Positions 1 to 64,000 of a DNA stretch of 64,000 nucleotides are shown here, one piece after another. This DNA comes from Terracidiphilus sp. GTDB taxonomy: Bacteria; Acidobacteriota; Terriglobia; Terriglobales; Acidobacteriaceae. The DNA is taken from assembly GCA_035945795.1 (NCBI GenBank), contig DASYZU010000020.1, forward strand, positions 7,199 to 71,198. The letters are read 5' to 3'. The translations under genes were made by a program, and so were the position numbers. A model generated the notes under the pieces. The model did no database searches. It was not told the DNA's origin and was given only the letters and a program-made list of their open reading frames with translations. The first letter of the stretch is position 1. The number at the start of each line of letters is the position of its first letter.

Positions 1-2
1 TG

Positions 3-509
3 GGCTTCAAGAATGCAACCTCGGGTGACGTTCAGGTAGCCATCGACGCCATTCTCTCCGCGGCACACTCGCACACCTTCCTCGGACACACCAAGCACGG
101 TCAATCCGCAATCTTCGTCACCACAGGCAACCCCGATTGCCACATCATTCTGCGCGGCGGCCGCAAGACCGTGAACTACACAGCCGACAGCGTAGCCGAC
201 ACTGCGGCAAAGATGGAAAAGGCCGGCATTGCGCCACGCATCATGATCGATTTCAGCCACGCCAACAGCAGCAAGGACTATCGCCGTCAGTCGATCGTAG
301 GCCACGATGTAGCCAGCCAGATTGCCGCCGGAGACCGCCGCATTATCGGCGTAATGATCGAGAGCAACCTGGTGGCCGGATCGCAGCCGCTTGTCGCGGG
401 CCAGCCGCTCGTATACGGGCAGAGCATCACCGACGGCTGCATCGACTGGGCCGAAACGCGAACTCTCCTCGCCGAACTAGCCGCCGCCGTCCGCGCCCGC
501 CGCGGATAG
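3..509 (+). CDS. aroG: 3-deoxy-7-phosphoheptulonate (DAHP) synthase, class I-alpha, 5'-truncated by window edge
   Basis: Open frame from base 3 reads GFKNATSG...GNPDCHIILRGG...IMIDFSHANSSKD...GVMIESNLVAGSQ...YGQSITDGCIDW, which are AroF/G/H motifs. The feedback isoform cannot be determined. Confidence 0.9.
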   Translation, partial: GFKNATSGDVQVAIDAILSAAHSHTFLGHTKHGQSAIFVTTGNPDCHIILRGGRKTVNYTADSVADTAAKMEKAGIAPRIMIDFSHANSSKDYRRQSIVGHDVASQIAAGDRRIIGVMIESNLVAGSQPLVAGQPLVYGQSITDGCIDWAETRTLLAELAAAVRARRG

Positions 510-647
510 CCACCCACAGGAACCGTTGCCCCTGTCGACCCATTCCCCTGAGAACACTCCCTCCGCACGTTTTTCTCCCTTCGGCCTGAAAGGCCGGTAC
601 GATGAAGTCATCGGATCGCGGTTTTGCTCGCGAGGAGGAAACTGCTT

Positions 648-1076
648 ATGAAGAACCAGCGCGGATGGATTGCCCTTACAATCGTCAACTTCGGAATCTT
701 GGTCTTTCTTTTGTTGCGTCAGGTTGGCACGGTTCAAGCCAGTTCTCCTGCTCCACTGATTCGTGCCCGCGGTCTCGAAATTGTTGACGAGCAAGGAATG
801 GTCCGCGCCTCCATCCAGGTGGTGCCGGCGGGCCCGGCACGAAAGGCAGATGGATCCGTTGTGCAGGACGGAAAGACTTACCCCGAAACAGTGCTATTTC
901 GACTGATTCGTCCCGACGGGCGGCCTTCCGTAAAAATCTCCACTTCCGAGCAAGGCTCAGGACTCTCTCTCGGTGGAGGAATCGATCCCACCTACATTGT
1001 GTTAAGCGCCGACGGCGGAACCTCCTCGCTGTCGCTCACCAACAAGGAAGGCCGGCAGCAACTCGTCAACCCATAA
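648..1076 (+). CDS. Hypothetical membrane-anchored or exported protein
   Basis: GAGGAGG at 632-638 precedes ATG 648. N-terminal hydrophobic segment followed by a beta-rich domain (IRARGLEIVDEQGMVRASI). Confidence 0.75.
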   Translation: MKNQRGWIALTIVNFGILVFLLLRQVGTVQASSPAPLIRARGLEIVDEQGMVRASIQVVPAGPARKADGSVVQDGKTYPETVLFRLIRPDGRPSVKISTSEQGSGLSLGGGIDPTYIVLSADGGTSSLSLTNKEGRQQLVNP

Positions 1077-1248
1077 CTCGAACCGCCATTGATGCGTCGC
1101 CGCAAGCTTCAGGCGCCCGGTGCGCCATTCAAACCACGCCTTTTGTGATTTGAGTGGGACAGCATGCACTGATCGAAGCAAGCCCTCAACCGCTAAAATC
1201 GAGTGCAGCGCCGCCAGCGACAATCCGCCCGGCAAGCAAGCCCAATCC

Positions 1249-2481
1249 ATGGCCCCCACCATCTTCATCTCGGCAGGCGAAGCAAGCGGCGAGCACTATG
1301 GCGCGCTGCTCGCAACCGCGCTTCAGCAGCGTCTCGCAGCATCGGGACACAGAGCCCAGCTGTTCGGAATGGGCGGCGACCGCATGGAAGCCGCTGGCCT
1401 GGAGCGCATAGTGCGCTCGGAAGACATGGCCGTCATGGGGCTCACCGAGGTAGTCCGCCACCTGCCGCGCATCTACTGCGAATTCCGCAAGCTGAAAAAA
1501 GCGATCCGCACCCGCCGACCCGATGTTGCCGTACTCATCGACTTTCCTGAGATCCACTTCCGCCTTGCAAAGGAATTCCACCGCATGGGCGTTCCAGTCA
1601 TCTTCTTCGTGAGCCCGCAACTATGGGCCTGGAAGAAGCACCGCATCAAGCTTGTCCAAAAGTATATCCGTAAAATGCTGGTGATCTTCCCCTTCGAAGA
1701 GACGTTCTACCGGGATAACGGTGTCGAGGCGGAATTCGTCGGCCATCCACTGGCGGAGTTGCCGCTGCCCACCATCAGCCGTGAGCAGTTTGCCGCGGAG
1801 AATCACCTGGACCCCGCAAGAACATGGATCGGCCTGCTCCCTGGCAGCCGCGCCAGGGAGATTCGCGACCATCTGCCTGAGATGCTAGAAGCAGCGCGAA
1901 GACTGCAGGCAGCCGCGCCCTCGTCCCAGGCGTTCGAGTTTATTGTGCCTTTGGCGCCCACGCTCAACGTCGCACAACGAGCTGAAGTACTGCAGATATC
2001 AAAAGACCACGGAGAAAGTCTGGCAGTTCGCCTGGTAGACGATGCTCGTGCCGCCCTTTTTCATGCCCGCGCCTCGGTGGTGGCCAGCGGCACCGCCACT
2101 GTAGAGGCGGCACTCATCGGCAATCCATTTATAGTGGTGTACCGGGTTTCGACGGTAACCTATGCCATCGCCAGGCGGGTCGTGAAGGTTCCGCACGTGG
2201 CCATGGCCAACCTGATTGCGGGCAAGCGCGTGGTTCCGGAGTTGATTCAACAGGCCTTCACGGCAGCAAATATTGTCCAACAGCTGTCACAGCTGCTACC
2301 GGACGGGGGCCCTCGCGAGTCCATGATGGAGGAGTTAGGAACGATTCGAGATGCGTTGAGCAAGCGGCCGGCCGAGGGCACGGATGGTAGCGCAGGCGCC
2401 ATTGAGCGGGTGGCATCGATCACCCTTGAAGAACTGGAGGCGGCTTCCCCAGCGGCAATCGAATGGGCTGTACAACCCTGA
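1249..2481 (+). CDS. lpxB: Lipid-A-disaccharide synthase
   Basis: Motifs IFISAGEASG, MAVMGLTEV, LIDFP, FVSPQLWAW, FVGHPL, LLPGSR and ASGTATVEAALIG. Start moved to ATG 1249, where homology begins. Confidence 0.95.
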   Translation: MAPTIFISAGEASGEHYGALLATALQQRLAASGHRAQLFGMGGDRMEAAGLERIVRSEDMAVMGLTEVVRHLPRIYCEFRKLKKAIRTRRPDVAVLIDFPEIHFRLAKEFHRMGVPVIFFVSPQLWAWKKHRIKLVQKYIRKMLVIFPFEETFYRDNGVEAEFVGHPLAELPLPTISREQFAAENHLDPARTWIGLLPGSRAREIRDHLPEMLEAARRLQAAAPSSQAFEFIVPLAPTLNVAQRAEVLQISKDHGESLAVRLVDDARAALFHARASVVASGTATVEAALIGNPFIVVYRVSTVTYAIARRVVKVPHVAMANLIAGKRVVPELIQQAFTAANIVQQLSQLLPDGGPRESMMEELGTIRDALSKRPAEGTDGSAGAIERVASITLEELEAASPAAIEWAVQP

Positions 2482-2537
2482 ACGGAATTGACATGGGTCC
2501 CAGGAACGACTGCCATACGGACAGCGGTAAAGCAAGG

Positions 2538-4568
2538 ATGACACCTATGCGTAGACAAGAACGGAATAATCGGCGTGGATACGGACTGCGTCTTTTTGCG
2601 AGCTCGGCCGGCATCCTCACTGCAGTACTGACCTTGGCAGTCCCCCTGTCGGCGCAGAGAGCCGAGCGACCGGCGCTGACCATTACCGGCTACGTGATCG
2701 ACGCCGAACTTGACACAACCGCGCACCATCTGGCAGCGAAAACGGTGGTTAGCTTTACCGCGCCCGCCAGCCTTGAGGTGGTCAACTTCGGCTTTCATCC
2801 GGCGCTCAAAGTTACCAAGATCACCGACGAAAGCGGCAAACTGCTGGAGGGTGAGCGGACGGCCGACGGAGCAATCCGCGTAACCCCGGGTGCATCATTC
2901 GTGCAGGGTCAAACCGTGCGCTGGACCTTCGAGTATGAGGGCACCATCACCGGTGCTGAAGATGGCCCGGTAGAGGGCCTCAAGCTGGCTGCTATCCAGG
3001 AGCCGATCACTTATCTCTTGTACGCCTCGCGCTGGTTCCCCTCCACCGGGTACATGACCAACCGGTTTACGGCTGAGATGCATATCCGCGTGCCGCAGGG
3101 AATGAAGGTCTTTGCAAGCGGCGCCGAAGGAGCCTCAAAACCGGTCACGTTGAGCAACGGCAAGCCGGGCGACGAATTCAACTTTAACTGGAAGAAGCCG
3201 GGATTTCCCGGCTCGGTGATTGCCGGGCGCTACGTTGGCCCAGTGTCCGTTGGCGCAGGCAATGTGAAGGTGTACCTGTCCATAAGCCACCAGGCCTCCG
3301 CCAACCAACTGGCGCAGACGGCCACAAAGCAATTCGACTTCTTCACCGACAACTTCGGAGAGCCGGAGACGAGCCACCTGAATGTAATGGAGGTGCCGGA
3401 CGACACCTTGCCCGCAGTCTGGGCTCCGGAATTGGTAGCCATTCAGAGTTCGCGCGTGGGCGACAAGAGCGGTGTCAGGCTGCTCGCCAATACCATCGCA
3501 CACCAGTGGTGGGGCTCCGAAGTGAGTCCGCGCACGCTGAACGATGCCTGGATCACGAATGGAATGTCCCGCTACGGCGAGCTGATGTACCTGGCCGAAG
3601 AAAGCGGCAAAAACGCGATGCTGACGGCGATGGAAGACGTTGCAGCTGGAGCGCTGGCCTACGACACCATTCCTTTGTCGAGCGCCGGACGCCTGAATCC
3701 CTTTTCCCCGGAGTTCCAGTCCATGACCCTTGAAAAGGGCGCAATGGTGTTCAACATGCTCCGCTGGGAAGTGGGCGACAAGGCCTTTCTGGCCACACTG
3801 AAAGGAACGCTGAGCCAGTACACCGACAGCTCGATTCGCGCGCAGGATCTGGTCAAGGTTGCTGAGGCGCAGAGCCAGCAGCAGTTGACCCCGTTCTTTG
3901 CACAATGGATCGATGGTACCGGCGCGCCGCGATTCGCCAATAAATACTCCGTCTACCGGCTTGGAAACAACAAGGGCTTCAGAACCATTGGAGAGATTCA
4001 GCAGGATCTCGATCTGTTCCGAATGCCGGTGGACCTCCGCGTCGAAACCGACGGCAAGACGGAGAATCAGAAAGTCGAAGTGGTCGGCACCGACACGCAG
4101 TACGTGGTTGACACCTTCGGTCGGCCGCGGCGCATCGCCATCGATCCCGATAACTGGGTGCTGAAGTCGACGCCCGACCTGCAGGTGCGAATCGCCATCC
4201 TGAAGGGCCAGCAGCTGGTCGCTCAGGGTGACCTCGCCGGTGGGTTGGCCGAGTACAAGAAAGCCTTGGACGCCAATCCCCTGAGTTCGCTCGCCAGTTA
4301 CCGCATCGGCGAGATCCTGTTTAGCCAGCGCAACTACCAGGCCAGCGTAAATGCCTACCGCGACGCGCTGCGCGGCGACGATGAACCGCGCTGGACCGAA
4401 GTCTGGAGCCACATACAGATCGGCAAGATCTTCGACGTCACGGGGCAGCGGGACCGGGCAGTGAATGAGTACCGCCTCGCCGTCCAGACCAACGACAACA
4501 CCCAGGGCGCGGTGAACGAGGCGCGGCTCTACCTGCAAAAGCCTTATACTCGACCGGACAATGAGTAA
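2538..4568 (+). CDS. M1-aminopeptidase-fold protein with C-terminal TPRs; zinc motif degenerate
   Basis: Signal-like N-terminus, M1-type architecture (ANTIAHQWWG...AWITNGMSRY...KGAMVFNMLR) and TPR helices at the C-terminus. Start codon uncertain (2463/2538/2547). Confidence 0.85.
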   Translation: MTPMRRQERNNRRGYGLRLFASSAGILTAVLTLAVPLSAQRAERPALTITGYVIDAELDTTAHHLAAKTVVSFTAPASLEVVNFGFHPALKVTKITDESGKLLEGERTADGAIRVTPGASFVQGQTVRWTFEYEGTITGAEDGPVEGLKLAAIQEPITYLLYASRWFPSTGYMTNRFTAEMHIRVPQGMKVFASGAEGASKPVTLSNGKPGDEFNFNWKKPGFPGSVIAGRYVGPVSVGAGNVKVYLSISHQASANQLAQTATKQFDFFTDNFGEPETSHLNVMEVPDDTLPAVWAPELVAIQSSRVGDKSGVRLLANTIAHQWWGSEVSPRTLNDAWITNGMSRYGELMYLAEESGKNAMLTAMEDVAAGALAYDTIPLSSAGRLNPFSPEFQSMTLEKGAMVFNMLRWEVGDKAFLATLKGTLSQYTDSSIRAQDLVKVAEAQSQQQLTPFFAQWIDGTGAPRFANKYSVYRLGNNKGFRTIGEIQQDLDLFRMPVDLRVETDGKTENQKVEVVGTDTQYVVDTFGRPRRIAIDPDNWVLKSTPDLQVRIAILKGQQLVAQGDLAGGLAEYKKALDANPLSSLASYRIGEILFSQRNYQASVNAYRDALRGDDEPRWTEVWSHIQIGKIFDVTGQRDRAVNEYRLAVQTNDNTQGAVNEARLYLQKPYTRPDNE

Positions 4569-4587
4569 CAATCCAGCAGCCAGAAAC

Positions 4588-4619
4588 AGAAAAGGCCAGC
4601 CCAAGTGCTGGCCTTTTCT
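4588..4619. terminator. Bidirectional intrinsic terminator
   Basis: AGAAAAGGCCAGC-ccaagt-GCTGGCCTTTTCT, a perfect 13-bp stem between convergent genes. Confidence 0.85.
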
Positions 4620-4641
4620 ATCTTGGGAAGTTCAAAATTGC

Positions 4642-5193
4642 CTACTTCTTGCCCCGAAAATTACCCAGGGATAAGACTTGCAGATCGACCTTGGCCAAGC
4701 CCGATTTGGTCATGGCCAGTTTCTGGGCAGCGCCATAGGAGAGGTCGATAACGCGCCCTTCGTCGACCAAGTCGCCGCGATCGGTAATGCGAACCACAAC
4801 CGAGTGATGGTTGGCGTGGTTCACGACTCGGACCAGGGAACCGAAGGGGAGCGTCGGATGGCAGGCCGTCATGGCCCACATATCGAACCGTTCTCCGCTG
4901 GCAGTTTTGCGGCCGTTGAACACGCTGCCGTACCAGGATGCAATTCCGTGTAGTCTGTCTCCCCGCTTGATGGCTTTCTGCTGGGCTACAAGCGAATCTG
5001 GCGTCGGTGCTGCGACTGGAGGCGCGACCGTTATGGTTGCAACGGGACGGGAAAGCCGCGCATCCGCATGCACTGGCCTAGTGGTAAGTGTAACCACCAG
5101 AGCAGCCAGCGCAATCGATGAAGCACCCACCAGCAACCATATGCGTAGCGGAGTGTTCAGACTCAAGTTGCGTGATTTCCGGTTCATGACCAT
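4642..5193 (-). CDS. rlpA: Septal ring lytic transglycosylase RlpA family (DPBB domain)
   Basis: GIASWYG...GRKTASGERFD...TACHPTLPFGSLVRV...VRITDRG...RVIDLSYGAAQKL. Confidence 0.9.
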   Translation of the reverse strand: MVMNRKSRNLSLNTPLRIWLLVGASSIALAALVVTLTTRPVHADARLSRPVATITVAPPVAAPTPDSLVAQQKAIKRGDRLHGIASWYGSVFNGRKTASGERFDMWAMTACHPTLPFGSLVRVVNHANHHSVVVRITDRGDLVDEGRVIDLSYGAAQKLAMTKSGLAKVDLQVLSLGNFRGKK

Positions 5194-5545
5194 TATTCCA
5201 TTTTACCAAGTCGCCACTATCCTGCCTCAACTATTAGCAAGATAGACACTAGTATTTCTGTTGAAAAAATCGTGCGTTTCCCAGCTGTTGTCGATAACCC
5301 TTTCCTGTTCTGGAGGTTACGTTCCCTCACCAAAAATGGCGCAGAATCATTACTTACGACCTAGGCCACCTGATTCATATTGTGGGACCCAAAGGCTGCC
5401 ATTTGACGCAAAGGAATGGCGAAAAAGGAATGAGGCAGCCAACGGATAAGGAACTGGGACGTATACCCCAAGGCCCGCACAAAAACCGACGAGACCCCAG
5501 CGGTCATTAGTACGGATGCGCAGAATTCGCAAAGGGGTTACCCAA

Positions 5546-5686
5546 ATGAGCAAGATATTTGTGGATATTCAGGCCATAATTGTCGCCGCACTTCGTTCGG
5601 CAGTCACCGCAGTTGCCCAAAATCCCGCCCCTCCGGCCGAAGCGCACCGAGGCGCGAGCGGTTCCAGCGACGGTTTTACAGATTAA
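5546..5686 (+). CDS. Candidate 46-aa small protein (not in ORF track)
   Basis: AAAGGGG upstream of ATG 5546. Reads MSKIFVDIQAIIVAALRSAVTAVAQNPAPPAEAHRGASGSSDGFTD*, directly upstream of the lysozyme. No recognised homology. Confidence 0.3.
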   Translation: MSKIFVDIQAIIVAALRSAVTAVAQNPAPPAEAHRGASGSSDGFTD

Positions 5687-5743
5687 TTTCAGTATCCTGC
5701 CACCATAGAGCCAGACCATTCATGGCTGCAGGCAGGAGGATGT

Positions 5744-6202
5744 ATGAAGTTAAGCGCAGAAGGGCTGGAACTGCTGAAGAGGTCGGAGGGGTTTCGCAGT
5801 CACACCTACGGAGACGTAAACGGGTTTCCAACCATCGGTTACGGCCACCGGCTGCTGCATCACGAGTCCTTTCCCGGTGGAATCGACGAAGCGCAGGCTG
5901 CGGAGATCCTAGTCAATGACGTCCGCGACGCCGAGCAGGCAGTCAAGCGTCTGGTCAAGGTTCCGCTGGCCCAGGGCCAATTCGATGCGCTAGTGGACTT
6001 CTGTTTCAACCTGGGCGCCGGAAAGCTGGCCACTTCCACGCTGCTGAAGGTCCTGAACGGCGGCCGCTACGAAGCCGCCGCCGAGCAGTTGCTACGCTGG
6101 GACATCGCGGGCGGCGAGGAAAACGCCGGCCTCAAAGCACGCCGCGAAGCCGAACTCGCTCTATGGTCCAGCGCAAAATCCAAGCAGGAAGCAGCCGCGT
6201 AA
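5744..6202 (+). CDS. GH24 phage-type lysozyme (muramidase)
   Basis: E-x8-D-x5-T catalytic triad (SEGFRSHTYGDVNGFPTIGYGH), plus QGQFDALVDFCFNLG and GLKARREAE. AGGAGG RBS. No signal peptide. Confidence 0.92.
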   Translation: MKLSAEGLELLKRSEGFRSHTYGDVNGFPTIGYGHRLLHHESFPGGIDEAQAAEILVNDVRDAEQAVKRLVKVPLAQGQFDALVDFCFNLGAGKLATSTLLKVLNGGRYEAAAEQLLRWDIAGGEENAGLKARREAELALWSSAKSKQEAAA

Positions 6203-6312
6203 AACCTGTTTCAAGCAGCCACCCGCTAACTATTTCCGCGTCGCAGGGGCTAACCCGCAGCATTTGTTCCAAGTCTCCTCCCTGCCTTCCCATGATTCCT
6301 GGGAGCTCGGAT

Positions 6313-6588
6313 TCAATCCTCTGACCGCCCAATCTCCAATACTTCCAGCCGCTCATCCGCCTTCAGGTACCCCTTCCGGCGAAACCAATCTTCCATCGCT
6401 TGCCGCAACCGATCGAGGGGTACGCGGTTCCCTGCTTCCAGCACTCCGTCGCCAGCCGGAAGCGTATCGTCAAAGACCGCATCATTGGTAAAGTTCCGCA
6501 TCGCGAAGTTGTCGATCCAGTGGATCGGGCAGGGATGCAGCGCGCCCGCAGAATCGAAACGCTGAACGGAGAGACGACGCGCAAACAT
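6313..6588 (-). CDS. Hypothetical protein (91 aa)
   Basis: ORF with globular-looking composition (WIDNFAMRNFTNDAVFDDTLP). TAAAGT lies 6 nt upstream of the ATG. Confidence 0.65.
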   Translation of the reverse strand: MFARRLSVQRFDSAGALHPCPIHWIDNFAMRNFTNDAVFDDTLPAGDGVLEAGNRVPLDRLRQAMEDWFRRKGYLKADERLEVLEIGRSED

Positions 6589-6617
6589 GGTTCAACTTTA
6601 GCGGATCAGACCACCGC

Positions 6618-7514
6618 TCACGGTTTCTTCGCCGGCACAACCTTGGCGTCTTTTGGCTGCTGCGTCTCCACGCTGAACCGCTTGTAGTCGTAGACACGCT
6701 CGGAAAAGTGCTGTCGGAGATTCTTGAACAGCAGCAGCCGCGCCTGCATTGTGCCTTCGGCGCCAGTCGGAAGCCACAAGCCGTCGCTAACGGAAGCCTG
6801 GTCGAAGCGGAAGTTTGTGCCCTTCTGGACGCTGGCGAACAGTCCGCCGGCAATGCGGAAGTTGTCGTTGAAGATGACCTCGATATGCGCCACCTGCCTG
6901 TCCGCCTCATCAATCCAAATCGTCCCCTGAAGTTTCTTCGAAGCATCTTCCGCCAGCCCGTGCGTCTTGGCGTCTTTACGGCCGATAAAGTCAAACACGA
7001 TAGTCGGCCTGCCCCTGTAATTCTCCCGCCGAGGATTGCGAACCTCCATGATCTCAAGCACGCGGCTGATGCTTATCGTCTGACCCTGGAGTGGCTGATC
7101 GGGCGGGGTCTTCTGCGCCTTTTCCACGAGCTTTGTTACGCGCTCGGTCTCCTTCTGCTCATCGTGACCGCTGAGCGGCTGCCCATTTTTCTTCACGTTG
7201 CGTTCGATCACGTGGCCGTTGACGAAAAAGTCCTCGCCCTCTACGCTCTCGGTCTTGGTCACCTTGCCGTTCTGGTCAATATCCTGGGTGGTCTGCAGGG
7301 AGCTGTAGGTATAGTTCTCGCGCACCTTCTCAAGCTGCTTCTGGTGGGCCTGCACCTCGTTCATCAGCTGGCGAATATCGGGCAGAGGCACATTCGGCTG
7401 CTGGGCCCGACCACCCAACGCCAGCGTCAGCGGCAAGAGCAGACCAAGCACCCGAATTATCCGTTCAGAATGTATCAAGCCCGATCCTTTGGATTCATCA
7501 GAGAAAAGCGCCAC
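6618..7514 (-). CDS. Exported hypothetical protein, probably LolA/MucB-like fold
   Basis: Signal peptide (LLLPLTLALGGRAQQ) and a beta-rich body (YTYSSLQTTQ, LQGTIWIDEADRQV). The fold call is inference. Confidence 0.75.
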   Translation of the reverse strand: MALFSDESKGSGLIHSERIIRVLGLLLPLTLALGGRAQQPNVPLPDIRQLMNEVQAHQKQLEKVRENYTYSSLQTTQDIDQNGKVTKTESVEGEDFFVNGHVIERNVKKNGQPLSGHDEQKETERVTKLVEKAQKTPPDQPLQGQTISISRVLEIMEVRNPRRENYRGRPTIVFDFIGRKDAKTHGLAEDASKKLQGTIWIDEADRQVAHIEVIFNDNFRIAGGLFASVQKGTNFRFDQASVSDGLWLPTGAEGTMQARLLLFKNLRQHFSERVYDYKRFSVETQQPKDAKVVPAKKP

Positions 7515-7714
7515 AGCCCGCCCGGATTTCTATCCGGACTCCGTTTCCTGGCTCCTGTTGGACCCGGCATATTCGGAAAAGGTCGCCGCGTCGGGAAAAA
7601 TCCGGCGGCAACATCTTTCCCCGCCATGCTATACCGTATGTCGATGGGCCGCATCCAACGGCAGAAGACGACCCAAACGAGGACGGCCCCTCAGGCCGAA
7701 TCAAGGAGAAGACA

Positions 7715-8056
7715 ATGGCATTGTTGCTTCAATGGGTGTTGAGTGCGATCGCGCTGCTGATTGTTTCCCGGATCGTGCCGGGCTTTCACGTTCTCGGGCT
7801 GTGGCCCGCGCTGATTGCCTCGCTCGTAATCGGGCTGCTGAATGCAACCGTGGGCCTGTTCCTCAAGATCATTACATTTCCCCTCAGCATTCTCACGCTG
7901 GGGCTGTTCCTGCTGGTCATCAACGGGATCATGATCCTGGTGGCCTCGGCCCTCGTGCCCGGGTTTCGTGTAAACGGATTTGGTCCGGCATTCTGGGGCG
8001 CTGTTGTGCTCGCGCTGCTGGGCATAGTAATCCGCGCAGTTGTGAAGGACGCCTAA
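7715..8056 (+). CDS. Phage holin family protein (4-TM, YvlD/DUF360 type)
   Basis: Four hydrophobic segments with LIGLLNATVG...FPLSILTLGLFLLVING. AGGAGA RBS. Confidence 0.85.
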   Translation: MALLLQWVLSAIALLIVSRIVPGFHVLGLWPALIASLVIGLLNATVGLFLKIITFPLSILTLGLFLLVINGIMILVASALVPGFRVNGFGPAFWGAVVLALLGIVIRAVVKDA

Positions 8057-8079
8057 ACTTTGCCGTCGATGAACCGCCC

Positions 8080-8631
8080 CTACTTCGCCGCAGACACTGC
8101 AAGTTGAGCGGACGCTTTCTTGCCCGGAACAGCCTGTGCCTGACCGTGCTTCACGGGCGCAATCCGCACCGGAGCCTTCTTCACCGGCTTGACCTGAACC
8201 GGCTGAGCCGACACCGCCGGGACTTCGCCCGACTGATCAACCACAGGTCCGTTCAAGGTTTGCGGCGTCCGCATCGCGCCGGCGTTCGAGAACCCCCCGG
8301 CCGCGCCAGTACGCGGCGGCATTGCAATAACCCGGGCCGGCTGCACGCGCGTGTAGATGCCCCAACCGCCCCCGGTGACAACAAACACTATGGCTGCCGC
8401 CGCCGCACCGCGGATCCAGCTACCCGTCGGCTGCAGCATCTCCGGCCAATGGAGGACGCGTGCAGTCCGCGGAGCAGCTTTCAGACCGGCCATTACACGA
8501 TCCTCAAGGCCATCAGGAGCGGGAAGCGTAGCGATCAGGCGCAGAGTGGTTTCGGCGGGACTGGAAACGGCCTCATGCGAAGCATCGGAAATCGAATTGT
8601 GAGCGGATGCATTCTGAGAGCGTGAATTCAT
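8080..8631 (-). CDS. Single-TM protein, probable anti-sigma factor
   Basis: 4-nt overlap with the upstream ECF sigma gene. One TM helix (GAAAAAIVFVVTGGGWGIY). Confidence 0.65.
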   Translation of the reverse strand: MNSRSQNASAHNSISDASHEAVSSPAETTLRLIATLPAPDGLEDRVMAGLKAAPRTARVLHWPEMLQPTGSWIRGAAAAAIVFVVTGGGWGIYTRVQPARVIAMPPRTGAAGGFSNAGAMRTPQTLNGPVVDQSGEVPAVSAQPVQVKPVKKAPVRIAPVKHGQAQAVPGKKASAQLAVSAAK

Positions 8632-9221
8632 CGCAGACTCCTTGAGTGATTGAGCAGGTCAGCCATCAGGTTGCGAGCGCGAAAGAGCCGGGAGCGGACG
8701 CTCGACTCGCTGATGCCGAGGACCTGGGCGATCTCCACGCTGCTGAGCTCTTCAAAAGCTGATAAATGCAGCACCTCGCGCTCCTTGGCAGGCAGCTTCT
8801 CGACACAGGAGAGAACATGGGCGTGGTGCTGGGCTGCGGAGGCGAGTTGCTCGGCGGAAAGCCCGCCGCAGGGCAGCACGCGGGCCAGTTCGGCCACGTC
8901 GTCGGTTTCCGGCCTGGTCTTGGCGCGACGCTTGCGGTCAAGCACAATATTCCAAACGATGCGGATAAGCCAGACTCGCTGATCGCGCACCTCGTCTAAG
9001 GTGTCGCGATGGCGCAGGACGCGCAGAAACGCCTCCTGTACTGCATCTTCGGCGTCAGAAGAGTTGCGCAGGATGGAGTAGGCTACGCGGTACAGGGTCC
9101 CTGCGTACTGGCTCACCAGCGCCGCAAGAGTCGCTTCTTCCGCCTGAGTGCGAGCCAGTTCGTCCACTGCGCTGTTCGGAATCTCCATCCAACCTGCGTA
9201 AATTGCCTGGCTGGTGCTCAT
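8628..9221 (-). CDS. ECF-family RNA polymerase sigma factor
   Basis: Region 2 (LYRVAYSILRNSSDAEDAVQEAFL, WLIRIVWN) and region 4 (LPAKEREVLHL...EIAQVLGISESSVRSRLFRAR). Confidence 0.95.
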   Translation of the reverse strand: MSTSQAIYAGWMEIPNSAVDELARTQAEEATLAALVSQYAGTLYRVAYSILRNSSDAEDAVQEAFLRVLRHRDTLDEVRDQRVWLIRIVWNIVLDRKRRAKTRPETDDVAELARVLPCGGLSAEQLASAAQHHAHVLSCVEKLPAKEREVLHLSAFEELSSVEIAQVLGISESSVRSRLFRARNLMADLLNHSRSLR

Positions 9222-9294
9222 ACATCACCAGACGCAGGCGGCCAGAAAAGTGCTCGAATGCGTGGCCTGTCTTTCGAGGCACCGCAAAAGGAAA

Positions 9295-9321
9295 ACTCGC
9301 GGAACCACCGGCTCCGCGAGT
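9295..9321 (-). terminator. Intrinsic terminator after yfgM-like gene
   Basis: ACTCGCGGA / TCCGCGAGT 9-bp stem followed by a T-rich tract on the minus strand. Confidence 0.6.
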
Positions 9322-9343
9322 CTATTGTGCTGACCGGTAGCCC

Positions 9344-10051
9344 TTACTGCTTGGCGCCGAGCTTCTGCGCGGCGATGGAGCCCGCGGCGCCATCTTTATC
9401 CGCATCCTTCACCCTGGCCCAGAGTGCGCGGGCTTGATCCTGCTTGCCTTCCGCGGCATACAGGCTGGCCAGATCAAGCTGTGCCACTGCGGCAGAAACC
9501 GTGTCCGATGGCTTGGTAATCAGGGCGTTGTAAAGCTCAATTGCCTGGGGATCGCGAGCGGTCTGATGATAAAGCCCCGCAAGTGCGAGTTTGGCCAGGT
9601 TGGAAAGATTGCGGTCCCAGGCGCCGGAGGCAGCCTTCAGCTCGGTTTCGGCAGAGGCGTTTTGACCCATTTCCTCGGCAGTAATACCGGTAAAATAACG
9701 GGCCTTGCTACCCTGGGGTAGCAAGCCGTACTGCTGGGCTACAGCAGAGAACTGGCTATTAGCGGCCTTGGTGCGATCGGCGGCTGTCGAGTAGATGCCA
9801 GCTCCAGCCGGAAGTCCGGGCTGCGCGAGCGGAGCGTTGTAGGTATCCATGGCGGCGCCGAGCGCGGTGTCGGCTGCGGACGAGCGGATGTTCCAGAAAA
9901 TGAGCACGCCGATAATCAGAACAAGAACCACACCGCCAACGATGACCCAGCGCAGAACGCCGGAGCGGTGACCACTAACCCAACTGGCGCTCGACGCAGC
10001 AGCCTGGGCAAAACTGTCTTTCTTGAGGGCATGACGTGTTTGAGTATCCAC
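9344..10051 (-). CDS. YfgM-like single-TM tetratricopeptide-repeat protein
   Basis: N-terminal RHALKKDSF, one TM helix, then TPR-like helices (KARYFTGI, LAKLALAGLY). Confidence 0.8.
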   Translation of the reverse strand: MDTQTRHALKKDSFAQAAASSASWVSGHRSGVLRWVIVGGVVLVLIIGVLIFWNIRSSAADTALGAAMDTYNAPLAQPGLPAGAGIYSTAADRTKAANSQFSAVAQQYGLLPQGSKARYFTGITAEEMGQNASAETELKAASGAWDRNLSNLAKLALAGLYHQTARDPQAIELYNALITKPSDTVSAAVAQLDLASLYAAEGKQDQARALWARVKDADKDGAAGSIAAQKLGAKQ

Positions 10052-10211
10052 GGAGTCTTTTCTTGTCCTTCTTGAGCTGACTTGCAGGCGGGTCCGAACG
10101 AGTGGAGGCGCTGCGACTGCAACTCTATTAGTCTATCAGCGCGCCAAGAGCAGCGTCCACCGGGCGAAATACGAGAGACCCGTACAAAGACGCATATCTA
10201 CACGTATGTTC

Positions 10212-10400
10212 CTAATTCTTGCTGCTCGCTGTCGCGGAGCGCAGGGCGCGAATTCGCTCCATGGCACTATCCAGCACCGGACGCCCCTGGGCCGCACTCA
10301 TCCCTTTATCGATCAGTGATTCAACGAAATCAATGACAGGAAGGCCGCGAGCCCCGGCTTCGCGGACGATGGCGTCAGAGACAGTGACTGTGACTTGCAT
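10212..10400 (-). CDS. Small ribbon-helix-helix-like protein
   Basis: MQVTVTVSDAIVREAGARGL shows an alternating beta-strand then helix pattern. GAGGG RBS before ATG 10400. Confidence 0.55.
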   Translation of the reverse strand: MQVTVTVSDAIVREAGARGLPVIDFVESLIDKGMSAAQGRPVLDSAMERIRALRSATASSKN

Positions 10401-10544
10401 GGTTGGTTTTCCCTCTTCAGGTTCATCGGCAAACCTGCGCGCAGGAACAGACCACGAGCAGTGAGAATCACTTCGGATCACCCATCACGGCGCGCTCGCC
10501 GGACTGAAACGCACAGTAGCACCAAAGAAGCATGCCCCGGCGAC

Positions 10545-10573
10545 TTGCCCTTCTACACCCGGAACGATAGGCT
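10545..10573 (+). promoter_or_regulatory. Sigma70-type promoter, probably leaderless transcript
   Basis: TTGCCC (10545-10550), 17 nt spacer, TAGGCT (10568-10573), 6 nt, ATG 10580. No SD sequence. Confidence 0.6.
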
Positions 10574-10579
10574 TAATGC

Positions 10580-10957
10580 ATGTACGAAGATTTCCACGTA
10601 ACCGACCGCTGGAGCGGCGAGGACCTGCATTGCCGCTGGAAGGGCACCATGGTGGCCATCGCCACCCGCCACGCAGACGCCGTCGATGTGCGATTCGACG
10701 TCAACGGGCGCCCCATGTGGATTGCCCTCCCCTGCAAGGCCTGGGTGGAACAGAAGGAACGCACCGGCAAGGTCATCACCGACCAGTTAGCCGCGCAGAT
10801 CGCAGGCCGCTACCTCAAGCAACTCGTCGAGGAAGGCTACGACTCGCGCCGCGAAATCTATACGATGACGGTGGTCGAAGTGCTGGCGCTTTTGGAAGTG
10901 GTTGTCGCCGAAGCTAAGGCGCAAGGTGAGATGCCTACGCTGCCGGTAATGACGTAA
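10580..10957 (+). CDS. Hypothetical protein (125 aa)
   Basis: ORF with good codon bias and a promoter immediately upstream. No family recognised. Confidence 0.8.
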   Translation: MYEDFHVTDRWSGEDLHCRWKGTMVAIATRHADAVDVRFDVNGRPMWIALPCKAWVEQKERTGKVITDQLAAQIAGRYLKQLVEEGYDSRREIYTMTVVEVLALLEVVVAEAKAQGEMPTLPVMT

Positions 10958-11015
10958 GAACAGTGGACAGTGGACAGCAGAGACGAGCCGCCGGATTCGG
11001 AGGTTTGGCTTAAAG

Positions 11016-11513
11016 CTATTTATTTCTTGTAATTACCCTTCGGAACCATTTGCCCCATACTGGCGTACAGCGACTGTATGCCTTTTTTGGTTCTGCCGGT
11101 AAATCTTTTGAAGTGTTTGAATTAGCGCTCCCGTACTGGCGTACTGGCGCTGTATCCGCGTGGGGTCTGGCTTCGGAAGTCGTTGAAATATTAGCGGTTT
11201 GGCTGGGCTTTACGGCCATACAGTCTGAATTCGCGATTTTTTCGGGGGTGGAACTGACCTGCGGTGCAACACGAGTGCACGCCTGACAGTTTGGAGCAGG
11301 GGGCTCACCATGAGAGGACCGGCCCGGCAGGTGGTGGGGAGCTCCAGGCGGCACAGTGACTTTGTAGCCTGCACCCTTCAAGTACGAGGGAAACCTCTCC
11401 AGGAGATAGGCCACCATTGCAGTTACGGTGGAGTCCATTTCGGCCGCGAGCTTCCGCGTCTGGCGGTAGAGTTCGGGTGAGACAGCTACGGTGATGTTCC
11501 TGACTTCTCGCAT
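11016..11513 (-). CDS. Protein with N-terminal ribbon-helix-helix-like domain and low-complexity tail
   Basis: RNITVAVSPELYRQTRKLAAEMDSTVTAMVAYLLE resembles CopG/antitoxin RHH domains. The C-terminal part looks unstructured. Confidence 0.55.
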   Translation of the reverse strand: MREVRNITVAVSPELYRQTRKLAAEMDSTVTAMVAYLLERFPSYLKGAGYKVTVPPGAPHHLPGRSSHGEPPAPNCQACTRVAPQVSSTPEKIANSDCMAVKPSQTANISTTSEARPHADTAPVRQYGSANSNTSKDLPAEPKKAYSRCTPVWGKWFRRVITRNK

Positions 11514-11757
11514 GGGTTTGCAGTCCTGGTTTTGTATTCGGGGGCGCAGAGAGTTCTGCGCGCCTTCTATAAAACAAGTGTGCGCTCGGAGAGGGTAATT
11601 TTCTGCAAAGGCCAAGTGCGATTGTGGGTCAGGGATTTAGGGTGCGCCGGTGACCCGGGGGTGTCGTTTGCCGCACTTTACCCAAAAAAGAGACGGGGCC
11701 AGAAGGAGCTCAGAGCCATTTCTTTTGACTTCATGTGTTCCGTTTGCGCTTCTGGCT

Positions 11758-14550
11758 TCAGTCGTGCCGTAGCGCGTCCATGGGCTGCACGGCTGCGGCC
11801 CGGCGAGCGGGAATCCAACTCGCGGCCAACGCGACCGCGAGGAGAGTAAACACTCCAACCGTCAGCGTGACTGGGTCGTAGGGCTGAATTCCATAGAGCA
11901 TGGACTTGACGAGGCGAGTGAGAGCGAGTGCCGCAGTCAAACCAGCGACGATGCCGACCCCGGCAAGCGCTGTGCTTTCGCGAAGAATCATGGAGCGCAC
12001 CTGACCCGGTTGTGCGCCAAGGGCGAGACGAATTCCGATTTCGTTGCGACGAATGGCGACTGAGTAGGCCATGATGCCGTAGATGCCTACCGAAGCCAGA
12101 AGAAGGGCGAGCAGGCCGAAGCCGGAGGTGAGGGTGACAAATGTGCTCTCCTGCTGGAGGTCTGCCGTGACCTGTTGGTTTTGCGTTCTTATGTGGAGGA
12201 GCGCGAGATCGGGGTCCACCTGACGAACGACTTCCCTCAACCCCGGAACGATTGCCTCGGCCTCCATCGCCGTGCGAATCTCATAAATCATTCCACTCAC
12301 ACTCGGCTGTTGAACATAAGGCAGGAAGAACTGTGGCGGCGGTTCTGAGCGCATGTCCACGTAGCGTGTATCGCCGCAGATACCGACAATCTCAATTGAA
12401 TTGCGTCCGAGCAAGACGCCGCTTCCATCCGCATCATGCGGGTCGGTGACGAACCGCTTGCCGATCGGATTTTGACCGTGAAATCGGGTTCGCGCCAGGC
12501 TCTCGTTAATGACTGCAACCCTGGGTGAGTTTGCGGTGTCCTGTGGCCCAAACGCGCGGCCGGCAAGAATGGGTATCTTCAGCGTGGAAAAGAACTGGTT
12601 CCCGACCAGGTTGTAGTCCTCTTCCTGATGCTTGAGCGCACCCAGCTTTTCCCCCTCGGACAGAAAATCGGTTGCATCCAGATTGCCCGACACATAAGCA
12701 TCCATTGCAGGAGAGACAGACTCCACGCCTGGAACGGCAGCGAAAGCCTGCTCGAGGCGTTGATTGAGCGCAATATCCTTGCCCGCCGGATAGCGGTTTC
12801 GCGGCGGATCGATCTCTCCGAGAAGCAAATGGTCAGGCTTGAAGCCGATCTCAACCGAGCTCAAACTTACCAGGGTACGCAGAAACAGGCCCGCCCCGAT
12901 AACGAGCAACGTTGATAAAGCAATCTGAATTCCCACCAGCAGCTTACCGCCCGCGCCCTTGCGCCGCCGCGTCGCGGCTAACGACATCTCATTGGGTCCA
13001 TGGTTCAGTTCAGCGCGAGTTGCCGCCCACGCCGGAGCCAGGCCGAACAGGAGGCCCGTGAGAATCGTGATCCCCGCAGTGAAGGTAAAGACCTTCCAGT
13101 CAAAGTGAATGTGAAAGTCGGTACGTTCCCAGGCGTTTTCGGTCATCTTCGGAATCGCGTTACGCCCGAAGTAGCCAATGACGACGCCTCCGGCTCCGCC
13201 CAGTGCCGCCAGCAATAAGCTCTCTACCAACATTTGGCGCAAGATGCGGACGCGTCCCGCTCCCAGCGCGAGCCGTACGCTCATTTCCCGCTCGCGTTGT
13301 GCTCCGCGCGCCAGCATCAGGTTGGCGATATTCGCGCATGCCAGCAGCAGCACAAGGCCCACCAGCGTCGTAAGCACGGCCATAGGCCGCGCATACTGTT
13401 TCTGCTCTTCAAATATTCCGCGGCTGCCATCGCGCAAGTCGATTCGCGGCAGATCCTCACCTTTCCTCACCGGCATAGTGCTGCGAACGATTGCAGCCAA
13501 TTGGCTATCCAGTGCTGCGCGTGCTGTCGTGTCGTTTCCCGCGGCGCGGGCGCGGCCCATCACGTTGACCCACCATCGGGTTGAATCGACAAACAGAGAA
13601 GCACTACCCGATCGTGGGAATACCAGCGGTTGCATCGACAGCGGGATGAATAAATCGTCCGCGATCTGCACATCTCTGGCGCCGCTAAAACCCTTCGGGG
13701 CAACACCCACAATCGTGAAGGGAATATCGTTGAGTTTGAGTGTCTGTCCCAGCACCGCCGGCGACCTAGCGAACACACGCTCCCACATGCCGTCACCGAT
13801 GACCGCAACGGCGCCCTGACCGGGAACGGCATCGTCGACAGGCTCAATCACACGGCCAAGCTGCGGCAGCACCCCAAGTGCTCCAAAGTAGTTGCCCGAG
13901 ACCATTTCGGCACGAACTGTCTGCCCATCCTCACGGATGGTCGCAATCATTGTCATTCGCTTGAAGGCGAACAAGTCGTCGAGAACTTGATTCTGCGCGC
14001 GCAGTTGTTGGAAGGCTGGATAAGAAAACGCAGTGCTTGTGACTCTGCCTCCGGGCAGCCGATCCCAGTCACCCCATACGTGGTGTACTGCGACATGATC
14101 CCTCGTGCCTGTCCAGGCAAGCAGACGAAGATTCGCGGCATTGGGCACGTCTAATCGCTCATAAAGCAACTGCTTGGCTACAGAAAAGATTGTGGTGTTG
14201 GCACCGATGGCGAGCGCAAGGGACGTGGCGGCGATGAAGGTGAATCCAGGGCTCTTGCGTAGGATGCGGACGCCATAGCGAAGATCGGCCCAGAGTTCGT
14301 CCCACCAGCGCAGGCCAAGCGAGGCGCGCATCTCTTCCTTGTGCACCATTGCAGCGCCCAGCGAAATGCGAGCGTTGCGTGCGGCCTGGGCGGGAAGTTG
14401 TCCCGCGCGGATCAGATCGGCGGTCAGGCTTTCAACATGATGGGCAAGCTCAGCTTCCATCTCCGCTTCGAGACGGTTGCGTTGGAGGACGGCACGAAAC
14501 CAGGAACACGGTCGGGCAAGAACGGAAATGGCAAGGGATCGTAGACTCAT
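11758..14550 (-). CDS. ABC transporter permease, ADOP (acidobacterial duplicated orphan permease) type
   Basis: Duplicated MacB_PCD/FtsX architecture: DLRYGVRILRKSPGFT, LLLACANIANLMLARG...REMSVRLALGAGR, RRNEIGIRLALGA, RRAAAVQPMDALR. No ATPase adjacent. Confidence 0.93.
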   Translation of the reverse strand: MSLRSLAISVLARPCSWFRAVLQRNRLEAEMEAELAHHVESLTADLIRAGQLPAQAARNARISLGAAMVHKEEMRASLGLRWWDELWADLRYGVRILRKSPGFTFIAATSLALAIGANTTIFSVAKQLLYERLDVPNAANLRLLAWTGTRDHVAVHHVWGDWDRLPGGRVTSTAFSYPAFQQLRAQNQVLDDLFAFKRMTMIATIREDGQTVRAEMVSGNYFGALGVLPQLGRVIEPVDDAVPGQGAVAVIGDGMWERVFARSPAVLGQTLKLNDIPFTIVGVAPKGFSGARDVQIADDLFIPLSMQPLVFPRSGSASLFVDSTRWWVNVMGRARAAGNDTTARAALDSQLAAIVRSTMPVRKGEDLPRIDLRDGSRGIFEEQKQYARPMAVLTTLVGLVLLLACANIANLMLARGAQREREMSVRLALGAGRVRILRQMLVESLLLAALGGAGGVVIGYFGRNAIPKMTENAWERTDFHIHFDWKVFTFTAGITILTGLLFGLAPAWAATRAELNHGPNEMSLAATRRRKGAGGKLLVGIQIALSTLLVIGAGLFLRTLVSLSSVEIGFKPDHLLLGEIDPPRNRYPAGKDIALNQRLEQAFAAVPGVESVSPAMDAYVSGNLDATDFLSEGEKLGALKHQEEDYNLVGNQFFSTLKIPILAGRAFGPQDTANSPRVAVINESLARTRFHGQNPIGKRFVTDPHDADGSGVLLGRNSIEIVGICGDTRYVDMRSEPPPQFFLPYVQQPSVSGMIYEIRTAMEAEAIVPGLREVVRQVDPDLALLHIRTQNQQVTADLQQESTFVTLTSGFGLLALLLASVGIYGIMAYSVAIRRNEIGIRLALGAQPGQVRSMILRESTALAGVGIVAGLTAALALTRLVKSMLYGIQPYDPVTLTVGVFTLLAVALAASWIPARRAAAVQPMDALRHD

Positions 14551-14580
14551 ATCTTGTCTATTCCTTTTCCAATGGCTTTC

Positions 14581-14937
14581 TCACGCTTCCTCGGTGGTCG
14601 CGCTGAGGATGGCGCCAATTACACCGGCCATGCGGTTCCACTTCTTTGTTTCGGATCCAAGGCGATCGCGGCCGGCGCGGGTAAGCTTGTAGTATTTGGC
14701 GCGGCGGTTGTTGTCGCTCTCACCCCATTCGCTGACAATGGCTCCCTGGTGCTCGAGACGGTAGAGCGCTGGGTAGAGCGAGCCTTGCTGAATGACGAGT
14801 TCGTCACTGGAGATCTGCTGGATGCGCAGGAGCACTCCATAACCGTGCAGGGGACCGAGTGAGACGGCTTTGAGGATGAGCAGATCGAGTGTTCCCTGCA
14901 GGAGGCCCAACTGCTTATCGGGCTTTTCTTGCGCCAT
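14581..14937 (-). CDS. PadR-family transcriptional regulator (acidobacterial type)
   Basis: LLQGTLDLLILKAV..GPLHGYG...QGSLYPALYRLE..G.I.SEWGESDNNRRAKYY. Canonical partner of ADOP. Confidence 0.95.
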   Translation of the reverse strand: MAQEKPDKQLGLLQGTLDLLILKAVSLGPLHGYGVLLRIQQISSDELVIQQGSLYPALYRLEHQGAIVSEWGESDNNRRAKYYKLTRAGRDRLGSETKKWNRMAGVIGAILSATTEEA

Positions 14938-14945
14938 TGCTCTCT

Positions 14946-14995
14946 CCTTGACGTTCTAGGAGAGAGAGTAACGATGTTCTCCTAGACTGTCAAGG
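14946..14995 (-). promoter_or_regulatory. padR promoter overlapped by an 18-bp inverted-repeat operator
   Basis: On the minus strand: TTGACA (14988-14993), 17 nt, TACTCT (14965-14970). Arms CCTTGACGTTCTAGGAGA (14946-14963) and TCTCCTAGACTGTCAAGG (14978-14995) are inverted with 2 mismatches. Confidence 0.8.
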
Positions 14996-15172
14996 GGAGA
15001 TTTGGGCCGGACTTCGTCGAAGATTTGATCCCGGCCTTCGGGCATAGCAACCTTCCTCAGGCATGCGGGTACACAACTTAACGGATGAAAGGAGGCCTGG
15101 CCGAACTGAACCGCGTCGCATCCTTGCAGTTGACGCGAACGCGGGTCCGCGCCATTCCACGCCGGAGAGGCG

Positions 15173-17314
15173 CTATTTTGCCGCCACCTGCAACTGTGTT
15201 CGCAGACGAATATCAACCGACGACGAACCTATCATTACGTCAAACATTCCGGGAGCAACGATGAATTTCTTTGTGACCACATCGTAGTAAGAGAGCTGCG
15301 ACACAGGAAGGTTGAAGCTGACGTGCTTCGTCTCGCCGGATTCCAGGCTGACACGCTGGAAGCCGCGCAGGCGTTTCATAGGTTGCACGACATCTGACTT
15401 TACCTGGTGAATATACAACTGCGGGACTTCAGCGCCCTTGCGTGCACCACTATTCTGCAGGTCGAAGGAGACTTCCACATCTCCGCCTAAATTGACCTTG
15501 CCCGCGGAGAGCTTCAGGTGGCTGTATTTGAACTCCGTGTAGCTCAGGCCATGCCCGAAGGGATAAAGAGGCACTCCTTTGAAGTACATGTACGTGAAGC
15601 CCTTTGTCACGTCGTACTCGTTCGGTGGAGGCACGCCATCGAGACTCTGGTAAACGGTGTAAGGCAGACGGCCGCCGGGGTTGTTGTCGCCAAACAGCGT
15701 CTGTGCAATGGCCGTTCCGGCAAACTCACCCGGATACCACGCATCGAGAATTGCAGGCAGGTGGTCGTTCGCCCAGTTGACCGCAATGGGGCCTGCATTC
15801 ATCAGGACAAGAACCGTCTTTGGATTAGCCCCATAGACGGCTTCCATCAGTTCTTCCTGCGCTCCCGTCAGGTTCAGATCTCGGCGGTCGCGGCCTTCGG
15901 CCTCAACCCTGAGGTTAGTGCCAAGAAAAAGCAGGACCACGTCCGACTTGTGCGCAAGCTCCACGGCGCGCGAAATGGCGGCGGGGTCGCGCACTTCAGT
16001 GAATCCGGCGCCCTGCTCGTAGCCGACCTGCACTGCCGGGCCAAGCAGTTCTTTCAGTCCCTGCACGGGGCTGATCTTCCGCGTCGGCTTGCCATAGTAG
16101 TTTCCCGTTTCGTAGGCATCGTTTCCGGCGGGCCCAATCACCGCGACGCTCTTGATCTCCTGCTTGTTGAGCGGGAGGAAATGGTTGCGATTCGAGAGCA
16201 GGGTCATGGACTCAAGCGCCGTTTGCAGGGAAAGCTGCAGATGCTCAGGAGAGCGAATGACACTGGCAGTGATCTTCGAATAGGGATTCATCTCCGGTGG
16301 GTCGAAAGCGCCCAGGCGGAACCCGACGCTCAGCACATGCGTGAGCGCGCGATTGACATCGGCTTCCGTCAGCAAGCCGCGTTTAACCGCGAGTGGAATA
16401 TTCTTTTCAAACTCGGGGTCGTCGGAGTCGCATCCCGCCTTGATGGCCCAGGCTGTCGCCTCCACCGGATCTTCGGTGATGTGATGATCATCGACGAGGT
16501 GTGCTACCCCCCCCAGATCGTCGGTGACGAAACCATTGAATCCCCACTGTCCGCGCAGAATGTCAGTGAGCAGATGCTTGTTGATGGCGTCCGGATACCC
16601 GTTAATCGCGTTGTAAGAGGCCATTACCGACTGCGCATGCGCCTCCATGATGGCGTCTTTCCAATGCGGCAACCAGTATTCCATCAAGTTGCGCTCATCC
16701 ACTTGCGCGGAGAGCCGGGTCCGATTGGTTTCGACATTATTGACTGCAAAGTGTTTGACGGTCGCCGCCAGTTCCAAATAGTGCGGGTCGTTCCCCTGAA
16801 GGCCAGTGACGTAGGCGACTGCCATTCTTCCAGTCAGGTATGGGTCCTCACTGAAGACCTCTTGAATACGACCCCAGAGGGGGTTACGGCTGATGTTGAT
16901 GACGGGAGAGCGGTAGACCAGGCCATGCTTGCTGCGCGGTCCATCGGCCCCGATGTTGTAGAGTGCCCGGCCCTCGTCGGCCATGGAATGCGCGATGGTG
17001 TTCACAAGGGGCATGTCCCAGGTGGCGCCCATGGCAATTGCCGCGGGAAACAAAGTCGTTGGCTCCTTGGACCATACACCATGAAGTGTCTGATTCCAGC
17101 CGCCCCAGGCGTTGATGCCCAGCCGCGGAATGCCCTTGTTGAGGTGATTCAGTTGCTGCGCCTTCTCTTCGAGCGTCATGCGCCCAATGAGGTCGGCGAT
17201 TCGCACGTCCATGGGCTTGGAGGGGTCACGAAAAACGGGCTGAGTGCCGGTTTGCGAAAGACAATTACCTGCAAGACAAGCCAGAGAAATTACAAGTGCA
17301 ACTACAGCCTTCAT
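15173..17314 (-). CDS. GH3 beta-glucosidase/beta-xylosidase with C-terminal FN3-like domain
   Basis: SPVINISRNPLWGRIQEVFSEDPYL, KHFAVNN, MASYNAING, GFVTDD (nucleophile Asp), YPFGHGLSYT. GGAGG RBS before ATG 17314; signal peptide. Confidence 0.95.
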   Translation of the reverse strand: MKAVVALVISLACLAGNCLSQTGTQPVFRDPSKPMDVRIADLIGRMTLEEKAQQLNHLNKGIPRLGINAWGGWNQTLHGVWSKEPTTLFPAAIAMGATWDMPLVNTIAHSMADEGRALYNIGADGPRSKHGLVYRSPVINISRNPLWGRIQEVFSEDPYLTGRMAVAYVTGLQGNDPHYLELAATVKHFAVNNVETNRTRLSAQVDERNLMEYWLPHWKDAIMEAHAQSVMASYNAINGYPDAINKHLLTDILRGQWGFNGFVTDDLGGVAHLVDDHHITEDPVEATAWAIKAGCDSDDPEFEKNIPLAVKRGLLTEADVNRALTHVLSVGFRLGAFDPPEMNPYSKITASVIRSPEHLQLSLQTALESMTLLSNRNHFLPLNKQEIKSVAVIGPAGNDAYETGNYYGKPTRKISPVQGLKELLGPAVQVGYEQGAGFTEVRDPAAISRAVELAHKSDVVLLFLGTNLRVEAEGRDRRDLNLTGAQEELMEAVYGANPKTVLVLMNAGPIAVNWANDHLPAILDAWYPGEFAGTAIAQTLFGDNNPGGRLPYTVYQSLDGVPPPNEYDVTKGFTYMYFKGVPLYPFGHGLSYTEFKYSHLKLSAGKVNLGGDVEVSFDLQNSGARKGAEVPQLYIHQVKSDVVQPMKRLRGFQRVSLESGETKHVSFNLPVSQLSYYDVVTKKFIVAPGMFDVMIGSSSVDIRLRTQLQVAAK

Positions 17315-17378
17315 CGAGCCCCTCCATGTGATACGGGTTTGAGTCATGCGAACGATGGTTCTCAAAGTGGAGCCGTAA

Positions 17379-19061
17379 CTACCACTTCAAATGCATCAAT
17401 GATGTGGCCTGCCGTGGCAGACTTGTGGCAATGGTTACCTTGCCGTTGCTTACATCAAGCCATTCAGGAGAGGTGAGAAGCTCAAGTTGCCCCGCTGCCT
17501 TGAGTTGCGCATATTGTTCGGCAGTCGGAGACTGCGGAGAGCCCATCTTCTGCCAAACGCTGTACGAATTGCTGTGTGATTGATCGATCCGGTAGTGCTC
17601 CAACAACACCTTCTTCACGCCGGCCGGAATTCCCGTAACCGTGACCTGCACATCCGCATCGGGAGCAGACATATCGTCGTCATGGTAGTTCCACAGCATG
17701 ACAGCAGCTTCGTGTGCCGCCTTCGTCGCGAAGGCGTCGACGTCCGGCGCCTGGCGCACACCTGCGCTCACAATGTCCTTGACCGGGACCTGGCCGGTAC
17801 TGTTCGTCGCCACGCGATCACCAGACATGAGGCCGGCCATGCGGAAGACGTTCAGAACGGGCTTGTCGATTCCGTTGGTTGCCAGCGTGCGGAATCCCTC
17901 AAAGTAGTCCTTGTTCTCAAATTCAAAGGACCACGAAAGCATCGAGATCAGGTTCACCTTGCTTGCGTCCTCCAGGTCGATCAGTGCCTTCATGGCCGTT
18001 GCCGTATACGAAGCATAAAGCGGCCCGTTCCGGTAGGCGTTTGCAGGATTCACCTTCATCGAACATCCCGCGCAACCCTCGGGATCTGCTTCACTCAGGA
18101 TGATCGGCACATGAATGAACTTCGGATATTTCGCGACAATTCGAAAACCGTTTTCAGCCGACTTCATTTCGTCGGAGAGACCCATGCGCACATGTCCATC
18201 GACAAGAATGGGCCAGCCCTTGGGATGGAACGAGATGAAGTCGAGCGGTACCGGCTTGCCGTCTGCCGCGCTCTTGTCGCTCTGGCAATGCTTCAGGAAG
18301 TCATTCAGAAAGGCGGATGCTTTTTCGTTTGCCGGTCCGGTGCTCGCCGGTCCGCCAACGATCGCGTTGGGCAGCGCGGCGCGGACTCCCGCAACAGCAT
18401 AGTCATAGAGCTTGAAGTACTCGGCCGGGGTTCCGTGCCAGTACATAATGTCCGGCTCGTTCCACACTTCGAAGTACCAGGTGCTCACCTGCTCCCGCCC
18501 GTAGCGCTCGACAAGGTGCTCAGTGTACTTGCGCACCAACTCGCCCCACATTTTGTAGTCCTTGGGCGGATTGTTGACCGATCCTCCCATGGTTGGCCTG
18601 GGATAGTGAAGCTGATACTCGGTGATTCCGGGGACCGTCGCAGCAAGATCCTTGGGCATAAAACCAAGTTCCACCATCGGCCGTACACCGGCGTTCTTGT
18701 ATGCGTCAAAGGTCTGGTCTGTGATGGTGAAGTCATAGACTGGCTTGCCATTCCGGTCGAGGCTGAAAACGTTGGACGAGCTCCACTTCAGCTCCGCAAC
18801 TCCGTTACCCGAAGTGAGAAGATGATGGGCGCGGATGTAGACCGGCACCGGGCTCAGGTCGTGCAACTCCACGAGCAGTTGCTTGCCATATTTCATTGTG
18901 GTGTAGTTTGATTCGTCATAGCCAAACCAGCTGTAGATCGGCTTGTAGACGCCCTGCGGCTTGTCAATATCTACCTGGATAGAGACAGGAGTAGAAGAAG
19001 GAATCTGTGCCGCCGCCTGGATCGCGGCGGCACAGATCAGAATCACAGCAAGCTTACGCAT
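17379..19061 (-). CDS. GH39 glycoside hydrolase (beta-xylosidase / alpha-L-iduronidase family)
   Basis: IRAHHLL, RPMVELGFMP, FEVWNEPD (acid/base), DFISFHPKG, IILSEADP (nucleophile). Signal peptide. Confidence 0.92.
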   Translation of the reverse strand: MRKLAVILICAAAIQAAAQIPSSTPVSIQVDIDKPQGVYKPIYSWFGYDESNYTTMKYGKQLLVELHDLSPVPVYIRAHHLLTSGNGVAELKWSSSNVFSLDRNGKPVYDFTITDQTFDAYKNAGVRPMVELGFMPKDLAATVPGITEYQLHYPRPTMGGSVNNPPKDYKMWGELVRKYTEHLVERYGREQVSTWYFEVWNEPDIMYWHGTPAEYFKLYDYAVAGVRAALPNAIVGGPASTGPANEKASAFLNDFLKHCQSDKSAADGKPVPLDFISFHPKGWPILVDGHVRMGLSDEMKSAENGFRIVAKYPKFIHVPIILSEADPEGCAGCSMKVNPANAYRNGPLYASYTATAMKALIDLEDASKVNLISMLSWSFEFENKDYFEGFRTLATNGIDKPVLNVFRMAGLMSGDRVATNSTGQVPVKDIVSAGVRQAPDVDAFATKAAHEAAVMLWNYHDDDMSAPDADVQVTVTGIPAGVKKVLLEHYRIDQSHSNSYSVWQKMGSPQSPTAEQYAQLKAAGQLELLTSPEWLDVSNGKVTIATSLPRQATSLMHLKW

Positions 19062-19080
19062 GGGTTATTGTCCCTTCCGG

Positions 19081-22000
19081 TTAAAAGTCGTACTTCAGCG
19101 CAAATTGGATATCGCGTGAAGGGACCGAGGTGGAAGTTATCGCGCAGCACGACGATGAAGTAACCGTGGCTCCGGGCGGGTTGAAGCTGGTGGTGTTTGA
19201 AATGTTGAAGAACTCCGCGCGGAAAGACAGCATCGACTCGCCTGGCAGATTGAAGTTCTTGAAGAACGAAGCATCGAACTGCCGGCGCATATCTCCCCGC
19301 AATGTATTTCCGCGCACCGTTCCGTAGGTATACTGCGGCGCCTGGACATAGCGAGTGGAGTCGAACCATTTCTTCAAGGACTTTTGGAAGGTTGTCGAAC
19401 CTCCGGCCGGACTCAGATTGGGACGCTGCCCTCCTACACCGGTATTGGCCACGTCGGAGCCCACCACAGGCGTGTACGGCGTTCCGCTGTGGAGCACGGT
19501 GATGGTTTGCACCTGCCAACCGCCCAGCACTGCATTGGCGACACCGTTGGTTTTAGCCATAAACTGCCTGCCCCGGCCAACTGGAATCATATAGGTTCCA
19601 CTGAAGGCCAGGTTCTGTGGAATGTCGAACGGAGAGTAGGTATGCTCGTAGCCCAGATTTCCTCCCACTTGCGGTGTTTGGCCAAATTGCAGGTACTTTG
19701 ACCATGTATAAGAGACGAGCGCCGATAATCCATTTCCCATCCGATGCTGGAACTTCGATTGCAGGGATTCATACGTGGAGCCCTGATCCTGCGACTCCCA
19801 TGAAATCGGTCCCCAAGGCTGATAAGGCCGTCGCCCCTGGATGGCGCCTGGGCCAGGCGTCGGATCGTTGGCATCGTCTCCGGACTGTAGATGGAGGCCG
19901 TGATTTGCCACATACGCGACTTCAAAGAGAGTTTTGGAAGAAAGCTCGCGCTCCACCGCAAGGCTGTAATGGTCGTCCTCGCCCGCCTGCAGATGAGTAC
20001 GGGTTGGGTTGATTGAAGGGTTCGCTAGCGCCGAGCCAAGCAGCGAGCCATTGAAAAAGTTGGCGAGGGTGCGATTGGGAACGACATTTTGTGTCTGGTT
20101 AACTGTCTCCGCCAACAGGAACGGCAGAATATTTGCGTTGACGCGACCGTCGGTTCCCTCCGGTTCGTAGTACATGCCGAAACCGCCGCGAATCACCGTC
20201 TTGTTGCCAAAGGGCCGCCAGGCAAAACCTATACGCGGGGCAAACTGAAGTTTATCGGTGTAAGTCAGGTTGTAGGGCAGGCCGGCATCGGAGGTGGTCT
20301 GGACATATTGCCCGAAGAACTTCATGGCGTTAGGAGCTGCATACTGGGACGAAGTATTTACCGAACTGGTGTGGCTCGCCACGATGATTGGCTTTGTCTG
20401 CGTGGGGTCAAACGTGCCGAGTTGCCCCAGGTAGCCTTCCATCCAGGGGGAATATTCGTAGCGCAGGCCAATATTGACGGTTAGCCTGCCACTCACCTGT
20501 ATGTCGTCCTGAGCGAAGAACTCCTTGTACCATGCCTGTCCGCCAAAGTTGGCTTTAGGATAGGCACGCGATACGGCGGCGGGATAACCGAGCAGAAAAT
20601 CAGCGAAGGCGTCACCGCCCTTGGTGCTGCCGCCTGGGTTCTGGGTTTCAGCGCCGGTGAAGGTGAAGCTCCCGGCATAGTTCGCGCTGTCGTAGCCAAG
20701 CCACTGGAAGTAGCGGATGAGGACACCAAACTTCAACGACTGGCGACCTTTGAGGATAGTGAAGGTATCAGTCGGCTCAAGAGCTCGACGATCCTGCGAC
20801 TTGGGACGTTGATCGAACGTGGACCCTTGCATGGCTGCGTAGCCGCTAAACGAATAGTCGGGGAATGAGCTTCCTGTGTCGGGTCGCGTCAGCCCGGTGA
20901 ACCCTAGAATACCGTTTGCGGCGTTGAAGTCCGGTCCTTCAAGGAATGCGGCAAGCCGCACATGGCTAGGCAGGCCGTGTATGCGGAAGTCCTGCACTTT
21001 GTTGTTTCCGATATTCGTAATCAGCCCAATAGCAATGTCCTGGCCATTTGAAGTGAGCGCTGCTGTCTTCAACAGAGGCGCAAAATTCGGGTCGGTTTCG
21101 CGATTATTGACATACGCCCAACGCCCAAAGAGATGGTTACGGGAATTGATCTGATGGTCGATGCGAATCGTGAATTGGTCCCAGTCAATGGCCTGCGACG
21201 GCACCGCCTCAAACCTCGTAGCGCTGGCATTCCCGGCTGGATAGTAAGCGAGAATGGCCTTGGCCTGTGCCGAAATGAGTCCGGGGCAGATTACATTCAG
21301 AGCTCCGTTGCAACTGATCTGGTTGCGCGTCGTTACTCCTCCGACCGTAGTTGTTGACTGCGGATCGTAGATTGGATTCAATCCCGCCGCGCTGAAATCG
21401 CCTATTCGCTGGGCACGGGTCGGCACAGTTCCGCTTTCGACCAGCCCTTGCCGGAGTCGCTGTGCTTCGTAATCCACGAAGAAGAATGTTCTGTCCTTGC
21501 CGCTGTACAAATGCCCAATTGTGAGCGGGCCGCCGATATCGCCGCCAAACTGGTTGCGCTTCAAAATGCCTCGGCTCAGCGAGAAGTAGTTGCGGGCATC
21601 CAGTTTCTCGTTGCGGATAAACTCGAACACGCCGCCGTGAATACTGTTCGTGCCCGACTTGGTGGTTGCGTTGAAGCCGGGACCTCCACGGTTGTACTCG
21701 GCGGAATAAGCATTCTGCTGTACGCTAAACTCCTGCAAAGCATCGATCGACGTCTGGATAAACGTTCCCCCCTGATGCTGCTCGCTGACGTCGACGCCGT
21801 CCAGGAGGAACGAGGTGGCGCGTCCGTGAACGCCGCTGATCGTGTTGCCGTTCACGATCTCCGGACGGATCGGCAGGGAGTTGCCGGTAGCCGGCAGCAG
21901 GGCGGCGCCTGGCGTGAGTTCCGCCAACTGGTAGAAACCACGTCCATTCAAGGGTAGGTCAGTGAGTTGCTGATTCGAGACAACAGTACCGATGGTGGCC

Positions 22001-22407
22001 GAATCGGTGGACAGCAGCGGCGATGAGCTGGTGACTTCGATGGTGGTGGTGGTGGCGCCGACCTTCAAGGCAATATCCATGCGAGCGATCTGGCCCACAT
22101 GCACCTCGATATTGCTGGTGGTGGACGTCTGGAAGCCGGGCGCATTAATGCTCAGCTTGTAGACTCCGGCGGCCACCGGGGTGATGACGTAGTCGCCCGT
22201 GGAGTTTGATACGGCTGTCTGAACGATGTTTGTGCCGACGTTCGTGGCCTTGACAGTGGCCTGCGGCACGACTGCTCCCTGCGCATCGGTAACGCGGCCC
22301 ACAAGTCGTCCTGTTTCAACCTGACCGTAGGCGGATAGCGCCGCCACCACGAACAGCCCCAGCGTCACGGCCTTCTGGATTTCCCCAGCAAATTTGAACT
22401 TCCTCAT
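19081..22407 (-). CDS. TonB-dependent receptor, Oar type, with N-terminal carboxypeptidase-regulatory-like domain
   Basis: GRVTDAQGAVVPQATV, DLPLNGR, NATTKSGTNSIHGGVFEFIRN, RNQFGG, FAPRIGFAW, C-terminal RDIQFALKYDF. AGGAGG RBS before ATG 22407; an in-frame upstream ATG exists at 22521. Confidence 0.95.
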   Translation of the reverse strand: MRKFKFAGEIQKAVTLGLFVVAALSAYGQVETGRLVGRVTDAQGAVVPQATVKATNVGTNIVQTAVSNSTGDYVITPVAAGVYKLSINAPGFQTSTTSNIEVHVGQIARMDIALKVGATTTTIEVTSSSPLLSTDSATIGTVVSNQQLTDLPLNGRGFYQLAELTPGAALLPATGNSLPIRPEIVNGNTISGVHGRATSFLLDGVDVSEQHQGGTFIQTSIDALQEFSVQQNAYSAEYNRGGPGFNATTKSGTNSIHGGVFEFIRNEKLDARNYFSLSRGILKRNQFGGDIGGPLTIGHLYSGKDRTFFFVDYEAQRLRQGLVESGTVPTRAQRIGDFSAAGLNPIYDPQSTTTVGGVTTRNQISCNGALNVICPGLISAQAKAILAYYPAGNASATRFEAVPSQAIDWDQFTIRIDHQINSRNHLFGRWAYVNNRETDPNFAPLLKTAALTSNGQDIAIGLITNIGNNKVQDFRIHGLPSHVRLAAFLEGPDFNAANGILGFTGLTRPDTGSSFPDYSFSGYAAMQGSTFDQRPKSQDRRALEPTDTFTILKGRQSLKFGVLIRYFQWLGYDSANYAGSFTFTGAETQNPGGSTKGGDAFADFLLGYPAAVSRAYPKANFGGQAWYKEFFAQDDIQVSGRLTVNIGLRYEYSPWMEGYLGQLGTFDPTQTKPIIVASHTSSVNTSSQYAAPNAMKFFGQYVQTTSDAGLPYNLTYTDKLQFAPRIGFAWRPFGNKTVIRGGFGMYYEPEGTDGRVNANILPFLLAETVNQTQNVVPNRTLANFFNGSLLGSALANPSINPTRTHLQAGEDDHYSLAVERELSSKTLFEVAYVANHGLHLQSGDDANDPTPGPGAIQGRRPYQPWGPISWESQDQGSTYESLQSKFQHRMGNGLSALVSYTWSKYLQFGQTPQVGGNLGYEHTYSPFDIPQNLAFSGTYMIPVGRGRQFMAKTNGVANAVLGGWQVQTITVLHSGTPYTPVVGSDVANTGVGGQRPNLSPAGGSTTFQKSLKKWFDSTRYVQAPQYTYGTVRGNTLRGDMRRQFDASFFKNFNLPGESMLSFRAEFFNISNTTSFNPPGATVTSSSCCAITSTSVPSRDIQFALKYDF

Positions 22408-22769
22408 TCCGCACCTCCTGTTTTTGGTGAATCGTCTGAGTTTCCTTCTCGTTCTTTCTTTGCACCCGGCATTCTGCGGATTCTGCTGACCTGGCCGGCC
22501 TAAGAAGAAACCTGGTGTCATGTCAACCTCCCTGGCAGATACCTCAACATTTTTGAGAGCTCTGTTTTGAGGAGAGGGGCCTTAGTAAACCTTTTCTGGA
22601 ATTTCACTCAACCATTCTTCTCCTTTTTCGCTGCGGAACATGGCCGGCCCACAGCAGCTGATTTGAGTTATCCATGGGGAGGACGGAGCGGTTAGCTCTG
22701 CACCTCCCGGTTGCGGGATATTCCGGCGGGGCAACTTGCGTAATGCGTTTATTTGCCGATCTGTCATAC

Positions 22770-23005
22770 TCACTCCGCCGCCGGGGATTTTGAGACGGAT
22801 AAAAACGGAAAAGCCTTGTCTTTTCCAGGAGCCTTCGGTGCCATCTCCTCGATAAAAGTCACAATCGCTGAGTGATCCAAATCGCGCTGCCGCGATTCAT
22901 CAGCGCGATCAGCATCTGCTGCATAATACTGGTCATGGGCAGCACAACCTTCTTCGATATGGGCTTTCCCATAATTCCGAGTCCAATGAATCCTATTTTT
23001 GACAC
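22770..23005 (-). pseudogene. Internally deleted, frameshifted remnant of a GarR/GlxR-like beta-hydroxyacid dehydrogenase
   Basis: AAGGAG RBS plus GTG 23005 give MSKIGFIGLGIMGKPISK (Rossmann GxGxxG start), fused directly to VVLPMTSIMQQMLIALMNRG. A shifted frame then gives DLDHSAIVTFIEEMA, the GarR-type C-terminus. Confidence 0.85.
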
Positions 23006-23037
23006 TTGCTTCTCCTTATCCATTCAGCGCTGCGCTG

Positions 23038-23817
23038 TCAGCGCGTCGCAGCGCTGAACCAACCCAGACCGTCAGTGGTTTTGCCTTCCGGGCGATACTC
23101 GCAGCCAAGCCATCCTTGATAGCCGATCTCATCGAGCACACGGTAAAGATACTCATAGCGAACTTCGCCTGTATCCGGCTCGTGACGCTCGGGGCACCCA
23201 GCAATCTGAATGTGGCCGCACTCGGATGAGTAGCGCTTGAGGCTGGTGGCCAGATCTCCCTCCATCACCTGCATGTGATAGAGATCCATCTGCATCTTCA
23301 GGTTGTGCGCGCCGACAGCTTCGCAGATCGCGTGAGAGTCTTTTTGGGTAGAAACAATAAAGCCAGGCATGTCCCGCGTGTTGATTGCTTCCAGAAGCAG
23401 CGTGATGTTCTTCGCAGCGAGCTTTTCCGCCGCGTACCTCAGATTCGCGATGAGCGTGGCGCGGCAGGCGGCAGTGTCCGCTCCAGCCGGAGCGATGCCG
23501 GCCATGGCATGAAGCCTGGGCGTTCCGAGATGTTCTGCATAGAGGAGAGCCTTATCCACGCCCTCGCGGAATTCCTGTTCGCGCCCAGGAAGTCCGGTGA
23601 TGCCGCGCTCGCCCGCGCCCCAGTTGCCGGCCGGCATATTGAACAGGACAACCTGAGTGCCGGCAGCCTTGGCCTTGGCCGCTACTTCTTCAGGCGAGTA
23701 TTCGTACGGAAAGAGAAACTCCACCGCATTAAATCCTGCCGCTGCTGCCGCTTTGAAACGGTCGAGGAAAGGCACCTCATTGAACATCATTGATAGGTTT
23801 GCTGCAAATCGAGGCAT
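23038..23817 (-). CDS. hyi: Hydroxypyruvate isomerase family, most like 2-oxo-tetronate isomerase OtnI/YgbM
   Basis: MPRFAANLSMMF, AVEFLFPY, GERGITGLPGRE, EAINTRDMPG, DLYHMQVMEGD, HIQIAG.PERHEP, GYQGWLGCEY. hyi versus otnI cannot be resolved by eye. Confidence 0.92.
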   Translation of the reverse strand: MPRFAANLSMMFNEVPFLDRFKAAAAAGFNAVEFLFPYEYSPEEVAAKAKAAGTQVVLFNMPAGNWGAGERGITGLPGREQEFREGVDKALLYAEHLGTPRLHAMAGIAPAGADTAACRATLIANLRYAAEKLAAKNITLLLEAINTRDMPGFIVSTQKDSHAICEAVGAHNLKMQMDLYHMQVMEGDLATSLKRYSSECGHIQIAGCPERHEPDTGEVRYEYLYRVLDEIGYQGWLGCEYRPEGKTTDGLGWFSAATR

Positions 23818-25103
23818 TCTACTTCCTCTCCCTTCTTTGTGAAGTGCGCCATAATGTCAGCGCCCTGAGTAACTACTCCGATGCGCGCCTTGCTGCCGTA
23901 CTTCTTGAGAGCTGCCGCCAGAGCTTCGTTAAAATCGGTTGTGGACGTGATTCCGATCTTGCGCGCCTCGACGTCCGAAACCCCGTCCGACACAAGCGCG
24001 ACATTGATACGTTTCCGTGTCTGGTCGAAGGCAAGATATGTTGCCGCGGCGACTTCGTCCTCTACCTTTCCTTCGTTCACCAACGCCATTACCTGGTCGC
24101 CGGGCGTGGTGCCGAAGTCGACAAGCTGTGTGTGATCCGGCGCAATGCCTTCCGGCGCGGGAATCATGAGGATGAGCGTCCCTCCATCCTTGACCAGCAT
24201 TCCGCAGTTGTTCACCGGCTTGAAGCCTTGCCACAGATCGCGATCGGCAGGATGCGAGCTGGCGACGACGATGTCCGCCTTCTCTTCGAGTTCAATGGTG
24301 TAGATGGGACGCGCAATATCAACGCCTGCGCGATGCGCCTTCACCACGTCGCCTGCCACGATGCACGCGACCGCGCCCGCGGCATCGAGCACAACATTCA
24401 CAATGAACTTGAGGCCGGACTGGATGGCGATGGCCTCCATCTCCTTGCGGACCTCGTTGTCCACGTTGCCCAGAATCTCGTACACGCGCGGGCCGGCAAT
24501 CAGATGCGTTCTTCCCGTGGTGACGGCGCTGGTAACGCCGGGCTGCACCATCTTGGCTCCGCCTGCATAGCCCGCATACATGTGGGGGATGATGTTGCCG
24601 ATCGCAATCGTGATGGGACTCTCAAGATAACGGCGGCTCACATGGATCGGAATTCCGAGCGGCGTCACGCCCAGATCGACAAAGTCCTTGGGATCGTGAG
24701 AAAGGTTGGTTACCGGAATGCGATGCAGAACAGCTTCGCTCACGCGCTCGGCGATTTCCTTATGCTCCATTCTGCGATGAGTTCCGAGGGCAATCATTGC
24801 CGATATCTCGCTGTCGGGAACTCCGGCCGCGTTCAACTCATCGAGGAGAATGGGCAGAATGAGTTTTTGCGGAGTGCTGCGCGTACTGTCATCCACCAGC
24901 AGCAGCGTGCGTTTGCCGTGACGGGCAACCAACTCTGCAAGCGTCGGGGAGCCGATGGGATTCCGGATTGCGTGGCGTACCGCTGCTTCGATGTCTGGAA
25001 TCGGAGGCGCGTGGCGCGGCCCTTCGATCCATGCGAGATTCTCCTCGGGAATCTCGACGATCCGTTCTTCGTGCCCGTAGGGAAGTGTAACGCGCTTCAT
25101 CAT
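23787..25103 (-). CDS. LarA-superfamily nickel-pincer-dependent alpha-hydroxyacid racemase/epimerase
   Basis: LPYG start, LLVDDSTRSTP, IALGTHR, IIPHMYAGYAGGAKMVQPG, KFIVNVVLD, DIVVASSHPADRDLWQGFK, GGTLILMIPAPEG. Substrate unknown, so the larA symbol is not assigned. Confidence 0.9.
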   Translation of the reverse strand: MMKRVTLPYGHEERIVEIPEENLAWIEGPRHAPPIPDIEAAVRHAIRNPIGSPTLAELVARHGKRTLLLVDDSTRSTPQKLILPILLDELNAAGVPDSEISAMIALGTHRRMEHKEIAERVSEAVLHRIPVTNLSHDPKDFVDLGVTPLGIPIHVSRRYLESPITIAIGNIIPHMYAGYAGGAKMVQPGVTSAVTTGRTHLIAGPRVYEILGNVDNEVRKEMEAIAIQSGLKFIVNVVLDAAGAVACIVAGDVVKAHRAGVDIARPIYTIELEEKADIVVASSHPADRDLWQGFKPVNNCGMLVKDGGTLILMIPAPEGIAPDHTQLVDFGTTPGDQVMALVNEGKVEDEVAAATYLAFDQTRKRINVALVSDGVSDVEARKIGITSTTDFNEALAAALKKYGSKARIGVVTQGADIMAHFTKKGEEVECLDLQQTYQ

Positions 25104-26101
25104 TTGAAGACCTCACTGGTTTCATGGGCTGCGGTTGCCTGTTTACGCGCAATGGCGCGCTGCGCGGCGGCCACGACCGCCTCCACGCTCATGCCGTACT
25201 TCTTGAGCAGATCGGAGTACGGCCCCGATTCAGTAAAGGTGTCATTCACGCCGACGCGCTCGAGCGGAACAGGCGAGAACTGCGACATACACTCGGCCAC
25301 TGCTCCGCCCAAGCCACCGATAATGGAATGCTCTTCGGCCGTAATAATCGCGCCGGTCTCTTCTGCGCAGCGCACGACCAGGTCGGTGTCCAGAGGCTTG
25401 ATGGTGTGCATCTCGACGACGCGGAGACGGATTCCCTCATTTGCGAGCTGCCGTGCCGCCTCGATGGAGCGAGCAACCATCACGCCGCAGGCAATCACCG
25501 TAGCGTCTTCGCCGTCCATCAGCGTGATTCCTTTTCCGATCACCGGCTCGTAGGCATCGGTGAAGATCTCCGGCAGTTCATTTCGGCAGAGCCGGAAGTA
25601 GACCGGCCCGTTCCACGCAACGATCTGCGGCAGCAGTTTCTTGACCGCGAGTGAATCAGCAGGGACAACGACCGTCATCCTGGGAAGACTGCGCATGATC
25701 GCGAGATCGGACACAGTCTGGTGCGTCGGACCATCGAACGAGTCCGAGAGCCCCGCATAGGCCCCCGCCAGCTTGACGTTGGCACCGCCATAGCAGAGAT
25801 GCGTGCGCACCATCTCCAATGCGCGCGTAGCGAACAAGAAGGCGAATGTATTGGCGATGGGAATCTTGCCGCTATTGGCCAGGCCAACTGCTACATCGAC
25901 AAGCGCCGGCTCAGCAATACCTACATTGATGAAGCGCTTGGGATAGGCGGCTTCAAACATGTAGCTGAAATCGGAACTCTGCACATCCGCGCTGAGCACA
26001 ACAACATCGTTGCGCTGAGCACCCATCTGCACCAGTGCTTCCCCGTAGGCCTTCCGAACCGGCGTGGGGCTGCCGAAAGGATTTCGAATTACGCTCTCCA
26101 T
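25100..26101 (-). CDS. Transketolase, C-terminal (pyrimidine-binding plus C-terminal) subunit
   Basis: RKAYGEAL, VVLSADV, RFINVGIAE, FAFLFATRALEMVR, DGPTHQ, GPVYFRL, TIKPLD, AEEHSIIGGLG. ATGA overlap with the LarA gene. Confidence 0.93.
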   Translation of the reverse strand: MESVIRNPFGSPTPVRKAYGEALVQMGAQRNDVVVLSADVQSSDFSYMFEAAYPKRFINVGIAEPALVDVAVGLANSGKIPIANTFAFLFATRALEMVRTHLCYGGANVKLAGAYAGLSDSFDGPTHQTVSDLAIMRSLPRMTVVVPADSLAVKKLLPQIVAWNGPVYFRLCRNELPEIFTDAYEPVIGKGITLMDGEDATVIACGVMVARSIEAARQLANEGIRLRVVEMHTIKPLDTDLVVRCAEETGAIITAEEHSIIGGLGGAVAECMSQFSPVPLERVGVNDTFTESGPYSDLLKKYGMSVEAVVAAAQRAIARKQATAAHETSEVFK

Positions 26102-26991
26102 TCGCTTATCCTTTCTTCCAACTCAGCCAGTGCAATCTGGAACTGTTTGTCGTCCGGAATGCCCCCGTGCCAGGCGGGCTGATTCTCCATGAAGCTCACG
26201 CCTTTACCCTTGGTGGTGCGGGCAATAATGACCACCGGACGACCGTGAATTTCGTTTGCACGATCCAGCGCATTCAGAATCTCTGCTACGTTGTGGCCGT
26301 GAATCTCGATGACATGCCAGTTGAACGAAGCCCACTTGTCGGCGATGGGTTCCGTGGGCATCACGTGGTGCGTGGTTCCCGTTTGCTGCACGCCGTTGTA
26401 GTCCACAATGGCTGTCAGGTTATCGAGGCCGAACTTGGCGCCAACCATCAGGCCTTCCCATATGACACCGCTGTTCAATTCGCCATCGCCCAGGATGGCG
26501 TAGATGTTGCGGTTGGACCCGTCCATGCGCGCAGACAACGCCATACCAGACGCGATGGCCACGCCATGTCCCAGCGGTCCCGCAGCCACTTCCACGCCCG
26601 GCGTCTTCTGCGGTTCAGGGTGGCCCTGCAGGTGGCTGTTCAGTGCGCGGAAGGTGGGCAGTTCCTCAACCGGAAAGAACCCGCGATGCGCAAGGCACGT
26701 GTAGAGCATGGCGCAGGCATGTCCCTTGGAAAAAACGAGGCGGTCTCGATCTTCCCATTTGGGATTCGTGGGATCGATCCTGAGCTGATGAAAGTAGAGG
26801 CAGGTGAGGATCTCCGCAATGGAGAACGCTCCGCCAATGTGTCCGGACTTGCGCCCGTAGACCATGCGCAGCACCTGGGCGCGGTACTCGTAAGCGCGAC
26901 GCGAGAGATCGGCAATCATCTCAGCCGTGTGCAGCGCGCCATACGGATAGACGCGGGCCGGCGTTGCCTGATCGGTTAAAGACGCGATCAT
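26089..26991 (-). CDS. Transketolase, N-terminal ThDP-binding subunit
   Basis: SGHIGG, RDRLVFSKGHA, LQGHP, GPLGHG, ThDP motif GDGE...IVDYN, TTKGKGVSFMEN...WHG. Confidence 0.93.
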   Translation of the reverse strand: MIASLTDQATPARVYPYGALHTAEMIADLSRRAYEYRAQVLRMVYGRKSGHIGGAFSIAEILTCLYFHQLRIDPTNPKWEDRDRLVFSKGHACAMLYTCLAHRGFFPVEELPTFRALNSHLQGHPEPQKTPGVEVAAGPLGHGVAIASGMALSARMDGSNRNIYAILGDGELNSGVIWEGLMVGAKFGLDNLTAIVDYNGVQQTGTTHHVMPTEPIADKWASFNWHVIEIHGHNVAEILNALDRANEIHGRPVVIIARTTKGKGVSFMENQPAWHGGIPDDKQFQIALAELEERISEWRA

Positions 26992-27683
26992 GCGTGTACC
27001 TCCGTCGCGACGTTGCCATAGAGTGTGCGGCGAATGCAGTCAAAGCCAGTGGTGCCGCTGTTGTAGACGGGCACTGCGGTCTTACCCAGGAAGGGCTCCA
27101 GCGCAGACATGGAGAGCTGCGCGAGCACGATGGAATCGACTTTGCCGGAGAGTTTGTCGATTTCCTCGAGCAAAATGTTGTTGTGCGTATCCTTGTCGCC
27201 CTTCTGAATGGCCGCAAAGGCCTCGGGGCGCATCACGGTTGTGATATCCACCGGCAATCCCTTTTCAGCCGCCACAATGCGCAGCAAACGTTCAGACGAG
27301 GGCACGGTGGTGGCCAGCGTCGCCAGCAGTCCTACGCGGCGGCCTTGTGCAACAGCAAGCTCCATCATGGGGCGATCGATCTGCATGATCGGAATATCGA
27401 TCATGGGGCGCGCCAGCTCAGCCGCATAGTTGAAGGTAGAGCAAGCCAGAAGAATCAGTTCAACGCCAGACTCCTGCAGGTTGTGTGCGTATTGCGCGAA
27501 CTTGAAGTAGTTGTTCTTCGGAATCACGCCGACGCCGGCGGCGATATTATCGCGCTGAATCGTGTCGTCGCAGAGGTGCATTACGTCGACGTCGGGAATA
27601 TAGCGCTCAAGAAATGGCTGCATGGCGCGAATGGTGAGATGAACCGCATGAATGATGCCGATAGTCTTTGTTTGCTTTTCCAT
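26988..27683 (-). CDS. Asp/Glu/hydantoin racemase-fold protein, single-cysteine variant
   Basis: ILLACST (first catalytic Cys), PIMQIDRPM, RVGLLAT..TT. The second catalytic position reads IVLAQLSM rather than GCT. Confidence 0.85.
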   Translation of the reverse strand: MEKQTKTIGIIHAVHLTIRAMQPFLERYIPDVDVMHLCDDTIQRDNIAAGVGVIPKNNYFKFAQYAHNLQESGVELILLACSTFNYAAELARPMIDIPIMQIDRPMMELAVAQGRRVGLLATLATTVPSSERLLRIVAAEKGLPVDITTVMRPEAFAAIQKGDKDTHNNILLEEIDKLSGKVDSIVLAQLSMSALEPFLGKTAVPVYNSGTTGFDCIRRTLYGNVATEVHA

Positions 27684-27711
27684 ATTCTTGTCTCCTATGT
27701 GTTATTAAGTT

Positions 27712-28989
27712 TCATGCTGCGACGAAACGGGCCGCCTTTGGCTTGAAATCAATTGGGCCAACGACGCGAATCGTCAGCAGGATGACGCAGAACCCTATCA
27801 GGTGCAGAACGCCGACACACGCGAATACGGGTCCGTAGCCAAATCCGTGATCGAGCAGCAATCCGACGACAAGGCCAAAAACAATGCCGCCCATTGCGCC
27901 GCCAAAGCCAACCAGTCCGGCAAACGAACCCACCACGCTGGAGGGAACAAGGTCAGAGGGCAAAGTCATCACCAGCGTGGACCACGATTGCTGACCGGCA
28001 AAGGCGATGCTGAAAAGAACAATCACCAGTTCTACGGGAGAGTGCATTACCAGAAGAATTGAAGGCATTACACCGGCGCTGACGCCGAGCGCAATCTTGC
28101 GCGACATGTTGAGCGAGAAGCCGCGCTGGATCAGCCGGCTCGAGAACCAACCTCCCAGCAGGCTCCCCACGCCAGCGGCGGCGTAGGGAATCCAGGCGAA
28201 ATAGCCTACTCGCTTGGTATCGAAATGGTGCACGTCATACAGATATTTGGGCAGCCAGAAGATGTAGAAGTACCAGGCAGCATCGCTGAGGAACTTGGCG
28301 AAGACCAGGCCGGAAACCTGCGGATAACGGAAGAGATCGATCCAGCGAATCTTCGCGTCACTCTTCACCTTGGGCGCGAGCACTTCGGCAAGCTCCTGCC
28401 TTTCGCCCGCACTCAGGCGCGGATGCGACGCGGCAGGCTGGTAGTCGCGGATCCACCAGATAGTCCACACCAGGCCGACTGCGCCGGCCAGAAAGAAGAC
28501 CCATCGCCAGCTCAGGTGCGCCAGCGTGAGGGCAATCAAGGGTGGAGCAGCAACGGCGCCAACAGCAGTGCCGGCGTTCATCATGCCCATGGCGGTGGAG
28601 CGCTCGTGTGCGGGAAACCACTCGGCCATGGCCTTGGTCGCGGCCGGAAACCCTCCACCCTCGCCCATACCCAGCAGAAACAGGCAAACAGCCAGCATCG
28701 GGACACTGGTAGCCAGCCCCTGGCTTGCACAAGCCAGCGACCACCACAGCATGATAAGCAGAAAGCCCTTGCGCGTCCCCAGAACATCAATCAGCTTTCC
28801 GCTGCCGGCGTACATCAGCGCATAGGCGGCCAGGAACGCCGCCTGCAGATGAGAGAACTGCGTATTCGTGACGGGAATCTCCCGCTGGATGGCCCGAATC
28901 GCTATAGGAAGCGTCTGCCGGTCGAAATAGCTGATCGCTATTGCGGCCGTGATCAGCAAGGCCATCTTCCAACGCAGTACTTTATTCAT
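27712..28989 (-). CDS. MFS transporter, ExuT/anion:cation symporter-like sugar-acid importer
   Basis: AISYFDRQTL, GKLIDVLGTRKG, GEGGGFPAATKAMAEWFP..ERS, WRWVF, YFYIFWLPKYL. Confidence 0.92.
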   Translation of the reverse strand: MNKVLRWKMALLITAAIAISYFDRQTLPIAIRAIQREIPVTNTQFSHLQAAFLAAYALMYAGSGKLIDVLGTRKGFLLIMLWWSLACASQGLATSVPMLAVCLFLLGMGEGGGFPAATKAMAEWFPAHERSTAMGMMNAGTAVGAVAAPPLIALTLAHLSWRWVFFLAGAVGLVWTIWWIRDYQPAASHPRLSAGERQELAEVLAPKVKSDAKIRWIDLFRYPQVSGLVFAKFLSDAAWYFYIFWLPKYLYDVHHFDTKRVGYFAWIPYAAAGVGSLLGGWFSSRLIQRGFSLNMSRKIALGVSAGVMPSILLVMHSPVELVIVLFSIAFAGQQSWSTLVMTLPSDLVPSSVVGSFAGLVGFGGAMGGIVFGLVVGLLLDHGFGYGPVFACVGVLHLIGFCVILLTIRVVGPIDFKPKAARFVAA

Positions 28990-29170
28990 GGCGCCGACTC
29001 GTGTAAAACAGATTGTTGACCCTTAAAGAACGGGTGTGGGAAGCGAGACAGACACCACAATGCCCAACGACACAAAAAAGACTGCGACGGTCACGAAGTC
29101 GAGCAATCTAAGTCCGATTGTCTGAGACCTGAGGCTTCCCAGTTGCCAGGAACGCTGGGCTTGCCTATAA

Positions 29171-29217
29171 ACATCAGACAGCCTGATGTGCTGATGTTCT
29201 AGCCAGCGAACTATAAT
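29171..29217. promoter_or_regulatory. Candidate FadR-family operator and -10 box in the divergent MFS/regulator promoter
   Basis: ACATCAG-acagc-CTGATGT inverted repeat (29171-29189), a second CTGATGT at 29191-29197, and TATAAT at 29212-29217. Confidence 0.6.
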
Positions 29218-29232
29218 CAAGGCAGGGTAACC

Positions 29233-29964
29233 ATGTCAATGCTAAAACCGGTTTCCAGAGTCACATTAGGAGAGCAGGTTGCGGCCCAGCTCTCCGATCA
29301 GATCGCCGAGGGCAGGTGGAAGCCTGGCGAAAAGCTGCCTTCCGAGGCAGAGCTTTGCTTTGCTTTGAATATCGGGCGGTCTACGCTGCGCGAGGCGTTG
29401 AAGTCGCTGGCATTCGTGGGCATGGTGCAGATGCGGCCGGGCGAGGGAACCTATGTTATTGAAGGGTCAGTACTTTTGATCGAACGCATCATGGCGAAGG
29501 GGCTCCTAAAGACCGATAAGGAACTCCAGGACGTTGGCGAGGCCCGCCTCCTGATTGAGGGTGAAACCGCGGCTCTGGCTGCGGAGCGAGCAGACACGAA
29601 CGATCTGCAGCAACTGGACTCGCTGATGGAGGAAATGACGCAGAGCCTGAACGGCGTCGGTCGCGATTTTGTCGATTTGGACGTGGAATTTCACCTCACC
29701 ATCGCCCAATGCGCCAAGAACCAGATGCTGTTCGAACTCCTGACCCCGATTCGCGGCGTCCTCAAGGAGTGGATCAGTAAGTCGCAGGAGTTGCCGGGAA
29801 TCAAAGAAAACGCACACGGGCAGCACGCCAAGATCCTTGCCGCCGTGCGCAGCCGGGAGCCGGAAAAGGCAAGGCACGCCATGAGGACTCATTTGCAGAC
29901 CTGCGAAAAAATGTTCAGCCTGCTGGGTAGAATCTCAGTCAACAAAGAACACATTGAAGTTTGA
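29233..29964 (+). CDS. GntR/FadR-family transcriptional regulator (wHTH plus FCD)
   Basis: GEKLPSEAELCFALNIGRSTLREALKSL..VG...RPGEGTYV; FCD motif DVEFHLTIAQCAKN. Confidence 0.95.
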   Translation: MSMLKPVSRVTLGEQVAAQLSDQIAEGRWKPGEKLPSEAELCFALNIGRSTLREALKSLAFVGMVQMRPGEGTYVIEGSVLLIERIMAKGLLKTDKELQDVGEARLLIEGETAALAAERADTNDLQQLDSLMEEMTQSLNGVGRDFVDLDVEFHLTIAQCAKNQMLFELLTPIRGVLKEWISKSQELPGIKENAHGQHAKILAAVRSREPEKARHAMRTHLQTCEKMFSLLGRISVNKEHIEV

Positions 29965-30126
29965 CGGCGCACATCCGGCCAGCGCCGGAAAGCGCGGTGG
30001 GCTTTGTCGCTCGCGGAATAGGAAACTGAGGTCAGGGCACAGAAAGCAGAAGTGGGCCTAATTCGCTGGTTCCTACGAAACCGAAATTGATTACGGGCAT
30101 CTGTTAGCTGAGAACCAGTTTCACCG

Positions 30127-30202
30127 GCACCGGTGGCGAAGTGGCTAACGCGCAGGTCTGCAAAACCTGTATACGCGGGTTCGATCCCCGCCCGGTGCTC
30201 CA
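30127..30202 (+). tRNA. tRNA-Cys (GCA)
   Basis: Acceptor stem GCACCGG/CCGGTGC, anticodon arm CAGGT-CTGCAAA-ACCTG, T arm GCGGG-TTCGATC-CCCGC, discriminator T and encoded CCA. Confidence 0.97.
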
Positions 30203-30207
30203 AACTC

Positions 30208-30253
30208 AAAAGGCCGCGCCAATCCCTCGCGGGAGCGCGGCCTTTTTCCTTTT
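30208..30253. terminator. Intrinsic terminator after tRNA-Cys (probably bidirectional)
   Basis: AAAAGGCCGCGC...GCGCGGCCTTTT stem enclosing a TCCC-tcgc-GGGA mini-hairpin, followed by a T-tract. Confidence 0.85.
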
Positions 30254-30289
30254 GCATCTGACCCTACGGATTGCAGGCGCTGTATTCGA

Positions 30290-30541
30290 TCAGAGGGGAA
30301 TCAGCGGTCGCGGCAGGCGCGTCTTTGCGTGATCGAGAAACAACCTCATGCGCAGTGCCTCCGCGCGTTGCACGGCCACCAGGCGCATCTGTCTGCGAAT
30401 ATGGTCAGCGTTCTCGAGCTGCGCCGCGATCGCTTCGTCGCTCCCGGCGTCCCTTTCCAACCGTGCAATCCTGTCCTCGATGGTGCGTTGAAACCGCGGG
30501 CTGATCTCATAGGATTCATTGACGGCGCAATTAATGTTCAT
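30290..30541 (-). CDS. Small helical hypothetical protein (83 aa)
   Basis: GGAG RBS. Amphipathic coiled-coil-like sequence (IEDRIARLERDA). Confidence 0.7.
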   Translation of the reverse strand: MNINCAVNESYEISPRFQRTIEDRIARLERDAGSDEAIAAQLENADHIRRQMRLVAVQRAEALRMRLFLDHAKTRLPRPLIPL

Positions 30542-30693
30542 GGCAGGCTCCTCGGTGCAGGGTTTTCTGAGGCTGAAGATTTTTGGAATCCGGCCTCAAG
30601 TTTTTCCCACTCGCGCCGATATTAACGAAGACCCATGAAAGGCGCCAGATTACCAAGTTGCAGGACTTAGGTAATTGTTTGTCCTAAAACGAG

Positions 30694-30722
30694 GCAGGGG
30701 CGGAGTTTAACTCCGCCCCTGC
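30694..30722. terminator. GC-rich hairpin, probable terminator
   Basis: GCAGGGGCGGAGT-tta-ACTCCGCCCCTGC, a 13-bp perfect stem 48 nt downstream of the 30770 stop. Confidence 0.7.
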
Positions 30723-30769
30723 ATTCGGCGTTTGCGTGGCTTGGTCCGCACTACGTCCTTGAATTGCGT

Positions 30770-31741
30770 CTACCGCGCGGCCGCGATACCCAGCACCATC
30801 TGGGTTCCGGAATCGAGATGAATGTTCTTGTTTGCGCCCGAGAGCACACCCGATGCGGAGCTAGATGCCTCGCCATTCAACATCACTCCGGGAAATCCTG
30901 TCGCACGGGCGCCCAGGGAACCGGCACCGTAAGCCGCTCCACCCACCCCGCGTCCCAGGCTGCCGGTAGCGTCTCCGGTCGCGTTGGAGGTGGTGCGCAT
31001 AGCGCCGCCAGCCGTCGAGCCCAGGTCAGAACCAACCTGTCCCGTCGCCCTGGCCGCACCACCTGCGGTCGCTCCCAACAGGCCGCCACCGCCAACATGC
31101 CCGCCGCCGATTGCGCCGCCGCCCACTTGCCCGCCGCCACCAACCGGACCGCTCAAGGCTTCTTCGTCATTCATGGAAGTAGCTGCAACGGCGCTCGCAC
31201 TCGGCTCTATAGACTGAATCATCGAATGGATCGCAAAGCTCTGCCCACCCTTCAATTCCGCGCGGTCAAACTCAAGACCCATCCGAGACTCAGCGTGTCC
31301 CTTGCCATGCGCCTGAACCTCGGTAACGTGGCCTAGCAGCCGTGACCCCTTGGGGATTTCAGTTCCATCGGCAGTCCTCATCTTCTGCCTGGTCTTGAGC
31401 ACCACCGGATCGCCGGGCTTTGAGGACTTCGAGTCCAGCTTGCCTTCAAGCTCACCTTTCACGGGCCGCATCTCCATGGAGCCCTCACCAGCGCCGTATG
31501 CTGAGGCGTTCGCTCGGCCACTGTCATTTGCCGTCAACGAACTCTCTGCGCTGCCGCTGGTCTGAGCCTTGCCAGAACTAGCCTGCGCGCTCGCGCCCGC
31601 ATTCGCTGAATCATTAACCTGGGAGCCGGCAACAGACGCCGAAGCGTTCTGCTGTGCACTTGCATCTGCTTGTTGCGCCATCGTCAGGGGAAGGCTCGCA
31701 AAGGTGGCCATTGCCACCGCGAGTAACTTGGCAGATTTCAT
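30770..31741 (-). CDS. Exported Gly/Ala/Ser-rich hypothetical protein (TrbI/VirB10-like beta domain suspected)
   Basis: GGAGG RBS before ATG 31741, signal peptide, LDSKSSKPGDPVVLK...IPKGSRLLGHVTEV, C-terminal NIHLDSGTQMVL. Confidence 0.8.
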   Translation of the reverse strand: MKSAKLLAVAMATFASLPLTMAQQADASAQQNASASVAGSQVNDSANAGASAQASSGKAQTSGSAESSLTANDSGRANASAYGAGEGSMEMRPVKGELEGKLDSKSSKPGDPVVLKTRQKMRTADGTEIPKGSRLLGHVTEVQAHGKGHAESRMGLEFDRAELKGGQSFAIHSMIQSIEPSASAVAATSMNDEEALSGPVGGGGQVGGGAIGGGHVGGGGLLGATAGGAARATGQVGSDLGSTAGGAMRTTSNATGDATGSLGRGVGGAAYGAGSLGARATGFPGVMLNGEASSSASGVLSGANKNIHLDSGTQMVLGIAAAR

Positions 31742-32035
31742 TTGTGATCCTCCAATAGGGTCGTCCTGCTGGTCCACCCCCCGGCTAGCCGTCGGTGGAT
31801 GTTCAGTAAGATACCCAGATGGTGGCAAATGTTGCGCCAAACCGGTAGCACAAAGATGACGAAAGGGTCCCTCGTAAGTTGCAGGTTGGGAAGAAGTTGG
31901 ATCGGAGCCCCTCGGATGCGCGATTTTGGGGAAGTGACCACACCCGGGTCTGAAAGGGAGTTTCTTACATGATCGTGTAAGTATTGCTCTCTGGCCGCGC
32001 ACTTTGCCGGCGCATCGTTCCGATAGACACGCTAA

Positions 32036-33100
32036 CTAATTCTGCGGCGCCAATGCGTAGTAGCCCCGGCGTACCTGCACCTTCATTGCATCGCCCTGGC
32101 ACTGCACCGCAATGCGCCGGAAGGTTCCGTCCAGCTTGATGTTGCTGGGTGTATAGCTGGCCACATACTGGGTGCGCAGTTCGTCTTCGATCTGCTGAAA
32201 GGCCGCCTCCAGTTTCTTGCCGTTGTTGCCTACGTCGATCAGGCGGCCGCCGGTCTCATCCGACAGTCTCTTCGCCGCCGAGAAACCGCTGTAGCCGAAG
32301 GTGAACCCGCCATAGAACCCACGGTCGGCAATCAGAATCACGTAAATAATTACGTTGGACTTCTGCGCCGCAGCGATCGCTTCGCCAATCTTGGTGCGGC
32401 TGCCCTGGTCCTCTCCATCGGTCAGGATGATCATTGCCTTGCGGCCGCTCTCCTGGTTCAGCTTTTCGTTAGCGGCAAGGTTGATCGCGTCGTAGAGCAG
32501 CGTCCCCTTGGGATCTCCTACAGTGGGAACAGTCCCTCCACCGGCTCCGGGAATACCCGCCCCTCCGTTGCCGCCCGCGGTGTTGATTTCTGCCTTGCTC
32601 ATGGCCCGCGCCAGCTGCCGCGGACTGTTCGTGAAGTCCTGCAGCAGGTCCACATCCACATCGAACGAGATCAGAAACGCTTCATCCTTCGATTTCAGCA
32701 CATGCTGAAGAAACTGGGCACCTGCATCCTGTTCGAGCGGCAACACCTCCTGTTGGCTGCCGGAGGTGTCCAGCAGTATCCCCAGGGTCAATGGCTGATT
32801 GGTTTCGGCCACAAAGCTCTTCAGTGTCTGCGGCACCTTATCTTCCAGCACCGTGCAGTCGTTCCTCGTGAGATGAGGAACCAGCTGTCCGCTCTTGTCC
32901 TTGACGGTAAAAAACAGGTCAACGAGGTTGACATTCATTTTGAGGGTTGCAACTGCGGTCTCATCGGGGGAGGGGGCCGGAGCATGGCTCACCGGGGCTG
33001 CGTCCGGTGAGGGAGCAAGTTGAGCCCATCCCGCCGCGGACAAGCCCGGCAGACCGAGAAACAGAACCGCAACTCCAAATCGGACGCTCATACTGCTCAT
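32036..33100 (-). CDS. VWA-domain protein (acidobacterial VWFA-related)
   Basis: MIDAS motif DTSGS, GTLLYDAI, RKAMIILTDGED, LSDETGG, ELRTQYVASYTP, VRRGYY. Start approximate. Confidence 0.9.
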   Translation of the reverse strand: MSSMSVRFGVAVLFLGLPGLSAAGWAQLAPSPDAAPVSHAPAPSPDETAVATLKMNVNLVDLFFTVKDKSGQLVPHLTRNDCTVLEDKVPQTLKSFVAETNQPLTLGILLDTSGSQQEVLPLEQDAGAQFLQHVLKSKDEAFLISFDVDVDLLQDFTNSPRQLARAMSKAEINTAGGNGGAGIPGAGGGTVPTVGDPKGTLLYDAINLAANEKLNQESGRKAMIILTDGEDQGSRTKIGEAIAAAQKSNVIIYVILIADRGFYGGFTFGYSGFSAAKRLSDETGGRLIDVGNNGKKLEAAFQQIEDELRTQYVASYTPSNIKLDGTFRRIAVQCQGDAMKVQVRRGYYALAPQN

Positions 33101-33308
33101 ATAGACGGAAATGGTACTCCTAAGAGAGCATACTGGAACTCTTTCTGCGCTGACGGGCAACCAGCACGGCTCTGGCGCGTCTGATACTCTGACAGGTGCA
33201 GCCCTGCTGGCTGGCCAGGCCAGTGCGGATTGCGTCCGCCGGTCGTTCAACGGCAGGATGCGTCGGTCTGGGAGGACGAAAATACCTGTGAAGCTCAGTT
33301 CTACAGCA

Positions 33309-34631
33309 ATGGCGCTGACGGCGCTCCTCAGTTCAACCCTGTATCTGAGCCCGGTGGCTTTGCCTCAAACGCAGCAGTCAACAGTACCTGATGCCCCTGC
33401 ACCCCAGGCGACTCCCTCGCTGTCTGATGTGGGCGGCCCCATTACCCCCGGCAAGGGCGCCGCGAGCACGCCAGCCACTCCATCTGACTCTTCGCCATCC
33501 GGACCCGGTTCGTCTTCCGCAACGTCCGATCAGCAACAGCCGGCGCCCAACAGCCCGCCGCCAGTGAGCCATCCGAGCCAGCCACCCGCCAAGGATGATT
33601 TCCAAACCGCCCCTCCTGAGGAAGGCGCAGCCGCACTCACCAAGTACGTCGTAAACGTGAACTTCGTCGAGGTCCCGGTCACCGTCAAGGACTCGAAGGG
33701 AAACCTGGTGGCCGGACTCACTCAACGCGATTTCAAGGTTTTTGAAAACAATGTTCGTGAGCCGCTCAGGGTATTCAGCGTTGATCCGGCTCCACTATCC
33801 ATCGCTTTTGTGATCGATCAGAGCTTGACCTCCGATGTGATGGCCAAGGTGAACGACTCCCTCGACGCCGTCCAGGGCGCGCTTACTCCCTACGATGAGG
33901 CAGCGGTCTTTACGTATAACAACGGGGCCAAAGAGTGGACCGGCTTTACCGGCGCGCAGGGCAACCGCTTGCCCGCTGTGCTTGCGCTGGCCAAGGCAAC
34001 CGGCAGCGATGAGCAGGTGCCGACCAATAGCGGTCCGCTCGCCGGCTGCAACATCCGCGAGAACGGGAACTGCGTCGACCCCAACCTGCAGCCAGGTCGC
34101 TCGGCAGGCAACGCCTCCTTCATTACTCTTCCCAAGGAGATTCATACCCTCAACGACGCCATACTGTCCGCGGCTAAGGAACTGTCCACTCGTCCCAAGG
34201 AGCGCCGCCGCATTATCTACGTCGTTTCCGATGGCAAAGAGTACGGCAGCAAGGCGACTCTCCGCGAGGTCATCCGCTACCTGCAGACCAACAAGATCAC
34301 CGTGTATGCAACCGGTGTAGGCGCCTCCGCAGTCTGGGGCGAGGGCTACGTCAGCCGCATTCATCTGCCCTTCACCATGTACGACAACATCCTGTTCAAA
34401 TACACCGTTGCCACCGGCGGCGACCTTGACTCAGAGCGCGGCGTGAACGGAATTGAGAAGAGCTACGCGAAGATCGCCAGCGAAGCGCGCACCCAGTACA
34501 CGCTGGGCTACCTCAGCCACGAGTCGATTTACGATAGCAAATATCGCGCCATCGAAGTGCATGTGGATCGCCCCGGCCTGGAAGTGATCACCAAGAGGGG
34601 CTATTATCCGTCCGGTCAGGACTATAAATAG
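33309..34631 (+). CDS. VWA-domain protein (acidobacterial VWFA-related) with Pro/Ser-rich N-terminal linker
   Basis: VNFVEVPVTVKD, FVIDQS, HTLNDAI, RIIYVVSDGKE, ATGG, EARTQYTLGY, KRGYYP. Start uncertain (33258/33288/33309). Confidence 0.88.
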   Translation: MALTALLSSTLYLSPVALPQTQQSTVPDAPAPQATPSLSDVGGPITPGKGAASTPATPSDSSPSGPGSSSATSDQQQPAPNSPPPVSHPSQPPAKDDFQTAPPEEGAAALTKYVVNVNFVEVPVTVKDSKGNLVAGLTQRDFKVFENNVREPLRVFSVDPAPLSIAFVIDQSLTSDVMAKVNDSLDAVQGALTPYDEAAVFTYNNGAKEWTGFTGAQGNRLPAVLALAKATGSDEQVPTNSGPLAGCNIRENGNCVDPNLQPGRSAGNASFITLPKEIHTLNDAILSAAKELSTRPKERRRIIYVVSDGKEYGSKATLREVIRYLQTNKITVYATGVGASAVWGEGYVSRIHLPFTMYDNILFKYTVATGGDLDSERGVNGIEKSYAKIASEARTQYTLGYLSHESIYDSKYRAIEVHVDRPGLEVITKRGYYPSGQDYK

Positions 34632-34762
34632 CGTGAACAGGCACGATCGCGTTTCCATGATCACTGCAATTCAGAGCCGCTACCCTCAAGTCGACGCGAC
34701 CATCGGAGAGCGGCGACCTTGAATGAACTCGAAAACAACTTGGCAACCATGGAAACGCTGAG

Positions 34763-35608
34763 GTGAATCCATCGGGAACCTCAGCCGGCTTGGGGTTAGT
34801 GTCGGCCGCCTCCTGGGGCGGTTCCGACTTTGTGGGTGGAATAGGAGCGCGCCGCGCTCCCGCTCTGCTGGTGGTCGCATCCGGTCATATCGTCTCCTTT
34901 TTCATCTTGCTGGCCTACTGCCTCGGGATCCGGCTGGCTTTGCCCGGCTCGCACTATCTGCTCTATGCCCTAATCGGGGGCTTTGAAGGTTCGATAGCGC
35001 TGGCCATCTTCTATCGCGCACTCGCCATGGGCGCCATGGGGCTCACCGCCGCACTTACCGGCGTGCTCACCGCACTGGTTCCGGTCGTCTTTTCCGTGTT
35101 TATGGATGGCCTTCCAAGTCTCCTCACCGCGTTGGGATTGGCCGCGGGACTTGCCGCCATCTGGCTCATCACCCATTCACCGTCAAAAGACGGCCCTGCT
35201 ACGCCACCGGCAGCGCTGCTGCTCGGCGCGCTGGCAGGTACCGGGTTTGGCGCCCAGCTGATCCTATTCAAAATGGCCAGTGCAGGCGGCCTGCTGTGGA
35301 CCATGACCTCAGCGCGAGCCGCCGGCAGCGTGGCTATGATCCTGGTTATTCTGGTGAAGCCGCCCAAGGGACCATGGCGGGGCTTCTGGCAGACCGGAAT
35401 CCTTGCCGGCTTACTCGACACGATGGGCAATCTGTTCTATATCCGAGCCACCCAGATTGGCCGTTTGGACGTGGCTGCGGTGGTCTGCTCACTCTATCCC
35501 GCCGGCACCATTCTGCTGGCCGCGCTGGTACTCCACGAGCGGCCCACGCGCCGCCAGATCGCAGGCATGGCGATAGCTCTGGTCGCGGTAATGCTGCTCA
35601 GCCTTTAG
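34763..35608 (+). CDS. EamA/DMT-family transporter
   Basis: About 10 TM helices. WGGSDFVGG, FYRALAMGAM, SLYPAGTILLAALVLHER. Confidence 0.9.
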   Translation: MNPSGTSAGLGLVSAASWGGSDFVGGIGARRAPALLVVASGHIVSFFILLAYCLGIRLALPGSHYLLYALIGGFEGSIALAIFYRALAMGAMGLTAALTGVLTALVPVVFSVFMDGLPSLLTALGLAAGLAAIWLITHSPSKDGPATPPAALLLGALAGTGFGAQLILFKMASAGGLLWTMTSARAAGSVAMILVILVKPPKGPWRGFWQTGILAGLLDTMGNLFYIRATQIGRLDVAAVVCSLYPAGTILLAALVLHERPTRRQIAGMAIALVAVMLLSL

Positions 35609-35636
35609 AATCTGCCCGTTTGACCCAAACGCACAA

Positions 35637-35660
35637 AGACCTGTGCCGCAGCACAGGTCT
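35637..35660. terminator. Hairpin between convergent eamA and tatA
   Basis: AGACCTGTGC-cgca-GCACAGGTCT, a perfect 10-bp stem. Confidence 0.65.
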
Positions 35661-35761
35661 CGTGAAATGCCAAAAATCGCGCCGTACATGGCCGAGAGGA
35701 TCAGCAGCTATTCCAAACTCGGAATCCCGCCCAGCCCCCCACGGTGCGTCGTGCTATTCGA

Positions 35762-35992
35762 TCAGCCCTGCTTGGGCTCGGCCGGTGTCGTGGGTGGCGG
35801 TGCCGGAGCAGCATTCTGCTGGACATTCTGCACCGGAGGAGGAGGATCGGAGATGCCCCGAATGCCTTCCTTGAAGCCCTTCAGTCCCTCGCCCAGTCCC
35901 TTGCCCAACTCAGGCAGCCGCTTGGCGCCGAATAAAAGAAACGCAACCACGGCCAGTACGATCAGATGCCATGGCTGAAGTAGATCGCCCAT
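35762..35992 (-). CDS. tatA: Twin-arginine translocase subunit TatA/E
   Basis: WHLIVLAVVAFLLFGAKRLPELGKGLGEGLKGFK. GGAGG RBS before ATG 35992. Confidence 0.93.
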   Translation of the reverse strand: MGDLLQPWHLIVLAVVAFLLFGAKRLPELGKGLGEGLKGFKEGIRGISDPPPPVQNVQQNAAPAPPPTTPAEPKQG

Positions 35993-36139
35993 TGCTCTAT
36001 CCTCCGCGTGCCACAATTCCCGGGCACACATATTCACTGGTTATTGTCGCACATAACCGCTTTCCCGCGCAGAACGGGCATCCCAATCAGGCTTTTGGGG
36101 GATGATTGCGATGGATAGAGATTATTTGGAAGACAAAGA

Positions 36140-36586
36140 TCAGTTCACCTGGGCAGGCTTGCCCAGCCGCTCGGTGACCATGGAGTAGAAGGTGCGCAGG
36201 TCTTCCTCCTCGCCCTCCGTCAGACGGCGGTACACCTTCATCAGCGGAAACAGCCTCGAGCCGCGCAATTCCACCGCCGGAACCGCCGCTACGCCACCGG
36301 GATACTGCGTCATCTCCCATGTGCCGGCATAGCGCCGCCGCAGCACTTCGCCCAGGTAACTGCCCCAAAGCCGTACTTCAAAGTCCACGTCGAGTTCCGG
36401 GCTCTCGCCCACCTGGACCAGGATCTCGTCCAGGCCATCAATCGATTCCGAAGTAAAATCCAGCTTCTGCCCAAACTGGCCGCGGGCCAGCTCCGCCGCC
36501 GCCTTTGCATAACCCTCCATCATGGCTCCCAGGTCAGGGAAGGCCGCCGACTCCAGGCGTTTGCGCAGACCGGTGGTGTTTCTCAT
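36140..36586 (-). CDS. Hypothetical protein (148 aa)
   Basis: LDFTSESIDGLDEIL...WGSYLGEVLRRRY.G.W...FPLMKVYRR. Resembles DUF3806-like proteins (inference). Confidence 0.75.
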   Translation of the reverse strand: MRNTTGLRKRLESAAFPDLGAMMEGYAKAAAELARGQFGQKLDFTSESIDGLDEILVQVGESPELDVDFEVRLWGSYLGEVLRRRYAGTWEMTQYPGGVAAVPAVELRGSRLFPLMKVYRRLTEGEEEDLRTFYSMVTERLGKPAQVN

Positions 36587-36693
36587 CTACCCCTAAGAGT
36601 AAATGCAACCGGGCTCGAACCCGGTCATCAAAATGGTACAGCGCCATGGGTTTGTGGCAGACTTAGAGCAGTCCGAGGCAGAAGGTTCCCGTT

Positions 36694-37191
36694 GTGAAGA
36701 GACTAAAGCTGATCGCGCTTGCCGTTTTGATGGCGCTCGCCGCAGGCACTGCAAACTCCGCCACCCGCGACATCTATCCCGATCCGGCACAGGCGAGGAC
36801 CGACCTGGCCGCCGCCCTCAAGACCGCCGCGGCAACCCACAAGCGCATTCTTCTCGACTTTGGCGGCAACTGGTGCGGCGACTGCCATGTTCTGGACATC
36901 TACTTCCACGATCCGGCCAACCGGACCATTCTTGACGCCAACTTCGTGCTGGTCCACATAAACATTGGAACGATGGATGCGAACCTCGCCCTCGCCAAAA
37001 AGTACCAGGTCCCGATCTACAAGGGCGTGCCCGCGCTGGCCGTTCTCGGTGACAATGGAACGCTCCTCTACAGCCAGAAGAGCGGTGAGTTCGAGGCCAT
37101 GGGCCGCATGCAGTCATCGGCGGTCACCAGCTTTCTGGTGCAGTGGAAACCAGTCAAACAAGGCTGCTCTGTCATGGTGGTCAACTGCTAG
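36694..37191 (+). CDS. Exported thioredoxin-family protein
   Basis: Signal peptide and ILLDFGGNWCGDC (CxxC). Confidence 0.9.
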   Translation: MKRLKLIALAVLMALAAGTANSATRDIYPDPAQARTDLAAALKTAAATHKRILLDFGGNWCGDCHVLDIYFHDPANRTILDANFVLVHINIGTMDANLALAKKYQVPIYKGVPALAVLGDNGTLLYSQKSGEFEAMGRMQSSAVTSFLVQWKPVKQGCSVMVVNC

Positions 37192-37207
37192 CCTGGACAA
37201 TCTTCTT

Positions 37208-37846
37208 ATGAAATTCGATCTCGAAGCACTCCCCGCGAACCACGCGTACAAGCTGCTTGTCGGCCTGGTAGCGCCGCGTCCGATTGCGCTCATCACCAGC
37301 ATGGATGAGCATGGCCGCCTGAATGCGGCTCCCTTCAGCGCGTACAACTACCTGTGCACCGACCCGCCTATCGTCGGCATTGGTGTCACCAATCGCTCCA
37401 ACCCTAGATTTGAGCCCAAGGACACGGCCCGCAACATCAGGCGCACCGGCGAGTTCGTGGTGAATATCGTCACCGAAGACATCGCCAGCCAAATGAACAT
37501 CTGCGCCACCGATTTCCCTGCGGAGTTGAGCGAGGTGGAGATGGCGGCCTTCACGACGGCACCGTCAGAGAAGATCAAAGTGCCGCGCATCGCCGAAGCC
37601 CACGCCGCTATGGAGTGCCGTGAGTTCACCACCATGGAGATTGGCCACTCGCGCATCATCCTCGGACGCGTTGTTGCCGTGTATGTGGAGGACCGCTTCG
37701 TCGAAGCTGACGGACCCTACGTCAAAGCCGAGGAGTTGCACGCCATCGGCCGCATGAATGGGCTGGGAAACTACGTGAAGACGAGGGACGCCTTCATCAC
37801 CATTCCCCGCATCTCCTACGAGGATTGGAAGAAGGGGCAGCGGTAG
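37208..37846 (+). CDS. Flavin reductase-like (DIM6/NTAB) FMN-binding protein
   Basis: VAPRPIALITS...NAAPFS...KDTARNIRRTGEFVVNIV...PRIAEA..AMEC. Confidence 0.92.
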   Translation: MKFDLEALPANHAYKLLVGLVAPRPIALITSMDEHGRLNAAPFSAYNYLCTDPPIVGIGVTNRSNPRFEPKDTARNIRRTGEFVVNIVTEDIASQMNICATDFPAELSEVEMAAFTTAPSEKIKVPRIAEAHAAMECREFTTMEIGHSRIILGRVVAVYVEDRFVEADGPYVKAEELHAIGRMNGLGNYVKTRDAFITIPRISYEDWKKGQR

Positions 37847-37850
37847 CGGC

Positions 37851-38480
37851 TTAGCTGATCGGCGCCAGGTGCTTGGTCTTCGAATAGGTGTAGGTAATCC
37901 GATGCACCACGGTGATCATCGATAGCGAAGCCAGCACCCACAACACCGGAGCCATAGCCCCCCAGCGGTTGAAGACGGCGCCGATAATGATGAGCACAAT
38001 GCGCTCCGGCCGCTCGAGGAAGCCAACTTTGCACTGCCCTATAAGAGCCTCGGCGCGGGCGCGCGTGTAGCTCACCATCAGCGAAGTAACCATAACAAAG
38101 GCCACCAGCACCACGTAGCGGAAACGGTTGATGCGTCCGTAGTAAACCAGCAGGCCGAAGAACAGCACCACGTCGGAGTAACGGTCAATCACCGAGTCAA
38201 AGAACGAGCCGAAGACGGTGACCTGATTGTTGCGCCGGGCCACCCGTCCGTCCACCATGTCGAAGATTCCGGCACCAAAGATCACCATGCCCGCAAACAG
38301 GAACATGCGGTCGCTGTTTGTAGCGTTGGCGTGGCCGAACAGAAACGCGGCCGCGATATTGATGACCAGGCCAATAAAAGTGAGCACGTTTGGAGAGATG
38401 CGGGTTAGCGCCAGTCCGTGAACGATGCGGTCAAGGAGCCAACCGCAGGCGTGGCCAAAGGCGCTGGTCCAGGTGGTCAT
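37851..38480 (-). CDS. CDP-alcohol phosphatidyltransferase
   Basis: Signature DMVDGRVAR...GSFFDSVIDRYSD; SYTRARAE, GFLERPER. Confidence 0.93.
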   Translation of the reverse strand: MTTWTSAFGHACGWLLDRIVHGLALTRISPNVLTFIGLVINIAAAFLFGHANATNSDRMFLFAGMVIFGAGIFDMVDGRVARRNNQVTVFGSFFDSVIDRYSDVVLFFGLLVYYGRINRFRYVVLVAFVMVTSLMVSYTRARAEALIGQCKVGFLERPERIVLIIIGAVFNRWGAMAPVLWVLASLSMITVVHRITYTYSKTKHLAPIS

Positions 38481-38498
38481 TTCTAGTCTTCCTTGCTA

Positions 38499-39020
38499 CT
38501 ACTTCGCGCCGGCGGCGGTTTCGTCTTCCTTGTCGCCCTCGCCGGCTTCGGCAGCTTCATCGTGAATGGTGGTCAGCTTCAGGATTTCAAGCTCGCGTTT
38601 GCCGTTCGGGGTGACGATGGTTGCCACATCTCCCACGCGCTTGCCCACCAGGCCGCGCCCAATCGGCGAGGTCGTTGAAATAAGCCCCTTGGATACGTCG
38701 GATTCCTCACTGGTCACCAGGCGGTACACAATCTCCTCGTCCTTGGTGGAGTCGTAGACCACCACCGTAGATCCGAAGCCCGTCTTGTCCCTGGGAATGT
38801 TCGACAGGTTCACCAGCGAGAGCTCGGCCATGCGTCTTTTGAGCTGTCCAAGCCGTGCATTCACAAAATCCTGGCGCTGTTTCGCCATGTGATACTCGGC
38901 GTTTTCCGACAGATCACCCATGGCCACGGCCTTCTTGATCTCCGCGGGAAGCTCGTGGGAGAGCTCACGCTCAAGAATCTTGATCTCCTCGAGAAGCTGT
39001 TTCTTAATGTGCTCGGGCAT
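38499..39020 (-). CDS. greA: Transcription elongation factor GreA/GreB
   Basis: AMGDLSENAEYHMAK (acidic D/E finger), ISTTSPIGRGLVGK.VGD. Confidence 0.93.
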   Translation of the reverse strand: MPEHIKKQLLEEIKILERELSHELPAEIKKAVAMGDLSENAEYHMAKQRQDFVNARLGQLKRRMAELSLVNLSNIPRDKTGFGSTVVVYDSTKDEEIVYRLVTSEESDVSKGLISTTSPIGRGLVGKRVGDVATIVTPNGKRELEILKLTTIHDEAAEAGEGDKEDETAAGAK

Positions 39021-39174
39021 CCATGGTCCGTGGCGGGAAGCGGGGCTGCTCCGTCCGCATGAGATGAAAGATCCTTATTTCTCACTTTTATTATACGCGG
39101 GGGCGGGGAGCCAGCTCCGGCCAAGGAAGGGCAGCCACCCTACCCCGACTTTTTCAATTCCAGCCACAAGCCTC

Positions 39175-39220
39175 GGGTATCCCATCCTGGCCGCGTTTCC
39201 TGTGGCCAGGTGGGAAACAC
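39175..39220 (-). repeat. REP-like palindromic element (copy 1)
   Basis: Minus strand GTGTTTCCCACCTGGCC-acaggaaacgc-GGCCAGGATGGGATACCC. Shares its flanks with the copies at 49017 and 51620. Confidence 0.7.
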
Positions 39221-39284
39221 GAAGCTAAGCCTGTCGGGAGTTCCCGTTCCCTTGCCCCCTTGATTCCTGCCTGTATCCACATAG

Positions 39285-39300
39285 CGTGATTTAGATCACA
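39285..39300. promoter_or_regulatory. CRP/FNR-family binding site candidate
   Basis: CGTGA-TTTAGA-TCACA, a 9/10 match to TGTGA-N6-TCACA; it also reads GTGAT-N4-ATCAC. 140 nt upstream of ATG 39440. Confidence 0.55.
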
Positions 39301-39439
39301 GCGTTTGAGTCAACAAAGCGCCACACTATCGCAATAATCCACCGAAAGAATGTGGCTCATCCGGATCTGTGCCGGCGATAGATGTGCTGACGTTCTCCCA
39401 TCCGGTCTATTGAGATCAATCCCTTGAGGGAGAATCGCC

Positions 39440-39790
39440 ATGCCTATCCATCTGCTCGACGCAGCCTTGATCGGCCCCGGTTCCCGGTACGTCCAGGAAA
39501 TACAACAGGATCTTCTTGCCGTCTGTGTCGAGGATCTGGCAAATCTGCGCTTCTCGATTATTCTCACCTCAAGATGGGAAGCATCGGCAAGCGAGGATCT
39601 TGAGCGCCGTAGTGGCCTGCGCTACGAACTCGCGGACCTTCGCCGTAAATACTCTCTAAAGATCGACTATATTGCGATGTCCTTTGGCGTCCAGAGCGCA
39701 ATGGCCGCGAAAGAGGAAGTTGAACGCAATGTCTCCGTCCCACTGGGCATGGATCACCTGCTTGCGCCGTGTGAAGACGACTGCGAATAG
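39440..39790 (+). CDS. Hypothetical protein (116 aa)
   Basis: GAGGGAG RBS and plausible codon usage. No family recognised. Confidence 0.75.
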   Translation: MPIHLLDAALIGPGSRYVQEIQQDLLAVCVEDLANLRFSIILTSRWEASASEDLERRSGLRYELADLRRKYSLKIDYIAMSFGVQSAMAAKEEVERNVSVPLGMDHLLAPCEDDCE

Positions 39791-39848
39791 TTCCAAATCC
39801 CGGCCGCCTGCCCGCTTTCAGCTGCGCCGGAGAACCTTCGGTTCGAGC

Positions 39849-42800
39849 CTAAAATTCGAATCGCCCGACGAATTGAATCTGGCGTTCGCGGTAAATTGTG
39901 TTGCCCGCCGCGCTGGGTGTGCCAAAGCTCGCCTGGTAGGTGGCCGTGGTTCCACTCAGGGTGTACGCGGTCGTGTTGAAGGCCGTAAAGTTCTGATGGT
40001 TCAACAGGTTGAAGGATTCTGCTGCCAGCATCAGATTGTACTTCTCGCGAATGCTGAAGGTTCGGGACAGCCGGGAATCCACGTCGAGGATAGCTGTCTG
40101 TCGCGCGCTGTTCCGGTAGGGGAAAACGTTCGTGGCAAATACGTCTGCACTTGCGTACTGGGGATAGGCCTTGAAATCGACAAATTGGCCCGAGCCAGCG
40201 CCGATGCCGCCCGATCCGTTGAAGGTCGTCGTGCCGCCGGGAATCGACGTGCCACCCGCAAGCGCAAAGCTGTAGGGAATGCCGGATTGCAGTGTCCATA
40301 CCGGAGACAGGGACCAACCGTTGGCCGTTTCTGAAGCGAGACGATTGGAAATGTTGAATTTGGGTGCAAGGACCAGACTACCCACCACGCGCTGGGGCAT
40401 GTCGTTTGCCGATCGGCCATAATCAGGCGATGTTGTAAATGGATCGGTTTGATCGTTGGTGTCGGAAAGCGCCGATTGGTTCATTCCGTTGTCCAGAGCC
40501 TTTGAGTAGGTGTAGCTTGCCTGAATCGCCACGCCCTGGCTCAGTCGGTGATCTAACGTAACTGAAAGCGCGTTGTAGTTGCTGTTGATCGTGCTGCTGA
40601 TGAGCGTGAGCGCGTTATAAGCGGGATTGACGCGCGCCGTGTACACAGGCACGGTCCATTTGTCTCCCGCCAGTGGACCATTGACGAAGGAATACGTCTT
40701 GGTAGTCGTGGCCGGGGCTATGTTGGCATCGACAAACGTGGGAAGCTGTCTGCCGAACGAGCCCAGATAAGCGATTCCCAGCACCGTGTTCCAACCCAGC
40801 GACTGCTGCACGCTGAAGTCGGCCTCGTATGCAAAGGGGTTCTTGAAGCCGCTCGCAAAAGCGGTGATGTTCGAGACCGCCGGCGGGTTGGCTGTGGAAA
40901 CAATGTTTGGATAGATCGGGCTGGTTGCGGAAGGGGAAGAGTTAAGTTGGAACTGCGCGGACGGCGAGCCGGTGGCGGAAAGCGCCTTGTAGATCGTGCC
41001 GTTCTGAATGCGGCCGAAATACATGCCGAATCCACCGTGAAACAGCGTCTTCCCATTCTTATAGGCATCCCACGCAAAACCGACTCGCGGGGCAAAGTTG
41101 ATCCTGTCGCTGGGCAGTTGCGAAGTCTGCGGCACCGCGCTGTTGGGGATTTTTGCTGAAGGCGTCTGCTCATAGTCGTAGCGAACACCCAGGTTCAATG
41201 TAAAGCTGGGGCGCATCTTCCAGTCGTCTTGAGCATAGCCCGCAATATCGTTGGTGTGGTAGACGAAGGTGGGATGCCCAAAGGCCTGCTGCAGGTTGCT
41301 GTAACAGGGCAGCGTACCGGTACCCGTGTCGCGCGCCGAGTCGCAGCCTGCCATGCTGCCCAGCGTGCGTGCAAAGTCGGTGAACCAGTCGGCCAACAGG
41401 GTGTAGGTAAAGAGGCCGTGTTCATAGTCCACATCGGTGATGTTGTCCTGCGCCCAACGGAATTCGCCGCCAATATTGAAGGTCTGGCTGCCGCGGGTGA
41501 TGGCGACGTTGTCAACGATGTCCGCCTCCTCCTCTTTCGGATAGCTGGCGCGCGGAACGTAGTAAGGAGATCCCATGTTGAAGCCGGAGTTGGTGGTGAT
41601 GGTTACGCCGGGCGGCAAGCCTCCAGCCGTTGTTGTTGGCTCGTTGGACAGGGGTGCGTCGCCGGTTTCATACCCGAAGTCCTTGGCATACTCGACGCGC
41701 AGTTCGTTGGAGATGCGCGGGGTAAGGAAGGTATCGATCTTGCCGATGATCGAGTCGATCTTCATGTAGTCGTTGCCCAACGAAGTGATTCCGCGGCGAA
41801 CCACTGGATTGGTCTGGGTGCCGTTGGGCGAGTTCCAGCGCATTCGGTTGTACATCATCGATGCGGTATTGCGGTTGCTGATCTTGTAGTCGATCTTGCC
41901 GAAGTTGATTAGTTGGTTGCCTTGCCGGGAAGCGATGCCGCTCTGATTGGTAAAGTACGACATCGCCGAGGCGATTTGCGGAGCGGTCACGCCACGGTCC
42001 TCAGCGCATGTCACGGCGTCGGTGGTGGTCGTCGTTCCCTGAATTTTGCAGTTGTTGTACGCGGCATTGGTGTCTTGGAGAAACTGCGGCGTCGGCACGG
42101 CCAGGATGGGGAAGTTTCGCAGTTGCTGATCGATCGCGTAAAAGAAGAATAGCCTGTCCTTGATGGCCGGACCGCTGAAGCTGCCGCCAAACTGGTGGCG
42201 CTTGTCTTTCGGCTTCACATATACGATCTTCGGAATGGTTTGCAGGATGTTGAAGGGATTGGTCGCGCCAAAGTCGTTGTCGCGCCAGTACTCGAAGAGG
42301 TCGCCGTGAAATTGGTTGGAGCCGGAGCGGGTAATGGCATTGACGCCTCCGCCAACCGCACGGCCGTATTGCGCGGAGACGTTCGAGGTAAGCACCTGAA
42401 ACTCGAGAATCGAATCCTCGGTGGTGGAATAGCCCACGCGCGTGTAACCGCGCTCAACCGAGTCGAAGGAATCGTTGTCATCCGAACCGTCGACCATGAA
42501 GTTGTTCTGCAGGTTCGTGGCGCCGCGAAAGGTGACCAGCCCAAAAGCGCTGTTGCCCAGCGTCACGCCAGGCGACAACAATGCGAACGATGTCCAGTGG
42601 CGGCCGTTGATGGGCAGCGTTTTAAGGGTTGTGGGCGTGAACTCGCTCGTGAAATCGGAGTTTTCCGAGTTGATCACCGGTGCCTCGGCGCTTACCTCAA
42701 CGGTAGTCGATGTTCCGCCGGCGTTCAGCCTGGGCACAACTTCGGTGCTCTTGCCGACTTCAACGATCACGTGGTTTGCCGTGTAATCCGCAAAGCCCGC

Positions 42801-43088
42801 GCCCCTCACCTGCACGGTGTAGTCGCCCGGCACCAAGCGCGAGACGTGAAAGTAACCGCTGGCATCGCTGGTTACGCTGGCGTCTGCATTGGTGGCAGTG
42901 CTGTGCACGAGAACGGTGGCGTTTGGAATTGCCGCGCCGCTGCTGTCCTCAACTGTTCCGGTGATCGCGCCATCCACCGCGGTCTGCGCTCTCAATATTG
43001 CAGTTGGGGTTAGGAACGACAAGACAGAAAATCCTATCGCAAAGGCTCGAATGGATATGCTGATCCTCAAGGCAGTATTTCTCTGCAT
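39849..43088 (-). CDS. TonB-dependent receptor, Oar type (stand-alone)
   Basis: GTVEDSSGAAIPNATV, LPINGRHW, NAITRSGSNQFHG, NFAPRVGFAW, C-terminal RQIQFVGRFEF. GGAGG RBS. Confidence 0.95.
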   Translation of the reverse strand: MQRNTALRISISIRAFAIGFSVLSFLTPTAILRAQTAVDGAITGTVEDSSGAAIPNATVLVHSTATNADASVTSDASGYFHVSRLVPGDYTVQVRGAGFADYTANHVIVEVGKSTEVVPRLNAGGTSTTVEVSAEAPVINSENSDFTSEFTPTTLKTLPINGRHWTSFALLSPGVTLGNSAFGLVTFRGATNLQNNFMVDGSDDNDSFDSVERGYTRVGYSTTEDSILEFQVLTSNVSAQYGRAVGGGVNAITRSGSNQFHGDLFEYWRDNDFGATNPFNILQTIPKIVYVKPKDKRHQFGGSFSGPAIKDRLFFFYAIDQQLRNFPILAVPTPQFLQDTNAAYNNCKIQGTTTTTDAVTCAEDRGVTAPQIASAMSYFTNQSGIASRQGNQLINFGKIDYKISNRNTASMMYNRMRWNSPNGTQTNPVVRRGITSLGNDYMKIDSIIGKIDTFLTPRISNELRVEYAKDFGYETGDAPLSNEPTTTAGGLPPGVTITTNSGFNMGSPYYVPRASYPKEEEADIVDNVAITRGSQTFNIGGEFRWAQDNITDVDYEHGLFTYTLLADWFTDFARTLGSMAGCDSARDTGTGTLPCYSNLQQAFGHPTFVYHTNDIAGYAQDDWKMRPSFTLNLGVRYDYEQTPSAKIPNSAVPQTSQLPSDRINFAPRVGFAWDAYKNGKTLFHGGFGMYFGRIQNGTIYKALSATGSPSAQFQLNSSPSATSPIYPNIVSTANPPAVSNITAFASGFKNPFAYEADFSVQQSLGWNTVLGIAYLGSFGRQLPTFVDANIAPATTTKTYSFVNGPLAGDKWTVPVYTARVNPAYNALTLISSTINSNYNALSVTLDHRLSQGVAIQASYTYSKALDNGMNQSALSDTNDQTDPFTTSPDYGRSANDMPQRVVGSLVLAPKFNISNRLASETANGWSLSPVWTLQSGIPYSFALAGGTSIPGGTTTFNGSGGIGAGSGQFVDFKAYPQYASADVFATNVFPYRNSARQTAILDVDSRLSRTFSIREKYNLMLAAESFNLLNHQNFTAFNTTAYTLSGTTATYQASFGTPSAAGNTIYRERQIQFVGRFEF

Positions 43089-43353
43089 GTGTTTAACCTC
43101 CGAGGTTGTCCTGAACTGAAGCTTAGGCCGGTCCGGTTAATATCCGGGATATGCACACGTGTGCCTACGCTTGGGCACACCGTGGGGAATTTTGCCTCTA
43201 CGACCTCATAGAAGGCTTATCAAAGATGGCATAGACCTCATTTGCAGGCAAGGAAAAAAGCCGTAAAAACTCGCCACAATTCGCGCTTGGTGGTCGAAGC
43301 AGCTCGCCCGGTGAGGATTCGGTGCGGCGCGCATTTCCTGTTTCCCCCCGGCT

Positions 43354-43821
43354 TTACCCTTTGCTCTCTGGCTTCCCTGCCTTGGCTTCGTCCAGAAACG
43401 ACTGCAAAATCAGCGTGGCCGCCACCTGGTCTACAACCCGGCGGTGCTCCTGACGGGCATGGCCGGCTTCATACAGAATTTCGTGGGCTTCGTGACTGGT
43501 GAGCCGCTCATCCCACATATGGATGGGCAAGCCGGTCAACTCGCCCAATTCGGCGGCGAAGGCCTGGGTTCTGGCGGCTTGCGGGCTCACTTCGCCGGAC
43601 AGGTGCAGGGGATTCCCCACCACGATGCCTGCCACTGCATACCGCCGCGCCAGCCGCGCCAGCGAGCGCAGGTCGTCCCTGGAAGTGCTGCGGCTGCTGC
43701 GCTTCCGCTCCAGCGTGAGTACCGGCTGTGCTGCCAGGCCTAGCTCGTCGGAGACGGCCACCCCGATGCGGCGATTGCCCACGTCGAGCCCGAGAAAGCG
43801 GGGATGAGGGTCGGATTCCAG
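43354..43821 (-). CDS. ruvX: Holliday junction resolvase-like / pre-16S rRNA nuclease RuvX (YqgF)
   Basis: FLGLDVGNRRIGVAVSD, IVVGNP, WDERLTS, VDQVAATLILQSFLD. Start uncertain: CTG 43821 with AGGAG RBS, or GTG 43887. Confidence 0.92.
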   Translation of the reverse strand: MESDPHPRFLGLDVGNRRIGVAVSDELGLAAQPVLTLERKRSSRSTSRDDLRSLARLARRYAVAGIVVGNPLHLSGEVSPQAARTQAFAAELGELTGLPIHMWDERLTSHEAHEILYEAGHARQEHRRVVDQVAATLILQSFLDEAKAGKPESKG

Positions 43822-43982
43822 ATTCTTGCTCCTGTTCTTGCTTCTGGCTTCCAGCTTAAAGCTTCCAGGAGAGCCCGCGGAGTACACAATGCCGCCGACT
43901 CCCGCCCAGTACAATCGAAAGATAGAGAGTCCTCTCGGGGATTCTTCGCGTCTTAAGTTTATGAAGGGTCAACAGAAACAGG

Positions 43983-45020
43983 ATGGCGCGCCGTAAATGG
44001 AAGAGCAGAACAAAGAAGAGATCCGGCGCGGCGACAGTCCTGCTGGAGATTTTTCTGCTCGCGCTTCTTGCGGCCGGGGTGGCCTGGCTGGTCTTGACCC
44101 CCTACGGGCCGGAAACCGAGACCTTTGTTGAACTGGCACCAGGCTCCTCCACAGCACTGATCGGCCGTCAATTGGAAGCCGCCGGAGTTGTGCGCAGCCA
44201 GTTTGTCTTTGATCTGCTGCGGTTTTTGAAGCGGGGCAAACTCAGGGCCGGCGAGTACCGCTTCGACCATGAGGCGCCGGTAACCGAAGTTTATGCGCGG
44301 ATCGCGCGCGGGGATGTCTTTACACGGACCCTGATTGTCCCCGAGGGCGCAAACATTTTCGACATTGCCGCACGCGTGGAGCAGGGCGGGTTTGGCGCAC
44401 GCCAGGAATTTCTGAACGCCGCGGTGGAACAGGCCGGACTAGTGGCTGACCTTGACCCCGGGGCAAAGAGTTTGGAGGGCTACCTGTTTCCGGATACTTA
44501 TCGTTTTGAACGCAAGACAAGTCCGGCGCAGATTGCAGCCGCAATGGTCAGGCAATTTCGCGTGGTGGCCAGCCAGGTGGGATTAAAAGAGAATGTGCAC
44601 CAAGTGGTGACCATAGCTTCGCTGGTGGAACGGGAGACGGCTGTGGATGGTGAGCGGCCACTGGTTGCCAGCGTCTTTGAGAACAGGCTCAGAAAGAAAA
44701 TGCCGCTGATGACCGACCCAGCCGTGATCTACGGACTGGAGCTCGAAGGCCGCTGGCGGGGCGCGCTCCACGAGAGCGATCTTACCCACAATACGGCTTA
44801 CAACACGTATCTGCACAATGGGCTGCCACCGGGGCCGGTGGCTAACCCGGGGGTTCGTTCGCTGCGCGCTGCAATGCGGCCGGCCGAGACGGATTACCTC
44901 TATTTTGTTGCCGCTGGAGCCGACCCGGAGGGAAGGTCGTTGTTCGCCAGCACCCTGGACGAGCACAACCGGGAAGTCGCAAGCTACAGGCACGCGCTGA
45001 AGAAGGCAGGGGAGCGATGA
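43983..45020 (+). CDS. mltG: Endolytic transglycosylase MltG
   Basis: Single TM, LRAGEY, LIVPEG, LEGYLFPDTY, IASLVERE (catalytic Glu), YNTYLHNGLPPGPVANPG, YLYFVA. Confidence 0.95.
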   Translation: MARRKWKSRTKKRSGAATVLLEIFLLALLAAGVAWLVLTPYGPETETFVELAPGSSTALIGRQLEAAGVVRSQFVFDLLRFLKRGKLRAGEYRFDHEAPVTEVYARIARGDVFTRTLIVPEGANIFDIAARVEQGGFGARQEFLNAAVEQAGLVADLDPGAKSLEGYLFPDTYRFERKTSPAQIAAAMVRQFRVVASQVGLKENVHQVVTIASLVERETAVDGERPLVASVFENRLRKKMPLMTDPAVIYGLELEGRWRGALHESDLTHNTAYNTYLHNGLPPGPVANPGVRSLRAAMRPAETDYLYFVAAGADPEGRSLFASTLDEHNREVASYRHALKKAGER

Positions 45021-45910
45021 GCATATTAAGACGCTGCGCTTCCTTTGCCTTGATGGGGCTTCCGCTGCTGCTTTCCGGCTGCTGGGTAATTTCTACGAAC
45101 CGCAGGCTGCCTGTGCCCAAGGCGCCTGCAATCGTGCAGTCGGTCACTCCCGATGAGCTTGTAACACAGATGAATGAGCGCTGGACCTCTCTCGACACCA
45201 TGACTGCGAAGGTTGAGATTCAGGCCAGCGTTCTAAAAACAAAACAGGGCGTAGCCACAGACTACACCACCGTCGGCGGGAACATTCTGTTTCGCAAGCC
45301 GGAGATGCTTCGGGTGTTGGGCCGGGCCCCGGTTATCGGATTACCGATCTTCGACATGGCAAGCGATGGCAACACCTTCACTCTGTACATTCCGTCAAGG
45401 AAGGTTGCTTACAAGGGCTCCGCCAAGTTGAAGAAGAAATCGGTCAACCAACTGGAGAATTTGCGACCGGGGTTCTTTCTCGACGCACTGGTGGTGCGGG
45501 GGCTCGAGCCGGACGATTTTTATTCGGTGACCTCGGATTCTGAAACGATAGAAGACGCGGCCAAAAAACATCTCTATTTCGTGCCGGAGTATATCCTGAG
45601 CATTACGCGGCATACCCCTGGCAGCCACCACGATACCCCGGTGCGCGTAGTGACATTCCATCGCGAGGACCTGCTTCCTTACGAACAGGATATGTACGAC
45701 GCCAACGGCAGCCTTGAGACCCAGGTCTTCTATACGAACTACCAGGATTTCGGTTCCGGTCTCTACCCTTCGACGGTCGTAATCAAGCGCCCGATTGAGG
45801 ACTCGCAGATTGTTCTGACGGTGGAGAAGGTCACGAAGAATGTCACCCTGCCAGCCGACCAGTTTGTAGTGACTATTCCCGATGGGACCGAAATCAGGAA
45901 CCTGCATTAA
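45017..45910 (+). CDS. Lipoprotein, LolA/LolB-like or DUF4292-like fold
   Basis: Lipobox LLSGC and 4-nt overlap with mltG. Beta-rich. The fold call is inference. Confidence 0.75.
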   Translation: MSILRRCASFALMGLPLLLSGCWVISTNRRLPVPKAPAIVQSVTPDELVTQMNERWTSLDTMTAKVEIQASVLKTKQGVATDYTTVGGNILFRKPEMLRVLGRAPVIGLPIFDMASDGNTFTLYIPSRKVAYKGSAKLKKKSVNQLENLRPGFFLDALVVRGLEPDDFYSVTSDSETIEDAAKKHLYFVPEYILSITRHTPGSHHDTPVRVVTFHREDLLPYEQDMYDANGSLETQVFYTNYQDFGSGLYPSTVVIKRPIEDSQIVLTVEKVTKNVTLPADQFVVTIPDGTEIRNLH

Positions 45911-46043
45911 TTCCTCTGTACAGCGCCTGGACGGCCGCATGTATTTCTTCTTGAACCTATCGATTTCACCTGATTGAGGTGAATTCCTACGGATGTGTTG
46001 GCGCTGTACCTGGAGAAAACCAAAATGTCTTGAGTGAATAAAG

Positions 46044-46068
46044 ATGGGGCGCCCTTCGGGCGCCCCAT
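46044..46068. terminator. Bidirectional terminator
   Basis: ATGGGGCGCCC-ttc-GGGCGCCCCAT, a perfect 11-bp stem between convergent units. Confidence 0.8.
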
Positions 46069-46104
46069 TCGTTTTGTTGCATGAAACAGTTCAGGCCGAT
46101 ACTT

Positions 46105-46215
46105 CTAAAACAGGAAACGGCCACCAAACTAGATAATGCGCTGGCCCACCGTAACCTGCAGGCCGCTGTAGTTGGAGTTCTGATTGGATCGAATGATCCA
46201 GATGTTGCTGTACAT
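46105..46215 (-). pseudogene. Tiny remnant of an Oar-type TonB-dependent receptor gene
   Basis: One frame reads MYSNIWIIRSNQNSNYSGLQVTVGQRII*FGGRFLF*. It joins a mid-barrel SNYxxLQ segment to the terminal RIIQFGGRFLF strand, with Q changed to stop (CAG to TAG). Confidence 0.75.
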
Positions 46216-46256
46216 CGGGCTGGCTGCCGACGCTAGAGCGTTGGAGTCTGCTCGCC

Positions 46257-47069
46257 CTATTGCGGCGGGGCGTTGCGGGGAATGATGGGCGTTCCTCCCT
46301 GGGGCATGCCCATCACATTCACTGTGGTTGCGGTAAAGGTTCCATCCTTGAGGGCGCCCTCGGCACGGACCATGTCGCCTGGCTGTATATCGGCGAGGGT
46401 GATTGGATCGCGGCGCTTGCGGAAAGTGGTATTTTCGTTGGCGACAAAGGCGTGAGGGGCGTTATCTGCCGAGCCCATGAGCGTGACCTGCACGCCGTCG
46501 ATGGCCGTGACCTTGCCCATGATCCATGTCTTGCCGTAGTTGGCCTGCATCTCCTGCATCTGCTTTGCGCGCTCGGGGTCAATTTGTGCAATGACGACCG
46601 CGCCCACGGATTTGGCCTTGGCATCCACTTCGCCCGTGGCGCCAATGGCATCACCGACCTTGATGTCGGTGGGTTTGATCTGCTCCGGCGGGTTGCCACC
46701 CCGGCCCATGCCGGCACCCTGGCCCTGGCCACCACCTCTTCCCTGCCCGCCGCCGGGGCCGCGCATGCCGGTCGGCATTTTGACGATGCGGGTGTTGACG
46801 CTGAAGTGGACGGTGTAGATTTCTCCGGTCTCGGTTTTCATTATGTAGTGGTCGGCAGCGACTTCAGTCACGGTTCCCATGAGCCCTCGGCCGCCGCCCA
46901 TGCCCATCCCCATGCCGCCATAGCCAGCCCGGCCGCCGCGCTGGCCATAACCGCCGGTTCCGTTTGCACCGCTCTGAGCGGTTGGGGGCGCAGTGTTTGC
47001 ATCCTGAGCACACGCGGCGGCGCCGAGCGCAAGCGAGAAGACGATTACAGGCAAACGACGGGTTTTCAT
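46257..47069 (-). CDS. Exported protein with repeated OB-like (DUF5666-type) domains and Gly-rich linkers
   Basis: AGGAG RBS before ATG 47069, signal peptide, two GxVT..V modules (GTVTEV...IKVGDAI; GKVTAIDG...IQPGDMVRAEG). Confidence 0.8.
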   Translation of the reverse strand: MKTRRLPVIVFSLALGAAACAQDANTAPPTAQSGANGTGGYGQRGGRAGYGGMGMGMGGGRGLMGTVTEVAADHYIMKTETGEIYTVHFSVNTRIVKMPTGMRGPGGGQGRGGGQGQGAGMGRGGNPPEQIKPTDIKVGDAIGATGEVDAKAKSVGAVVIAQIDPERAKQMQEMQANYGKTWIMGKVTAIDGVQVTLMGSADNAPHAFVANENTTFRKRRDPITLADIQPGDMVRAEGALKDGTFTATTVNVMGMPQGGTPIIPRNAPPQ

Positions 47070-47193
47070 GAAGACTCCTAGTATCGGGCGTGAATGCCAG
47101 TTGTGGGTTAGTTTGAAGGAGCATTCCCTCGGGGGATAAATGGATGGATTAAAATCCATCCCTACCAGCCCTTGCTCATTTTGCCCGGTTTAC

Positions 47194-47220
47194 GTACGGG
47201 TAAAGCCCGTACCCTTCAAA
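47194..47220. repeat. Short palindromic element of a second type
   Basis: GTACGGG-taaag-CCCGTAC followed by CCTTCAAA. Single copy in this window; repeat status is inferred. Confidence 0.4.
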
Positions 47221-47306
47221 CTTATCCAATACCGCATCACACTTACTTAGATAGACGTGAAAAACGAGTCGGGAGACGACGAGGTGGGCGCCGGAGCCTG
47301 TTCACA

Positions 47307-48236
47307 CTACTGAGGGGTGGATTGAGCGGCGATTAACTGCTGGAACTCGGGCAAGTCGCGGAGACCGAAAAAGCTGCCGTCGCCAGCGATTTTTTTGGGG
47401 GTCGTGAATCCCTCGTTTAGGGCCCTGCGCAGGTTCAGGATGGCGCATTCGGGTTTTCCAGCACTGGCGCAGGTCCTGGCCATGTAGTAATGCACGGCGC
47501 CGCGATGCTCGACGGATGTCGGGTTTTGGACGCTCGCTCCGCCATGTTCATCGAATACCTGCGGGTCGATGGCCTGTGCAGCCTTGTAAGCCTCCATGCC
47601 TTTCTTGTATTTGCGTTGGGCTAACAAATTGGAACCGAGATTCCTGAGGATCAGTGCGGAGTGGGGATCGATCTTGAGCGCTTTACGGTAATAGCGTTCG
47701 CCAACTCCGTATTGCTTCTGCGAGTCGTAAACGGTGGCCAGGTTGTTGAGAACCTGGGCGTTTTTTGGATCGAGCTTGAGCGAGGCGTTATAGCAACGGA
47801 TGGCGTCTTTCACGTTGAACATCATCTGGTAGGCAATGCCCATTTTGTTCCAGAGGGCGGGAGTTTGCTCTGTGGTCTTGGAGTATGCGGCGATGGCAGC
47901 CTGGTAGTGCTGGTGAATCGCCTGGGCATCGCCGACCTGCTCGGGAGTGGGCTGGACGGACGGTATGACTGTGATCGGCTGAGCGGTGGCCGGGGGCGGA
48001 GCGGCAGGCTGGTTCGGGTCCTGGATCGGAGGCTGGGCCGGAGCCTGGTTTGGTTCAGCGGGTTGAGTCGAAGGCTGTGGCGGAGCCGGTGCTGCAGTGG
48101 TCGCAGGAGCCGGTGCGGTGGTCTGTTCAGAAGGAGGCGGGGTAGAAACCTGGGCAATGAGAGCGTAGGGCCCGACCATAAAGGCCGCAAGAAGAGCCGC
48201 GACCGGCAGCCAATTATGATCTTCGAACCTGAACAT
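47307..48236 (-). CDS. Exported tetratricopeptide-repeat protein with Pro-rich linker
   Basis: Signal peptide, P/A/Q-rich linker, TPRs (WNKMGIAY, VLNNLATVY, YYMARTCA). Confidence 0.85.
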   Translation of the reverse strand: MFRFEDHNWLPVAALLAAFMVGPYALIAQVSTPPPSEQTTAPAPATTAAPAPPQPSTQPAEPNQAPAQPPIQDPNQPAAPPPATAQPITVIPSVQPTPEQVGDAQAIHQHYQAAIAAYSKTTEQTPALWNKMGIAYQMMFNVKDAIRCYNASLKLDPKNAQVLNNLATVYDSQKQYGVGERYYRKALKIDPHSALILRNLGSNLLAQRKYKKGMEAYKAAQAIDPQVFDEHGGASVQNPTSVEHRGAVHYYMARTCASAGKPECAILNLRRALNEGFTTPKKIAGDGSFFGLRDLPEFQQLIAAQSTPQ

Positions 48237-48381
48237 ACTTCCCTCTCTGCAAATTTCCCTCCCGGCAAAGGGAATCACGGGCGATCAACAAGTCATGCTG
48301 TTCAATGGCCGTTGTATGGCCGTCCACTGGAATTAGAACACCAAATGATAGCTGAGGTTAGCGAAGACGCCAAGAATCCGT

Positions 48382-49797
48382 GTGATGGGATGCAAATTCG
48401 TGTCGCGGGACGGTAAGGGGTTCGCGGTACACTTCTTTGAAGAGTTGGAGGCAAGCACCATGCGAACAACGGCTGCGGACAATGCGCAGGTGGAGGCGGG
48501 CGTCCGGTTTGGCGCGGCGCGGCGGCGGACGCTGGAGTTGTGCGCAGGGCTGACGGCCGAGGACATGATGGTTCAGTCGTGCCCTGAGGCGTCGCCGGCC
48601 AAGTGGCATCTGGCGCACACGGCCTGGTTCTTCGAATCGTTTGTGCTGCGGGAGTTCGTGTCCGGGTACCGGCCGTTCGATGCGGATTTTCATTGGTTGT
48701 TCAACAGCTATTACGAGGGCTTTTCAGCGTTCCCCGAGAAGCGGCTGCGGTCTTCCTTTTCCCGGCCGGCGCTGGAAGATATCCTGCGCTACCGGGAGCA
48801 CGTGGACCTGGGCATCGAACGCTTGCTCGAAGCGGGAGCGGAACCGGAGGCGCTCAGGCGAATCGAACTGGGCGTAAACCACGAGGAACAGCACCAGGAG
48901 CTTTTGCTCACTGACATTCTTCACGCGTTTTTTACCAATCCGTTGCGGCCGGTTTACAAGAATGGTGCGAATCTGGATTCCCAGATGGCTGAGTTAAAGG
49001 GTGGAGGTTCCTCGGTTCCCAGATCTGAAGATCCAGATCTGGGGCACCCGAACGGAAGGCCGGCGCTGGAATTCCAGCAGTTTGAGGGTGGCATGATCGA
49101 GGTTGGATGCGACGGCAAAGGCTTCTGCTTCGACAATGAGCTTCCGCGTCACCGCGCGTGGCTGGAACCGTTTTCGATTGCACGGCGCCTGGTAACCTGC
49201 GGCGAGTTTGCCGAGTTCATGGCCGATGGCGGCTACCGCAGGCCGGAGCTTTGGCTTTCGGCGGGATGGAACGCGGTGAAGAGCAACGACTGGCGTTCGC
49301 CGCTCTATTGGACGAACGAAGGCGATGCATGGCGCGTCTTTACCCTGCGCGGCTATTTGCCGCTGGAAGAGGTGGAGTCGTCGCCCGTCAGCCACGTGAG
49401 CTTCTATGAGGCCGATGCTTATTCGCGCTGGGCGGGCCGGCGGCTGCCGACAGAGTTTGAGTGGGAGACCGCGGCCGAGGGGCAACCCGTGGAAGGGAAC
49501 CTGCTCGATTCGGGGCTGCTGGTCCCGGTGTCCCCAACAGCACGCGTCTTAAAGCAGTGCCCCACCCCGCTATTCGGGGATTGTTGGGTGTGGACGGCCA
49601 GCGCATACCTGGGATATCCGGGATTCCGGGCGCTCGAGGGAGCGCTGGGCGAGTACAACGGCAAGTTCATGAGCGGGCAGATGGTGCTGCGCGGCGGTTC
49701 GTGCGTTACGCCGGCCACGCATATTCGCGCCAGTTACCGGAATTTTTTTGCCCCTGAGACACGCTGGCAATTCTCAGGAATTCGTTTGGCTTTTTAG
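48382..49797 (+). CDS. egtB: Ergothioneine biosynthesis sulfoxide synthase EgtB
   Basis: QSCPEASPAKWHLAHTAWFFE, FNSYY, HEEQHQEL (Fe triad), and FGE-sulfatase domain RLPTEFEWE, YNGKFM, VLRGGS, YRNFF, WQFSGIRLA. Confidence 0.95.
   Translation: MMGCKFVSRDGKGFAVHFFEELEASTMRTTAADNAQVEAGVRFGAARRRTLELCAGLTAEDMMVQSCPEASPAKWHLAHTAWFFESFVLREFVSGYRPFDADFHWLFNSYYEGFSAFPEKRLRSSFSRPALEDILRYREHVDLGIERLLEAGAEPEALRRIELGVNHEEQHQELLLTDILHAFFTNPLRPVYKNGANLDSQMAELKGGGSSVPRSEDPDLGHPNGRPALEFQQFEGGMIEVGCDGKGFCFDNELPRHRAWLEPFSIARRLVTCGEFAEFMADGGYRRPELWLSAGWNAVKSNDWRSPLYWTNEGDAWRVFTLRGYLPLEEVESSPVSHVSFYEADAYSRWAGRRLPTEFEWETAAEGQPVEGNLLDSGLLVPVSPTARVLKQCPTPLFGDCWVWTASAYLGYPGFRALEGALGEYNGKFMSGQMVLRGGSCVTPATHIRASYRNFFAPETRWQFSGIRLAF
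49017..49049 (+). repeat. REP-like palindromic element (copy 2), in frame inside egtB
   Basis: TCCCAGATCTG-aagatc-CAGATCTGGGGCACCC, a perfect 10-bp stem, translated as VPRSEDPDLGHP in the inter-domain linker. Confidence 0.7.
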
Positions 49798-49834
49798 TAA
49801 CCCTTTGCGTGCACTGGAGCATCAAACAGACCGC

Positions 49835-50899
49835 ATGACAACTTTTGCTTTCCCCACATTTGCTGGACACATTGCAGAACAAGTCGCAGACGAACTTGCC
49901 GCAAGAGAACCCGTTGTTGCGGAGCCAGTTTCGGAACCGATCGTTGACGGGCATGTTGCCGCGGCCGTGCGCGCCGGGCTGAACTCCCGGCCCAAGCGGT
50001 TGCCTCCGTGGCTGTTTTACGACAAGGCCGGGTCGCGATTGTTTGACGAAATCACCGAGCGGCCAGAGTACTACTTGACGCGCACGGAGCGCGGCATTCT
50101 GGCAGCCAATGCGGACGCGATGATTGCGCAAGCTGCCGATGGGGCCCGGCTGCGGATTACGGAACTCGGCGCCGGTTCAGCGGACAAGACGCGGATTCTG
50201 CTGAAGGCTGTGGTTGCGCATCAGGGGACAGTGGTCTACGAGCCGGTGGATGTCTCAGCCAGCGCGCTCGAAGCGGCCAAAAAAAGAATCGAGCGCGAGA
50301 TTCCCGAAGTGCTCGTTACCCCGCGGGTGATGGACTACACGCGAGGGAGCGGACGCGGCCTGCATCTGGAGCCAACCCCGGCCGGCGAACGCCGCCTCGT
50401 GCTCTATATCGGCTCCAGCATCGGCAACTTCGAGCCCCGTGAAGCGATGCGGTTGCTGCAACGTGTGCGGGCCGGGCTGAACCCCGGCGACGGGCTGCTG
50501 CTGGGCGTGGACCTGGTGAAGGATGAGGCGACGCTGCTGGCCGCCTATGACGATGCGGCCGGGGTGACGGCTGACTTCAACCTGAACCTGCTGGCGAGAC
50601 TGAATCGCGAACTGGGAGCCGAGTTCCCGCTGGACAGCTTCGAGCACCACGCCGTTTGGAACCAGGTAGAGTCACGGATAGAAATGCACCTCGAGAGCCG
50701 GGTCGCACAGAAGATCTCACTTTCAGCGCTTGATTTGGAAGTGGAATTTGCGCAGGGCGAGACGATCCATACAGAGAACAGCTACAAGTATCGGCCCGGA
50801 CAGGCGGAAGTCACGCTGGCTGCGGCGAGGTTTGTTCCGGCGGGCAGCTGGACGGATGAGCGTGGTTGGTTCGGGGTTTGCGTGGGGCGGGCGGAGTAA
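49835..50899 (+). CDS. egtD: L-histidine N-alpha-trimethyltransferase EgtD
   Basis: KRLPPWLFYDKAGSRLFDEITERPEYYLTRTE, ELGAGSADKT, GSSIGNF, GVDLVKD, AYDDAAGVTADFNLNLL, IEMHL, IHTENSYKY. Confidence 0.95.
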   Translation: MTTFAFPTFAGHIAEQVADELAAREPVVAEPVSEPIVDGHVAAAVRAGLNSRPKRLPPWLFYDKAGSRLFDEITERPEYYLTRTERGILAANADAMIAQAADGARLRITELGAGSADKTRILLKAVVAHQGTVVYEPVDVSASALEAAKKRIEREIPEVLVTPRVMDYTRGSGRGLHLEPTPAGERRLVLYIGSSIGNFEPREAMRLLQRVRAGLNPGDGLLLGVDLVKDEATLLAAYDDAAGVTADFNLNLLARLNRELGAEFPLDSFEHHAVWNQVESRIEMHLESRVAQKISLSALDLEVEFAQGETIHTENSYKYRPGQAEVTLAAARFVPAGSWTDERGWFGVCVGRAE

Positions 50900-50936
50900 G
50901 GCTGTTTAGTTTCGCGGCTCCGTCAGAATCGCCATC

Positions 50937-51254
50937 TTATGCACTCTGTTCCGGTTCCGGCGAAACGTCCTGATCCTGTTTCTCCACGTGCGGGAAATAG
51001 AGCCATCGTAACAGGACATAAACTATGAGCAGCAGGAACACCGACACGAGCAGTTGAGCAAGTATTGACTCGATCAACGCCGCGCGGGGTGCACCAACGG
51101 AATAATTTTCCGAGTACTGCCGTTGCTGTAGCCAAACTGTAATGGGATTGACAGCGACTCTCACTATTTGCGAGATGCCTTGCGATAACAAGAGGCCAAT
51201 AGCGATCGCACCCACAAAACTATCGACAAGTGCGGTCTTCACTCGTTCAAGCAT
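50937..51254 (-). CDS. Small 2-TM membrane protein (paralog B)
   Basis: GAGGAGG RBS, LVDSFVGAIAIGLLL, two hydrophobic helices. Confidence 0.75.
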   Translation of the reverse strand: MLERVKTALVDSFVGAIAIGLLLSQGISQIVRVAVNPITVWLQQRQYSENYSVGAPRAALIESILAQLLVSVFLLLIVYVLLRWLYFPHVEKQDQDVSPEPEQSA

Positions 51255-51609
51255 CTTTCCTCCTCATAAGTTTGTCCCGGTAATTGCGTAAAATGCGCAT
51301 TGGACCTGTGCCGTAGGCCCAGCGCGAAATCAGCCAAGCGCAAGCCAGATTGTTTAATGCAACGGATAGGTCAAAAAGGGATGCTTGCAAGCTCACATTT
51401 CGAGCCGCGTAATCCACAGTGCGGGGGATGTACGGAGGACTATTGGTCGCCACGGCTATGGTCAGGAAGGATAAAACACGGGAAGCGGGATCAAAAAGAG
51501 CTATGAATACGAACTCAATGGCCCCAGCGAGCAATACAGCGATCGCGATAGCGGCGACGTGGGAATCAATCAGGACCTTGCGAAGAGTGGCTTGCATAGT
51601 TTCTGGCAT
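51247..51609 (-). CDS. Small 2-TM membrane protein (paralog A)
   Basis: LIDSHVAAIAIAVLL. The ORF-track start (51666) lies inside a REP-like repeat, so the true start is probably 51609 or 51597. Confidence 0.7.
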   Translation of the reverse strand: MPETMQATLRKVLIDSHVAAIAIAVLLAGAIEFVFIALFDPASRVLSFLTIAVATNSPPYIPRTVDYAARNVSLQASLFDLSVALNNLACAWLISRWAYGTGPMRILRNYRDKLMRRKDA

Positions 51610-51619
51610 TTGAGCATTT

Positions 51620-51668
51620 GTGGAATCCCACCCTTTCGCCAGAATAAAGGCGAAAGGATGGGGCACGG
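51620..51668 (+). repeat. REP-like palindromic element (copy 3)
   Basis: GTGG-AATCCCACCCTTTCGCC-agaataaa-GGCGAAAGGATGGGGCACGG: a GTGG tag followed by an imperfect 14-bp stem. Confidence 0.75.
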
Positions 51669-51687
51669 AACTTCTTGTTGGACCGCT

Positions 51688-52926
51688 CTATTTTGGCGCG
51701 GCGATTCTTACCAGCAGAATGTCGTGGCTGCCGAGTTCGATGGACTGGTTATCAGTGAGCGTCACGCCCTTGCCTGTCCACAGGTCTTTGCCCTTCTCGG
51801 GGCCCTTGAGACCTAGCTTGGCAAGGCTCAGATGGAAGGGATGGCTGGCGACGCGGTCGGCGCCGACGTTGAGGACGGCGATGGCCATTGCTCCGCCGGA
51901 GAGATGGCGTGTCCAGACTTCGACTTCGCCGTCGGCGTAGGCGCGCGTTCCCTGATGACCCAGCTTGTCCTGATCGATGGCGATGACGTCTTTGTTGGTG
52001 AGGATGGCGTTGACCTCGGGCTTCATGTTGGGCAGATCGTTGCCGGCGAGCAGCGGCGCGGCCATCATGGCCCACATGGAGAAGTGCGCGCGGTTTTCAG
52101 CCAGCGTCAGCTTGCCGTTGCCCACTTCGAGCATGTCGGGATCGTTCCAGTGGCCAGGACCCGCATATTTGGCAAGCCCTGCATTCTTGTTGATGATGTC
52201 GTAGATGCTCATCCAGTTGGCCTGCACGTCGCCGGTGGTGCGCCACAGGTTGCCGCCCAGCGCCGGCGCCCATTCCCACGGTGCATCCCAGCCGTACTGG
52301 CAGAGCGAGTAGACAATGGGGCGGCCGCTGGCCTTAAGCGCCTTGCCCATCTTGTCGTAGGCGGCGACCATGAGACGCATCTGCTCGGCCTTGTCGTCAG
52401 GGGCCTGCTTGGCCATCACGTCCTGCCGGAAGCTGCACAGGTCGTACTTCAGATAGTCGATGCCCCAGGAGGCGTAAAGCTGCGCGTCCTGGACCTCATG
52501 GTCGAGCGAGGCGGCGTATTTGGCGCAGGTCTTGGTGCCCGGGCCGGAGTAGATGCCGATCTTGAGGCCCTTGGAGTGAACGTAATCGGCGAGCGCCTTC
52601 ATATCAGGAAATTTGTCGTTGGTGTGCAGCACGCCGTTCGCGTCGCGCTCGCCTTCCCAGGTGTCGTCGATGTTGACGTAGATATAGCCGGCGTCTTTCA
52701 TGCCGGTGGCTACAATCTGGTCGGCTGCGCCGCGGACATCCTTGTCGGTGACTCTGCGGGCGAAAAAGTTCCAACTGTTCCAGCCCATGGGCGGGGTGGG
52801 AGCGATGATCTGCGCTGCGGGTTTGTGCGGCTTCGCGGCGGCTGGAGCTGCGGCTGGAGTTTGGGCTGAAGTTGTAAACGATGCCAATGCAAGAACTGCT
52901 AAGGACAGCGAAGCGAAAAGGCGCAT
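51688..52926 (-). CDS. GH27 alpha-galactosidase
   Basis: TPPMGWNSWN, YVNIDDTW, KFPDMKALADYVHSKGLKIGIYS, YLKYDLC (nucleophile), WRTTGD (acid/base), WNDPDMLEVG. Confidence 0.95.
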   Translation of the reverse strand: MRLFASLSLAVLALASFTTSAQTPAAAPAAAKPHKPAAQIIAPTPPMGWNSWNFFARRVTDKDVRGAADQIVATGMKDAGYIYVNIDDTWEGERDANGVLHTNDKFPDMKALADYVHSKGLKIGIYSGPGTKTCAKYAASLDHEVQDAQLYASWGIDYLKYDLCSFRQDVMAKQAPDDKAEQMRLMVAAYDKMGKALKASGRPIVYSLCQYGWDAPWEWAPALGGNLWRTTGDVQANWMSIYDIINKNAGLAKYAGPGHWNDPDMLEVGNGKLTLAENRAHFSMWAMMAAPLLAGNDLPNMKPEVNAILTNKDVIAIDQDKLGHQGTRAYADGEVEVWTRHLSGGAMAIAVLNVGADRVASHPFHLSLAKLGLKGPEKGKDLWTGKGVTLTDNQSIELGSHDILLVRIAAPK

Positions 52927-52998
52927 GATTATCCTCTGAAAACGATCTCCGGGAATACTATGCCGTGGGAGTTGGGTTGGGCAATGGGCGGCTCGCTG

Positions 52999-53369
52999 CT
53001 ACCGGATGGGTTCGCCAAAACGCAGCGTGTTGCCGTCGGCGTCAGTCACATAGAACTCGCGGATGCCCCATGTCTGATCCATGGTCCGCGATGAACCGGC
53101 GAATCTTCATGTCCGGATGTCTCGAGTCCGCGCGCGACATATTTTGCGAAGAGGCGATCCACATCTTGCGCGCGCAAATTGATTGCGTACCCAAACGCAC
53201 CATCGCCTGCATGCTGTGAAAGTTGAATCTCCACACCGCCCTGAACCAGATCGATGACCCAATCGGAATCGCTCGCTACGGGATACTTCTTTTCAAAATC
53301 CAGAACGCACGTATAGAACGCCAGCGCCCGCTTTATATCGCTGCAACGGATGACAGGGATCGCCCGCAT
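52999..53369 (-). pseudogene. VOC/glyoxalase-bleomycin resistance family gene with a 1-nt frameshift near 53080
   Basis: Frame 1 reads ...SPVHRGP; the shifted frame continues [26 protein letters not shown] (stop 52999-53001), the canonical VOC C-terminus. Pseudogene or sequencing error. Confidence 0.85.
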
Positions 53370-53398
53370 GGCTTCAATTTGCTACGGGTTCCGCTTGT

Positions 53399-54070
53399 TC
53401 AGCCGAAGAGGTTGTCGATTTTCTGATTCAGGGCCGCGACTTGCTGGCGCAACTCATCGATTGCGGCTTCCAGGCGGTCCATCCGTTCTTGACTTACGCT
53501 GTTATCGGTGATGGAATCCTGGCCTGATACGGGGTCGATGGAGATGATATGGATGGACTCGACCGGACCGGAAAGCAGGTGCGCGTAGCGGGCTTCCTTG
53601 GTGCCCGGCAGGCGCGGAAGAACTGCGGCCAGCGAAGGGTCGCGGTCCATCAGCTTCTGTATGCCGGCGAGCACGTCGGCGATCTCTTCAAAGCGGTGCA
53701 GGCGCTCGGTGCGGCCGCGCAGCTCGCCGGGAGTCTGCGGGCCGCGGAGAAGGAGCACACAGAGCAGCGCCGTCTCAGCGCGGCTGAAGTTGAAGGCCTC
53801 GCCGAGCCAGTGCTCGTACTTGGTGACGCGGCCATCGGAGGAGCGCGCGCGGCCGGCCAAGCGCTTGTCCTCAAGACCGTGCAGGGCCTGGCGCACGTCA
53901 TCCTCGTCGAGGTTCATCACCGGCTCGCGGTTCGAGCGCTGATTGCATGCGTTGATGAGCGCATTGAGTGAGAGCGGATAGTAGTCGGGGGTGGTGACTT
54001 CCTTTTCAACAAGCGAGCCGAGGACGCGTGCCTGGGCGGCGGTGAGCAGGATGGGTTGCGTGGGCAGCAT
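53399..54070 (-). CDS. YceH / DUF480 family protein
   Basis: ARVLGSLVEKEVTTPDYYPLSLNALINACNQRSNREPVM, LLLRGPQTPGELRGRTERL, REARYAHLL-like motif. Confidence 0.92.
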   Translation of the reverse strand: MLPTQPILLTAAQARVLGSLVEKEVTTPDYYPLSLNALINACNQRSNREPVMNLDEDDVRQALHGLEDKRLAGRARSSDGRVTKYEHWLGEAFNFSRAETALLCVLLLRGPQTPGELRGRTERLHRFEEIADVLAGIQKLMDRDPSLAAVLPRLPGTKEARYAHLLSGPVESIHIISIDPVSGQDSITDNSVSQERMDRLEAAIDELRQQVAALNQKIDNLFG

Positions 54071-54177
54071 GGGATCCTCTTCACAATGCCCGTCTACCCG
54101 GCCCCGCGTCAAATCTTCCAGTTGGAATGGGATGGCTTGCGATCGGCACCCGTGCTTCGTTTTGATCGGCTCGGGGA

Positions 54178-54388
54178 GGCATCCACGGGCAGAGCGTGGG
54201 CCTTATAGCGTGAGCCGCTCAAGGTGGCAGGCCAGTTCCGGATTCTCAATCGAGATCATCGTGTCTACGTGATCGGGCGGCAGATGTCCTTTTTGATTCG
54301 CCCTCGTTCAGAAGTCTTCTGGATGGGCTCCCGAGACTGTTACACTGCGCCTGTCGCCCCGGCAGATCCCGGGGGCTTCCTCATTTGT
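54178..54388 (-). mobile_element. Internally deleted IS200/IS605-family (TnpA, HUH Y1) mini-element
   Basis: Minus strand: hairpin CCCCGG-atctg-CCGGGG (54357-54373), then GHLPPDHVDTMISI (54248-54289; compare TnpA GHLMPDHVHMLISI), then TTGAGCGGCTCAC and hairpin CCACG-ctctgcc-CGTGG. Exact ends are approximate. Confidence 0.7.
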
Positions 54389-54558
54389 CTAAGGAAGACA
54401 AGTCAAATGGCAATTCCATTAGAAAGCGATATGGCGCCCATTTGGCGCGGCGATGCATAGCTAACCAACGCAGCCTTCCGCCTTGGTCTCCCCACGGCGG
54501 TCCGGGATTGAACGGATAGAACGTTAGCACAAGGACATCCGAAGAACAGGATGAACGT

Positions 54559-56313
54559 GTGTCTTGTTGCGACGAATCTTGGAGGTACAGCTTGAGGGCA
54601 AGCGGACCAGCGCAGGTTCTTCTGATTTCAGCTTTTTTGATGGCTCCGGTCGCAGGTCCGGCGCAGATGGATGATGGGACTCTTCCGGATGCACCGGGTG
54701 TATTTACGGCGAAGGCAGGTTCGAGCGACACTTCGGCCCCTGCATGGCCGCTGGCTTTGGCTGCGGACGCCAGGAGTTTCGACGAGGGGCGAGTCCGTCT
54801 TAAGCCCTTTTCGCAGGAAGAGAGCCTTGCGGCACGACCGTGGCTGACAGGAGCGGCGGATGTCTATGAAAGGGGAAATGGCAGCCCGGCGCAGGGCGTG
54901 CATATCAACATCGATGCCCTGATGGCGAGGATGAACCGGCCGAGTGGAGAGAATGCGGAAGCCGGGGTTGGAGGCGCGGACCTGGCTCCGCGCGCCGAGC
55001 GGTACCACTGGAAGGGGCTGCTGTGGGAGTCGTTCGCGTTCTTTGGAGTGGAAAACACCCAGCGTCTGTTGTCCGACCCGTATTTCCGATACCTGACAGC
55101 GGACAGGCCCTTCTGGCACGACTACATTGCATCACTGAAGCATTGGAACTGGAGACGCTGGGATGACGGCGACGATTTTCTGGTGGCTTATGTAGCGCAC
55201 CCGCTTCAGGGTTCGGTGACGGAGTTCATTGAGATCCAGAACGACCCGCGCGGACGCGAATTGCGCATCGATGACGGCCGCCCTTACTGGAGGAGCCAGT
55301 TTCATGCCTTCCTGTGGGCGACGGCTTACAGCTTTGATCAAAAGCTCGGCCCCCTGGGCGAGGCGGCTCTGGGTTCCGAGGGCGGATACAATTACGTGAT
55401 CGGCTGCCCGTATCCCTGTCCAGCCTATAACGCCAATCCGAGCCAGTTCAAGGTTACGAATAACACGGGATGGGTGAAGCTGGTATCAACTCCCGTCGTG
55501 GGCACAGTCTGGACGCTGATGGAGGATGGTTTGGACCGCTGGATCAGTGACCGGGTCCAGGACGACAACCTTCACGCGAATTTTCCCAAGGTTCTGCGTG
55601 GGGCGCTGAATCCCGCGCGGACAATGGCGAATCTGATGCGCTGGCGAGTCCCCTGGTACCGAGACTTCCAGCATGACGCGACCAATGTTTACCTTACGCC
55701 CGCCCCACATTTCCTGCCTGGGGACGATGCAGTGATTCTGGCCGTGCCCCACTCCGAGGTGTTTCCTCACTTCAACAGCATCTCTCTTCCGGTGAACACG
55801 GCAAGCTGCTTGCCCTGCCGGGAGATGACCAAAGGATATGGCCTGGAACTTGCGACGCGTATGGCGACTTACGCAGACCTGGACGCGGATGTTGATTACC
55901 AGCCAAATGCCAGCCCATTGCCGTCGGACCGGGCGGGCGGAAACATCATCATGGGAACGTTTGGGTTGCGGTCAGGGTACACGAACAAATACTTCTCTCT
56001 AAAGGCGTTTCTGCGGCCCGGATTGCTAAGCTACGATCGCGCGTACCAATCAAGCCCGTCCTCGACCAATCCCACGCCGGCGATCGGGCGGATTACGCAC
56101 TTTGCGACCGCGCTGGGCGTGGAGGGCGATGTCACGATCAACCGTCGATTGGCATTGCGGGGAGTAGTAGGGAATACGGCAGTGCGCTATCGCGAACCTA
56201 ATGTTGCCGGTCCCCTCCCTGGCACATATCCTTATTTGAACTGGCTGTCGAAGCTATTTTTTCTGACCAACGAGAATTGGAACTATCAAACGGGCGTTGT
56301 GGCGCGCTTCTGA
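54559..56313 (+). CDS. Probable outer-membrane protein (DUF3943-like domain plus beta-barrel)
   Basis: Signal-like N-terminus, WDDGDDFLVAYVAHPLQGS, C-terminal alternating strand ending in Phe (NWNYQTGVVARF). Start uncertain. Confidence 0.75.
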   Translation: MSCCDESWRYSLRASGPAQVLLISAFLMAPVAGPAQMDDGTLPDAPGVFTAKAGSSDTSAPAWPLALAADARSFDEGRVRLKPFSQEESLAARPWLTGAADVYERGNGSPAQGVHINIDALMARMNRPSGENAEAGVGGADLAPRAERYHWKGLLWESFAFFGVENTQRLLSDPYFRYLTADRPFWHDYIASLKHWNWRRWDDGDDFLVAYVAHPLQGSVTEFIEIQNDPRGRELRIDDGRPYWRSQFHAFLWATAYSFDQKLGPLGEAALGSEGGYNYVIGCPYPCPAYNANPSQFKVTNNTGWVKLVSTPVVGTVWTLMEDGLDRWISDRVQDDNLHANFPKVLRGALNPARTMANLMRWRVPWYRDFQHDATNVYLTPAPHFLPGDDAVILAVPHSEVFPHFNSISLPVNTASCLPCREMTKGYGLELATRMATYADLDADVDYQPNASPLPSDRAGGNIIMGTFGLRSGYTNKYFSLKAFLRPGLLSYDRAYQSSPSSTNPTPAIGRITHFATALGVEGDVTINRRLALRGVVGNTAVRYREPNVAGPLPGTYPYLNWLSKLFFLTNENWNYQTGVVARF

Positions 56314-56353
56314 GAGACAGCGGTTGGCAGCTGTGCGAGGCCGCCCCTAAGCA

Positions 56354-56400
56354 CAATGCAATGACGCTGGGAGCGTAGAACTCCCGGCGTCACTGCATTG
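56354..56400. terminator. Long hairpin between convergent genes
   Basis: CAATGCAATGACGCTGGGAG-cgtagaa-CTCCCGGCGTCACTGCATTG, a 20-bp stem with one mismatch and one G-U pair. Confidence 0.7.
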
Positions 56401-56425
56401 AGGTCGCGTGCTGAGAGCGGGAAGG

Positions 56426-59400
56426 CTACGCTTGCTCCCCCGGCTCGACTTCGCGGTTGCGAGTCAGCAGGAAGTAGACCAGTGGCGTAACGACCAGGCT
56501 GAGGACCATAGAGATGGTGAGGCCTCCGATGACGGCGATGGCCAGCGGTTGCAGCATCTGCGAGCCTGCGCCAAGCGCGAAGGCCAGGGGCAACATGCCG
56601 CAGACCGCTGCAATGGCGGTCATGACGATGGGGCGCAGGCGGCGCTGGGCTGCGTGGAGCATGGCATCGTGTGCGGATGCGCCCTCGGCACGGAATCTCT
56701 CGTCGGCGTCGAGCAGCAGAATGCCGTTCTTGGCTACGATGCCGATGACCATGATGAGCCCCATGAACGAGGCCACATTGAACGTGGTGCGAGTAATCAG
56801 CAGCGCAAAAATGACGCCGGCGATGGAGAGCACCGATGAAGTGAGAATGGCAATGGGTGCCGGGAAGTTGCGGAACTCGGTAAGGAGCACGCCAAAGACC
56901 AGCATCAGCGCCAGGATCAGCACGCGCAGCAGGTCGCGAAATGATTTTTGCTGCTCCTCGTAGGTTCCGCCGTACTCCACACGCACCGAAGCGGGGAGGT
57001 GGAGGCCGGCGACGGTCTGCTGAACCTTGGCCACTCCGGTGCCGAGGTCGGAGCCTTCAAGGCGGCCCGTGACGACAACAAGCCGTTGCAAATTCTCCTT
57101 GCGGATTTCATTTTGCGGCGGCAACTGCTCGACGTTAGCCAGCGAGCCGAGGGAAGCGGTGTGGCCTGAACTGCTGTTGAAGACGGTGTTCTGGATGGCC
57201 TCGAGCGAGGTGCGGGTTTCATTGGCGAGGCGAACGCGGATGGTGTAGGGGCGGCCGTTGGCGATGATCGGATCGGTGGTTTCCACGCCGTCGAGAATTG
57301 CGGTTGCATCCTCGGAGACCTCCGCCGGAGTGAAGCCGAGACGGGCCGCGACGACGGGATCGATCTGGAAGTTAGTGGCCGGGCCGCTGACGGTGTTCAC
57401 GATGCCGTCCTGCACGTCGACGACGCCGGGGATCTTGCCGATGGCATCGCCCACCCTGGGGCCAAGTTGCGCGAGCTGGGCCACGTCGTTTGTAAAGATC
57501 TTGAGCTGGATGGGCTCGGGCGCGTTGGAGAGATCGCCAATCATGTCCTGCAACACCTGGGTGAACTCGATGTCCAGTTCCGGCTCTGTGGTCCTGATCT
57601 GCTGGCGAATATCTGCCATCACTTCATCGATGGAGCGGCTGCGTTTAGCCTTCAGCTTCACGGTAAAGTCGCCGGTGTTGGCTTCGTGAACCGCGTTGAA
57701 TCCCATCTCCATGCCGGTGCGGCGAGAGGTGATTTCCACCTCGGGGGTCGCACGCAGAATGCGCTCGACATGTTCCAGAACGCGGTTGGTTTCGCTCAGC
57801 GAACTGCCGGCGGGCATGATGTAGTCGAGGATGAAGCCGCCCTCGTCCATCTCCGGCAACAGGTCGGAACCAAGTGTGTTGTAACCAGCCCATGTGCCGA
57901 GGACGAGCAGCACACAAGCTCCGCCGACCCACAGCGGCTTTGCCAGCGCCCAGTCGAGTGCGCGCTTGTGGAGATGAAGCACGCGGGTCAGCACGCTCTT
58001 TGGCTTGTGCTTTTCCAGGTCTTTCTCGCTTTCTCCATGGCGCAGCAGCACCATACTCAGTCCGGGCGTCCAGGTCAGGGCCAGCATGAGGGAGGTGAGC
58101 AGGGCCGCGGCCATGGTGATGGCGAGCGCGCGGAAGAAGCTGCCTGTTACGCCGCTGACTGAAACCAGAGGCAGAAAGACAACTACAGGCGTGATAGTGG
58201 AACCGATCAGCGGCGTCGTGATTTCCTTGAGTGCCTTGCGCACGGCTTCATTGCGGTGCTCGCCAGCGTCGCGATGCATCACGATGTTTTCAACCACCAC
58301 GATGGCGTCGTCGATCACCAGTCCGATGGCGGCAGCAAGGCCGCCCAGCGTCATCAGATTGAAGCTCTGTCCGATGCTCCAAAGCACGAGTATGGTGACG
58401 GCGATGGTGACCGGAATGACCAGGCCGGCGACAAGCGAGGATGTCCAGTCGCGCAGGAAGAGGAACAGGATGATGCAAGCAAGGATGAGCCCGATGAAGA
58501 TGGCGTCGCGCACGCTGGAGATGCTGTCGCGCACCAGTTGCGACTGGTCGTAGAAGAGCTCGAGCTTGACGCCCGGCGGCAGTTTTTTGCGCAGTTCAGT
58601 GACCTGCGCAGCCACCGCATCCGCAACAGCGACGGTGTTGCTGGAGGGCTGGCGCGCGATGGTAAGGAGAACCGCGTCCTTGCCCTTCGCTGTCACCGTG
58701 GTGTAGATGGGCAGGGTTCCCTGCACAACTGTGGCCACGTCGGCCACGTGCACTGGAGCGCCCGCGGGCGTGGTCTTGACGACTAGTTGACGCAGTCCAT
58801 CGGCGTCGTGCACCTGCGCGCCCACCAGACCGAGGATCAATTGATGATTGGCCTCGTATAGTCCGGGCGAGTCCACAATGTTCGAAGCCTGTATGGCGTT
58901 CACCAGGTCTGGAATAGTGACGCCCGCGGTCTGCATCAGCGCCAGATTCGGGACCACGTGAAACTCCGGCACCTTGCCGCCCTGCACCAGCACGGTGCTG
59001 ACGCCCGGCACGCGATTCAACGGCGGCTTCAGATCGTAAGTAGCAATCTCCCAAAGCTGTGTCTGCGGAATGGTGTCGGAGGTGAGGCTGTAGCCGAGAA
59101 TCGGAAATGTGGCAAAGGTGAGCCGATTGGAGGTGATCTTGGCCGTGGGCGGCAGCGTTTGCTCCACCTTTGACAGCGCCGCATCCACCAACTGGAGCGA
59201 CTGGAACATGTCCACATTCCAGTTGAAGAAGAGGCTGACCTCAGCCTGGCCGCGGCTGGTAATGGAGCGAACAGTGACCAGGCCCGGCACGGTGTTCACA
59301 GCGTCCTCAATGGGCTTGGTGATGGTCACCTGCATCTGCTCGAGCGGCATTACTCCGTTGTCGACGCCAATGACCACGCGGGGAAAGTTGGTCTCGGGAA

Positions 59401-59551
59401 AAACAGAGATGGGCACCTGGAAGGCAAAGTAGACGCCCGCCACGGTAAGAACCGCCGCGAAAAAGAAGATGGTGCGCGTGGACCGGGCCAGCCAGAACGG
59501 CTTTTCAGTAGCAGACATGCCGGAGCGAGCGCCGGGCTCTTCATTCGGCAT
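56426..59551 (-). CDS. RND efflux permease (AcrB/CusA-CzcA family)
   Basis: FPETNFPRVVI, ITKPIEDAVN, GLVIDDAIVVVENI, VFLPL...GSFFRALA, KNGILL, RRLRPIVMT, LQPLAIAVIGG. Confidence 0.95.
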   Translation of the reverse strand: MPNEEPGARSGMSATEKPFWLARSTRTIFFFAAVLTVAGVYFAFQVPISVFPETNFPRVVIGVDNGVMPLEQMQVTITKPIEDAVNTVPGLVTVRSITSRGQAEVSLFFNWNVDMFQSLQLVDAALSKVEQTLPPTAKITSNRLTFATFPILGYSLTSDTIPQTQLWEIATYDLKPPLNRVPGVSTVLVQGGKVPEFHVVPNLALMQTAGVTIPDLVNAIQASNIVDSPGLYEANHQLILGLVGAQVHDADGLRQLVVKTTPAGAPVHVADVATVVQGTLPIYTTVTAKGKDAVLLTIARQPSSNTVAVADAVAAQVTELRKKLPPGVKLELFYDQSQLVRDSISSVRDAIFIGLILACIILFLFLRDWTSSLVAGLVIPVTIAVTILVLWSIGQSFNLMTLGGLAAAIGLVIDDAIVVVENIVMHRDAGEHRNEAVRKALKEITTPLIGSTITPVVVFLPLVSVSGVTGSFFRALAITMAAALLTSLMLALTWTPGLSMVLLRHGESEKDLEKHKPKSVLTRVLHLHKRALDWALAKPLWVGGACVLLVLGTWAGYNTLGSDLLPEMDEGGFILDYIMPAGSSLSETNRVLEHVERILRATPEVEITSRRTGMEMGFNAVHEANTGDFTVKLKAKRSRSIDEVMADIRQQIRTTEPELDIEFTQVLQDMIGDLSNAPEPIQLKIFTNDVAQLAQLGPRVGDAIGKIPGVVDVQDGIVNTVSGPATNFQIDPVVAARLGFTPAEVSEDATAILDGVETTDPIIANGRPYTIRVRLANETRTSLEAIQNTVFNSSSGHTASLGSLANVEQLPPQNEIRKENLQRLVVVTGRLEGSDLGTGVAKVQQTVAGLHLPASVRVEYGGTYEEQQKSFRDLLRVLILALMLVFGVLLTEFRNFPAPIAILTSSVLSIAGVIFALLITRTTFNVASFMGLIMVIGIVAKNGILLLDADERFRAEGASAHDAMLHAAQRRLRPIVMTAIAAVCGMLPLAFALGAGSQMLQPLAIAVIGGLTISMVLSLVVTPLVYFLLTRNREVEPGEQA

Positions 59552-60878
59552 CAGTCGCCCCCTTGGCCTTGCCGGCCGCGGGCGTTTCTTCCTCGGCCGC
59601 CGGACCCACTTTTACCTTTGTGCCATCGTCCAGGCCGTAGGCCCCGCCGGTGATGACGAGGTCCGTTGCCCCAAGCCCGCTGGTCACCTGCACGTCTTCG
59701 GCGTCGGCAATGCCCAGGGTGACAGGCTTGCGATGCGCCGTGCCATCGTCGCCAACAACCATCACCGATTTGCTTCCGTCCAGCGCGGTCTGAATCGAGA
59801 TCGCCGGAACCTTCCACGCTTTCTTAACAGTCCTGCCGGTGATGGATACCTTCACCGGCGTGCCCACTTTGAGCTTTCCCGCCTTGTTGTCGATCTTGAG
59901 CCAGACTTCGACGGTGGTGCTGCCGGGGTCGAGCGCCGGGCTGATGAGAGAGACCTTTCCCACCACAGGATCGGCGAGTCCCGGCACGTGAACCGACGCT
60001 TCGTCGTCCACCTTCATCTGCTGAGCGAGGCTTTGCGCAATGTGGGTTTTTGCGAGCAGCGTCGAGGTTTCCATCACCGTAATCAGCGGCGCTCCTGCAG
60101 CAGCGGTTTCGCCTGCGAACAGTGGCCGGTCAGTAACGACGCCGTCAATAGGACTGTGAATCTCTGAATAATTCACCGCGGCCTCAGCGCCCTTGTATTT
60201 GCCTTCGGCAGAAGTCAGCTGCCCCTGCGCGGACTTGAGTGCTGCTTCACGGCTCACGCTGCGCACCGATTCCAAATGCTTTGCCGCTGCGTCGTAAGCC
60301 GCCTGGGCCTGCACCAGCGCGGCGGCGGCCGTATCCAAGTCGCGGCCCGGAATTGCCCCTTCGGCAAAGAGTTGCTTGCGGCTCTTGACGATGCTCAGAT
60401 TCAGATCGAGGTTTGCCTTAGTCTGCGCTACATCCGACTCGGCCTTGAGCGTATCCTCCGGCACCTGCGCCCTGGTCGCAGTATCGTAGGCTGCCTGCGC
60501 CGCCACGTATGAGCCCTTGTTGTCCATTGCCGCCGCAGCCAGATCGTTGTTCTCCAGGGTGGCCAGCAACTGGCCGACTTTCACGCGCGTTCCGCGCTGC
60601 ACGTAGAACTTGCGCACCGGCGCGCTGATCTTGGGCTCGATGGCCGCCTGCGCCAGCGGCGCGAGCACCGCATCGGCGTCAATATGCTCGGCGATCGGCC
60701 CCTGCTCCGGATGCTCGGCCTGCACAGTCACCAGCGGCTCCGGTTCGGTCTCCTTCTTGCAGCCCGGTAAAAGCGCCACAGGAAGCGCCATGGCGCAGAG
60801 CAAAACCCAGCGCGGCTTGAAGCAATGCGCCTGAGGTGTTTGATTCCAACTTTTCAATATTGCAAATCCACTCGTCAT
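59541..60878 (-). CDS. RND periplasmic adaptor (membrane fusion) lipoprotein
   Basis: Lipobox LLPGC, VQRGTRVKVGQLLATL, IHSPIDGVV, GKVSLISPALDPGSTT. Confidence 0.93.
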   Translation of the reverse strand: MTSGFAILKSWNQTPQAHCFKPRWVLLCAMALPVALLPGCKKETEPEPLVTVQAEHPEQGPIAEHIDADAVLAPLAQAAIEPKISAPVRKFYVQRGTRVKVGQLLATLENNDLAAAAMDNKGSYVAAQAAYDTATRAQVPEDTLKAESDVAQTKANLDLNLSIVKSRKQLFAEGAIPGRDLDTAAAALVQAQAAYDAAAKHLESVRSVSREAALKSAQGQLTSAEGKYKGAEAAVNYSEIHSPIDGVVTDRPLFAGETAAAGAPLITVMETSTLLAKTHIAQSLAQQMKVDDEASVHVPGLADPVVGKVSLISPALDPGSTTVEVWLKIDNKAGKLKVGTPVKVSITGRTVKKAWKVPAISIQTALDGSKSVMVVGDDGTAHRKPVTLGIADAEDVQVTSGLGATDLVITGGAYGLDDGTKVKVGPAAEEETPAAGKAKGATDAE

Positions 60879-60924
60879 GCTGCTCGTTTTCCTGCTGCTA
60901 ATTTTCCTGCTCTTACCTTTAGTA

Positions 60925-62325
60925 CTACATGGTGCCCGTCAACATCTGCAGATCGGCCAACGCGGCCTCGTAGCGCACCCTTCCGTCTTCGCGGGCATTC
61001 TGGGCGATCACAAAGGCGCTTTGCGCATCCACCACTTCAAGCACCGTTGCCTCGCCGCCGGTGTAACGCAGTTTGGTCAGGCGTAGGCTTTCGCCGGCGC
61101 TGGCCACGCTGGCGTCGAGCGAGGCGAACTGGTCGCGCGCCGCTACGGCCTCTGAGTAGGCCTCGTCCAGCCGGGCAATCAGATGCCGCTGCGTAGAGCT
61201 GAGAGCCACCTGCGCGGCGCCGCGGCGTATCTCGCTCTGCTTTACACGGTGCTCGGTCGAAAGCCAGTCCCACACCGGAATGTCGAGCGTTACGCTGGCC
61301 GAGTAGCCCAGGTTGCGCACCTTGTCGGGTCCGTTGAATGCAAGCTGCGGAGCGTCGATGCCGTAGGTCACGTTCAACCCAAGGTCGGGCAGGTAGGCCG
61401 CCCGCGCCGCCAGTACATCGGCGTTGCTCACACTCAGCGCCGCCAACGCACTCTTCAGCTCCGGATTGTTCTTGCCCGCGGCCTGTTCCACATCCTCGCG
61501 CGAGGCCAGCGGCGGCGCGGCGTCCGGCGCCTGCAGCGTGTATGCAGTGCGCGGGTCGGGAAACAGCAGCACGCCCAGTTCAAGCCGCGCTTTTTCGGCA
61601 GCCACTTTGGCATCTTCGAAATCGCGTACCCGCTGCTGCTCCGTCAGTTGAGCTTTCACCACGTCAGCATGAGCGGACTCGCGTGCCTGTTCGCGTTCGT
61701 CGGTCAATTTTGTAAAATCCGCAGCTTCCTGGCGGGCTCGCTCGGCAACCGTCAGCTTGTGATCTGCCGCCAGCGAGCCGTAGAACAGTCCGGTGACCGC
61801 GGCGATCAGTCCGCGCCTCGACACTTCCAGCTCGGCTGCGGCGAACGCTGACGCCGCATCGGCCCGGCGAACTCCGGCCAACCCTGCCAGCCCAAACGTC
61901 TCATTGACCGAGGCCTGGCTGGCGTACTCGTGCACCGCGTTGTTGGCAATGAACTTTTGTACGGGCTCTGAGCCTGTGGTGGTGGCAATGCCGTTGGGCT
62001 GCGTGTAAATGGCCTGGTTGTGATAAACCACGCCGGGCAACAGGGCGCCACGCGCAATATAACGGTCGAGCGAAGAAACTCTATTCTGAGCCAACGCTGC
62101 TGCATACATGGGCTCGTTGGCCTCGGCGCGATGGATTGCCTCGTCGAGAGTGATAACCACGGGGGCGGTGACAACCGACTGGGCCGGGGCCGAAGGAGCG
62201 GTGTCGCCCGGTGCCTGGGCGTGGACCGAAAGTGTCGCTGCCGCAGCCAACAGCGAAAGGGCGAGGCCGCCAGCCAGGTATCCAAAACGCCGCCGTCTTT
62301 TTTCGTGCGGGAAATTCTCCTGCAT
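60925..62325 (-). CDS. TolC-family outer-membrane efflux protein
   Basis: ITLDEAIHRA, AAYLPDL, LDIPVWDW, LRYTGGEATVLEVVDAQ. Start 62325 or 62343. Confidence 0.93.
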   Translation of the reverse strand: MQENFPHEKRRRRFGYLAGGLALSLLAAAATLSVHAQAPGDTAPSAPAQSVVTAPVVITLDEAIHRAEANEPMYAAALAQNRVSSLDRYIARGALLPGVVYHNQAIYTQPNGIATTTGSEPVQKFIANNAVHEYASQASVNETFGLAGLAGVRRADAASAFAAAELEVSRRGLIAAVTGLFYGSLAADHKLTVAERARQEAADFTKLTDEREQARESAHADVVKAQLTEQQRVRDFEDAKVAAEKARLELGVLLFPDPRTAYTLQAPDAAPPLASREDVEQAAGKNNPELKSALAALSVSNADVLAARAAYLPDLGLNVTYGIDAPQLAFNGPDKVRNLGYSASVTLDIPVWDWLSTEHRVKQSEIRRGAAQVALSSTQRHLIARLDEAYSEAVAARDQFASLDASVASAGESLRLTKLRYTGGEATVLEVVDAQSAFVIAQNAREDGRVRYEAALADLQMLTGTM

Positions 62326-62477
62326 GGTCACACTCAGAAGCATACAATCGCCGCCTGAATTTTTCCTGAATCTGACTAAAACTTCAGGGACGTGTTCCCA
62401 CGGATTCGGTGACCGGTCTTGCTCTTCTCAAGATTTCCCCGCCCTTCCCCGGCCCGTCTCTGCGATACTACTGAGTT

Positions 62478-63029
62478 ATGCCAATTGCTGATCTGCAACA
62501 AGCTGCCCAAAAGATTGCTGGATTTCTTGCCACTCTGAACAAGCTTGGCGGAATGCGCCTCAAATACCGCATCACGGCCGGAGAAGGCGCTCGCGATCCC
62601 GAGGGCCTGGAGGCCCGCCAGATTTATGTGGAACTGGGCGGACCCGACGTGCCCCTGGTAACCCAGCACAACGGCGAGTTGCTGCGTGCCCTGGAGACGA
62701 TTACCGCACAGATGCTCCGTCTGGACCAGCGCGAGAACGACCTGGTGAGCTTTGACGCCGCCAACTTCAAGGCGCTGCAAGCCCAGGAACTGCGGCTTCA
62801 GGCTGAAATAGCGACGGAAAAGGTGCTCAAAAGCGGCATCCCCTACGCGTTTCCGCCCATGAACAGCCGCGAGCGGAGACTGCTGCATCTCGCATTCCGA
62901 TCACTTGAAGGCGTGGAGACAGCCAGCAGCGGCGAGGGGCAGGATCGTTTTCTTGCCGTGTTTCCAGCGGGCAAGACCAACCTGCCTGTGACGCCGCCAG
63001 TCAAGCCGAGAGGCTTCGGGCGCAGGTAG
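62478..63029 (+). CDS. Jag/EloR(KhpB)-like RNA-binding protein (KH plus R3H), lacking Jag_N
   Basis: GELLRALE (KH-like), FPPMNSRERRLLHLAF (R3H), TASSGEGQDRFLAV. Confidence 0.88.
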   Translation: MPIADLQQAAQKIAGFLATLNKLGGMRLKYRITAGEGARDPEGLEARQIYVELGGPDVPLVTQHNGELLRALETITAQMLRLDQRENDLVSFDAANFKALQAQELRLQAEIATEKVLKSGIPYAFPPMNSRERRLLHLAFRSLEGVETASSGEGQDRFLAVFPAGKTNLPVTPPVKPRGFGRR

Positions 63030-63077
63030 GCCGTGCGGGGCTGACGACGGGCCTTAGGTATGCCACAATACCCACCT

Positions 63078-64000
63078 ATGAGAACTGCATCTCTTTTTCT
63101 AACGCTGGCGCTGACGGCACTCGTGTGTTCGGCGCAAAAGCGGCTGGTGCTCATCGATCAGGACGCCTCCGGCCCCGGTGGCTCCGACCAGATGGCGATC
63201 ATGTCGCTACTTGAGGCCCCGCAGGTAAAAGTGCTGGGCATCACCATCGTTACCGGCGACGCCTGGCGCGACGAGGAGACGCTGCACACGCTGCGCATGC
63301 TGGAGTTGACCGGGCACGCCGACGTTCCGGTGGCGCGCGGCGCAGTGTTTCCGCTGGTCCGCACACAGGAAGCGACGCGGCTCGCCGAATCGCTCTACGG
63401 CAAGCAAACGTACCTGGGCGCATGGCGGCAGGCGCCGGCCGCAACCGCCGCGGATGCCACGCAGGGCACCGCCGAGAGACCCAAGCCGCACGGGCCGTAC
63501 GAGATTCCGCCCATGCCCGAGGGGCAGCCAACGATCAAGGCCATCGATGAGGACGCTGCGCACTTTCTTGTCCGCCAGGTGCACGTGCACCCGCATGAGG
63601 TGACAATTTACGCCGCCGGCCCGCTGACCAATATTGCGCTGGCCATCGCCATCGATCCCGAGTTTGCTTCGCTCACAAAAGGGATAGCGCTGATGGGCGG
63701 AAGCCTGAATCCGCAGACCGACGACCCGGAGTTTGCCACCGACCCGCGCCACGAGTTCAACCTCTGGTTCGATCCCGAAGCCGCGCACATCGTGTTGCAC
63801 GCTGACTGGCCGCGCATCGACGTGACCACCGCAGACGTGTCGATCAAGGCGCCGTTTTCGGAGGAAATGCTGGATGCGATTGCGAAATCGACCACGCCGG
63901 CCGCGCGCTACATTGCGGCATGGAGCCAGAACCGCTACTACATGTGGGACGAGTTGGCCGCCTGCGCGTGGGTTGAGCCGGGGCTCATTACGAAAGAAAA
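63078..64000 (+). CDS. Exported inosine/uridine-preferring nucleoside hydrolase family protein, 3'-truncated by window edge (missing from ORF track)
   Basis: MRTASLFLTLALTALVCSAQ signal, VLIDQDASGPGGSD, LGITIVTGD, DVPVARGA, AAGPLTNIALA, LMGGS, EFNLWFDPEAAHIV, WDELA. Confidence 0.92.
   Translation, partial: MRTASLFLTLALTALVCSAQKRLVLIDQDASGPGGSDQMAIMSLLEAPQVKVLGITIVTGDAWRDEETLHTLRMLELTGHADVPVARGAVFPLVRTQEATRLAESLYGKQTYLGAWRQAPAATAADATQGTAERPKPHGPYEIPPMPEGQPTIKAIDEDAAHFLVRQVHVHPHEVTIYAAGPLTNIALAIAIDPEFASLTKGIALMGGSLNPQTDDPEFATDPRHEFNLWFDPEAAHIVLHADWPRIDVTTADVSIKAPFSEEMLDAIAKSTTPAARYIAAWSQNRYYMWDELAACAWVEPGLITKE

What the first reader, a model, noticed from the sequence alone, without database searches (positions are those of the whole stretch)
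22770..29964. Candidate new pathway: kinase-free, transketolase-based catabolism of a C3/C4 sugar acid using a nickel-pincer epimerase
Seen: a FadR regulator divergent from MFS, single-Cys racemase, TK-N, TK-C, LarA-family enzyme, OtnI/Hyi and a garR-like remnant. Four successive junctions overlap (4, 13, 4 and 31 nt), and no kinase, aldolase or decarboxylase is present. Established: the tetronate route is dehydrogenase (LtnD/DenD), OtnI, kinase OtnK, decarboxylase OtnC. Split transketolases serve dedicated catabolic routes (AptAB for apiose, SqwGH for sulfoquinovose). Hydroxypyruvate is a transketolase donor. LarA homologs invert C2 of alpha-hydroxy acids. Inference: LarA equalises C2 epimers, the dehydrogenase oxidises, and OtnI/Hyi makes a terminal ketol (-CO-CH2OH). 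The transketolase then moves the C2 unit to glyceraldehyde 3-phosphate. That would give xylulose 5-phosphate plus glyoxylate from 3-oxo-tetronate, or plus CO2 from hydroxypyruvate. I know of no described pathway with this gene set.
Basis: partly seen in the sequence, partly recalled or inferred. Interest (0 to 1): 0.85.

Follow-up and report, generated by a model that had tools for sequence, protein, structure and literature searches.

The report
Transketolase sugar-acid operon with nickel epimerase
A soil acidobacterium carries a tightly packed operon that joins an unusual transketolase to a nickel-cofactor epimerase, a sugar-acid isomerase and an acid transporter, with no kinase. Parts of this gene set recur across several phyla, which points to an undescribed way of breaking down plant-derived sugar acids, though no activity has been tested.

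Summary
On the minus strand lie MFS(ACS)-Asp/Glu-racemase-like-TK-N-TK-C-LarA homolog-OtnI/Hyi-garR remnant. The overlaps are 4, 13, 4 and 31 nt, and a GntR/FCD gene lies divergent. There is a conserved promoter and operator, and a terminator-like site.

A LarA-anchored genome scan and a TK-anchored metagenome scan show recombining modules: [acid transporter], [Rac+LarA], [split TK], [OtnI+GarR]. Outside Acidobacteriota the set is TctABC + two TIM-barrel isomerases + TK + LarA + Fe-ADH. No OtnK, OtnC or aldolase was seen in any version. A glycerate-2-kinase-like or ROK gene appears in only a few.

The TK forms a distinct clade. The canonical phosphate-pocket His is Tyr ('AYxGLSDSFDGPTH'), while both pocket Arg are kept. 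The LarA clade keeps all catalytic and NPN-binding residues but fits no characterised subgroup.

- The dehydrogenase is GarR-type, not LtnD-type. It is deleted here and optional elsewhere.
- TK and LarA each occur without the other in about half or more of the loci.
- An IolO-like epimerase and pectin/hemicellulose hydrolases point to C6 keto-uronates at least as much as to C3/C4 acids.

Best model (about 0.4): a carboxylate analogue of the sulfo-TK pathway. No enzyme activity has been tested.

The parts
29233..29964 (+). GntR/FadR-subfamily (FCD) transcription regulator, divergent from the operon
   Evidence: Pfam GntR + FCD. Conserved at this position in Acidobacteriaceae loci.
29210..29239 (-). 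Sigma-70-like promoter of the operon (TTGACA-18-TATAGT)
   Evidence: 11 of 12 matches. TGACA and TATA are invariant in 8 aligned loci.
29170..29198 (.). Candidate operator: inverted repeat AACATCAG-N13-CTGATGTT, just downstream of the -10 hexamer
   Evidence: 'TGTCTGATGTT' is invariant in 8 loci, while the rest of the spacer diverges.
27712..28989 (-). MFS transporter of the anion:cation symporter type (D-galactonate/glucarate/tartrate-like)
   Evidence: Pfam MFS_1; TIGR00893 242.8 bits, below its cutoff.
26988..27683 (-). Asp/Glu/hydantoin-racemase-fold protein with one catalytic Cys (Cys81); function unknown, proposed isomerase/epimerase
   Evidence: PF01177. Alignment to MurI. Family conservation. 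AF2 model pLDDT 84.7 with only generic racemase fold matches.
26089..26991 (-). Split transketolase, N-terminal (ThDP-binding) subunit
   Evidence: PF00456, 186 bits. The GDG...N motif and catalytic His are read in the sequence.
25100..26101 (-). Split transketolase, C-terminal (Pyr + C) subunit. Non-canonical pocket: Tyr115 replaces the phosphate-binding His, and SDSF replaces VGE/IGE. Arg16 and Arg173 are kept.
23787..25103 (-). LarA homolog (nickel-pincer-nucleotide 2-hydroxyacid racemase/epimerase superfamily), uncharacterised clade
   Evidence: Lar_N + LarA_C. Below all NCBIfam subgroup cutoffs. D72, R75, H109, H174, K184, H200, Q292 and K295 are conserved.
23038..23817 (-). 2-oxo-tetronate isomerase / hydroxypyruvate isomerase family TIM barrel (OtnI/Hyi)
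   Evidence: NF043033, 391.5 against cutoff 325; TIGR03234, 351.4 against cutoff 353.45. 275 bits to E. coli YgbM, PDB 1K77.
22833..23023 (-). Remnant of a GarR/GlxR-type 2-hydroxy-3-oxopropionate reductase gene: 699-bp internal deletion plus a frameshift
   Evidence: The intact orthologue in relatives scores 421 against cutoff 397 on NF008592.
22806..22827 (-). Terminator-like hairpin followed by a T-run, after the remnant
   Evidence: The number of such sites in the region equals the shuffle expectation, so this is weak evidence.
15173..22521 (-). Conserved downstream neighbours: TonB-dependent-type outer-membrane barrel (19081-22521), GH39 (17379-19061), GH3 (15173-17365)
   Evidence: Pfam. 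The same trio follows the operon in many Acidobacteriaceae loci.

Best explanation
The operon takes up a sugar acid, probably derived from plant cell walls, and degrades it without phosphorylating it. Under control of the FCD repressor and the conserved operator, the MFS symporter imports the acid. Three isomerase/epimerase-type enzymes then produce a carboxylated ketose that carries a terminal ketol (HOCH2-CO-) and the 3S configuration that transketolases require. These enzymes are the single-Cys racemase-fold protein, the NPN-dependent LarA homolog that inverts the alpha-hydroxy carbon next to the carboxylate, and OtnI/Hyi. The dedicated split transketolase removes the C2 ketol unit and transfers it to glyceraldehyde 3-phosphate, giving xylulose 5-phosphate and a shorter aldehyde-acid.

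The favoured version mirrors the sulfo-TK pathway. A C6 keto-uronate or 5-keto-aldonate is cut to a tetruronate. OtnI/Hyi isomerises this to 3-oxo-tetronate. LarA sets its C2 configuration. The transketolase cuts again to glyoxylate. Where present, the GarR-type reductase (or Fe-ADH in other phyla) deals with the terminal aldehyde-acid.

Shown: the gene content, its conservation, the intact catalytic residues and the altered TK pocket. Inferred: every substrate and the order of the steps.
For: 1. Translationally coupled genes sit under one conserved promoter and operator.

2. The modules recur. Sixteen of 32 LarA-ortholog loci have the TK adjacent, in Acidobacteriota, Chloroflexota, Sumerlaeota, KSB1 and Planctomycetota. 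Of 27 well-flanked TK-anchored loci, 18 have OtnI, 18 an MFS gene and 11 GarR.

3. Each architecture pairs the TK with about three isomerase/epimerase genes and an optional reductase.
- A: Rac, LarA, OtnI, with or without GarR.
- B: an IolO-like epimerase (280 bits, cutoff 300), RpiB, OtnI and GarR.
- C: two AP_endonuc_2 barrels, LarA and Fe-ADH.

4. The TK pocket is altered and the change is invariant. Tyr replaces human His416 and the C. hydrogenoformans His, and SDSF replaces GE, in all 20 LarA-linked TKs. Both pocket Arg are kept, as expected if G3P is still the acceptor. The nearest other representative is 58% identical. Of 150 nearest representatives, 87 have His.

5. All partners are enzymes, transporters or regulators of non-phosphorylated carboxylates.

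6. No sugar kinase was found in the window or in most loci.

7. The sulfo-TK pathway uses the same logic and the same families: TK, PF02502 isomerase and PF00465 reductase (PMC9594981).

8. GarR is lost here while the rest of the operon stays intact. This fits a route that needs no dehydrogenase.

From my own knowledge: transketolases accept hydroxypyruvate, and Gluconobacter transketolase is reported to cleave 5-keto-D-gluconate to tartaric semialdehyde.
Against: - No activity, ligand or expression data exist; no RNA runs were found.
- About half of the LarA loci lack the TK, and two thirds of the TK loci lack LarA.
- Both phosphate-pocket Arg are retained, and a bona fide RpiB (177.6 bits, cutoff 138.65) sits in architecture B. 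Both facts are compatible with ordinary phosphosugar chemistry.
- Tyr at the pocket position is not unique to this clade; 36 of 150 related representatives have it.
- Glycerate-2-kinase-like and ROK genes occur in a few loci.
- NPN biosynthesis genes larB, larC and larE are not in the window.
- The chain length of the substrate is undetermined.
Confidence: 0.4

Rival explanations
1. A C4 tetronate (L-threonate or D-erythronate) or C3 glycerate is oxidised by the beta-hydroxyacid dehydrogenase. OtnI/Hyi isomerises the product to 3-oxo-tetronate or hydroxypyruvate. The transketolase cleaves this once, to glyoxylate or CO2, and LarA equalises the C2 epimers of the starting acid.
For: The minimal recurrent architecture MFS-TK-OtnI-GarR uses exactly these three enzymes. 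OtnI passes the 2-oxo-tetronate isomerase cutoff. OtnK and OtnC are absent everywhere examined. All known C4 routes need them (PMC12994016).
Against: The dehydrogenase is GarR-type (421 against 397), not LtnD-type (159 against 350). It is a pseudogene in this window and absent in close relatives whose operon is otherwise intact, so the entry step would be missing. Architecture C has no OtnI or GarR. The IolO-like epimerase and the GH context suggest longer substrates.
Confidence: 0.15
2. The transketolase is a conventional phosphosugar enzyme. It could be a pentose-phosphate-pathway paralogue or an AptAB-like apulose-4-phosphate transketolase. It would be co-expressed with sugar-acid and hemicellulose genes to absorb pentose phosphates, and the needed kinases would be encoded elsewhere.
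For: Both phosphate-binding Arg and all catalytic residues are kept. RpiB is adjacent in architecture B. Neighbouring GH39, GH3, GH51, GH127 and GH31 enzymes release pentoses. Apiosidase-like GH140 genes lie next to TK or LarA in L103, L036, L037 and L031. A ROK kinase-like gene occurs in 3 loci.
Against: The TK is translationally coupled between a racemase-fold gene and LarA, under an acid-responsive regulator type. No pentose isomerase or kinase is in the operon. The pocket His-to-Tyr and GE-to-SF changes are invariant across phyla. The apiosidase link is sporadic.
Confidence: 0.25
3. The operon fuses two independent modules. Rac + LarA (+MFS) would be a stereo-inversion unit for a hydroxy-(di)carboxylate such as tartrate or another small 2-hydroxy acid. 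TK + OtnI/Hyi + GarR would be a separate glyoxylate/hydroxypyruvate/tartronate-semialdehyde unit. The two would not share an intermediate.
For: MFS-Rac-LarA occurs alone in Solibacter- and Bryobacter-type loci, and MFS-TK-OtnI-GarR occurs alone elsewhere. Characterised LarA homologs include tartrate and malate epimerases (PMC11770544). Arg363 and Arg365 near the specificity positions are conserved, which could bind a second carboxylate. Hyi + GlxR is the classic glyoxylate module (my own knowledge).
Against: The TK genes are inserted exactly between Rac and LarA, with overlapping stop and start codons, in at least 10 genomes. In four other phyla the TK is again directly upstream of the LarA orthologue, without Rac, OtnI or GarR.
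Confidence: 0.15

Closest known systems
Sulfo-TK sulfoquinovose pathway (SqvD, SqwGH, SqwI, SqwF)
   Same: A dedicated two-subunit transketolase removes C2 units from a non-phosphorylated anionic ketose onto G3P. The aldehyde product is re-isomerised to a ketose and cut again. There is a terminal aldehyde reductase and no kinase. Families PF02502 and PF00465 also appear in architectures B and C here.
   Different: Here the transporter, regulator and partner enzymes are for carboxylates, not sulfonates. There is no sulfoquinovosidase (GH31 appears in only two loci) and no sulfonate exporter. A LarA epimerase and an OtnI/Hyi isomerase are present. Sequence relatedness to SqwGH could not be tested.
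Four-step tetronate pathway (LtnD/DenD, OtnI, OtnK, OtnC)
   Same: An OtnI-family isomerase above the NCBIfam cutoff, next to a beta-hydroxyacid-dehydrogenase-family gene and an acid transporter.
   Different: There is no DUF1537 kinase and no class-II-aldolase-type decarboxylase. The dehydrogenase is GarR-type. A transketolase stands where the kinase and decarboxylase would be.
LarA superfamily enzymes with known substrates (LarA, Mar, GntE, Hgr, LarAH10)
   Same: Same two domains. The catalytic pair H109/H174, Lys184 for NPN attachment, His200 and Arg75 are all conserved.
   Different: About 35% identity or less to solved members. Below every NCBIfam subgroup cutoff (best 292 against 500). 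The specificity positions are M175, Y176, A354 and T355, against F-F-W-T in L. plantarum LarA1, E-V-A-H in GntE, and H/Q-K at the last two positions in Mar (PMC11770544). The small Ala at the Trp358 position is shared only with GntE.
AptAB apulose-4-phosphate transketolase (D-apiose catabolism)
   Same: A split transketolase dedicated to a plant-cell-wall sugar. Apiosidase-like (GH140-type) genes occur next to some TK or LarA loci.
   Different: From my own knowledge, the AptAB route needs an apulose kinase and an ABC sugar transporter. Neither is present here.
gcl-hyi-glxR glyoxylate module and garPLRK of E. coli
   Same: A Hyi-like isomerase followed by a GlxR/GarR-type reductase. An ACS-type MFS transporter. 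A glycerate-2-kinase-like gene in three related loci.
   Different: No glyoxylate carboligase, dehydratase or GarL aldolase. The reductase is deleted in this window.

Membership tests
LarA superfamily (NPN-dependent 2-hydroxyacid racemases/epimerases) | Lar_N and LarA_C domains | tested here: met
   PF09861 165.5 bits, PF21113 29 bits.
LarA superfamily (NPN-dependent 2-hydroxyacid racemases/epimerases) | Two catalytic His (LarA1 His108/His174); NPN-binding Lys184, His200, Arg75 | tested here: met
   H109, H174, K184, H200 and R75 are invariant in 17 homologs and in orthologues down to 48% identity.
LarA superfamily (NPN-dependent 2-hydroxyacid racemases/epimerases) | NPN biosynthesis genes larB/larC/larE in the genome | not testable with these tools
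   None among the scanned window ORFs. The rest of the genome is not available.
Characterised LarA subgroups (LAR, MAR, GntE, HGR, HHR/LarAH10) | Score above the NCBIfam equivalog cutoff, or the subgroup signature at LarA1 positions 175/176/358/359 | tested here: not met
   Best scores are 292 against 500 (MAR LarAH6), 259 against 540 and 244 against 460. The signature M-Y-A-T matches none.
Transketolase (split type) | Transketolase_N, Transket_pyr and Transketolase_C domains on two adjacent genes; ThDP/Mg motif | tested here: met
   306 bits to the C. hydrogenoformans split TK C-chain. GDGELNSG...DYNG is read in the sequence.
Transketolase (split type) | Canonical phosphate pocket (human Arg318, Ser345, His416, Arg474) | tested here: not met
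   Both Arg are kept and a Ser is present in the Ser345 region (exact equivalent not mapped), but His416 is Tyr115 and the adjacent GE is SF. This is invariant in the clade. The roles of the human residues are from my own knowledge.
AptAB / SqwGH dedicated transketolases | Sequence orthology to the characterised enzymes | not testable with these tools
   No reference sequences or family models were available. NCBIfam returned only generic TK and DXS models.
OtnI (2-oxo-tetronate isomerase) | Score above the NF043033 cutoff | tested here: met
   391.5 against 325. Hyi TIGR03234 scores 351.4 against 353.45, so Hyi cannot be excluded.
Four-step tetronate pathway | LtnD/DenD-type 2-dehydrogenase | tested here: not met
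   The intact orthologue scores 159.5 against 350 on ThreonDh, but 421 against 397 on 2-hydroxy-3-oxopropionate reductase. It is a pseudogene in the window.
Four-step tetronate pathway | OtnK (DUF1537 kinase) and OtnC decarboxylase adjacent | tested here: not met
   Not among the conserved neighbour clusters of 135 related loci, nor among the annotated neighbours.
Sulfo-TK pathway | Sulfoquinovosidase, SQ isomerase, sulfonate exporter | tested here: not met
   GH31 appears only in L011 and L016. No exporter was found. LarA chemistry requires a 2-hydroxy-carboxylate.
Asp/Glu/hydantoin racemase superfamily | Fold, and two catalytic Cys | tested here: inconclusive
   The fold is confirmed (PF01177; Foldseek probability 1.0, TM 0.6-0.7). 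Only the first Cys is present, so two-base racemase chemistry is unlikely.
GntR/FadR-subfamily regulator | N-terminal GntR wHTH and C-terminal FCD domain | tested here: met
   PF00392 74 bits, PF07729 95.6 bits.

The most novel reading that the evidence does not exclude
A previously undescribed, kinase-free 'carboxy-TK' route exists in abundant soil and peat Acidobacteriota and in several other phyla. A specialised transketolase cuts C2 units off carboxylated ketoses (keto-uronates or 5-keto-aldonates, then 3-oxo-tetronate). A nickel-pincer LarA epimerase, or a ketose-3-epimerase-type TIM barrel in LarA-less variants, sets the stereocentre that transketolase demands. This would be the first physiological partnership of an NPN enzyme with a ThDP enzyme.
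Probability: 0.3. Interest if true: 0.85.

Novelty: new variant of a known kind. Interest (0 to 1): 0.66.

Why it matters
If the model holds, it adds a third anionic-sugar transketolase pathway, after apiose and sulfoquinovose. It would give a physiological role to a large, uncharacterised LarA clade: 1376 database clusters at E<=1e-20, with the 120 best-scoring listed all at least 69% identical. It would also show how dominant soil and peat Acidobacteriota could feed sugar-acid carbon into the pentose phosphate pathway without spending ATP or losing CO2. The known tetronate routes cost one ATP and one CO2.

Separately, it defines testable markers: the 'AYxGLSDSFDGPTH' transketolase signature and the 'PHMYAGW...VAAATY' LarA signature. 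These could improve annotation, since the genes are currently labelled 'transketolase' and 'lactate racemase'.

Tried and rejected
- Literature searches for LarA or nickel-pincer with transketolase, for oxo-tetronate with transketolase, and for split transketolase catabolism found nothing relevant. The gene-context supplements of the 2020 LarA paper contain no transketolase or related COGs.
- The D-apiose paper (Carter 2018) is not held, so AptAB details rest on memory.
- Apiose as the common substrate was rejected. Apiosidase-like genes are present in only about four loci, and their homologues are not shared across loci.
- Sulfoquinovose as the substrate was rejected. LarA needs a 2-hydroxy-carboxylate, and the transporters and regulators are of carboxylate type.
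- Rac as an arylmalonate-decarboxylase-like decarboxylase is not supported. From my own knowledge AMDase keeps the C-terminal Cys, whereas this family keeps the N-terminal one. The Foldseek match to AMDase is no better than to the racemases.
- The structure model of Rac gave only generic fold matches.
- Tyr115 as a unique marker was rejected. Thirty-six of 150 related representatives also have Tyr, with other neighbouring residues. Only the full motif is clade-specific.
- No RNA-seq runs contain the locus.
- The terminator and promoter scans are at background frequency. Only the promoter and operator are supported by cross-locus conservation.

Full report
**Observation.** The window carries a seven-gene minus-strand unit:
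- MFS transporter of the anion:cation-symporter type, 27712-28989.
- A 231-aa Asp/Glu-racemase-fold protein, 26988-27683.
- Split transketolase: TK-N 26089-26991 and TK-C 25100-26101.
- A 438-aa LarA homolog, 23787-25103.
- An OtnI/Hyi TIM barrel, 23038-23817.
- A garR remnant.

A GntR/FCD regulator gene, 29233-29964, is transcribed divergently. The overlaps of 4, 13, 4 and 31 nt follow from the coordinates and were read at the junctions.

The racemase-fold protein keeps only the first catalytic Cys (Cys81). The second position is Gln in an invariant 'AQLSMS'.

The remnant is the first ~65 nt and the last ~127 nt of a garR gene that is intact in relative L002. That is a 699-bp deletion plus a frameshift. 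In the closest relative (L006, 96% LarA identity) it is eroded further.

A sigma-70-like promoter (29239-29210) is followed by an inverted repeat, AACATCAG-N13-CTGATGTT (29170-29198). Both are conserved in eight loci whose spacers otherwise diverge.

**Source organism.** The closest contigs are Terracidiphilus/Acidobacteriaceae MAGs, and the locus is held by soil and peat metagenome runs.

**Are the proteins functional?**
- The LarA homolog keeps the catalytic His pair (H109, H174), the Lys that carries the nickel-pincer nucleotide (K184), and H200, R75, Q292 and K295. These are invariant down to 48% identity.
- It is below every NCBIfam subgroup cutoff (best 292 against 500) and at most about 35% identical to solved LarA homologs.
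- At the four positions that the LarA literature uses to predict specificity it has M-Y-A-T. This matches no assigned group. The small Ala at the Trp358 position is shared only with gluconate 2-epimerases (PMC11770544; alignment).
- The transketolase has the ThDP motif and catalytic histidines.
- OtnI passes the 2-oxo-tetronate isomerase cutoff and misses the hydroxypyruvate isomerase cutoff by 2 bits.

**Conservation, anchored on LarA.** A genome scan with a LarA alignment gave 55 loci. Thirty-two of them are orthologues (at least 48% identity) with usable flanks.
- Ten have MFS-Rac-TK-LarA-OtnI. Six of these also have an intact GarR.
- Four have MFS-Rac-LarA-OtnI without TK.
- Five have only MFS-Rac-LarA.
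- Five loci from Chloroflexota, Sumerlaeota, KSB1 and Planctomycetota have the TK directly next to the LarA orthologue. Four of them also carry two AP_endonuc_2 TIM barrels, three an Fe-ADH and three TctA. A second FCD regulator also occurs in this set.

The intact dehydrogenase is a GarR/GlxR-type 2-hydroxy-3-oxopropionate reductase (421 against 397), not an L-threonate dehydrogenase (159 against 350).

**Conservation, anchored on the transketolase.** A metagenome scan with a TK-C alignment gave 80 loci. Twenty-seven have at least 3 kb on both sides. Among these, OtnI is near the TK in 18, an MFS gene in 18, GarR in 11, and LarA and Rac in 9 each.

The commonest architecture is MFS-TK-OtnI-GarR without LarA. 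It is often preceded by three genes:
- An AP_endonuc_2 protein whose best model is 5-keto-L-gluconate epimerase IolO (280 bits, cutoff 300).
- A bona fide RpiB.
- In three loci, a glycerate-2-kinase-like gene.

Other TK loci are flanked by GH28 genes, a GH127-like gene, a lactonase or an apiosidase-like GH140-type gene.

No OtnK, OtnC or aldolase appeared in any conserved neighbour cluster. A ROK kinase-like gene occurs in three loci. The window itself has no sugar kinase and no larBCE among the ORFs scanned.

**The transketolase is not a generic one.** In alignments to the C. hydrogenoformans split TK and to human TKT, the phosphate-pocket His (human His416) is Tyr115. The following 'VGE/IGE' is 'DSF'. 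Arg16 and Arg173, the equivalents of human Arg318 and Arg474, are kept (the roles of the human residues are from my own knowledge).

'AY(A/G/S)GLSDSFDGPTH' is invariant in all 20 LarA-linked TKs from five phyla. Those loci were collected without reference to this motif.

An exhaustive search of 1.8 billion cluster representatives finds the nearest full-length outsider at 58% identity. His is the majority state (87 of 150). Tyr occurs in 36, with different neighbouring residues. This is therefore one of several non-canonical split-TK clades. Tyr alone is not diagnostic.

**Mechanistic reading.** Every architecture combines the TK with an acid transporter, an acid-type regulator, about three isomerase/epimerase genes and an optional reductase. 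That is the logic of the sulfo-TK pathway:
- An isomerase makes the ketose.
- SqwGH moves C2 to G3P.
- A PF02502 isomerase re-makes a ketose.
- SqwGH cuts again.
- A PF00465 reductase finishes the sequence (PMC9594981).

By analogy I propose a carboxylate version:
- A keto-uronate or 5-keto-aldonate is cut to a tetruronate.
- OtnI/Hyi converts the tetruronate to 3-oxo-tetronate.
- A second cut gives glyoxylate.

Fischer-projection bookkeeping (inference) shows that after the first cut of D-fructuronate the remaining alpha-hydroxy carbon has the wrong configuration for a second transketolase reaction. The carbon derived from 5-keto-D-gluconate has the right one. A C2 epimerase of the acid end, which is exactly LarA chemistry and parallels the known gluconate/mannonate 2-epimerases, would resolve this.

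In LarA-less architecture B, a ketose-3-epimerase-type barrel (IolO-like) could act on the same carbon by enolisation. This would explain why LarA and that barrel alternate.

The loss of GarR here with the rest of the operon intact fits a route that needs no redox step.

The dehydrogenase-first entry and the C3/C4 limitation are not supported.

**Rivals.**
- The TK may be an ordinary phosphosugar enzyme, with kinases encoded elsewhere. The retained Arg, RpiB, the pentose-releasing GHs and the sporadic apiosidase-like genes all fit this.
- The operon may fuse two unrelated modules, since each occurs alone.

None can be excluded without biochemistry. No expression data exist.

**Novelty.** The searches found no description of a LarA-transketolase association or of a transketolase route for tetronates or uronates. 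A February 2026 paper still lists only kinase-plus-decarboxylase routes for C4 acids (PMC12994016).

I rate this a new variant of known kinds: a dedicated anionic-sugar transketolase pathway, and the LarA superfamily. It has a well-defined, widespread but biochemically untested gene set.

Noticed in passing
window 30127-30202 (+): tRNA-Cys (GCA) lies just downstream of the FCD regulator gene. The 122-aa ORF at 29889-30257 (-) overlaps it and is probably not a gene.
   Followed up: partly
window 48382-50899 (+): Adjacent EgtB-like (DinB_2 + FGE-sulfatase) and EgtD-like (Methyltransf_33) genes, which is the ergothioneine biosynthesis pair.
   Followed up: no
window 56426-62343 (-): RND efflux system: outer-membrane factor (OEP), HlyD-type adaptor and AcrB-type pump.
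   Followed up: no
window 39849-43088 (-) and 51688-52926 (-): A second CarboxypepD_reg + OMP_b-brl_4 outer-membrane barrel and a GH27 alpha-galactosidase. These are further carbohydrate-uptake genes outside the operon.
   Followed up: no
L023 12693-13964 and L093 12867-14126: In non-acidobacterial-type loci a second LarA paralogue lies two genes downstream of the studied LarA orthologue, after the Fe-ADH gene. The L023 copy passes the true lactate-racemase cutoff (528 against 460).
   Followed up: partly
L080 11364-12644 and L105 11508-12833: In TK loci that lack LarA, a 426-aa protein with weak DUF362 and Lar_N hits (E about 1e-3) sits next to a LacI-type regulator. It could be a very distant Lar_N-fold protein.
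   Followed up: no
L011 and L012 (two contigs of the same MAG): One MAG carries two copies of the Rac-LarA pair. One has the full FadR-MFS-Rac-LarA-OtnI-cupin context. The other is flanked by GH31 genes.
   Followed up: no
L002, L007, L008, L009, L012, L067, L068 (downstream of OtnI or GarR): A roughly 180-aa cupin (Cupin_2), with no NCBIfam match, recurs at the end of the operon. It sometimes stands in place of GarR.
   Followed up: no
Representatives P0243-P0250 and others: Several other split-transketolase clades also carry Tyr at the phosphate-pocket His position, with different adjacent motifs (SDFKD, SDSYD, SDALD). This suggests a wider radiation of specialised transketolases.
   Followed up: partly
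window 30770-34631: A 410-aa ORF with no Pfam match, followed by two overlapping ORFs on opposite strands with weak VWA hits. It is not clear which strand is coding.
   Followed up: no

What the first reader, a model, noticed from the sequence alone, without database searches (positions are those of the whole stretch)
23787..25103. LarA-family enzyme without local cofactor genes and with an altered active-site loop
Seen: no larB, larC, larE or nickel transporter in the 64 kb. The motifs DSTR, GTH and PH.YAGYAGG.K are present, but the usual NH(D) catalytic-His segment reads TNLSHDP. Established: LarA needs the nickel-pincer nucleotide made by LarB, LarE and LarC, and sequence changes near the catalytic histidines track substrate class. 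Inference: a non-lactate epimerase of a possibly uncharacterised subfamily, supplied with cofactor in trans.
Basis: partly seen in the sequence, partly recalled or inferred. Interest (0 to 1): 0.55.

Follow-up and report, generated by a model that had tools for sequence, protein, structure and literature searches.

The report
Uncharacterised nickel-pincer sugar-acid epimerase subfamily
This is an intact gene for a nickel-cofactor enzyme of the lactate-racemase superfamily that belongs to an untested branch. It most likely flips one hydroxyl group of an imported sugar acid, and its cofactor-making genes lie elsewhere in the same genome.

Summary
The ORF at 23787-25103 (minus strand, 438 aa) is a complete LarA-superfamily protein: Pfam Lar_N 1.2e-48, AlphaFold pLDDT 95, TM 0.9 to the Isosphaera LarA.

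Every published catalytic, cofactor-binding and carboxylate-binding residue is present. These are His109 and His174, Lys184, His200, Arg75, Gln292 and Lys295.

The 'TNLSHDP' loop is not a catalytic-histidine segment. Its His varies even among orthologues.

- No lar gene lies in the window.
- A complete larE-larC-larB cluster sits on another contig (C10) of the same genome.
- The protein scores below every NCBIfam LarA-homologue equivalog cut-off.

It belongs to a monophyletic subfamily found in nine phyla. That subfamily has an invariant, polar pocket signature: Gln79, Met175, Tyr176, Asn298, Asp323, Ala354, Thr355, Tyr356.

Its conserved neighbours are carboxylate transporters, GntR/FCD regulators, a single-Cys Asp/Glu-racemase-fold protein, xylose-isomerase-fold isomerases (OtnI/Hyi here) and a split transketolase. 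No kinase is among them.

Best reading: a C2-epimerase of a sugar acid in an undescribed catabolic route. The substrate is not identified.

I rate it a new variant of a known kind, of moderate interest. The scan has not reported this subfamily on other DNA.

The parts
23787..25103 (-). LarA-superfamily gene (438 aa), member of an uncharacterised subfamily
   Evidence: Pfam Lar_N 1.2e-48 plus LarA_C. Below all NCBIfam equivalog cut-offs. AF2 pLDDT 95.1 and Foldseek TM 0.88/0.91 to 9eid. dN/dS 0.07-0.11 against orthologues.
24879..24890 (-). DSTR, aa 72-75: Asp72 and Arg75 equivalents (catalytic Asp; NPN and carboxylate-binding Arg)
   Evidence: Alignment to L. plantarum LarA. D-x-T-R is invariant in the subfamily. 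Coordinates.
24777..24785 (-). GTH, aa 107-109: His109 = catalytic His108 of LarA
24690..24710 (-). TNLSHDP loop, aa 132-138: variable, not catalytic. Replaces the N-H-D motif of neighbouring homologues.
   Evidence: Only Asn133 is conserved; His136 varies. N-H-D is common in neighbours. The loop is absent from the published residue lists.
24552..24587 (-). PHMYAGYAGGAK, aa 173-184: catalytic His174, pocket residues Met175 and Tyr176, NPN-tethering Lys184
24504..24506 (-). His200, nickel ligand, 16 residues after Lys184 as in LarA
24219..24233 (-). WQGFK, aa 291-295: Trp291 at the Tyr294 position; Gln292 and Lys295 bind the substrate carboxylate
   Evidence: Roles taken from PMC11851776.
24039..24044 (-). 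Ala354-Thr355 at the Trp358/Thr359 specificity positions of LarA. Tyr356 follows.
   Evidence: Position roles from PMC11770544.
27712..28989 (-). First gene of the operon: MFS transporter of the anionic sugar-acid type
   Evidence: MFS_1 3.8e-53; TIGR00893 D-galactonate-transporter subfamily 243 bits. Next to the LarA homologue in 26 loci, window included.
26988..27683 (-). Asp/Glu-racemase-fold protein with one catalytic Cys (Cys81); the most frequent neighbour of the LarA homologue
   Evidence: PF01177 7.9e-17. Present in 30 of the loci, window included. Alignment A1 shows invariant LACSTFN, and AQLSMS at the second catalytic site.
25100..26991 (-). Split transketolase: N-terminal subunit 26089-26991, C-terminal subunit 25100-26101
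   Evidence: Transketolase_N 1.1e-54; Transket_pyr plus Transketolase_C. Adjacent to the LarA homologue in 23-24 loci from at least five phyla. Its stop overlaps the LarA-homologue start by 4 nt.
23038..23817 (-). OtnI/Hyi-type isomerase (2-oxo-tetronate or hydroxypyruvate isomerase family). Its start overlaps the LarA-homologue end by 31 nt.
   Evidence: NF043033 391 bits (cut-off 325). TIGR03234 351.4 (cut-off 353.45). E. coli YgbM 1k77 5.9e-81.
29233..29964 (+). Divergent GntR/FCD regulator
   Evidence: Conserved in 17 loci. Promoter-like site for the operon at 29239-29210 on the minus strand.

Best explanation
The gene encodes an active nickel-pincer-nucleotide (NPN) dependent 2-hydroxyacid epimerase of the LarA superfamily.

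Cofactor supply (genes shown, loading inferred): NPN is made by LarB, LarC and LarE, encoded on contig C10 of the same genome. It is then tethered to Lys184, with the nickel completed by His200.

Mechanism (inferred from conserved residues): the substrate carboxylate is held by Arg75, Gln292 and Lys295. His109 and His174 act as the alternating acid/base pair. A hydride moves from C2 to the cofactor and back onto the other face, which inverts C2.

Substrate class (inferred): not lactate or malate. The C-alpha-substituent pocket is enlarged (Ala354 in place of Trp358) and lined by invariant polar residues: Gln79, Tyr176, Asn298, Asp323, Thr355 and Tyr356. There is no extra basic residue. This fits a neutral polyhydroxy chain, that is, a sugar acid or keto-sugar acid.

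Role (inferred from gene context): the acid enters through the operon's MFS transporter. The enzyme sets the C2 configuration that the stereospecific partner enzymes need. Those partners are the single-Cys racemase-fold protein, the OtnI/Hyi-type isomerase and the split transketolase. Together they would carry the carbon into the pentose-phosphate pool without a kinase.

Most likely substrate size is C4-C5, for example erythronate/threonate or 3-oxo-tetronate. This last point is the weakest step.
For: - Family and fold.
- All catalytic, NPN-binding and carboxylate-binding residues are present and invariant in 47 orthologues of 47-100% identity from nine phyla.
- Purifying selection: dN/dS 0.07-0.11.
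- The larE-larC-larB cluster is above equivalog cut-offs in the same genome.
- The protein is not in any characterised group. Its best NCBIfam scores are 292/500 (malate racemase), 259/540 and 244/460. Its nearest representatives are also unassigned.
- The clade is monophyletic; the core clade has support 0.99.
- Subfamily-specific invariant residues are polar and not basic.
- Trp at helix alpha11 and Ala at helix alpha14 are the features that PMC7583248 links to the hexonate-epimerase groups 18-20.
- Context is conserved across phyla. It includes four kinds of carboxylate transporter, GntR/FCD regulators, the racemase-fold protein, xylose-isomerase-fold proteins and the split transketolase. 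One locus has an enolase-superfamily dehydratase, and several have glycoside hydrolases.
- Genes are translationally coupled in the window.
Against: - No activity, cofactor loading or substrate has been measured.
- The pocket reading rests on alignment and a model without ligand. I could not inspect coordinates.
- The partner set varies between loci. Some have the racemase-fold protein without transketolase, some the reverse, and a few have neither. The common denominator may therefore be only 'a carboxylate'.
- The nearest profile is still the malate racemase model.
- OtnI/Hyi plus a GarR equivalog in close relatives would also fit a C3 or tartrate-type route.
- The GarR gene is only a remnant in this genome, so the operon may be partly decayed here.
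- In 3 of 5 other carrier genomes I did not find a full larBCE set. Their completeness is unknown.
Confidence: 0.6

Rival explanations
1. It is a malate racemase or tartrate epimerase, serving a dicarboxylate route that ends in hydroxypyruvate, tartronate semialdehyde and glycerate.
For: - The best NCBIfam profile is the LarAH6 malate racemase (292 bits). Mar2 is among the best PDB sequence hits (1e-51).
- Characterised malate racemases also epimerise tartrate (PMC11770544).
- TctABC transporters and MFS transporters of the tartrate/galactonate type flank orthologues.
- An OtnI/Hyi-type isomerase and a GarR (tartronate semialdehyde reductase) equivalog follow the gene in close relatives.
Against: - The score is far below the cut-off of 500.
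- The His/Gln-Lys pair ('GHK') that binds the second carboxylate in malate racemases is Ala354-Thr355 here.
- No subfamily-specific basic residue exists, and an invariant Asp323 is present.
- No tartrate dehydrogenase or dehydratase and no malic enzyme appears in the 52 loci.
- Malate racemase is the best profile for all neighbouring unassigned clades too, so that hit says little.
Confidence: 0.12
2. It is a hexonate 2-epimerase of the GntE type (D-mannonate to D-gluconate or a close isomer).
For: - It shares Trp at the Tyr294 position and Ala at the Trp358 position with the hexonate-epimerase groups 18-20 of PMC7583248.
- Glycoside hydrolases, and in one locus an acid-sugar dehydratase, are neighbours.
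Against: - The loop after His174 is Met-Tyr, not Glu-Val/Ser. Position 359 is Thr, not His.
- It has 19% identity and TM 0.68 to GntE2 (4nar).
- The hexonate-epimerase profile NF052594 gives 61.5 bits against a cut-off of 500.
- None of the loci carries gluconate kinase, 6-phosphogluconate dehydrogenase or uxuA/uxuB-type genes.
Confidence: 0.12
3. It is a lactate, glycerate or short aliphatic 2-hydroxyacid racemase, like LarA or the broad-spectrum Isosphaera enzyme.
For: The best structural and sequence match in the PDB is the broad-spectrum LarA of Isosphaera pallida. All databases name the orthologues 'nickel-dependent lactate racemase'.
Against: - 244 bits against a cut-off of 460 for LarA, and 259 against 540 for LarAH10.
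- Only 32% and 25% identity to the solved enzymes.
- The hydrophobic pocket residues (Phe/Leu, Phe/Met, Trp) are replaced by Met, Tyr and Ala, with further polar residues added.
- Four loci carry a true lactate-racemase equivalog (528 bits) beside this gene, which argues for different jobs.
- No lactate permease or lactate dehydrogenase lies nearby.
Confidence: 0.08
4. It is an inactive or decaying relic: the operon has lost its dehydrogenase, and the enzyme is no longer loaded with cofactor.
For: The GarR-type gene downstream is reduced to its two ends. The operon is patchy: 0 of 150 other genomes of the same family have an orthologue.
Against: - The reading frame is intact and all functional residues are kept.
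- dN/dS is 0.07-0.11, including against the 96%-identical orthologue.
- larBCE is intact in the genome.
- Start and stop overlaps with the neighbouring genes are preserved.
Confidence: 0.05

Closest known systems
LarA of Isosphaera pallida (LarAH2 / 'Sar', PDB 9EIA/9EID), broad-spectrum short-chain 2-hydroxyacid racemase
   Same: Same two-domain fold (TM 0.88/0.91, rmsd 2.3 A). Same catalytic His pair, Lys tether, His nickel ligand and Arg/Gln/Lys carboxylate clamp.
   Different: Only 32% identity. The pocket that holds the C-alpha substituent (Leu174, Met175, Trp356, Gln357 in that enzyme) is Met175, Tyr176, Ala354, Thr355 here. The Tyr294 that hydrogen-bonds the 2-OH is Trp291. The gene context is sugar-acid-like, not lactate-like.
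Malate racemase Mar2 / LarAH6 (PDB 6D6Z, 7S91; NCBIfam NF052593)
   Same: Best-scoring curated profile (292 bits) and 31% identity. Same mechanism residues.
   Different: Below the cut-off of 500. Lacks the His/Gln-Lys pair for the second carboxylate. No malic-enzyme context.
D-gluconate 2-epimerases GntE and hexonate-epimerase groups 18-20 (PMC7583248; PDB 4NAR)
   Same: Trp on helix alpha11 and a small residue (Ala) on helix alpha14, which open the pocket for a polyhydroxy chain. Sugar-acid catabolic context.
   Different: 19% identity. The loop is Met-Tyr instead of Glu-Val/Ser, and there is no His at position 359. Partner genes are a transketolase and isomerases rather than gluconate kinase or a mannonate-pathway enzyme.
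Lactate racemase LarA of Lactiplantibacillus plantarum (PDB 5HUQ/6C1W)
   Same: Founding member. Residue-for-residue match of His108, His174, Lys184, His200, Arg75, Gln295 and Lys298, with the same Lys-to-His spacing of 16.
   Different: 25% identity. In L. plantarum larA lies with larBCE and a nickel transporter in one locus (established knowledge). Here the cofactor genes lie apart on another contig and serve at least two LarA homologues.
Tetronate catabolism OtnI-OtnK-OtnC with LtnD/DenD (E. coli ygb cluster; reviewed in PMC13753588)
   Same: An OtnI-equivalog isomerase (391 bits above cut-off 325; YgbM 5.9e-81). In relatives, a GarR-family dehydrogenase follows the LarA homologue.
   Different: No DUF1537 kinase and no class-II-aldolase decarboxylase in any locus. 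Instead there are a split transketolase, a racemase-fold protein and an NPN epimerase. The dehydrogenase scores as tartronate semialdehyde reductase (429 bits against cut-off 397), not as L-threonate dehydrogenase (170 against 350).

Membership tests
LarA superfamily (NPN-dependent 2-hydroxyacid racemases/epimerases) | Lar_N and LarA_C domains and the two-domain LarA fold | tested here: met
   PF09861 1.2e-48 and PF21113 1.2e-06. AF2 pLDDT 95.1. Foldseek TM 0.88/0.91 to 9eid and 0.86 to 5huq.
LarA superfamily (NPN-dependent 2-hydroxyacid racemases/epimerases) | Two catalytic histidines (His108 and His174 of LarA) | tested here: met
   His109 and His174 align to them. Invariant in all 47 orthologues.
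LarA superfamily (NPN-dependent 2-hydroxyacid racemases/epimerases) | NPN-binding residues: Lys184 tether, His200 nickel ligand, Arg75 | tested here: met
   Lys184, His200 (Lys+16) and Arg75 are present and invariant.
LarA superfamily (NPN-dependent 2-hydroxyacid racemases/epimerases) | Carboxylate clamp Gln295/Lys298 and Asp72 | tested here: met
   Gln292, Lys295 and Asp72 are invariant.
LarA superfamily (NPN-dependent 2-hydroxyacid racemases/epimerases) | NPN biosynthesis genes larB, larC and larE in the genome | tested here: met
   C10:7674-10782: LarB 288 bits (cut-off 175), LarC1 201 (90) plus LarC2 133 (50), LarE 318 (150).
LarA superfamily (NPN-dependent 2-hydroxyacid racemases/epimerases) | Covalently bound NPN and measurable C2 inversion | not testable with these tools
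   Needs purified protein, mass spectrometry and enzyme assays.
Lactate racemase proper (NF033504; LAR group) | Profile score at or above 460 bits, and Phe175/Phe176/Trp358 pocket | tested here: not met
   243.7 bits. The pocket is Met175/Tyr176/Ala354.
Malate racemases (NF052593 LarAH6, NF052595 LarAH5) | Profile score at or above 500 or 462 bits, and His/Gln-Lys at positions 358/359 | tested here: not met
   292.4 and 235.1 bits. Ala354-Thr355. Rule taken from PMC11770544.
Hexonate 2-epimerases (GntE; groups 18-20; NF052594) | Loop Glu-Val/Ser after His174 | tested here: not met
   The loop is Met-Tyr.
Hexonate 2-epimerases (GntE; groups 18-20; NF052594) | Trp on alpha11 and Ala/Val on alpha14 | tested here: met
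   Trp291 and Ala354. Trp291 is also common in many unassigned neighbours.
Hexonate 2-epimerases (GntE; groups 18-20; NF052594) | His at position 359 | tested here: not met
   Thr355.
Hexonate 2-epimerases (GntE; groups 18-20; NF052594) | Profile score at or above 500 bits | tested here: not met
   61.5 bits.
Hydrophobic 2-hydroxyacid racemases (LarAH10, NF052525) | Profile score at or above 540 bits, and Phe/Tyr at position 358 with a hydrophobic pocket | tested here: not met
   259.1 bits. Ala354 with polar neighbours.
Single-histidine LarA-like enzymes (LarAH14/15/16, NF052592; PDB 9Q2U/9Q3J) | One catalytic His replaced; about 500 aa; profile score at or above 740 bits | tested here: not met
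   Both histidines are present. 438 aa. 59.7 bits.

The most novel reading that the evidence does not exclude
The subfamily is the stereo-inverting step of an undescribed, kinase-free sugar-acid catabolic route found in at least nine phyla. In that route an aldehydo- or keto-acid (uronate or tetronate level) is shortened by alternating xylose-isomerase-fold isomerases and a dedicated split transketolase. Two-carbon units pass to the pentose-phosphate pool, leaving glyoxylate, tartronate semialdehyde or CO2. The NPN epimerase would set the alpha-hydroxy carbon to the configuration the transketolase accepts. That would be the first link between the nickel-pincer cofactor and transketolase chemistry.
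Probability: 0.3. Interest if true: 0.75.

Novelty: new variant of a known kind. Interest (0 to 1): 0.45.

Why it matters
The LarA superfamily has over 10,000 members, but only a handful of substrate classes have been assayed. This clade is easy to recognise: His-Met-Tyr after the second catalytic histidine, and Ala-Thr-Tyr on helix alpha14. It is under strong purifying selection and occurs in soil, sediment and digester bacteria of nine phyla. Public databases annotate it uniformly, and probably wrongly, as 'lactate racemase'.

Its fixed partnership with a split transketolase, sugar isomerases and a single-Cys racemase-fold protein gives a concrete, testable lead. The lead points to a new NPN-dependent reaction and to a sugar-acid pathway that spends no ATP on a kinase step. 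It also illustrates a practical point: a LarA homologue without nearby larBCE is not an orphan, because one cofactor cluster can serve several scattered homologues.

Tried and rejected
I took context from the search for related loci on genome contigs and my own ORF clustering.
- Literature searches linking LarA or nickel-pincer with transketolase, OtnI, tartronate semialdehyde or fructuronate found nothing relevant. The gene-context table of PMC7583248 has no group with transketolase, hydroxypyruvate isomerase or hydantoin-racemase COGs.
- I first took Trp291 (at the Tyr294 position) as subfamily-specific. The 138 nearest representatives show it is common there, so I dropped it as a marker.
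- The racemase-fold partner could not be tied to arylmalonate decarboxylase or maleate isomerase. A profile search of the PDB gives only weak hits (about 1e-6) to glutamate, aspartate and hydantoin racemases.
I therefore could not measure how far the TNLSHDP loop lies from the active site, and could not dock anything.
- I considered tartrate as the substrate and rated it low. See the rival explanations.
- I did not examine the phosphate-binding residues of the transketolase, for lack of a referenced reference sequence.
Full report
THE OBJECT

The ORF at 23787-25103 lies on the minus strand and encodes 438 residues without a stop.
- It carries the Pfam domains Lar_N (E = 1.2e-48) and LarA_C.
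- It matches solved LarA homologues by sequence: Isosphaera pallida LarA 4e-53, malate racemase Mar2 1e-51, L. plantarum LarA 2.5e-37.
- An AlphaFold2 model built on 48 homologues is confident (mean pLDDT 95.1, pTM 0.91). Only the last 14 residues are disordered.
- Foldseek places the model on the closed form of I. pallida LarA (TM 0.88/0.91, rmsd 2.3 A, 32% identity). Next come L. plantarum LarA (25%), Mar2 (31%) and the Thermotoga gluconate epimerase 4NAR (19%).

CHECKING THE OBSERVATION

The residue-by-residue alignment to L. plantarum LarA gives these correspondences:

| This protein | L. plantarum LarA | Role |
|---|---|---|
| GTH, His109 | His108 | catalytic |
| PH, His174 | His174 | catalytic |
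| GGAK, Lys184 | Lys184 | tethers the cofactor |
| GRTH, His200 | His200 | nickel ligand; same 16-residue spacing from the lysine |
| DSTR, Asp72 and Arg75 | Asp72, Arg75 | catalytic Asp; NPN and carboxylate-binding Arg |
| WQGFK, Gln292 and Lys295 | Gln295, Lys298 | carboxylate clamp |

These are the residues the literature lists as catalytic, NPN-binding or carboxylate-binding (PMC7583248, PMC11770544, PMC11851776).

The TNLSHDP loop is not on those lists.
- In L. plantarum LarA it aligns to 'MHVSTDD', and in Mar2 to 'IDHDIDD'.
- In 47 orthologues only Asn133 is fixed. His136 is H, Q, A, T, K, N or D.
- More distant members of the clade, and most neighbouring clades, carry N-H-D at positions 133-135.

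The active site proper is unaltered.

COFACTOR GENES

None of the 40 largest ORFs of the window is a lar accessory gene or a nickel transporter.

The assembly has 5.27 Mb in 128 contigs and is rated 100% complete. The window is C20:7199-71198.

On contig C10 it contains one larE-larC-larB cluster (7674-10782, minus strand). Every gene scores above its NCBIfam equivalog cut-off: LarB 288/175, LarC1 201/90 plus LarC2 133/50, LarE 318/150.

No LarA homologue lies next to that cluster. The genome holds a second full LarA homologue on C39 (373 bits to the LarA profile, also below cut-off) and two weak Lar_N-like proteins. Cofactor supply in trans is therefore the normal arrangement in this organism.

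PLACING THE PROTEIN

Against NCBIfam it scores as follows:

| Model | Score (bits) | Cut-off (bits) |
|---|---|---|
| LarAH6 malate racemase | 292 | 500 |
| LarAH10 | 259 | 540 |
| Lactate racemase | 244 | 460 |
| LarAH5 | 235 | 462 |
| Putative hexonate epimerase | 61 | 500 |
| Single-His LarAH14/15/16 | 60 | 740 |

Other placement results:
- A word-indexed search found more than 120 clusters at 70% identity or more. All carry only the automatic name 'nickel-dependent lactate racemase'.
- An exhaustive HMMER search of 1.84 billion representatives found 1157 proteins at E <= 1e-30.
- At 50% clustering the clade collapses to about five representatives (604 to 374 bits). Below them there is a step down to 336 bits.
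- The ten nearest representatives also fall below every equivalog cut-off.
- In a FastTree tree of 164 sequences, rooted on lactate-racemase-type paralogues, all orthologues from the fetched loci form one clade. The core of 20 leaves has support 0.99; the full clade of 25 leaves has support 0.52.
- The source is probably a Terracidiphilus species: one Terracidiphilus MAG has a 96% identical orthologue.
- The clade reaches 47-67% identity in Chloroflexota, Planctomycetota, Sumerlaeota, KSB1, Bacteroidota, Atribacterota, Bacillota and Spirochaetota.
- It is patchy. None of 150 other genomes sampled from the same GTDB family has an orthologue at E <= 1e-100.

THE POCKET

PMC11770544 names the positions equivalent to Phe175, Phe176, Trp358 and Thr359 of LarA as the main specificity determinants, and gives these rules:

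| Group | Residues at 175 / 176 / 358 / 359 |
|---|---|
| Lactate racemases | F, F, W, E/Q |
| Gluconate epimerases | E, V, A, H |
| 2-Hydroxyglutarate racemases | Y, F, H/Q, T |
| Malate racemases | x, x, H/Q, K |
| This protein | Met175, Tyr176, Ala354, Thr355 |

This protein's set is invariant in the clade and matches none of the rules.

A contrast of the clade with 139 out-group sequences adds residues that are invariant only in the clade: Gln79, Tyr159, Ile172, Asn298, Asp323, Tyr356 and Asp416. None of them is basic.

PMC7583248 notes that the hexonate-epimerase groups 18-20 combine a Trp on helix alpha11 with Ala or Val on helix alpha14. This clade has both (Trp291, Ala354). Trp291 is, however, common among its unassigned neighbours.

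In the I. pallida co-structures the C-alpha substituent points at the four specificity positions, and Tyr294 hydrogen-bonds the 2-OH. My inference is that the pocket is opened by Trp-to-Ala and lined with hydroxyl, amide and carboxylate side chains. That suits a neutral polyhydroxy chain better than a methyl group or a second carboxylate.

CONTEXT

In the window the gene is the fifth of six co-oriented, tightly packed genes:
1. MFS transporter of the anionic sugar-acid type.
2. Asp/Glu-racemase-fold protein.
3. Transketolase N-terminal subunit.
4. Transketolase C-terminal subunit.
5. LarA homologue.
6. OtnI/Hyi-type isomerase.

A divergent GntR/FCD regulator and a promoter-like site lie upstream. 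The transketolase stop overlaps the LarA-homologue start (ATGA). The LarA-homologue end overlaps the isomerase start by 31 nt.

I clustered the ORFs of 54 fetched loci. Cluster counts include the window, and many loci are cut by contig ends, so the counts are lower bounds.

| Neighbour of the LarA homologue | Loci |
|---|---|
| Racemase-fold gene | 30 |
| MFS transporter | 26 |
| Split transketolase | 23-24 |
| OtnI/Hyi-type gene | 18 |
| GntR/FCD regulator | 17 |

Outside the Acidobacteriota:
- TctABC or TRAP transporters replace the MFS transporter.
- Two xylose-isomerase-fold proteins replace the OtnI/Hyi-type gene.
- Four loci add an iron alcohol dehydrogenase and a true lactate-racemase equivalog (528 bits).
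- One locus adds an enolase-superfamily dehydratase.
- Some loci add glycoside hydrolases.

No locus has a kinase, a class-II aldolase or a tartrate or malate enzyme next to the gene.

In eight acidobacterial relatives a tartronate semialdehyde reductase equivalog (429 bits, cut-off 397) follows the isomerase. In the window only its first 20 and last 45 or so residues remain, at 22772-23005.

The racemase-fold partner keeps one catalytic cysteine (LACSTFN) and has AQLSMS at the second site. It is very conserved, at 57-88% identity across phyla.

SELECTION

dN/dS of the LarA homologue against six orthologues is 0.07-0.11. The gene is maintained, not decaying.

WHAT IT MOST LIKELY DOES

Shown:
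- Family, fold and full set of mechanism residues.
- Cofactor genes in the genome.
- A distinct, conserved pocket.
- A conserved context of carboxylate uptake, isomerases and transketolase.

Inferred:
- The protein is loaded with NPN.
- It inverts C2 of an imported sugar acid or keto-sugar acid by the proton-coupled hydride-transfer mechanism of LarA.
- Its role is to hand the partner enzymes the stereoisomer they accept.

One scheme is consistent with all partners, but it is speculative. Xylose-isomerase-fold enzymes would turn an aldehydo-acid into a keto-acid carrying a terminal ketol. The transketolase would then transfer that two-carbon unit to an aldehyde acceptor. What remains is a two-carbons-shorter aldehydo-acid: glyoxylate from a C4 acid, or tartronate semialdehyde from a C5 acid. 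Tartronate semialdehyde is the substrate of Hyi and GarR.

Transketolase donors need a defined configuration at the carbon next to the keto group (established knowledge). In a 3-oxo-tetronate-type acid that carbon is the 2-hydroxy carbon, which a LarA-type enzyme can invert.

I found no paper that describes such a route or links LarA homologues with transketolase.

The substrate remains unknown. I rate 'sugar acid' at about 0.65 and a C4-level acid at about 0.3.

RIVALS

- **Malate or tartrate racemase.** Disfavoured by the missing His/Gln-Lys pair, the absence of any extra basic residue and the lack of dicarboxylate enzymes nearby.
- **GntE-type hexonate epimerase.** Shares two pocket features but fails the loop, the position-359 His, the profile score and the context.
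- **Lactate or short-chain racemase.** Fails on score, pocket and context, and true LarA paralogues coexist with it in the same loci.
- **Relic.** Contradicted by selection and by the intact residues.

VERDICT

- The 'altered catalytic loop' should be dropped.
- The enzyme is a new, uncharacterised variant within a known superfamily. Such clades were expected by the authors of the field (PMC11851776).
- The interest lies mainly in its conserved partnership with a transketolase module. That partnership is the subject of a separate note on this window (e1-5181118).
- The scan has not recorded this subfamily on other DNA.

Noticed in passing
window 22772-23005 (minus strand): Remnant of a GarR-type tartronate semialdehyde reductase gene. 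Only residues 1-20 and about 250-294 of the full-length relative (L013:11093-11977) find a match. The gene is intact after the isomerase in eight acidobacterial relatives.
   Followed up: partly
window 26988-27683 (minus strand); alignment A1: The Asp/Glu-racemase-fold protein has a single catalytic Cys (LACSTFN) and AQLSMS at the second site. It is 57-88% identical across phyla and is the most frequent neighbour of the LarA homologue. Its only PDB relatives are weak hits (about 1e-6) to glutamate, aspartate and hydantoin racemases. Its reaction is unknown.
   Followed up: partly
genomes G153, G154, G155 (carriers of loci L036, L053, L052): Three other carriers of the subfamily gave no full larBCE set. 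The Phycisphaerae MAG has LarB and LarE but no LarC hit. The Sphaerochaeta and Bacillota MAGs have none above cut-off. Their completeness is unknown, so this may reflect assembly gaps, divergent genes or true orphans.
   Followed up: partly
G000 contig C10:5870-13385 (locus L064): The larE-larC-larB cluster is flanked by a second MFS transporter of the anionic type, an amidohydrolase with weak lactonase similarity, and a NapH/NapG-like ferredoxin fusion. No LarA homologue is adjacent.
   Followed up: no
G000 C39 (L065:6146-7477), C101 (L003:1303-2613), C32 (L004:1315-2613): A second full LarA homologue (373 bits to the LarA profile, below the cut-off of 460) lies after a dihydropteroate synthase gene. 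Two proteins of about 435 aa have only weak Lar_N or DUF362 matches, and one of them lies after an MFS gene.
   Followed up: partly
window 15173-22521 (minus strand) and loci L012, L013, L022, L042, L050; L045: An outer-membrane beta-barrel receptor, a GH3 and a GH39 follow the operon in the window and in several acidobacterial relatives. In a Ktedonobacterales MAG two GH39 genes directly precede the racemase-fold/LarA pair. This hints that the acid is released from a glycan.
   Followed up: partly
window 23787-23828 (aa 425-438 of the LarA homologue): The C-terminal 14 residues are predicted disordered (pLDDT below 50) and are missing from many orthologues. Their coding sequence overlaps the start of the downstream isomerase gene by 31 nt.
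   Followed up: no
window 48382-50899 (plus strand): Adjacent genes encode a DinB_2 plus FGE-sulfatase-domain protein and a histidine-specific methyltransferase (Methyltransf_33). This looks like an EgtB/EgtD-type ergothioneine pair.
   Followed up: no
GTDB family of G000 (150 sampled genomes): No orthologue of the LarA homologue at E <= 1e-100 in any other sampled genome of the same family, including one of the same genus. Yet 60-67% identical copies occur in Chloroflexota. This patchy spread suggests horizontal transfer of the module.
   Followed up: partly

What the first reader, a model, noticed from the sequence alone, without database searches (positions are those of the whole stretch)
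48961..49060. Palindromic repeat inserted in frame in egtB, adding a peptide to the domain linker
Seen: the REP-like copy at 49017-49049 lies in the linker between the DinB-like and FGE-sulfatase domains and reads VPRSEDPDLGHP with no stop. A smaller hairpin ATCTGG-attc-CCAGAT (48971-48986) precedes it, and the linker looks longer than usual. Established: Rickettsia palindromic elements insert in frame into genes and create new peptide segments. Inference: the same phenomenon occurs in this lineage, with selfish hairpins generating protein sequence.
Basis: partly seen in the sequence, partly recalled or inferred. Interest (0 to 1): 0.62.

Follow-up and report, generated by a model that had tools for sequence, protein, structure and literature searches.

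The report
Hairpin repeat translated inside EgtB linker
A 34-base DNA hairpin, one of about 120 copies in this soil acidobacterium (Terracidiphilus), lies in frame in the flexible linker of the ergothioneine enzyme EgtB and adds 12 amino acids; the same repeat is read through in at least nine other housekeeping genes, so this is a known kind of event (as in Rickettsia) in a lineage where the literature searched does not describe it.

Summary
At 49016-49049 (+) a perfect 10-bp stem (CCCAGATCTG / CAGATCTGGG), a 6-nt loop and a GCACCC tail lie in frame in an intact type II egtB. They encode V186-P197 (VPRSEDPDLGHP), between the DinB_2 and FGE-sulfatase domains.

The hairpin is a diverged member of a repeat family, (A/T)TCCCAGGTCTC-N6-GAGACCTGGGGCACCC:
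- about 120 loci in this genome, 78% of them outside long open frames;
- present in 97 of 101 genomes of the genus;
- found only in the window's own family (most likely Acidobacteriaceae) in a sample of 251 genomes of the phylum;
- stem kept by compensatory changes.

The copy is not strain-specific. Copies of the same stem variant sit in the same linker and the same frame in EgtB of many Terracidiphilus lineages. Other lineages read a copy in another frame, in reverse, in tandem, or lack it.

Family copies are also in frame, with Pfam domains on one or both sides, in MetH, PriA, RecG, MnmG, Era, IspE, oligopeptidase B, a CCG/Fe-S oxidoreductase and a helicase-nuclease.

The small upstream hairpin is at chance level and is not conserved. 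No transposase link was found.

Verdict: a new member of a known kind (intragenic REPs, Rickettsia RPEs). One open point remains: the copy is more conserved than synonymous sites.

The parts
48460..49797 (+). egtB, a type II sulfoxide synthase of 445 aa. It is intact, and the iron-binding His and the YY motif are conserved.
   Evidence: TIGR03440 equivalog, 529 bits. PDB 6qki/6o6l/8qf6, E about 1e-129 over the full length. Invariant H50, H53, H141, H145, Y84, Y85 in alignments A1 and A3.
48508..48873 (+). DinB_2 domain, Pfam match at residues 17-138
48958..49065 (+). Interdomain linker, residues 167-202. It is hypervariable in length and sequence among orthologues.
48971..48986 (+). Small hairpin ATCTGG-ATTC-CCAGAT. 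It is made of the conserved flank ATCTGG plus the start of the spacer. Probably chance.
   Evidence: 139 such hairpins in the window against about 111 in shuffles. z -2.3. Not kept in L034, L035 or L040.
48978..49015 (+). 38-nt spacer that precedes the element. It is homologous to spacers in the P0004 and P0039 genes and diverges at the neutral rate. Its first 9 nt (TTCCCAGAT) repeat the 5' end of the element.
   Evidence: 25 of 38 identical to L034. Not recognised by the family HMM even with --max.
49016..49049 (+). REP-like element, family A, CTG/CAG stem-top variant: TT + stem 49018-49027 / loop 49028-49033 / stem 49034-49043 + tail GCACCC 49044-49049. Read in frame as (V)PRSEDPDLGHP.
49084..49794 (+). 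FGE-sulfatase-like catalytic domain. The Pfam match starts at residue 209.
49835..50899 (+). egtD, histidine methyltransferase (Methyltransf_33), directly downstream. The start codon was chosen by homology.
   Evidence: The same gene order is seen in orthologous contigs.

Best explanation
The palindrome at 49016-49049 is a diverged copy of a short hairpin repeat family confined, in the phylum sample, to the window's own family (most likely Acidobacteriaceae). The family consensus is (A/T)TCCCAGGTCTC - 6-nt loop - GAGACCTGGGGCACCC.

The copy lies inside the coding sequence of a functional type II EgtB, in the length-tolerant linker between the DinB-like and FGE-like domains. It is translated in frame and contributes about 12 residues.

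It belongs to a minor stem variant (CTG/CAG at the stem top). In this genome only this copy carries that variant, but it is multi-copy in other genomes of the genus.

Inferred history: a copy was inserted in an ancestor of a large Terracidiphilus clade, inherited vertically, and has since drifted. It now differs at 4-5 of 34 positions from the P0017/P0039 copies, including one compensated stem pair.

Inferred reasons it is tolerated:
- the linker accepts almost any hydrophilic insert;
- the element has no stop codon in five of its six frames and encodes Pro/Gly/Ser-rich peptides.

What is shown: family membership, in-frame position, intact host gene, presence in orthologues, and other in-frame hosts.

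What is inferred: that the element arrived by transposition-like insertion (enzyme unknown), that the peptide is made and is neutral for the enzyme, and that this copy stems from a single ancient event.
For: **Family.**
- The core TGGGGCACCC occurs 126 times in 5.27 Mb.
- There are 120 non-redundant HMM loci at E<=0.01, mostly singletons.
- The consensus is in 97 of 101 genomes of the genus, with 0 hits to the reversed control. In a 251-genome sample of the phylum it is found only in the window's own family.
- The stem covaries: 93.5% of cells pair, and 22 cells carry double changes against 4.0+/-1.8 in shuffles, 0 of 500 as high.

**This copy.**
- Compared with the consensus it has two compensated stem pairs and one loop change.
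- The CTG/CAG variant is present in 43 of 101 genomes, up to 13 copies each. In the window's own genome it is found only in egtB.

**Host gene.** It is intact.

**Orthologues.**
- Peptides of the PRSE.PDLGHP type are in the same linker in about 13 of the 120 best homologues. PRSQ.RDLGHP (the canonical stem) is seen only in more distant ones.
- At the DNA level the hairpin is present in L034, L036, L037 and L040. The upstream spacer is homologous in L034 and L040.
- G033 lacks the segment but keeps orthologous flanks.

**The same thing elsewhere in this genome.** Copies lie in frame in MetH, PriA, RecG, MnmG, Era, IspE, oligopeptidase B, a CCG/Fer4 oxidoreductase and a PD-(D/E)XK helicase-nuclease, with Pfam domains on both sides of, or spanning, the copy in eight of them. 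The RecG loop shows presence, absence, tandem and reversed copies across the genus.

**Open frames.** 85 of 120 copies are open in 5 or 6 frames.
Against: - No mobilising enzyme was identified. The six PF01797 (Y1 transposase) homologues are not flanked by family copies.
- No target-site duplication or terminal inverted repeats were seen, and no closely related filled/empty pair was available, so insertion as such is inferred from the patchy distribution.
- The linker's history is not cleanly tree-like. The closest relatives (P0003, P0005; 86-87% identity) read one copy in another frame without the spacer. 'One ancient event' may therefore be too simple.
- Translation of the peptide was not checked.
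- The AlphaFold model was too poor (mean pLDDT 53) to show that the segment is exposed.
Confidence: 0.85

Rival explanations
1. Hot-spot model. The linker is hit again and again, and the window's copy is an independent, fairly recent insertion rather than an inherited one.
For: Across the genus the same linker holds copies in frame 1, in frame 2, in reverse orientation (P0036), in tandem (P0031) and with nested inserts (L006, P0024, P0037). On the EgtB tree the states need 8-10 changes each. The RecG loop behaves the same way.
Against: The window's genome has no other CTG/CAG-type copy that could serve as a source. All of about 13 frame-1 copies in the closer clade are of this minor variant, which by rough totals makes up roughly 6% of family copies in the genus. 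The upstream spacer is homologous in P0004 and P0039. The copy has several private substitutions.
Confidence: 0.15
2. Exaptation. The hairpin (as DNA or mRNA structure) or its peptide now has a function at the domain boundary and is kept by selection. Candidate functions are a translational pause that helps the two domains fold, or a binding site for a host factor.
For: The element is 79-88% identical between lineages whose 4-fold sites are only 54-65% identical (binomial P 0.008 to 2e-5). The adjacent spacer diverges neutrally. One stem pair follows the path G-C -> G.T -> A-T. The stem is still perfect, at -23.9 kcal/mol. Family copies lie at domain boundaries in MetH, PriA and the CCG/Fer4 oxidoreductase as well, but inside a single domain in oligopeptidase B, MnmG and Era.
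Against: Many functional-looking orthologues lack the segment (G033, Chloracidobacterium) or read it in a different frame (P0003, P0005), so the peptide cannot be essential. Conservation could come from hairpin-templated repair, from conversion by other copies, or from mixing independent near-consensus insertions into the comparison. There is only one clear compensated pair.
Confidence: 0.15
3. Chance palindrome, or an ordinary ancestral linker motif that has nothing to do with the genome-wide repeats.
For: AGATCT-type palindromes are common short words. The copy ranks only in the lower half of the family hits (24.6 bits).
Against: There were 0 matches in 100 shuffles. 29 of 34 positions match the family consensus, including the non-palindromic GCACCC tail, and four of the five differences form compensated pairs. 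Orthologues carry near-consensus copies at the same place. Distant EgtBs lack the segment.
Confidence: 0.02
4. Assembly or binning artefact that placed a repeat inside egtB.
For: The genome is a 128-contig draft with 4.5% estimated contamination.
Against: The element is internal to a 131-kb contig. It keeps the reading frame. Homologous copies are present in independent assemblies from ENA, JGI, NCBI and Logan.
Confidence: 0.01

Closest known systems
Rickettsia palindromic elements (RPEs; Ogata et al. 2000, as reviewed in PMC10969869 and cited in PMC3733652)
   Same: A dispersed palindromic repeat is found many times in frame inside unrelated, apparently functional housekeeping genes. It adds a peptide segment at permissive sites. 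Several families coexist in one genome.
   Different: The classical RPE-1 is about 100-150 bp, whereas this element is 34 nt. The lineage differs (free-living soil Acidobacteriaceae, not a reduced intracellular genome). There is no sequence relation. Here about 8% of copies are intragenic, against nearly half for some RPE families.
Intragenic REPs of the GTAG/CGTC super-families (Di Nocera, De Gregorio & Rocco 2013, PMC3733652)
   Same: These are 20-40-bp stem-loop repeats, mostly intergenic, with a minority inside ORFs that encode 10-30 extra residues. Replication and repair genes are striking among the hosts (there UvrD/Rep, RecBCD, PolA; here PriA, RecG and a UvrD-like helicase-nuclease). 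Single and tandem copies both occur.
   Different: This element has no GTAG or CGTC tag. Its conserved tail is 3' GCACCC, with a 5' (A/T)T. Copies are singletons rather than inverted dimers. No REPtron was found. In that paper the only acidobacterial element named in the passages read is a TIR family of Koribacter.
REP/REPIN-RAYT systems (E. coli, Pseudomonas)
   Same: A short imperfect palindrome, with hundreds of copies, stem covariation and conservation across a genus.
   Different: There are no REPIN doublets (one pair within 300 nt). There is no RAYT flanked by the repeats.
Bacterial MITEs that fuse in frame with ORFs (ERIC, Correia/NEMIS, Nezha; PMC10969869)
   Same: Non-autonomous repeats that can create in-frame fusions or insertions.
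   Different: MITEs are 70-300 bp with terminal inverted repeats and target-site duplications. None of these features is seen here.

Membership tests
REP (repetitive extragenic palindrome), broad sense | A 20-40-nt imperfect palindrome able to form a stem-loop | tested here: met
   34 nt with a 10-11-bp stem. -23.9 kcal/mol for this copy and -20.9 for the consensus, z -5.3 and -6.6.
REP (repetitive extragenic palindrome), broad sense | Many dispersed copies, mostly outside genes | tested here: met
   120 loci. 93 of 120 are not spanned by 50 or more open codons on both sides.
REP (repetitive extragenic palindrome), broad sense | Stem maintained by compensatory variation among copies | tested here: met
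   22 double-change cells against 4.0+/-1.8 in shuffles. 93.5% of cells paired against 12-55% for slid partners.
GTAG/CGTC-tagged REP super-families | A GTAG or CGTC tetranucleotide at one end of the stem-loop | tested here: not met
   In the consensus nnATCCCAGGTCTC...GAGACCTGGGGCACCC neither tag is present on either strand.
REP/REPIN-RAYT system | A RAYT (PF01797) gene flanked by inverted REPs (a REPtron) | tested here: not met
   There are six PF01797 matches. None has family copies within 1.5 kb apart from two marginal hits more than 1 kb away.
REP/REPIN-RAYT system | Copies arranged as inverted doublets (REPINs) | tested here: not met
   Only 1 of 77 neighbouring pairs lies within 300 nt, and that pair is in direct orientation.
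Rickettsia palindromic elements | In-frame insertion into functional ORFs that adds a peptide | tested here: met
   EgtB plus nine other genes, with Pfam domains on both sides of, or spanning, the copy in eight of the nine.
Rickettsia palindromic elements | Sequence homology to an RPE family, and Rickettsia lineage | tested here: not met
   The lineage is Terracidiphilus, within the window's own family. The element is 34 nt. No Rfam family matched. No direct alignment to RPE sequences was made.
MITE | Terminal inverted repeats, a target-site duplication, 70-300 bp | tested here: not met
   34 nt. The flanks of aligned copies are not conserved or duplicated.
EgtB (type II, Chloracidobacterium-like) | DinB_2 plus FGE-sulfatase architecture, a pass of the EgtB equivalog model, and egtD next door | tested here: met
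   egtD (Methyltransf_33) lies downstream.

The most novel reading that the evidence does not exclude
The intragenic hairpins are not just tolerated junk. They are kept at the nucleic-acid level for longer than it takes synonymous sites to saturate, and some sit at domain boundaries (EgtB, MetH, PriA). In that reading they are a functional structured element inside coding regions, for example a programmed translation pause or a docking site for a host factor. The peptide would be a by-product and can be read in any of five frames in different lineages.
Probability: 0.15. Interest if true: 0.75.

Novelty: new member of a known kind. Interest (0 to 1): 0.5.

Why it matters
This shows that RPE-like 'repeat-to-peptide' events are not a quirk of reduced intracellular genomes. 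They are common in a large group of free-living soil bacteria.

Hundreds of public Terracidiphilus genomes and metagenome contigs record a natural experiment. The same 34-nt element is read in five frames, in tandem, reversed, with nested inserts or decayed, in the same loops of EgtB, RecG and other enzymes.

That material can be used in three ways:
- to map permissive insertion sites in these enzymes;
- to study how linkers gain length;
- to test whether hairpins inside genes are under selection of their own.

For annotation, it explains odd low-complexity segments (…DLGHP, …RPGAP, …ETWGT, GAPGLDFETW…) in acidobacterial proteins and the many spurious small ORFs built on these repeats.

Tried and rejected
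- **AlphaFold2 on a 56-row alignment.** Mean pLDDT was 53 and the whole FGE domain was poorly modelled. It was not used to judge exposure of the segment.
- **Codon-usage log-odds classifier for coding context.** Separation on 150-nt windows was too weak. It was replaced by spanning open frames plus Pfam. Five further long spanning ORFs looked non-coding on inspection of their translations and were not counted.
- **'The 38-nt spacer is a decayed older copy'.** The family HMM does not see it even with --max. The TTCCCAGAT start is not shared by the homologous spacers of L034 and L040. It is kept only as a weak possibility (about 0.25).
- **'P0003-type single copy arose by a 38-nt deletion between the 9-nt direct repeats'.** This is compatible with copy identities (27 of 34 to the window's element). 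However, its junctions and left arm match the frame-2 copies of P0029 and P0031 equally well. Left open.
- **Rfam.** No family matched the element.
- **RAYT association.** None found.
- **Literature.** No description of this family, or of in-frame repeats in Acidobacteriaceae, was found in the searchable library.

Full report
**What is there.** The window is contig C20:7199-71198 of a 5.27-Mb, 128-contig genome with 58.5% G+C. Source names on close homologues place it in Terracidiphilus, which the report takes to be in Acidobacteriaceae.

The ORF at 48460-49797 (+) is an intact EgtB:
- It passes the NCBIfam equivalog TIGR03440 (529 bits, cut-off 360).
- It has DinB_2 at residues 17-138 and FGE-sulfatase from residue 209.
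- It aligns over its whole length with the crystallised type II EgtB of Chloracidobacterium thermophilum (6qki, 6o6l, 8qf6; E about 1e-129).
- The iron-binding histidines and the YY motif are invariant in 20- and 56-row alignments.
- egtD (Methyltransf_33) follows it.

Relative to the crystallised enzyme, the only large difference is an interdomain linker about 19 residues longer.

**The palindrome.** CCCAGATCTG-AAGATC-CAGATCTGGG lies at 49018-49043, followed by GCACCC. There were no matches in 100 shuffles. The RNA fold is -23.9 kcal/mol with z -5.3.

**It is a member of a repeat family.**
- The 10-mer TGGGGCACCC occurs 126 times in the genome.
- The flanks sort into two hairpin families that share a 5' TCCCA and a 3' TGGGGCACCC. 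Family A is (A/T)TCCCAGGTCTC-N6-GAGACCTGGGGCACCC. Family B has variable stems of the type CCCACCCTTCGC…GCGAAGGATGGGGCACCC.
- A family-A HMM finds 120 non-redundant loci at E<=0.01. They are almost all singletons.
- The egtB copy scores 24.6 bits (E 8.7e-5 genome-wide; 1.4e-9 within the linker).
- It differs from the consensus at five of 34 positions. Four of these are two compensated stem pairs (G-C to A-T, and C-G to G-C). The fifth is in the loop.
- Across 73 copies the stem covaries: 93.5% of cells are paired, and there are 22 double-change cells against 4.0+/-1.8 in shuffles (0 of 500) and 3-10 for slid partners.
- No Rfam family matches.
- The consensus is present in 97 of 101 genomes of the genus, at 0-112 copies with up to 2 mismatches. 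The reversed-pattern control gives 0.
- In a sample of 251 genomes from 161 genera of the phylum, it occurs only in the window's own family, in three genera.

**Where the copies lie.**
- 93 of 120 are not spanned by any frame that stays open for 50 codons on both sides. These are intergenic or at gene ends.
- Fourteen are spanned by 100 or more open codons on both sides.
- For ten of these, including egtB, the host is a recognisable gene:
  - MetH, between S-methyl_trans and Pterin_bind;
  - PriA, between the 3'BD and the helicase core;
  - RecG, between DEAD and Helicase_C;
  - oligopeptidase B, inside the propeller;
  - MnmG, inside GIDA;
  - a CCG/Fer4 oxidoreductase;
  - Era, inside the GTPase domain;
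  - IspE, which also carries a family-B copy;
  - a PD-(D/E)XK helicase-nuclease.
- Pfam domains lie on both sides of the copy in six of the nine other hosts and a single match spans it in two; for the helicase-nuclease only the C-terminal part was scanned.
- The other long spanning ORFs look non-coding on inspection of their translations.
- Five reading frames are used: PRSQ.RDLGHP, SQVSKSRPGAP, IPGLK.ETWGT, GAPGLDFETWD and VPQVS.LRPG. The sixth frame carries a stop in the consensus.
- 85 of 120 copies are open in at least five frames.
- All the encoded peptides are rich in Pro, Gly and Ser.

**Is the egtB segment strain-specific? No.**
- Among the 120 best homologues (68-87% identity), the linker between TNPLRP and FDNE ranges from 38 to 67 residues.
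- Dozens of these homologues carry repeat-derived peptides. About 13 have PRSE.PDLGHP-type segments. Others have SQVS.SRPGAP-type segments (frame 2), decayed versions, a reversed copy (P0036), two copies in tandem (P0031), or copies with a nested second insert (P0024, P0037, P0104; L006).
- More distant homologues carry PRSQ.RDLGHP (P0001/G021, P0058, P0062, P0077, P0110).
- Others have (GTRDQ)n-type low-complexity repeats, or nothing.
- DNA fetched for ten genes shows the hairpin itself. L036 and L040 both have TCCCAGGTCTGAAAATCCAGACCTGGGCCACCC. L037 has a TCCG/CGGA stem. L034 has a partly broken copy. L038 has a consensus copy in frame 2. L039 has two copies.
- Gene order (DUF5666, TPR, egtB, egtD) is the same in all of them.
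- G033 (78% identity) has orthologous flanks and neither the spacer nor the element. The net difference is 60 nt.

**Age and origin of this copy.**
- 'E' after 'PRS' and 'P' before 'DLG' correspond to a CTG/CAG stem top instead of the canonical CTC/GAG.
- That variant is a real sub-family. It has exact matches in 43 of 101 genomes, up to 13 per genome. In the window's genome the egtB copy is the only one.
- By rough totals, the variant makes up only about 6% of family copies in the genus. Yet it accounts for every frame-1 copy in the closer EgtB clade.
- The 35-38-nt spacer upstream is homologous in the window, P0004 and P0039.
- I therefore read this copy as inherited from one old insertion, not as a recent hit.
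- There is a complication. The nearest relatives (P0003, P0005-8; 99% SH-aLRT clade) lack the spacer and read a single copy in frame 2. MAFFT places all copies in one block. One old insertion followed by flanking indels that change its frame is possible. So is turnover by repeated insertion. I could not decide between these.

**An unexplained point.**
- The element is 79-88% identical between the window and L034, L040, L036 and L037.
- 4-fold degenerate sites of the same genes are 54-65% identical (binomial P 0.008 to 2e-5).
- The neighbouring spacer is 66% identical to L034, which is the neutral level.
- One stem pair reads G-C in L036 and L040, G.T in L034, and A-T in the window and L035.
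- This may reflect selection on the hairpin, hairpin-templated repair, or hidden non-orthology.

**The rest of the finding.** The small hairpin at 48971-48986 is a 6-bp stem of a kind that occurs 139 times in the window, against about 111 in shuffles. It is not conserved in orthologues. The spacer begins with TTCCCAGAT, a 9-nt repeat of the element's 5' end. However, the HMM does not recognise it, and the homologous spacers lack that start, so 'older decayed copy' remains weak.

**Mechanism of spread.** This is unknown. The genome has six PF01797 homologues, and none is flanked by family copies. There are no doublets, no terminal inverted repeats, no target duplication, and no GTAG or CGTC tag. 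The element works like a REP but fails the REPtron, REPIN and tag criteria.

**Generality.** The RecG loop repeats the egtB picture across the genus. It holds a consensus copy in this genome, decayed copies in G024 and G014, a nested insert in G018, two tandem copies in G009, a reversed copy in G015, and no copy in about a dozen other genomes.

**Comparison with what is known.** In-frame palindromic repeats are established for Rickettsia RPEs. Di Nocera et al. (PMC3733652) described them for GTAG/CGTC REPs in Opitutus, Thauera, Xanthomonas and other genera, with an excess in replication and repair genes; PriA, RecG and a helicase-nuclease are among the ten hosts here. A 2024 review still treats RPEs as the extreme case and asks whether other prokaryotes do the same (PMC10969869). 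I found no description of this family, or of in-frame repeats in Acidobacteriaceae, in the searchable literature.

**Verdict.**
- It is a new member of a known kind, of moderate interest.
- It has one testable twist: conservation of the hairpin inside coding sequence.

Noticed in passing
window 39175-39220 (-) and 51620-51668 (+): Two copies of the sister family B. They share the TCCCA…(A)TGGG(G/A)(C/T)AC frame but have different, longer stems (CCCACCTGGCCAC… and CCCACCCTTTCGCC…GGCGAAAGGATGGGGCAC). The spurious ORF 51247-51666 (-), which starts 'MPHPFAFILAKGW', is built on the second copy.
   Followed up: partly
own genome C81:71379-71455 (ispE): A family-B copy and a family-A copy lie in tandem. 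Both are read in frame inside IspE (…GIPPFEQKALEGWGTQ…RRIPGLKSETWGTQL…).
   Followed up: partly
L006 (G002 egtB linker); proteins P0024, P0037, P0104; L080 (G018 recG): A second small element is nested inside the right arm or loop of family-A copies. It is about 25 nt and gives peptides such as STGSGQALG, FDKLRAGSG and FGKLRTGAG. This is a repeat that lands within a repeat, still in frame.
   Followed up: no
L007, L009, L010, L013, L016 (egtB linkers of other Terracidiphilus); own MnmG (C53:~69700) and the ORF at C30:9673: Runs of CAGGGAW-type heptamers are translated as GTRDQ, GIRDQ or GTREQ repeats. They fill the same EgtB linker in other lineages and lie next to family-A copies in this genome. 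This is a second way in which repeats become linker peptide.
   Followed up: no
own genome C5:21142-21498, C85:109679-110005, C56:27979-28290, C18:24641-24838, C67:23856-24170, C101:13755-14072: Six PF01797 (Y1 transposase / RAYT-like) homologues. Two of them have an internal TGA. None is flanked by family-A copies. Their own flanking hairpins were not examined.
   Followed up: partly
genus-wide: Family-A copy number varies from 0 to 112 per genome among 101 genomes of one genus. Some genomes (for example G013) hold many identical copies, which suggests recent bursts.
   Followed up: no
window 48382-48459: The longest egtB ORF starts at GTG 48382. Homologues and the protein collection start at ATG 48460 (445 aa). 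The upstream 26 codons are probably not translated.
   Followed up: partly
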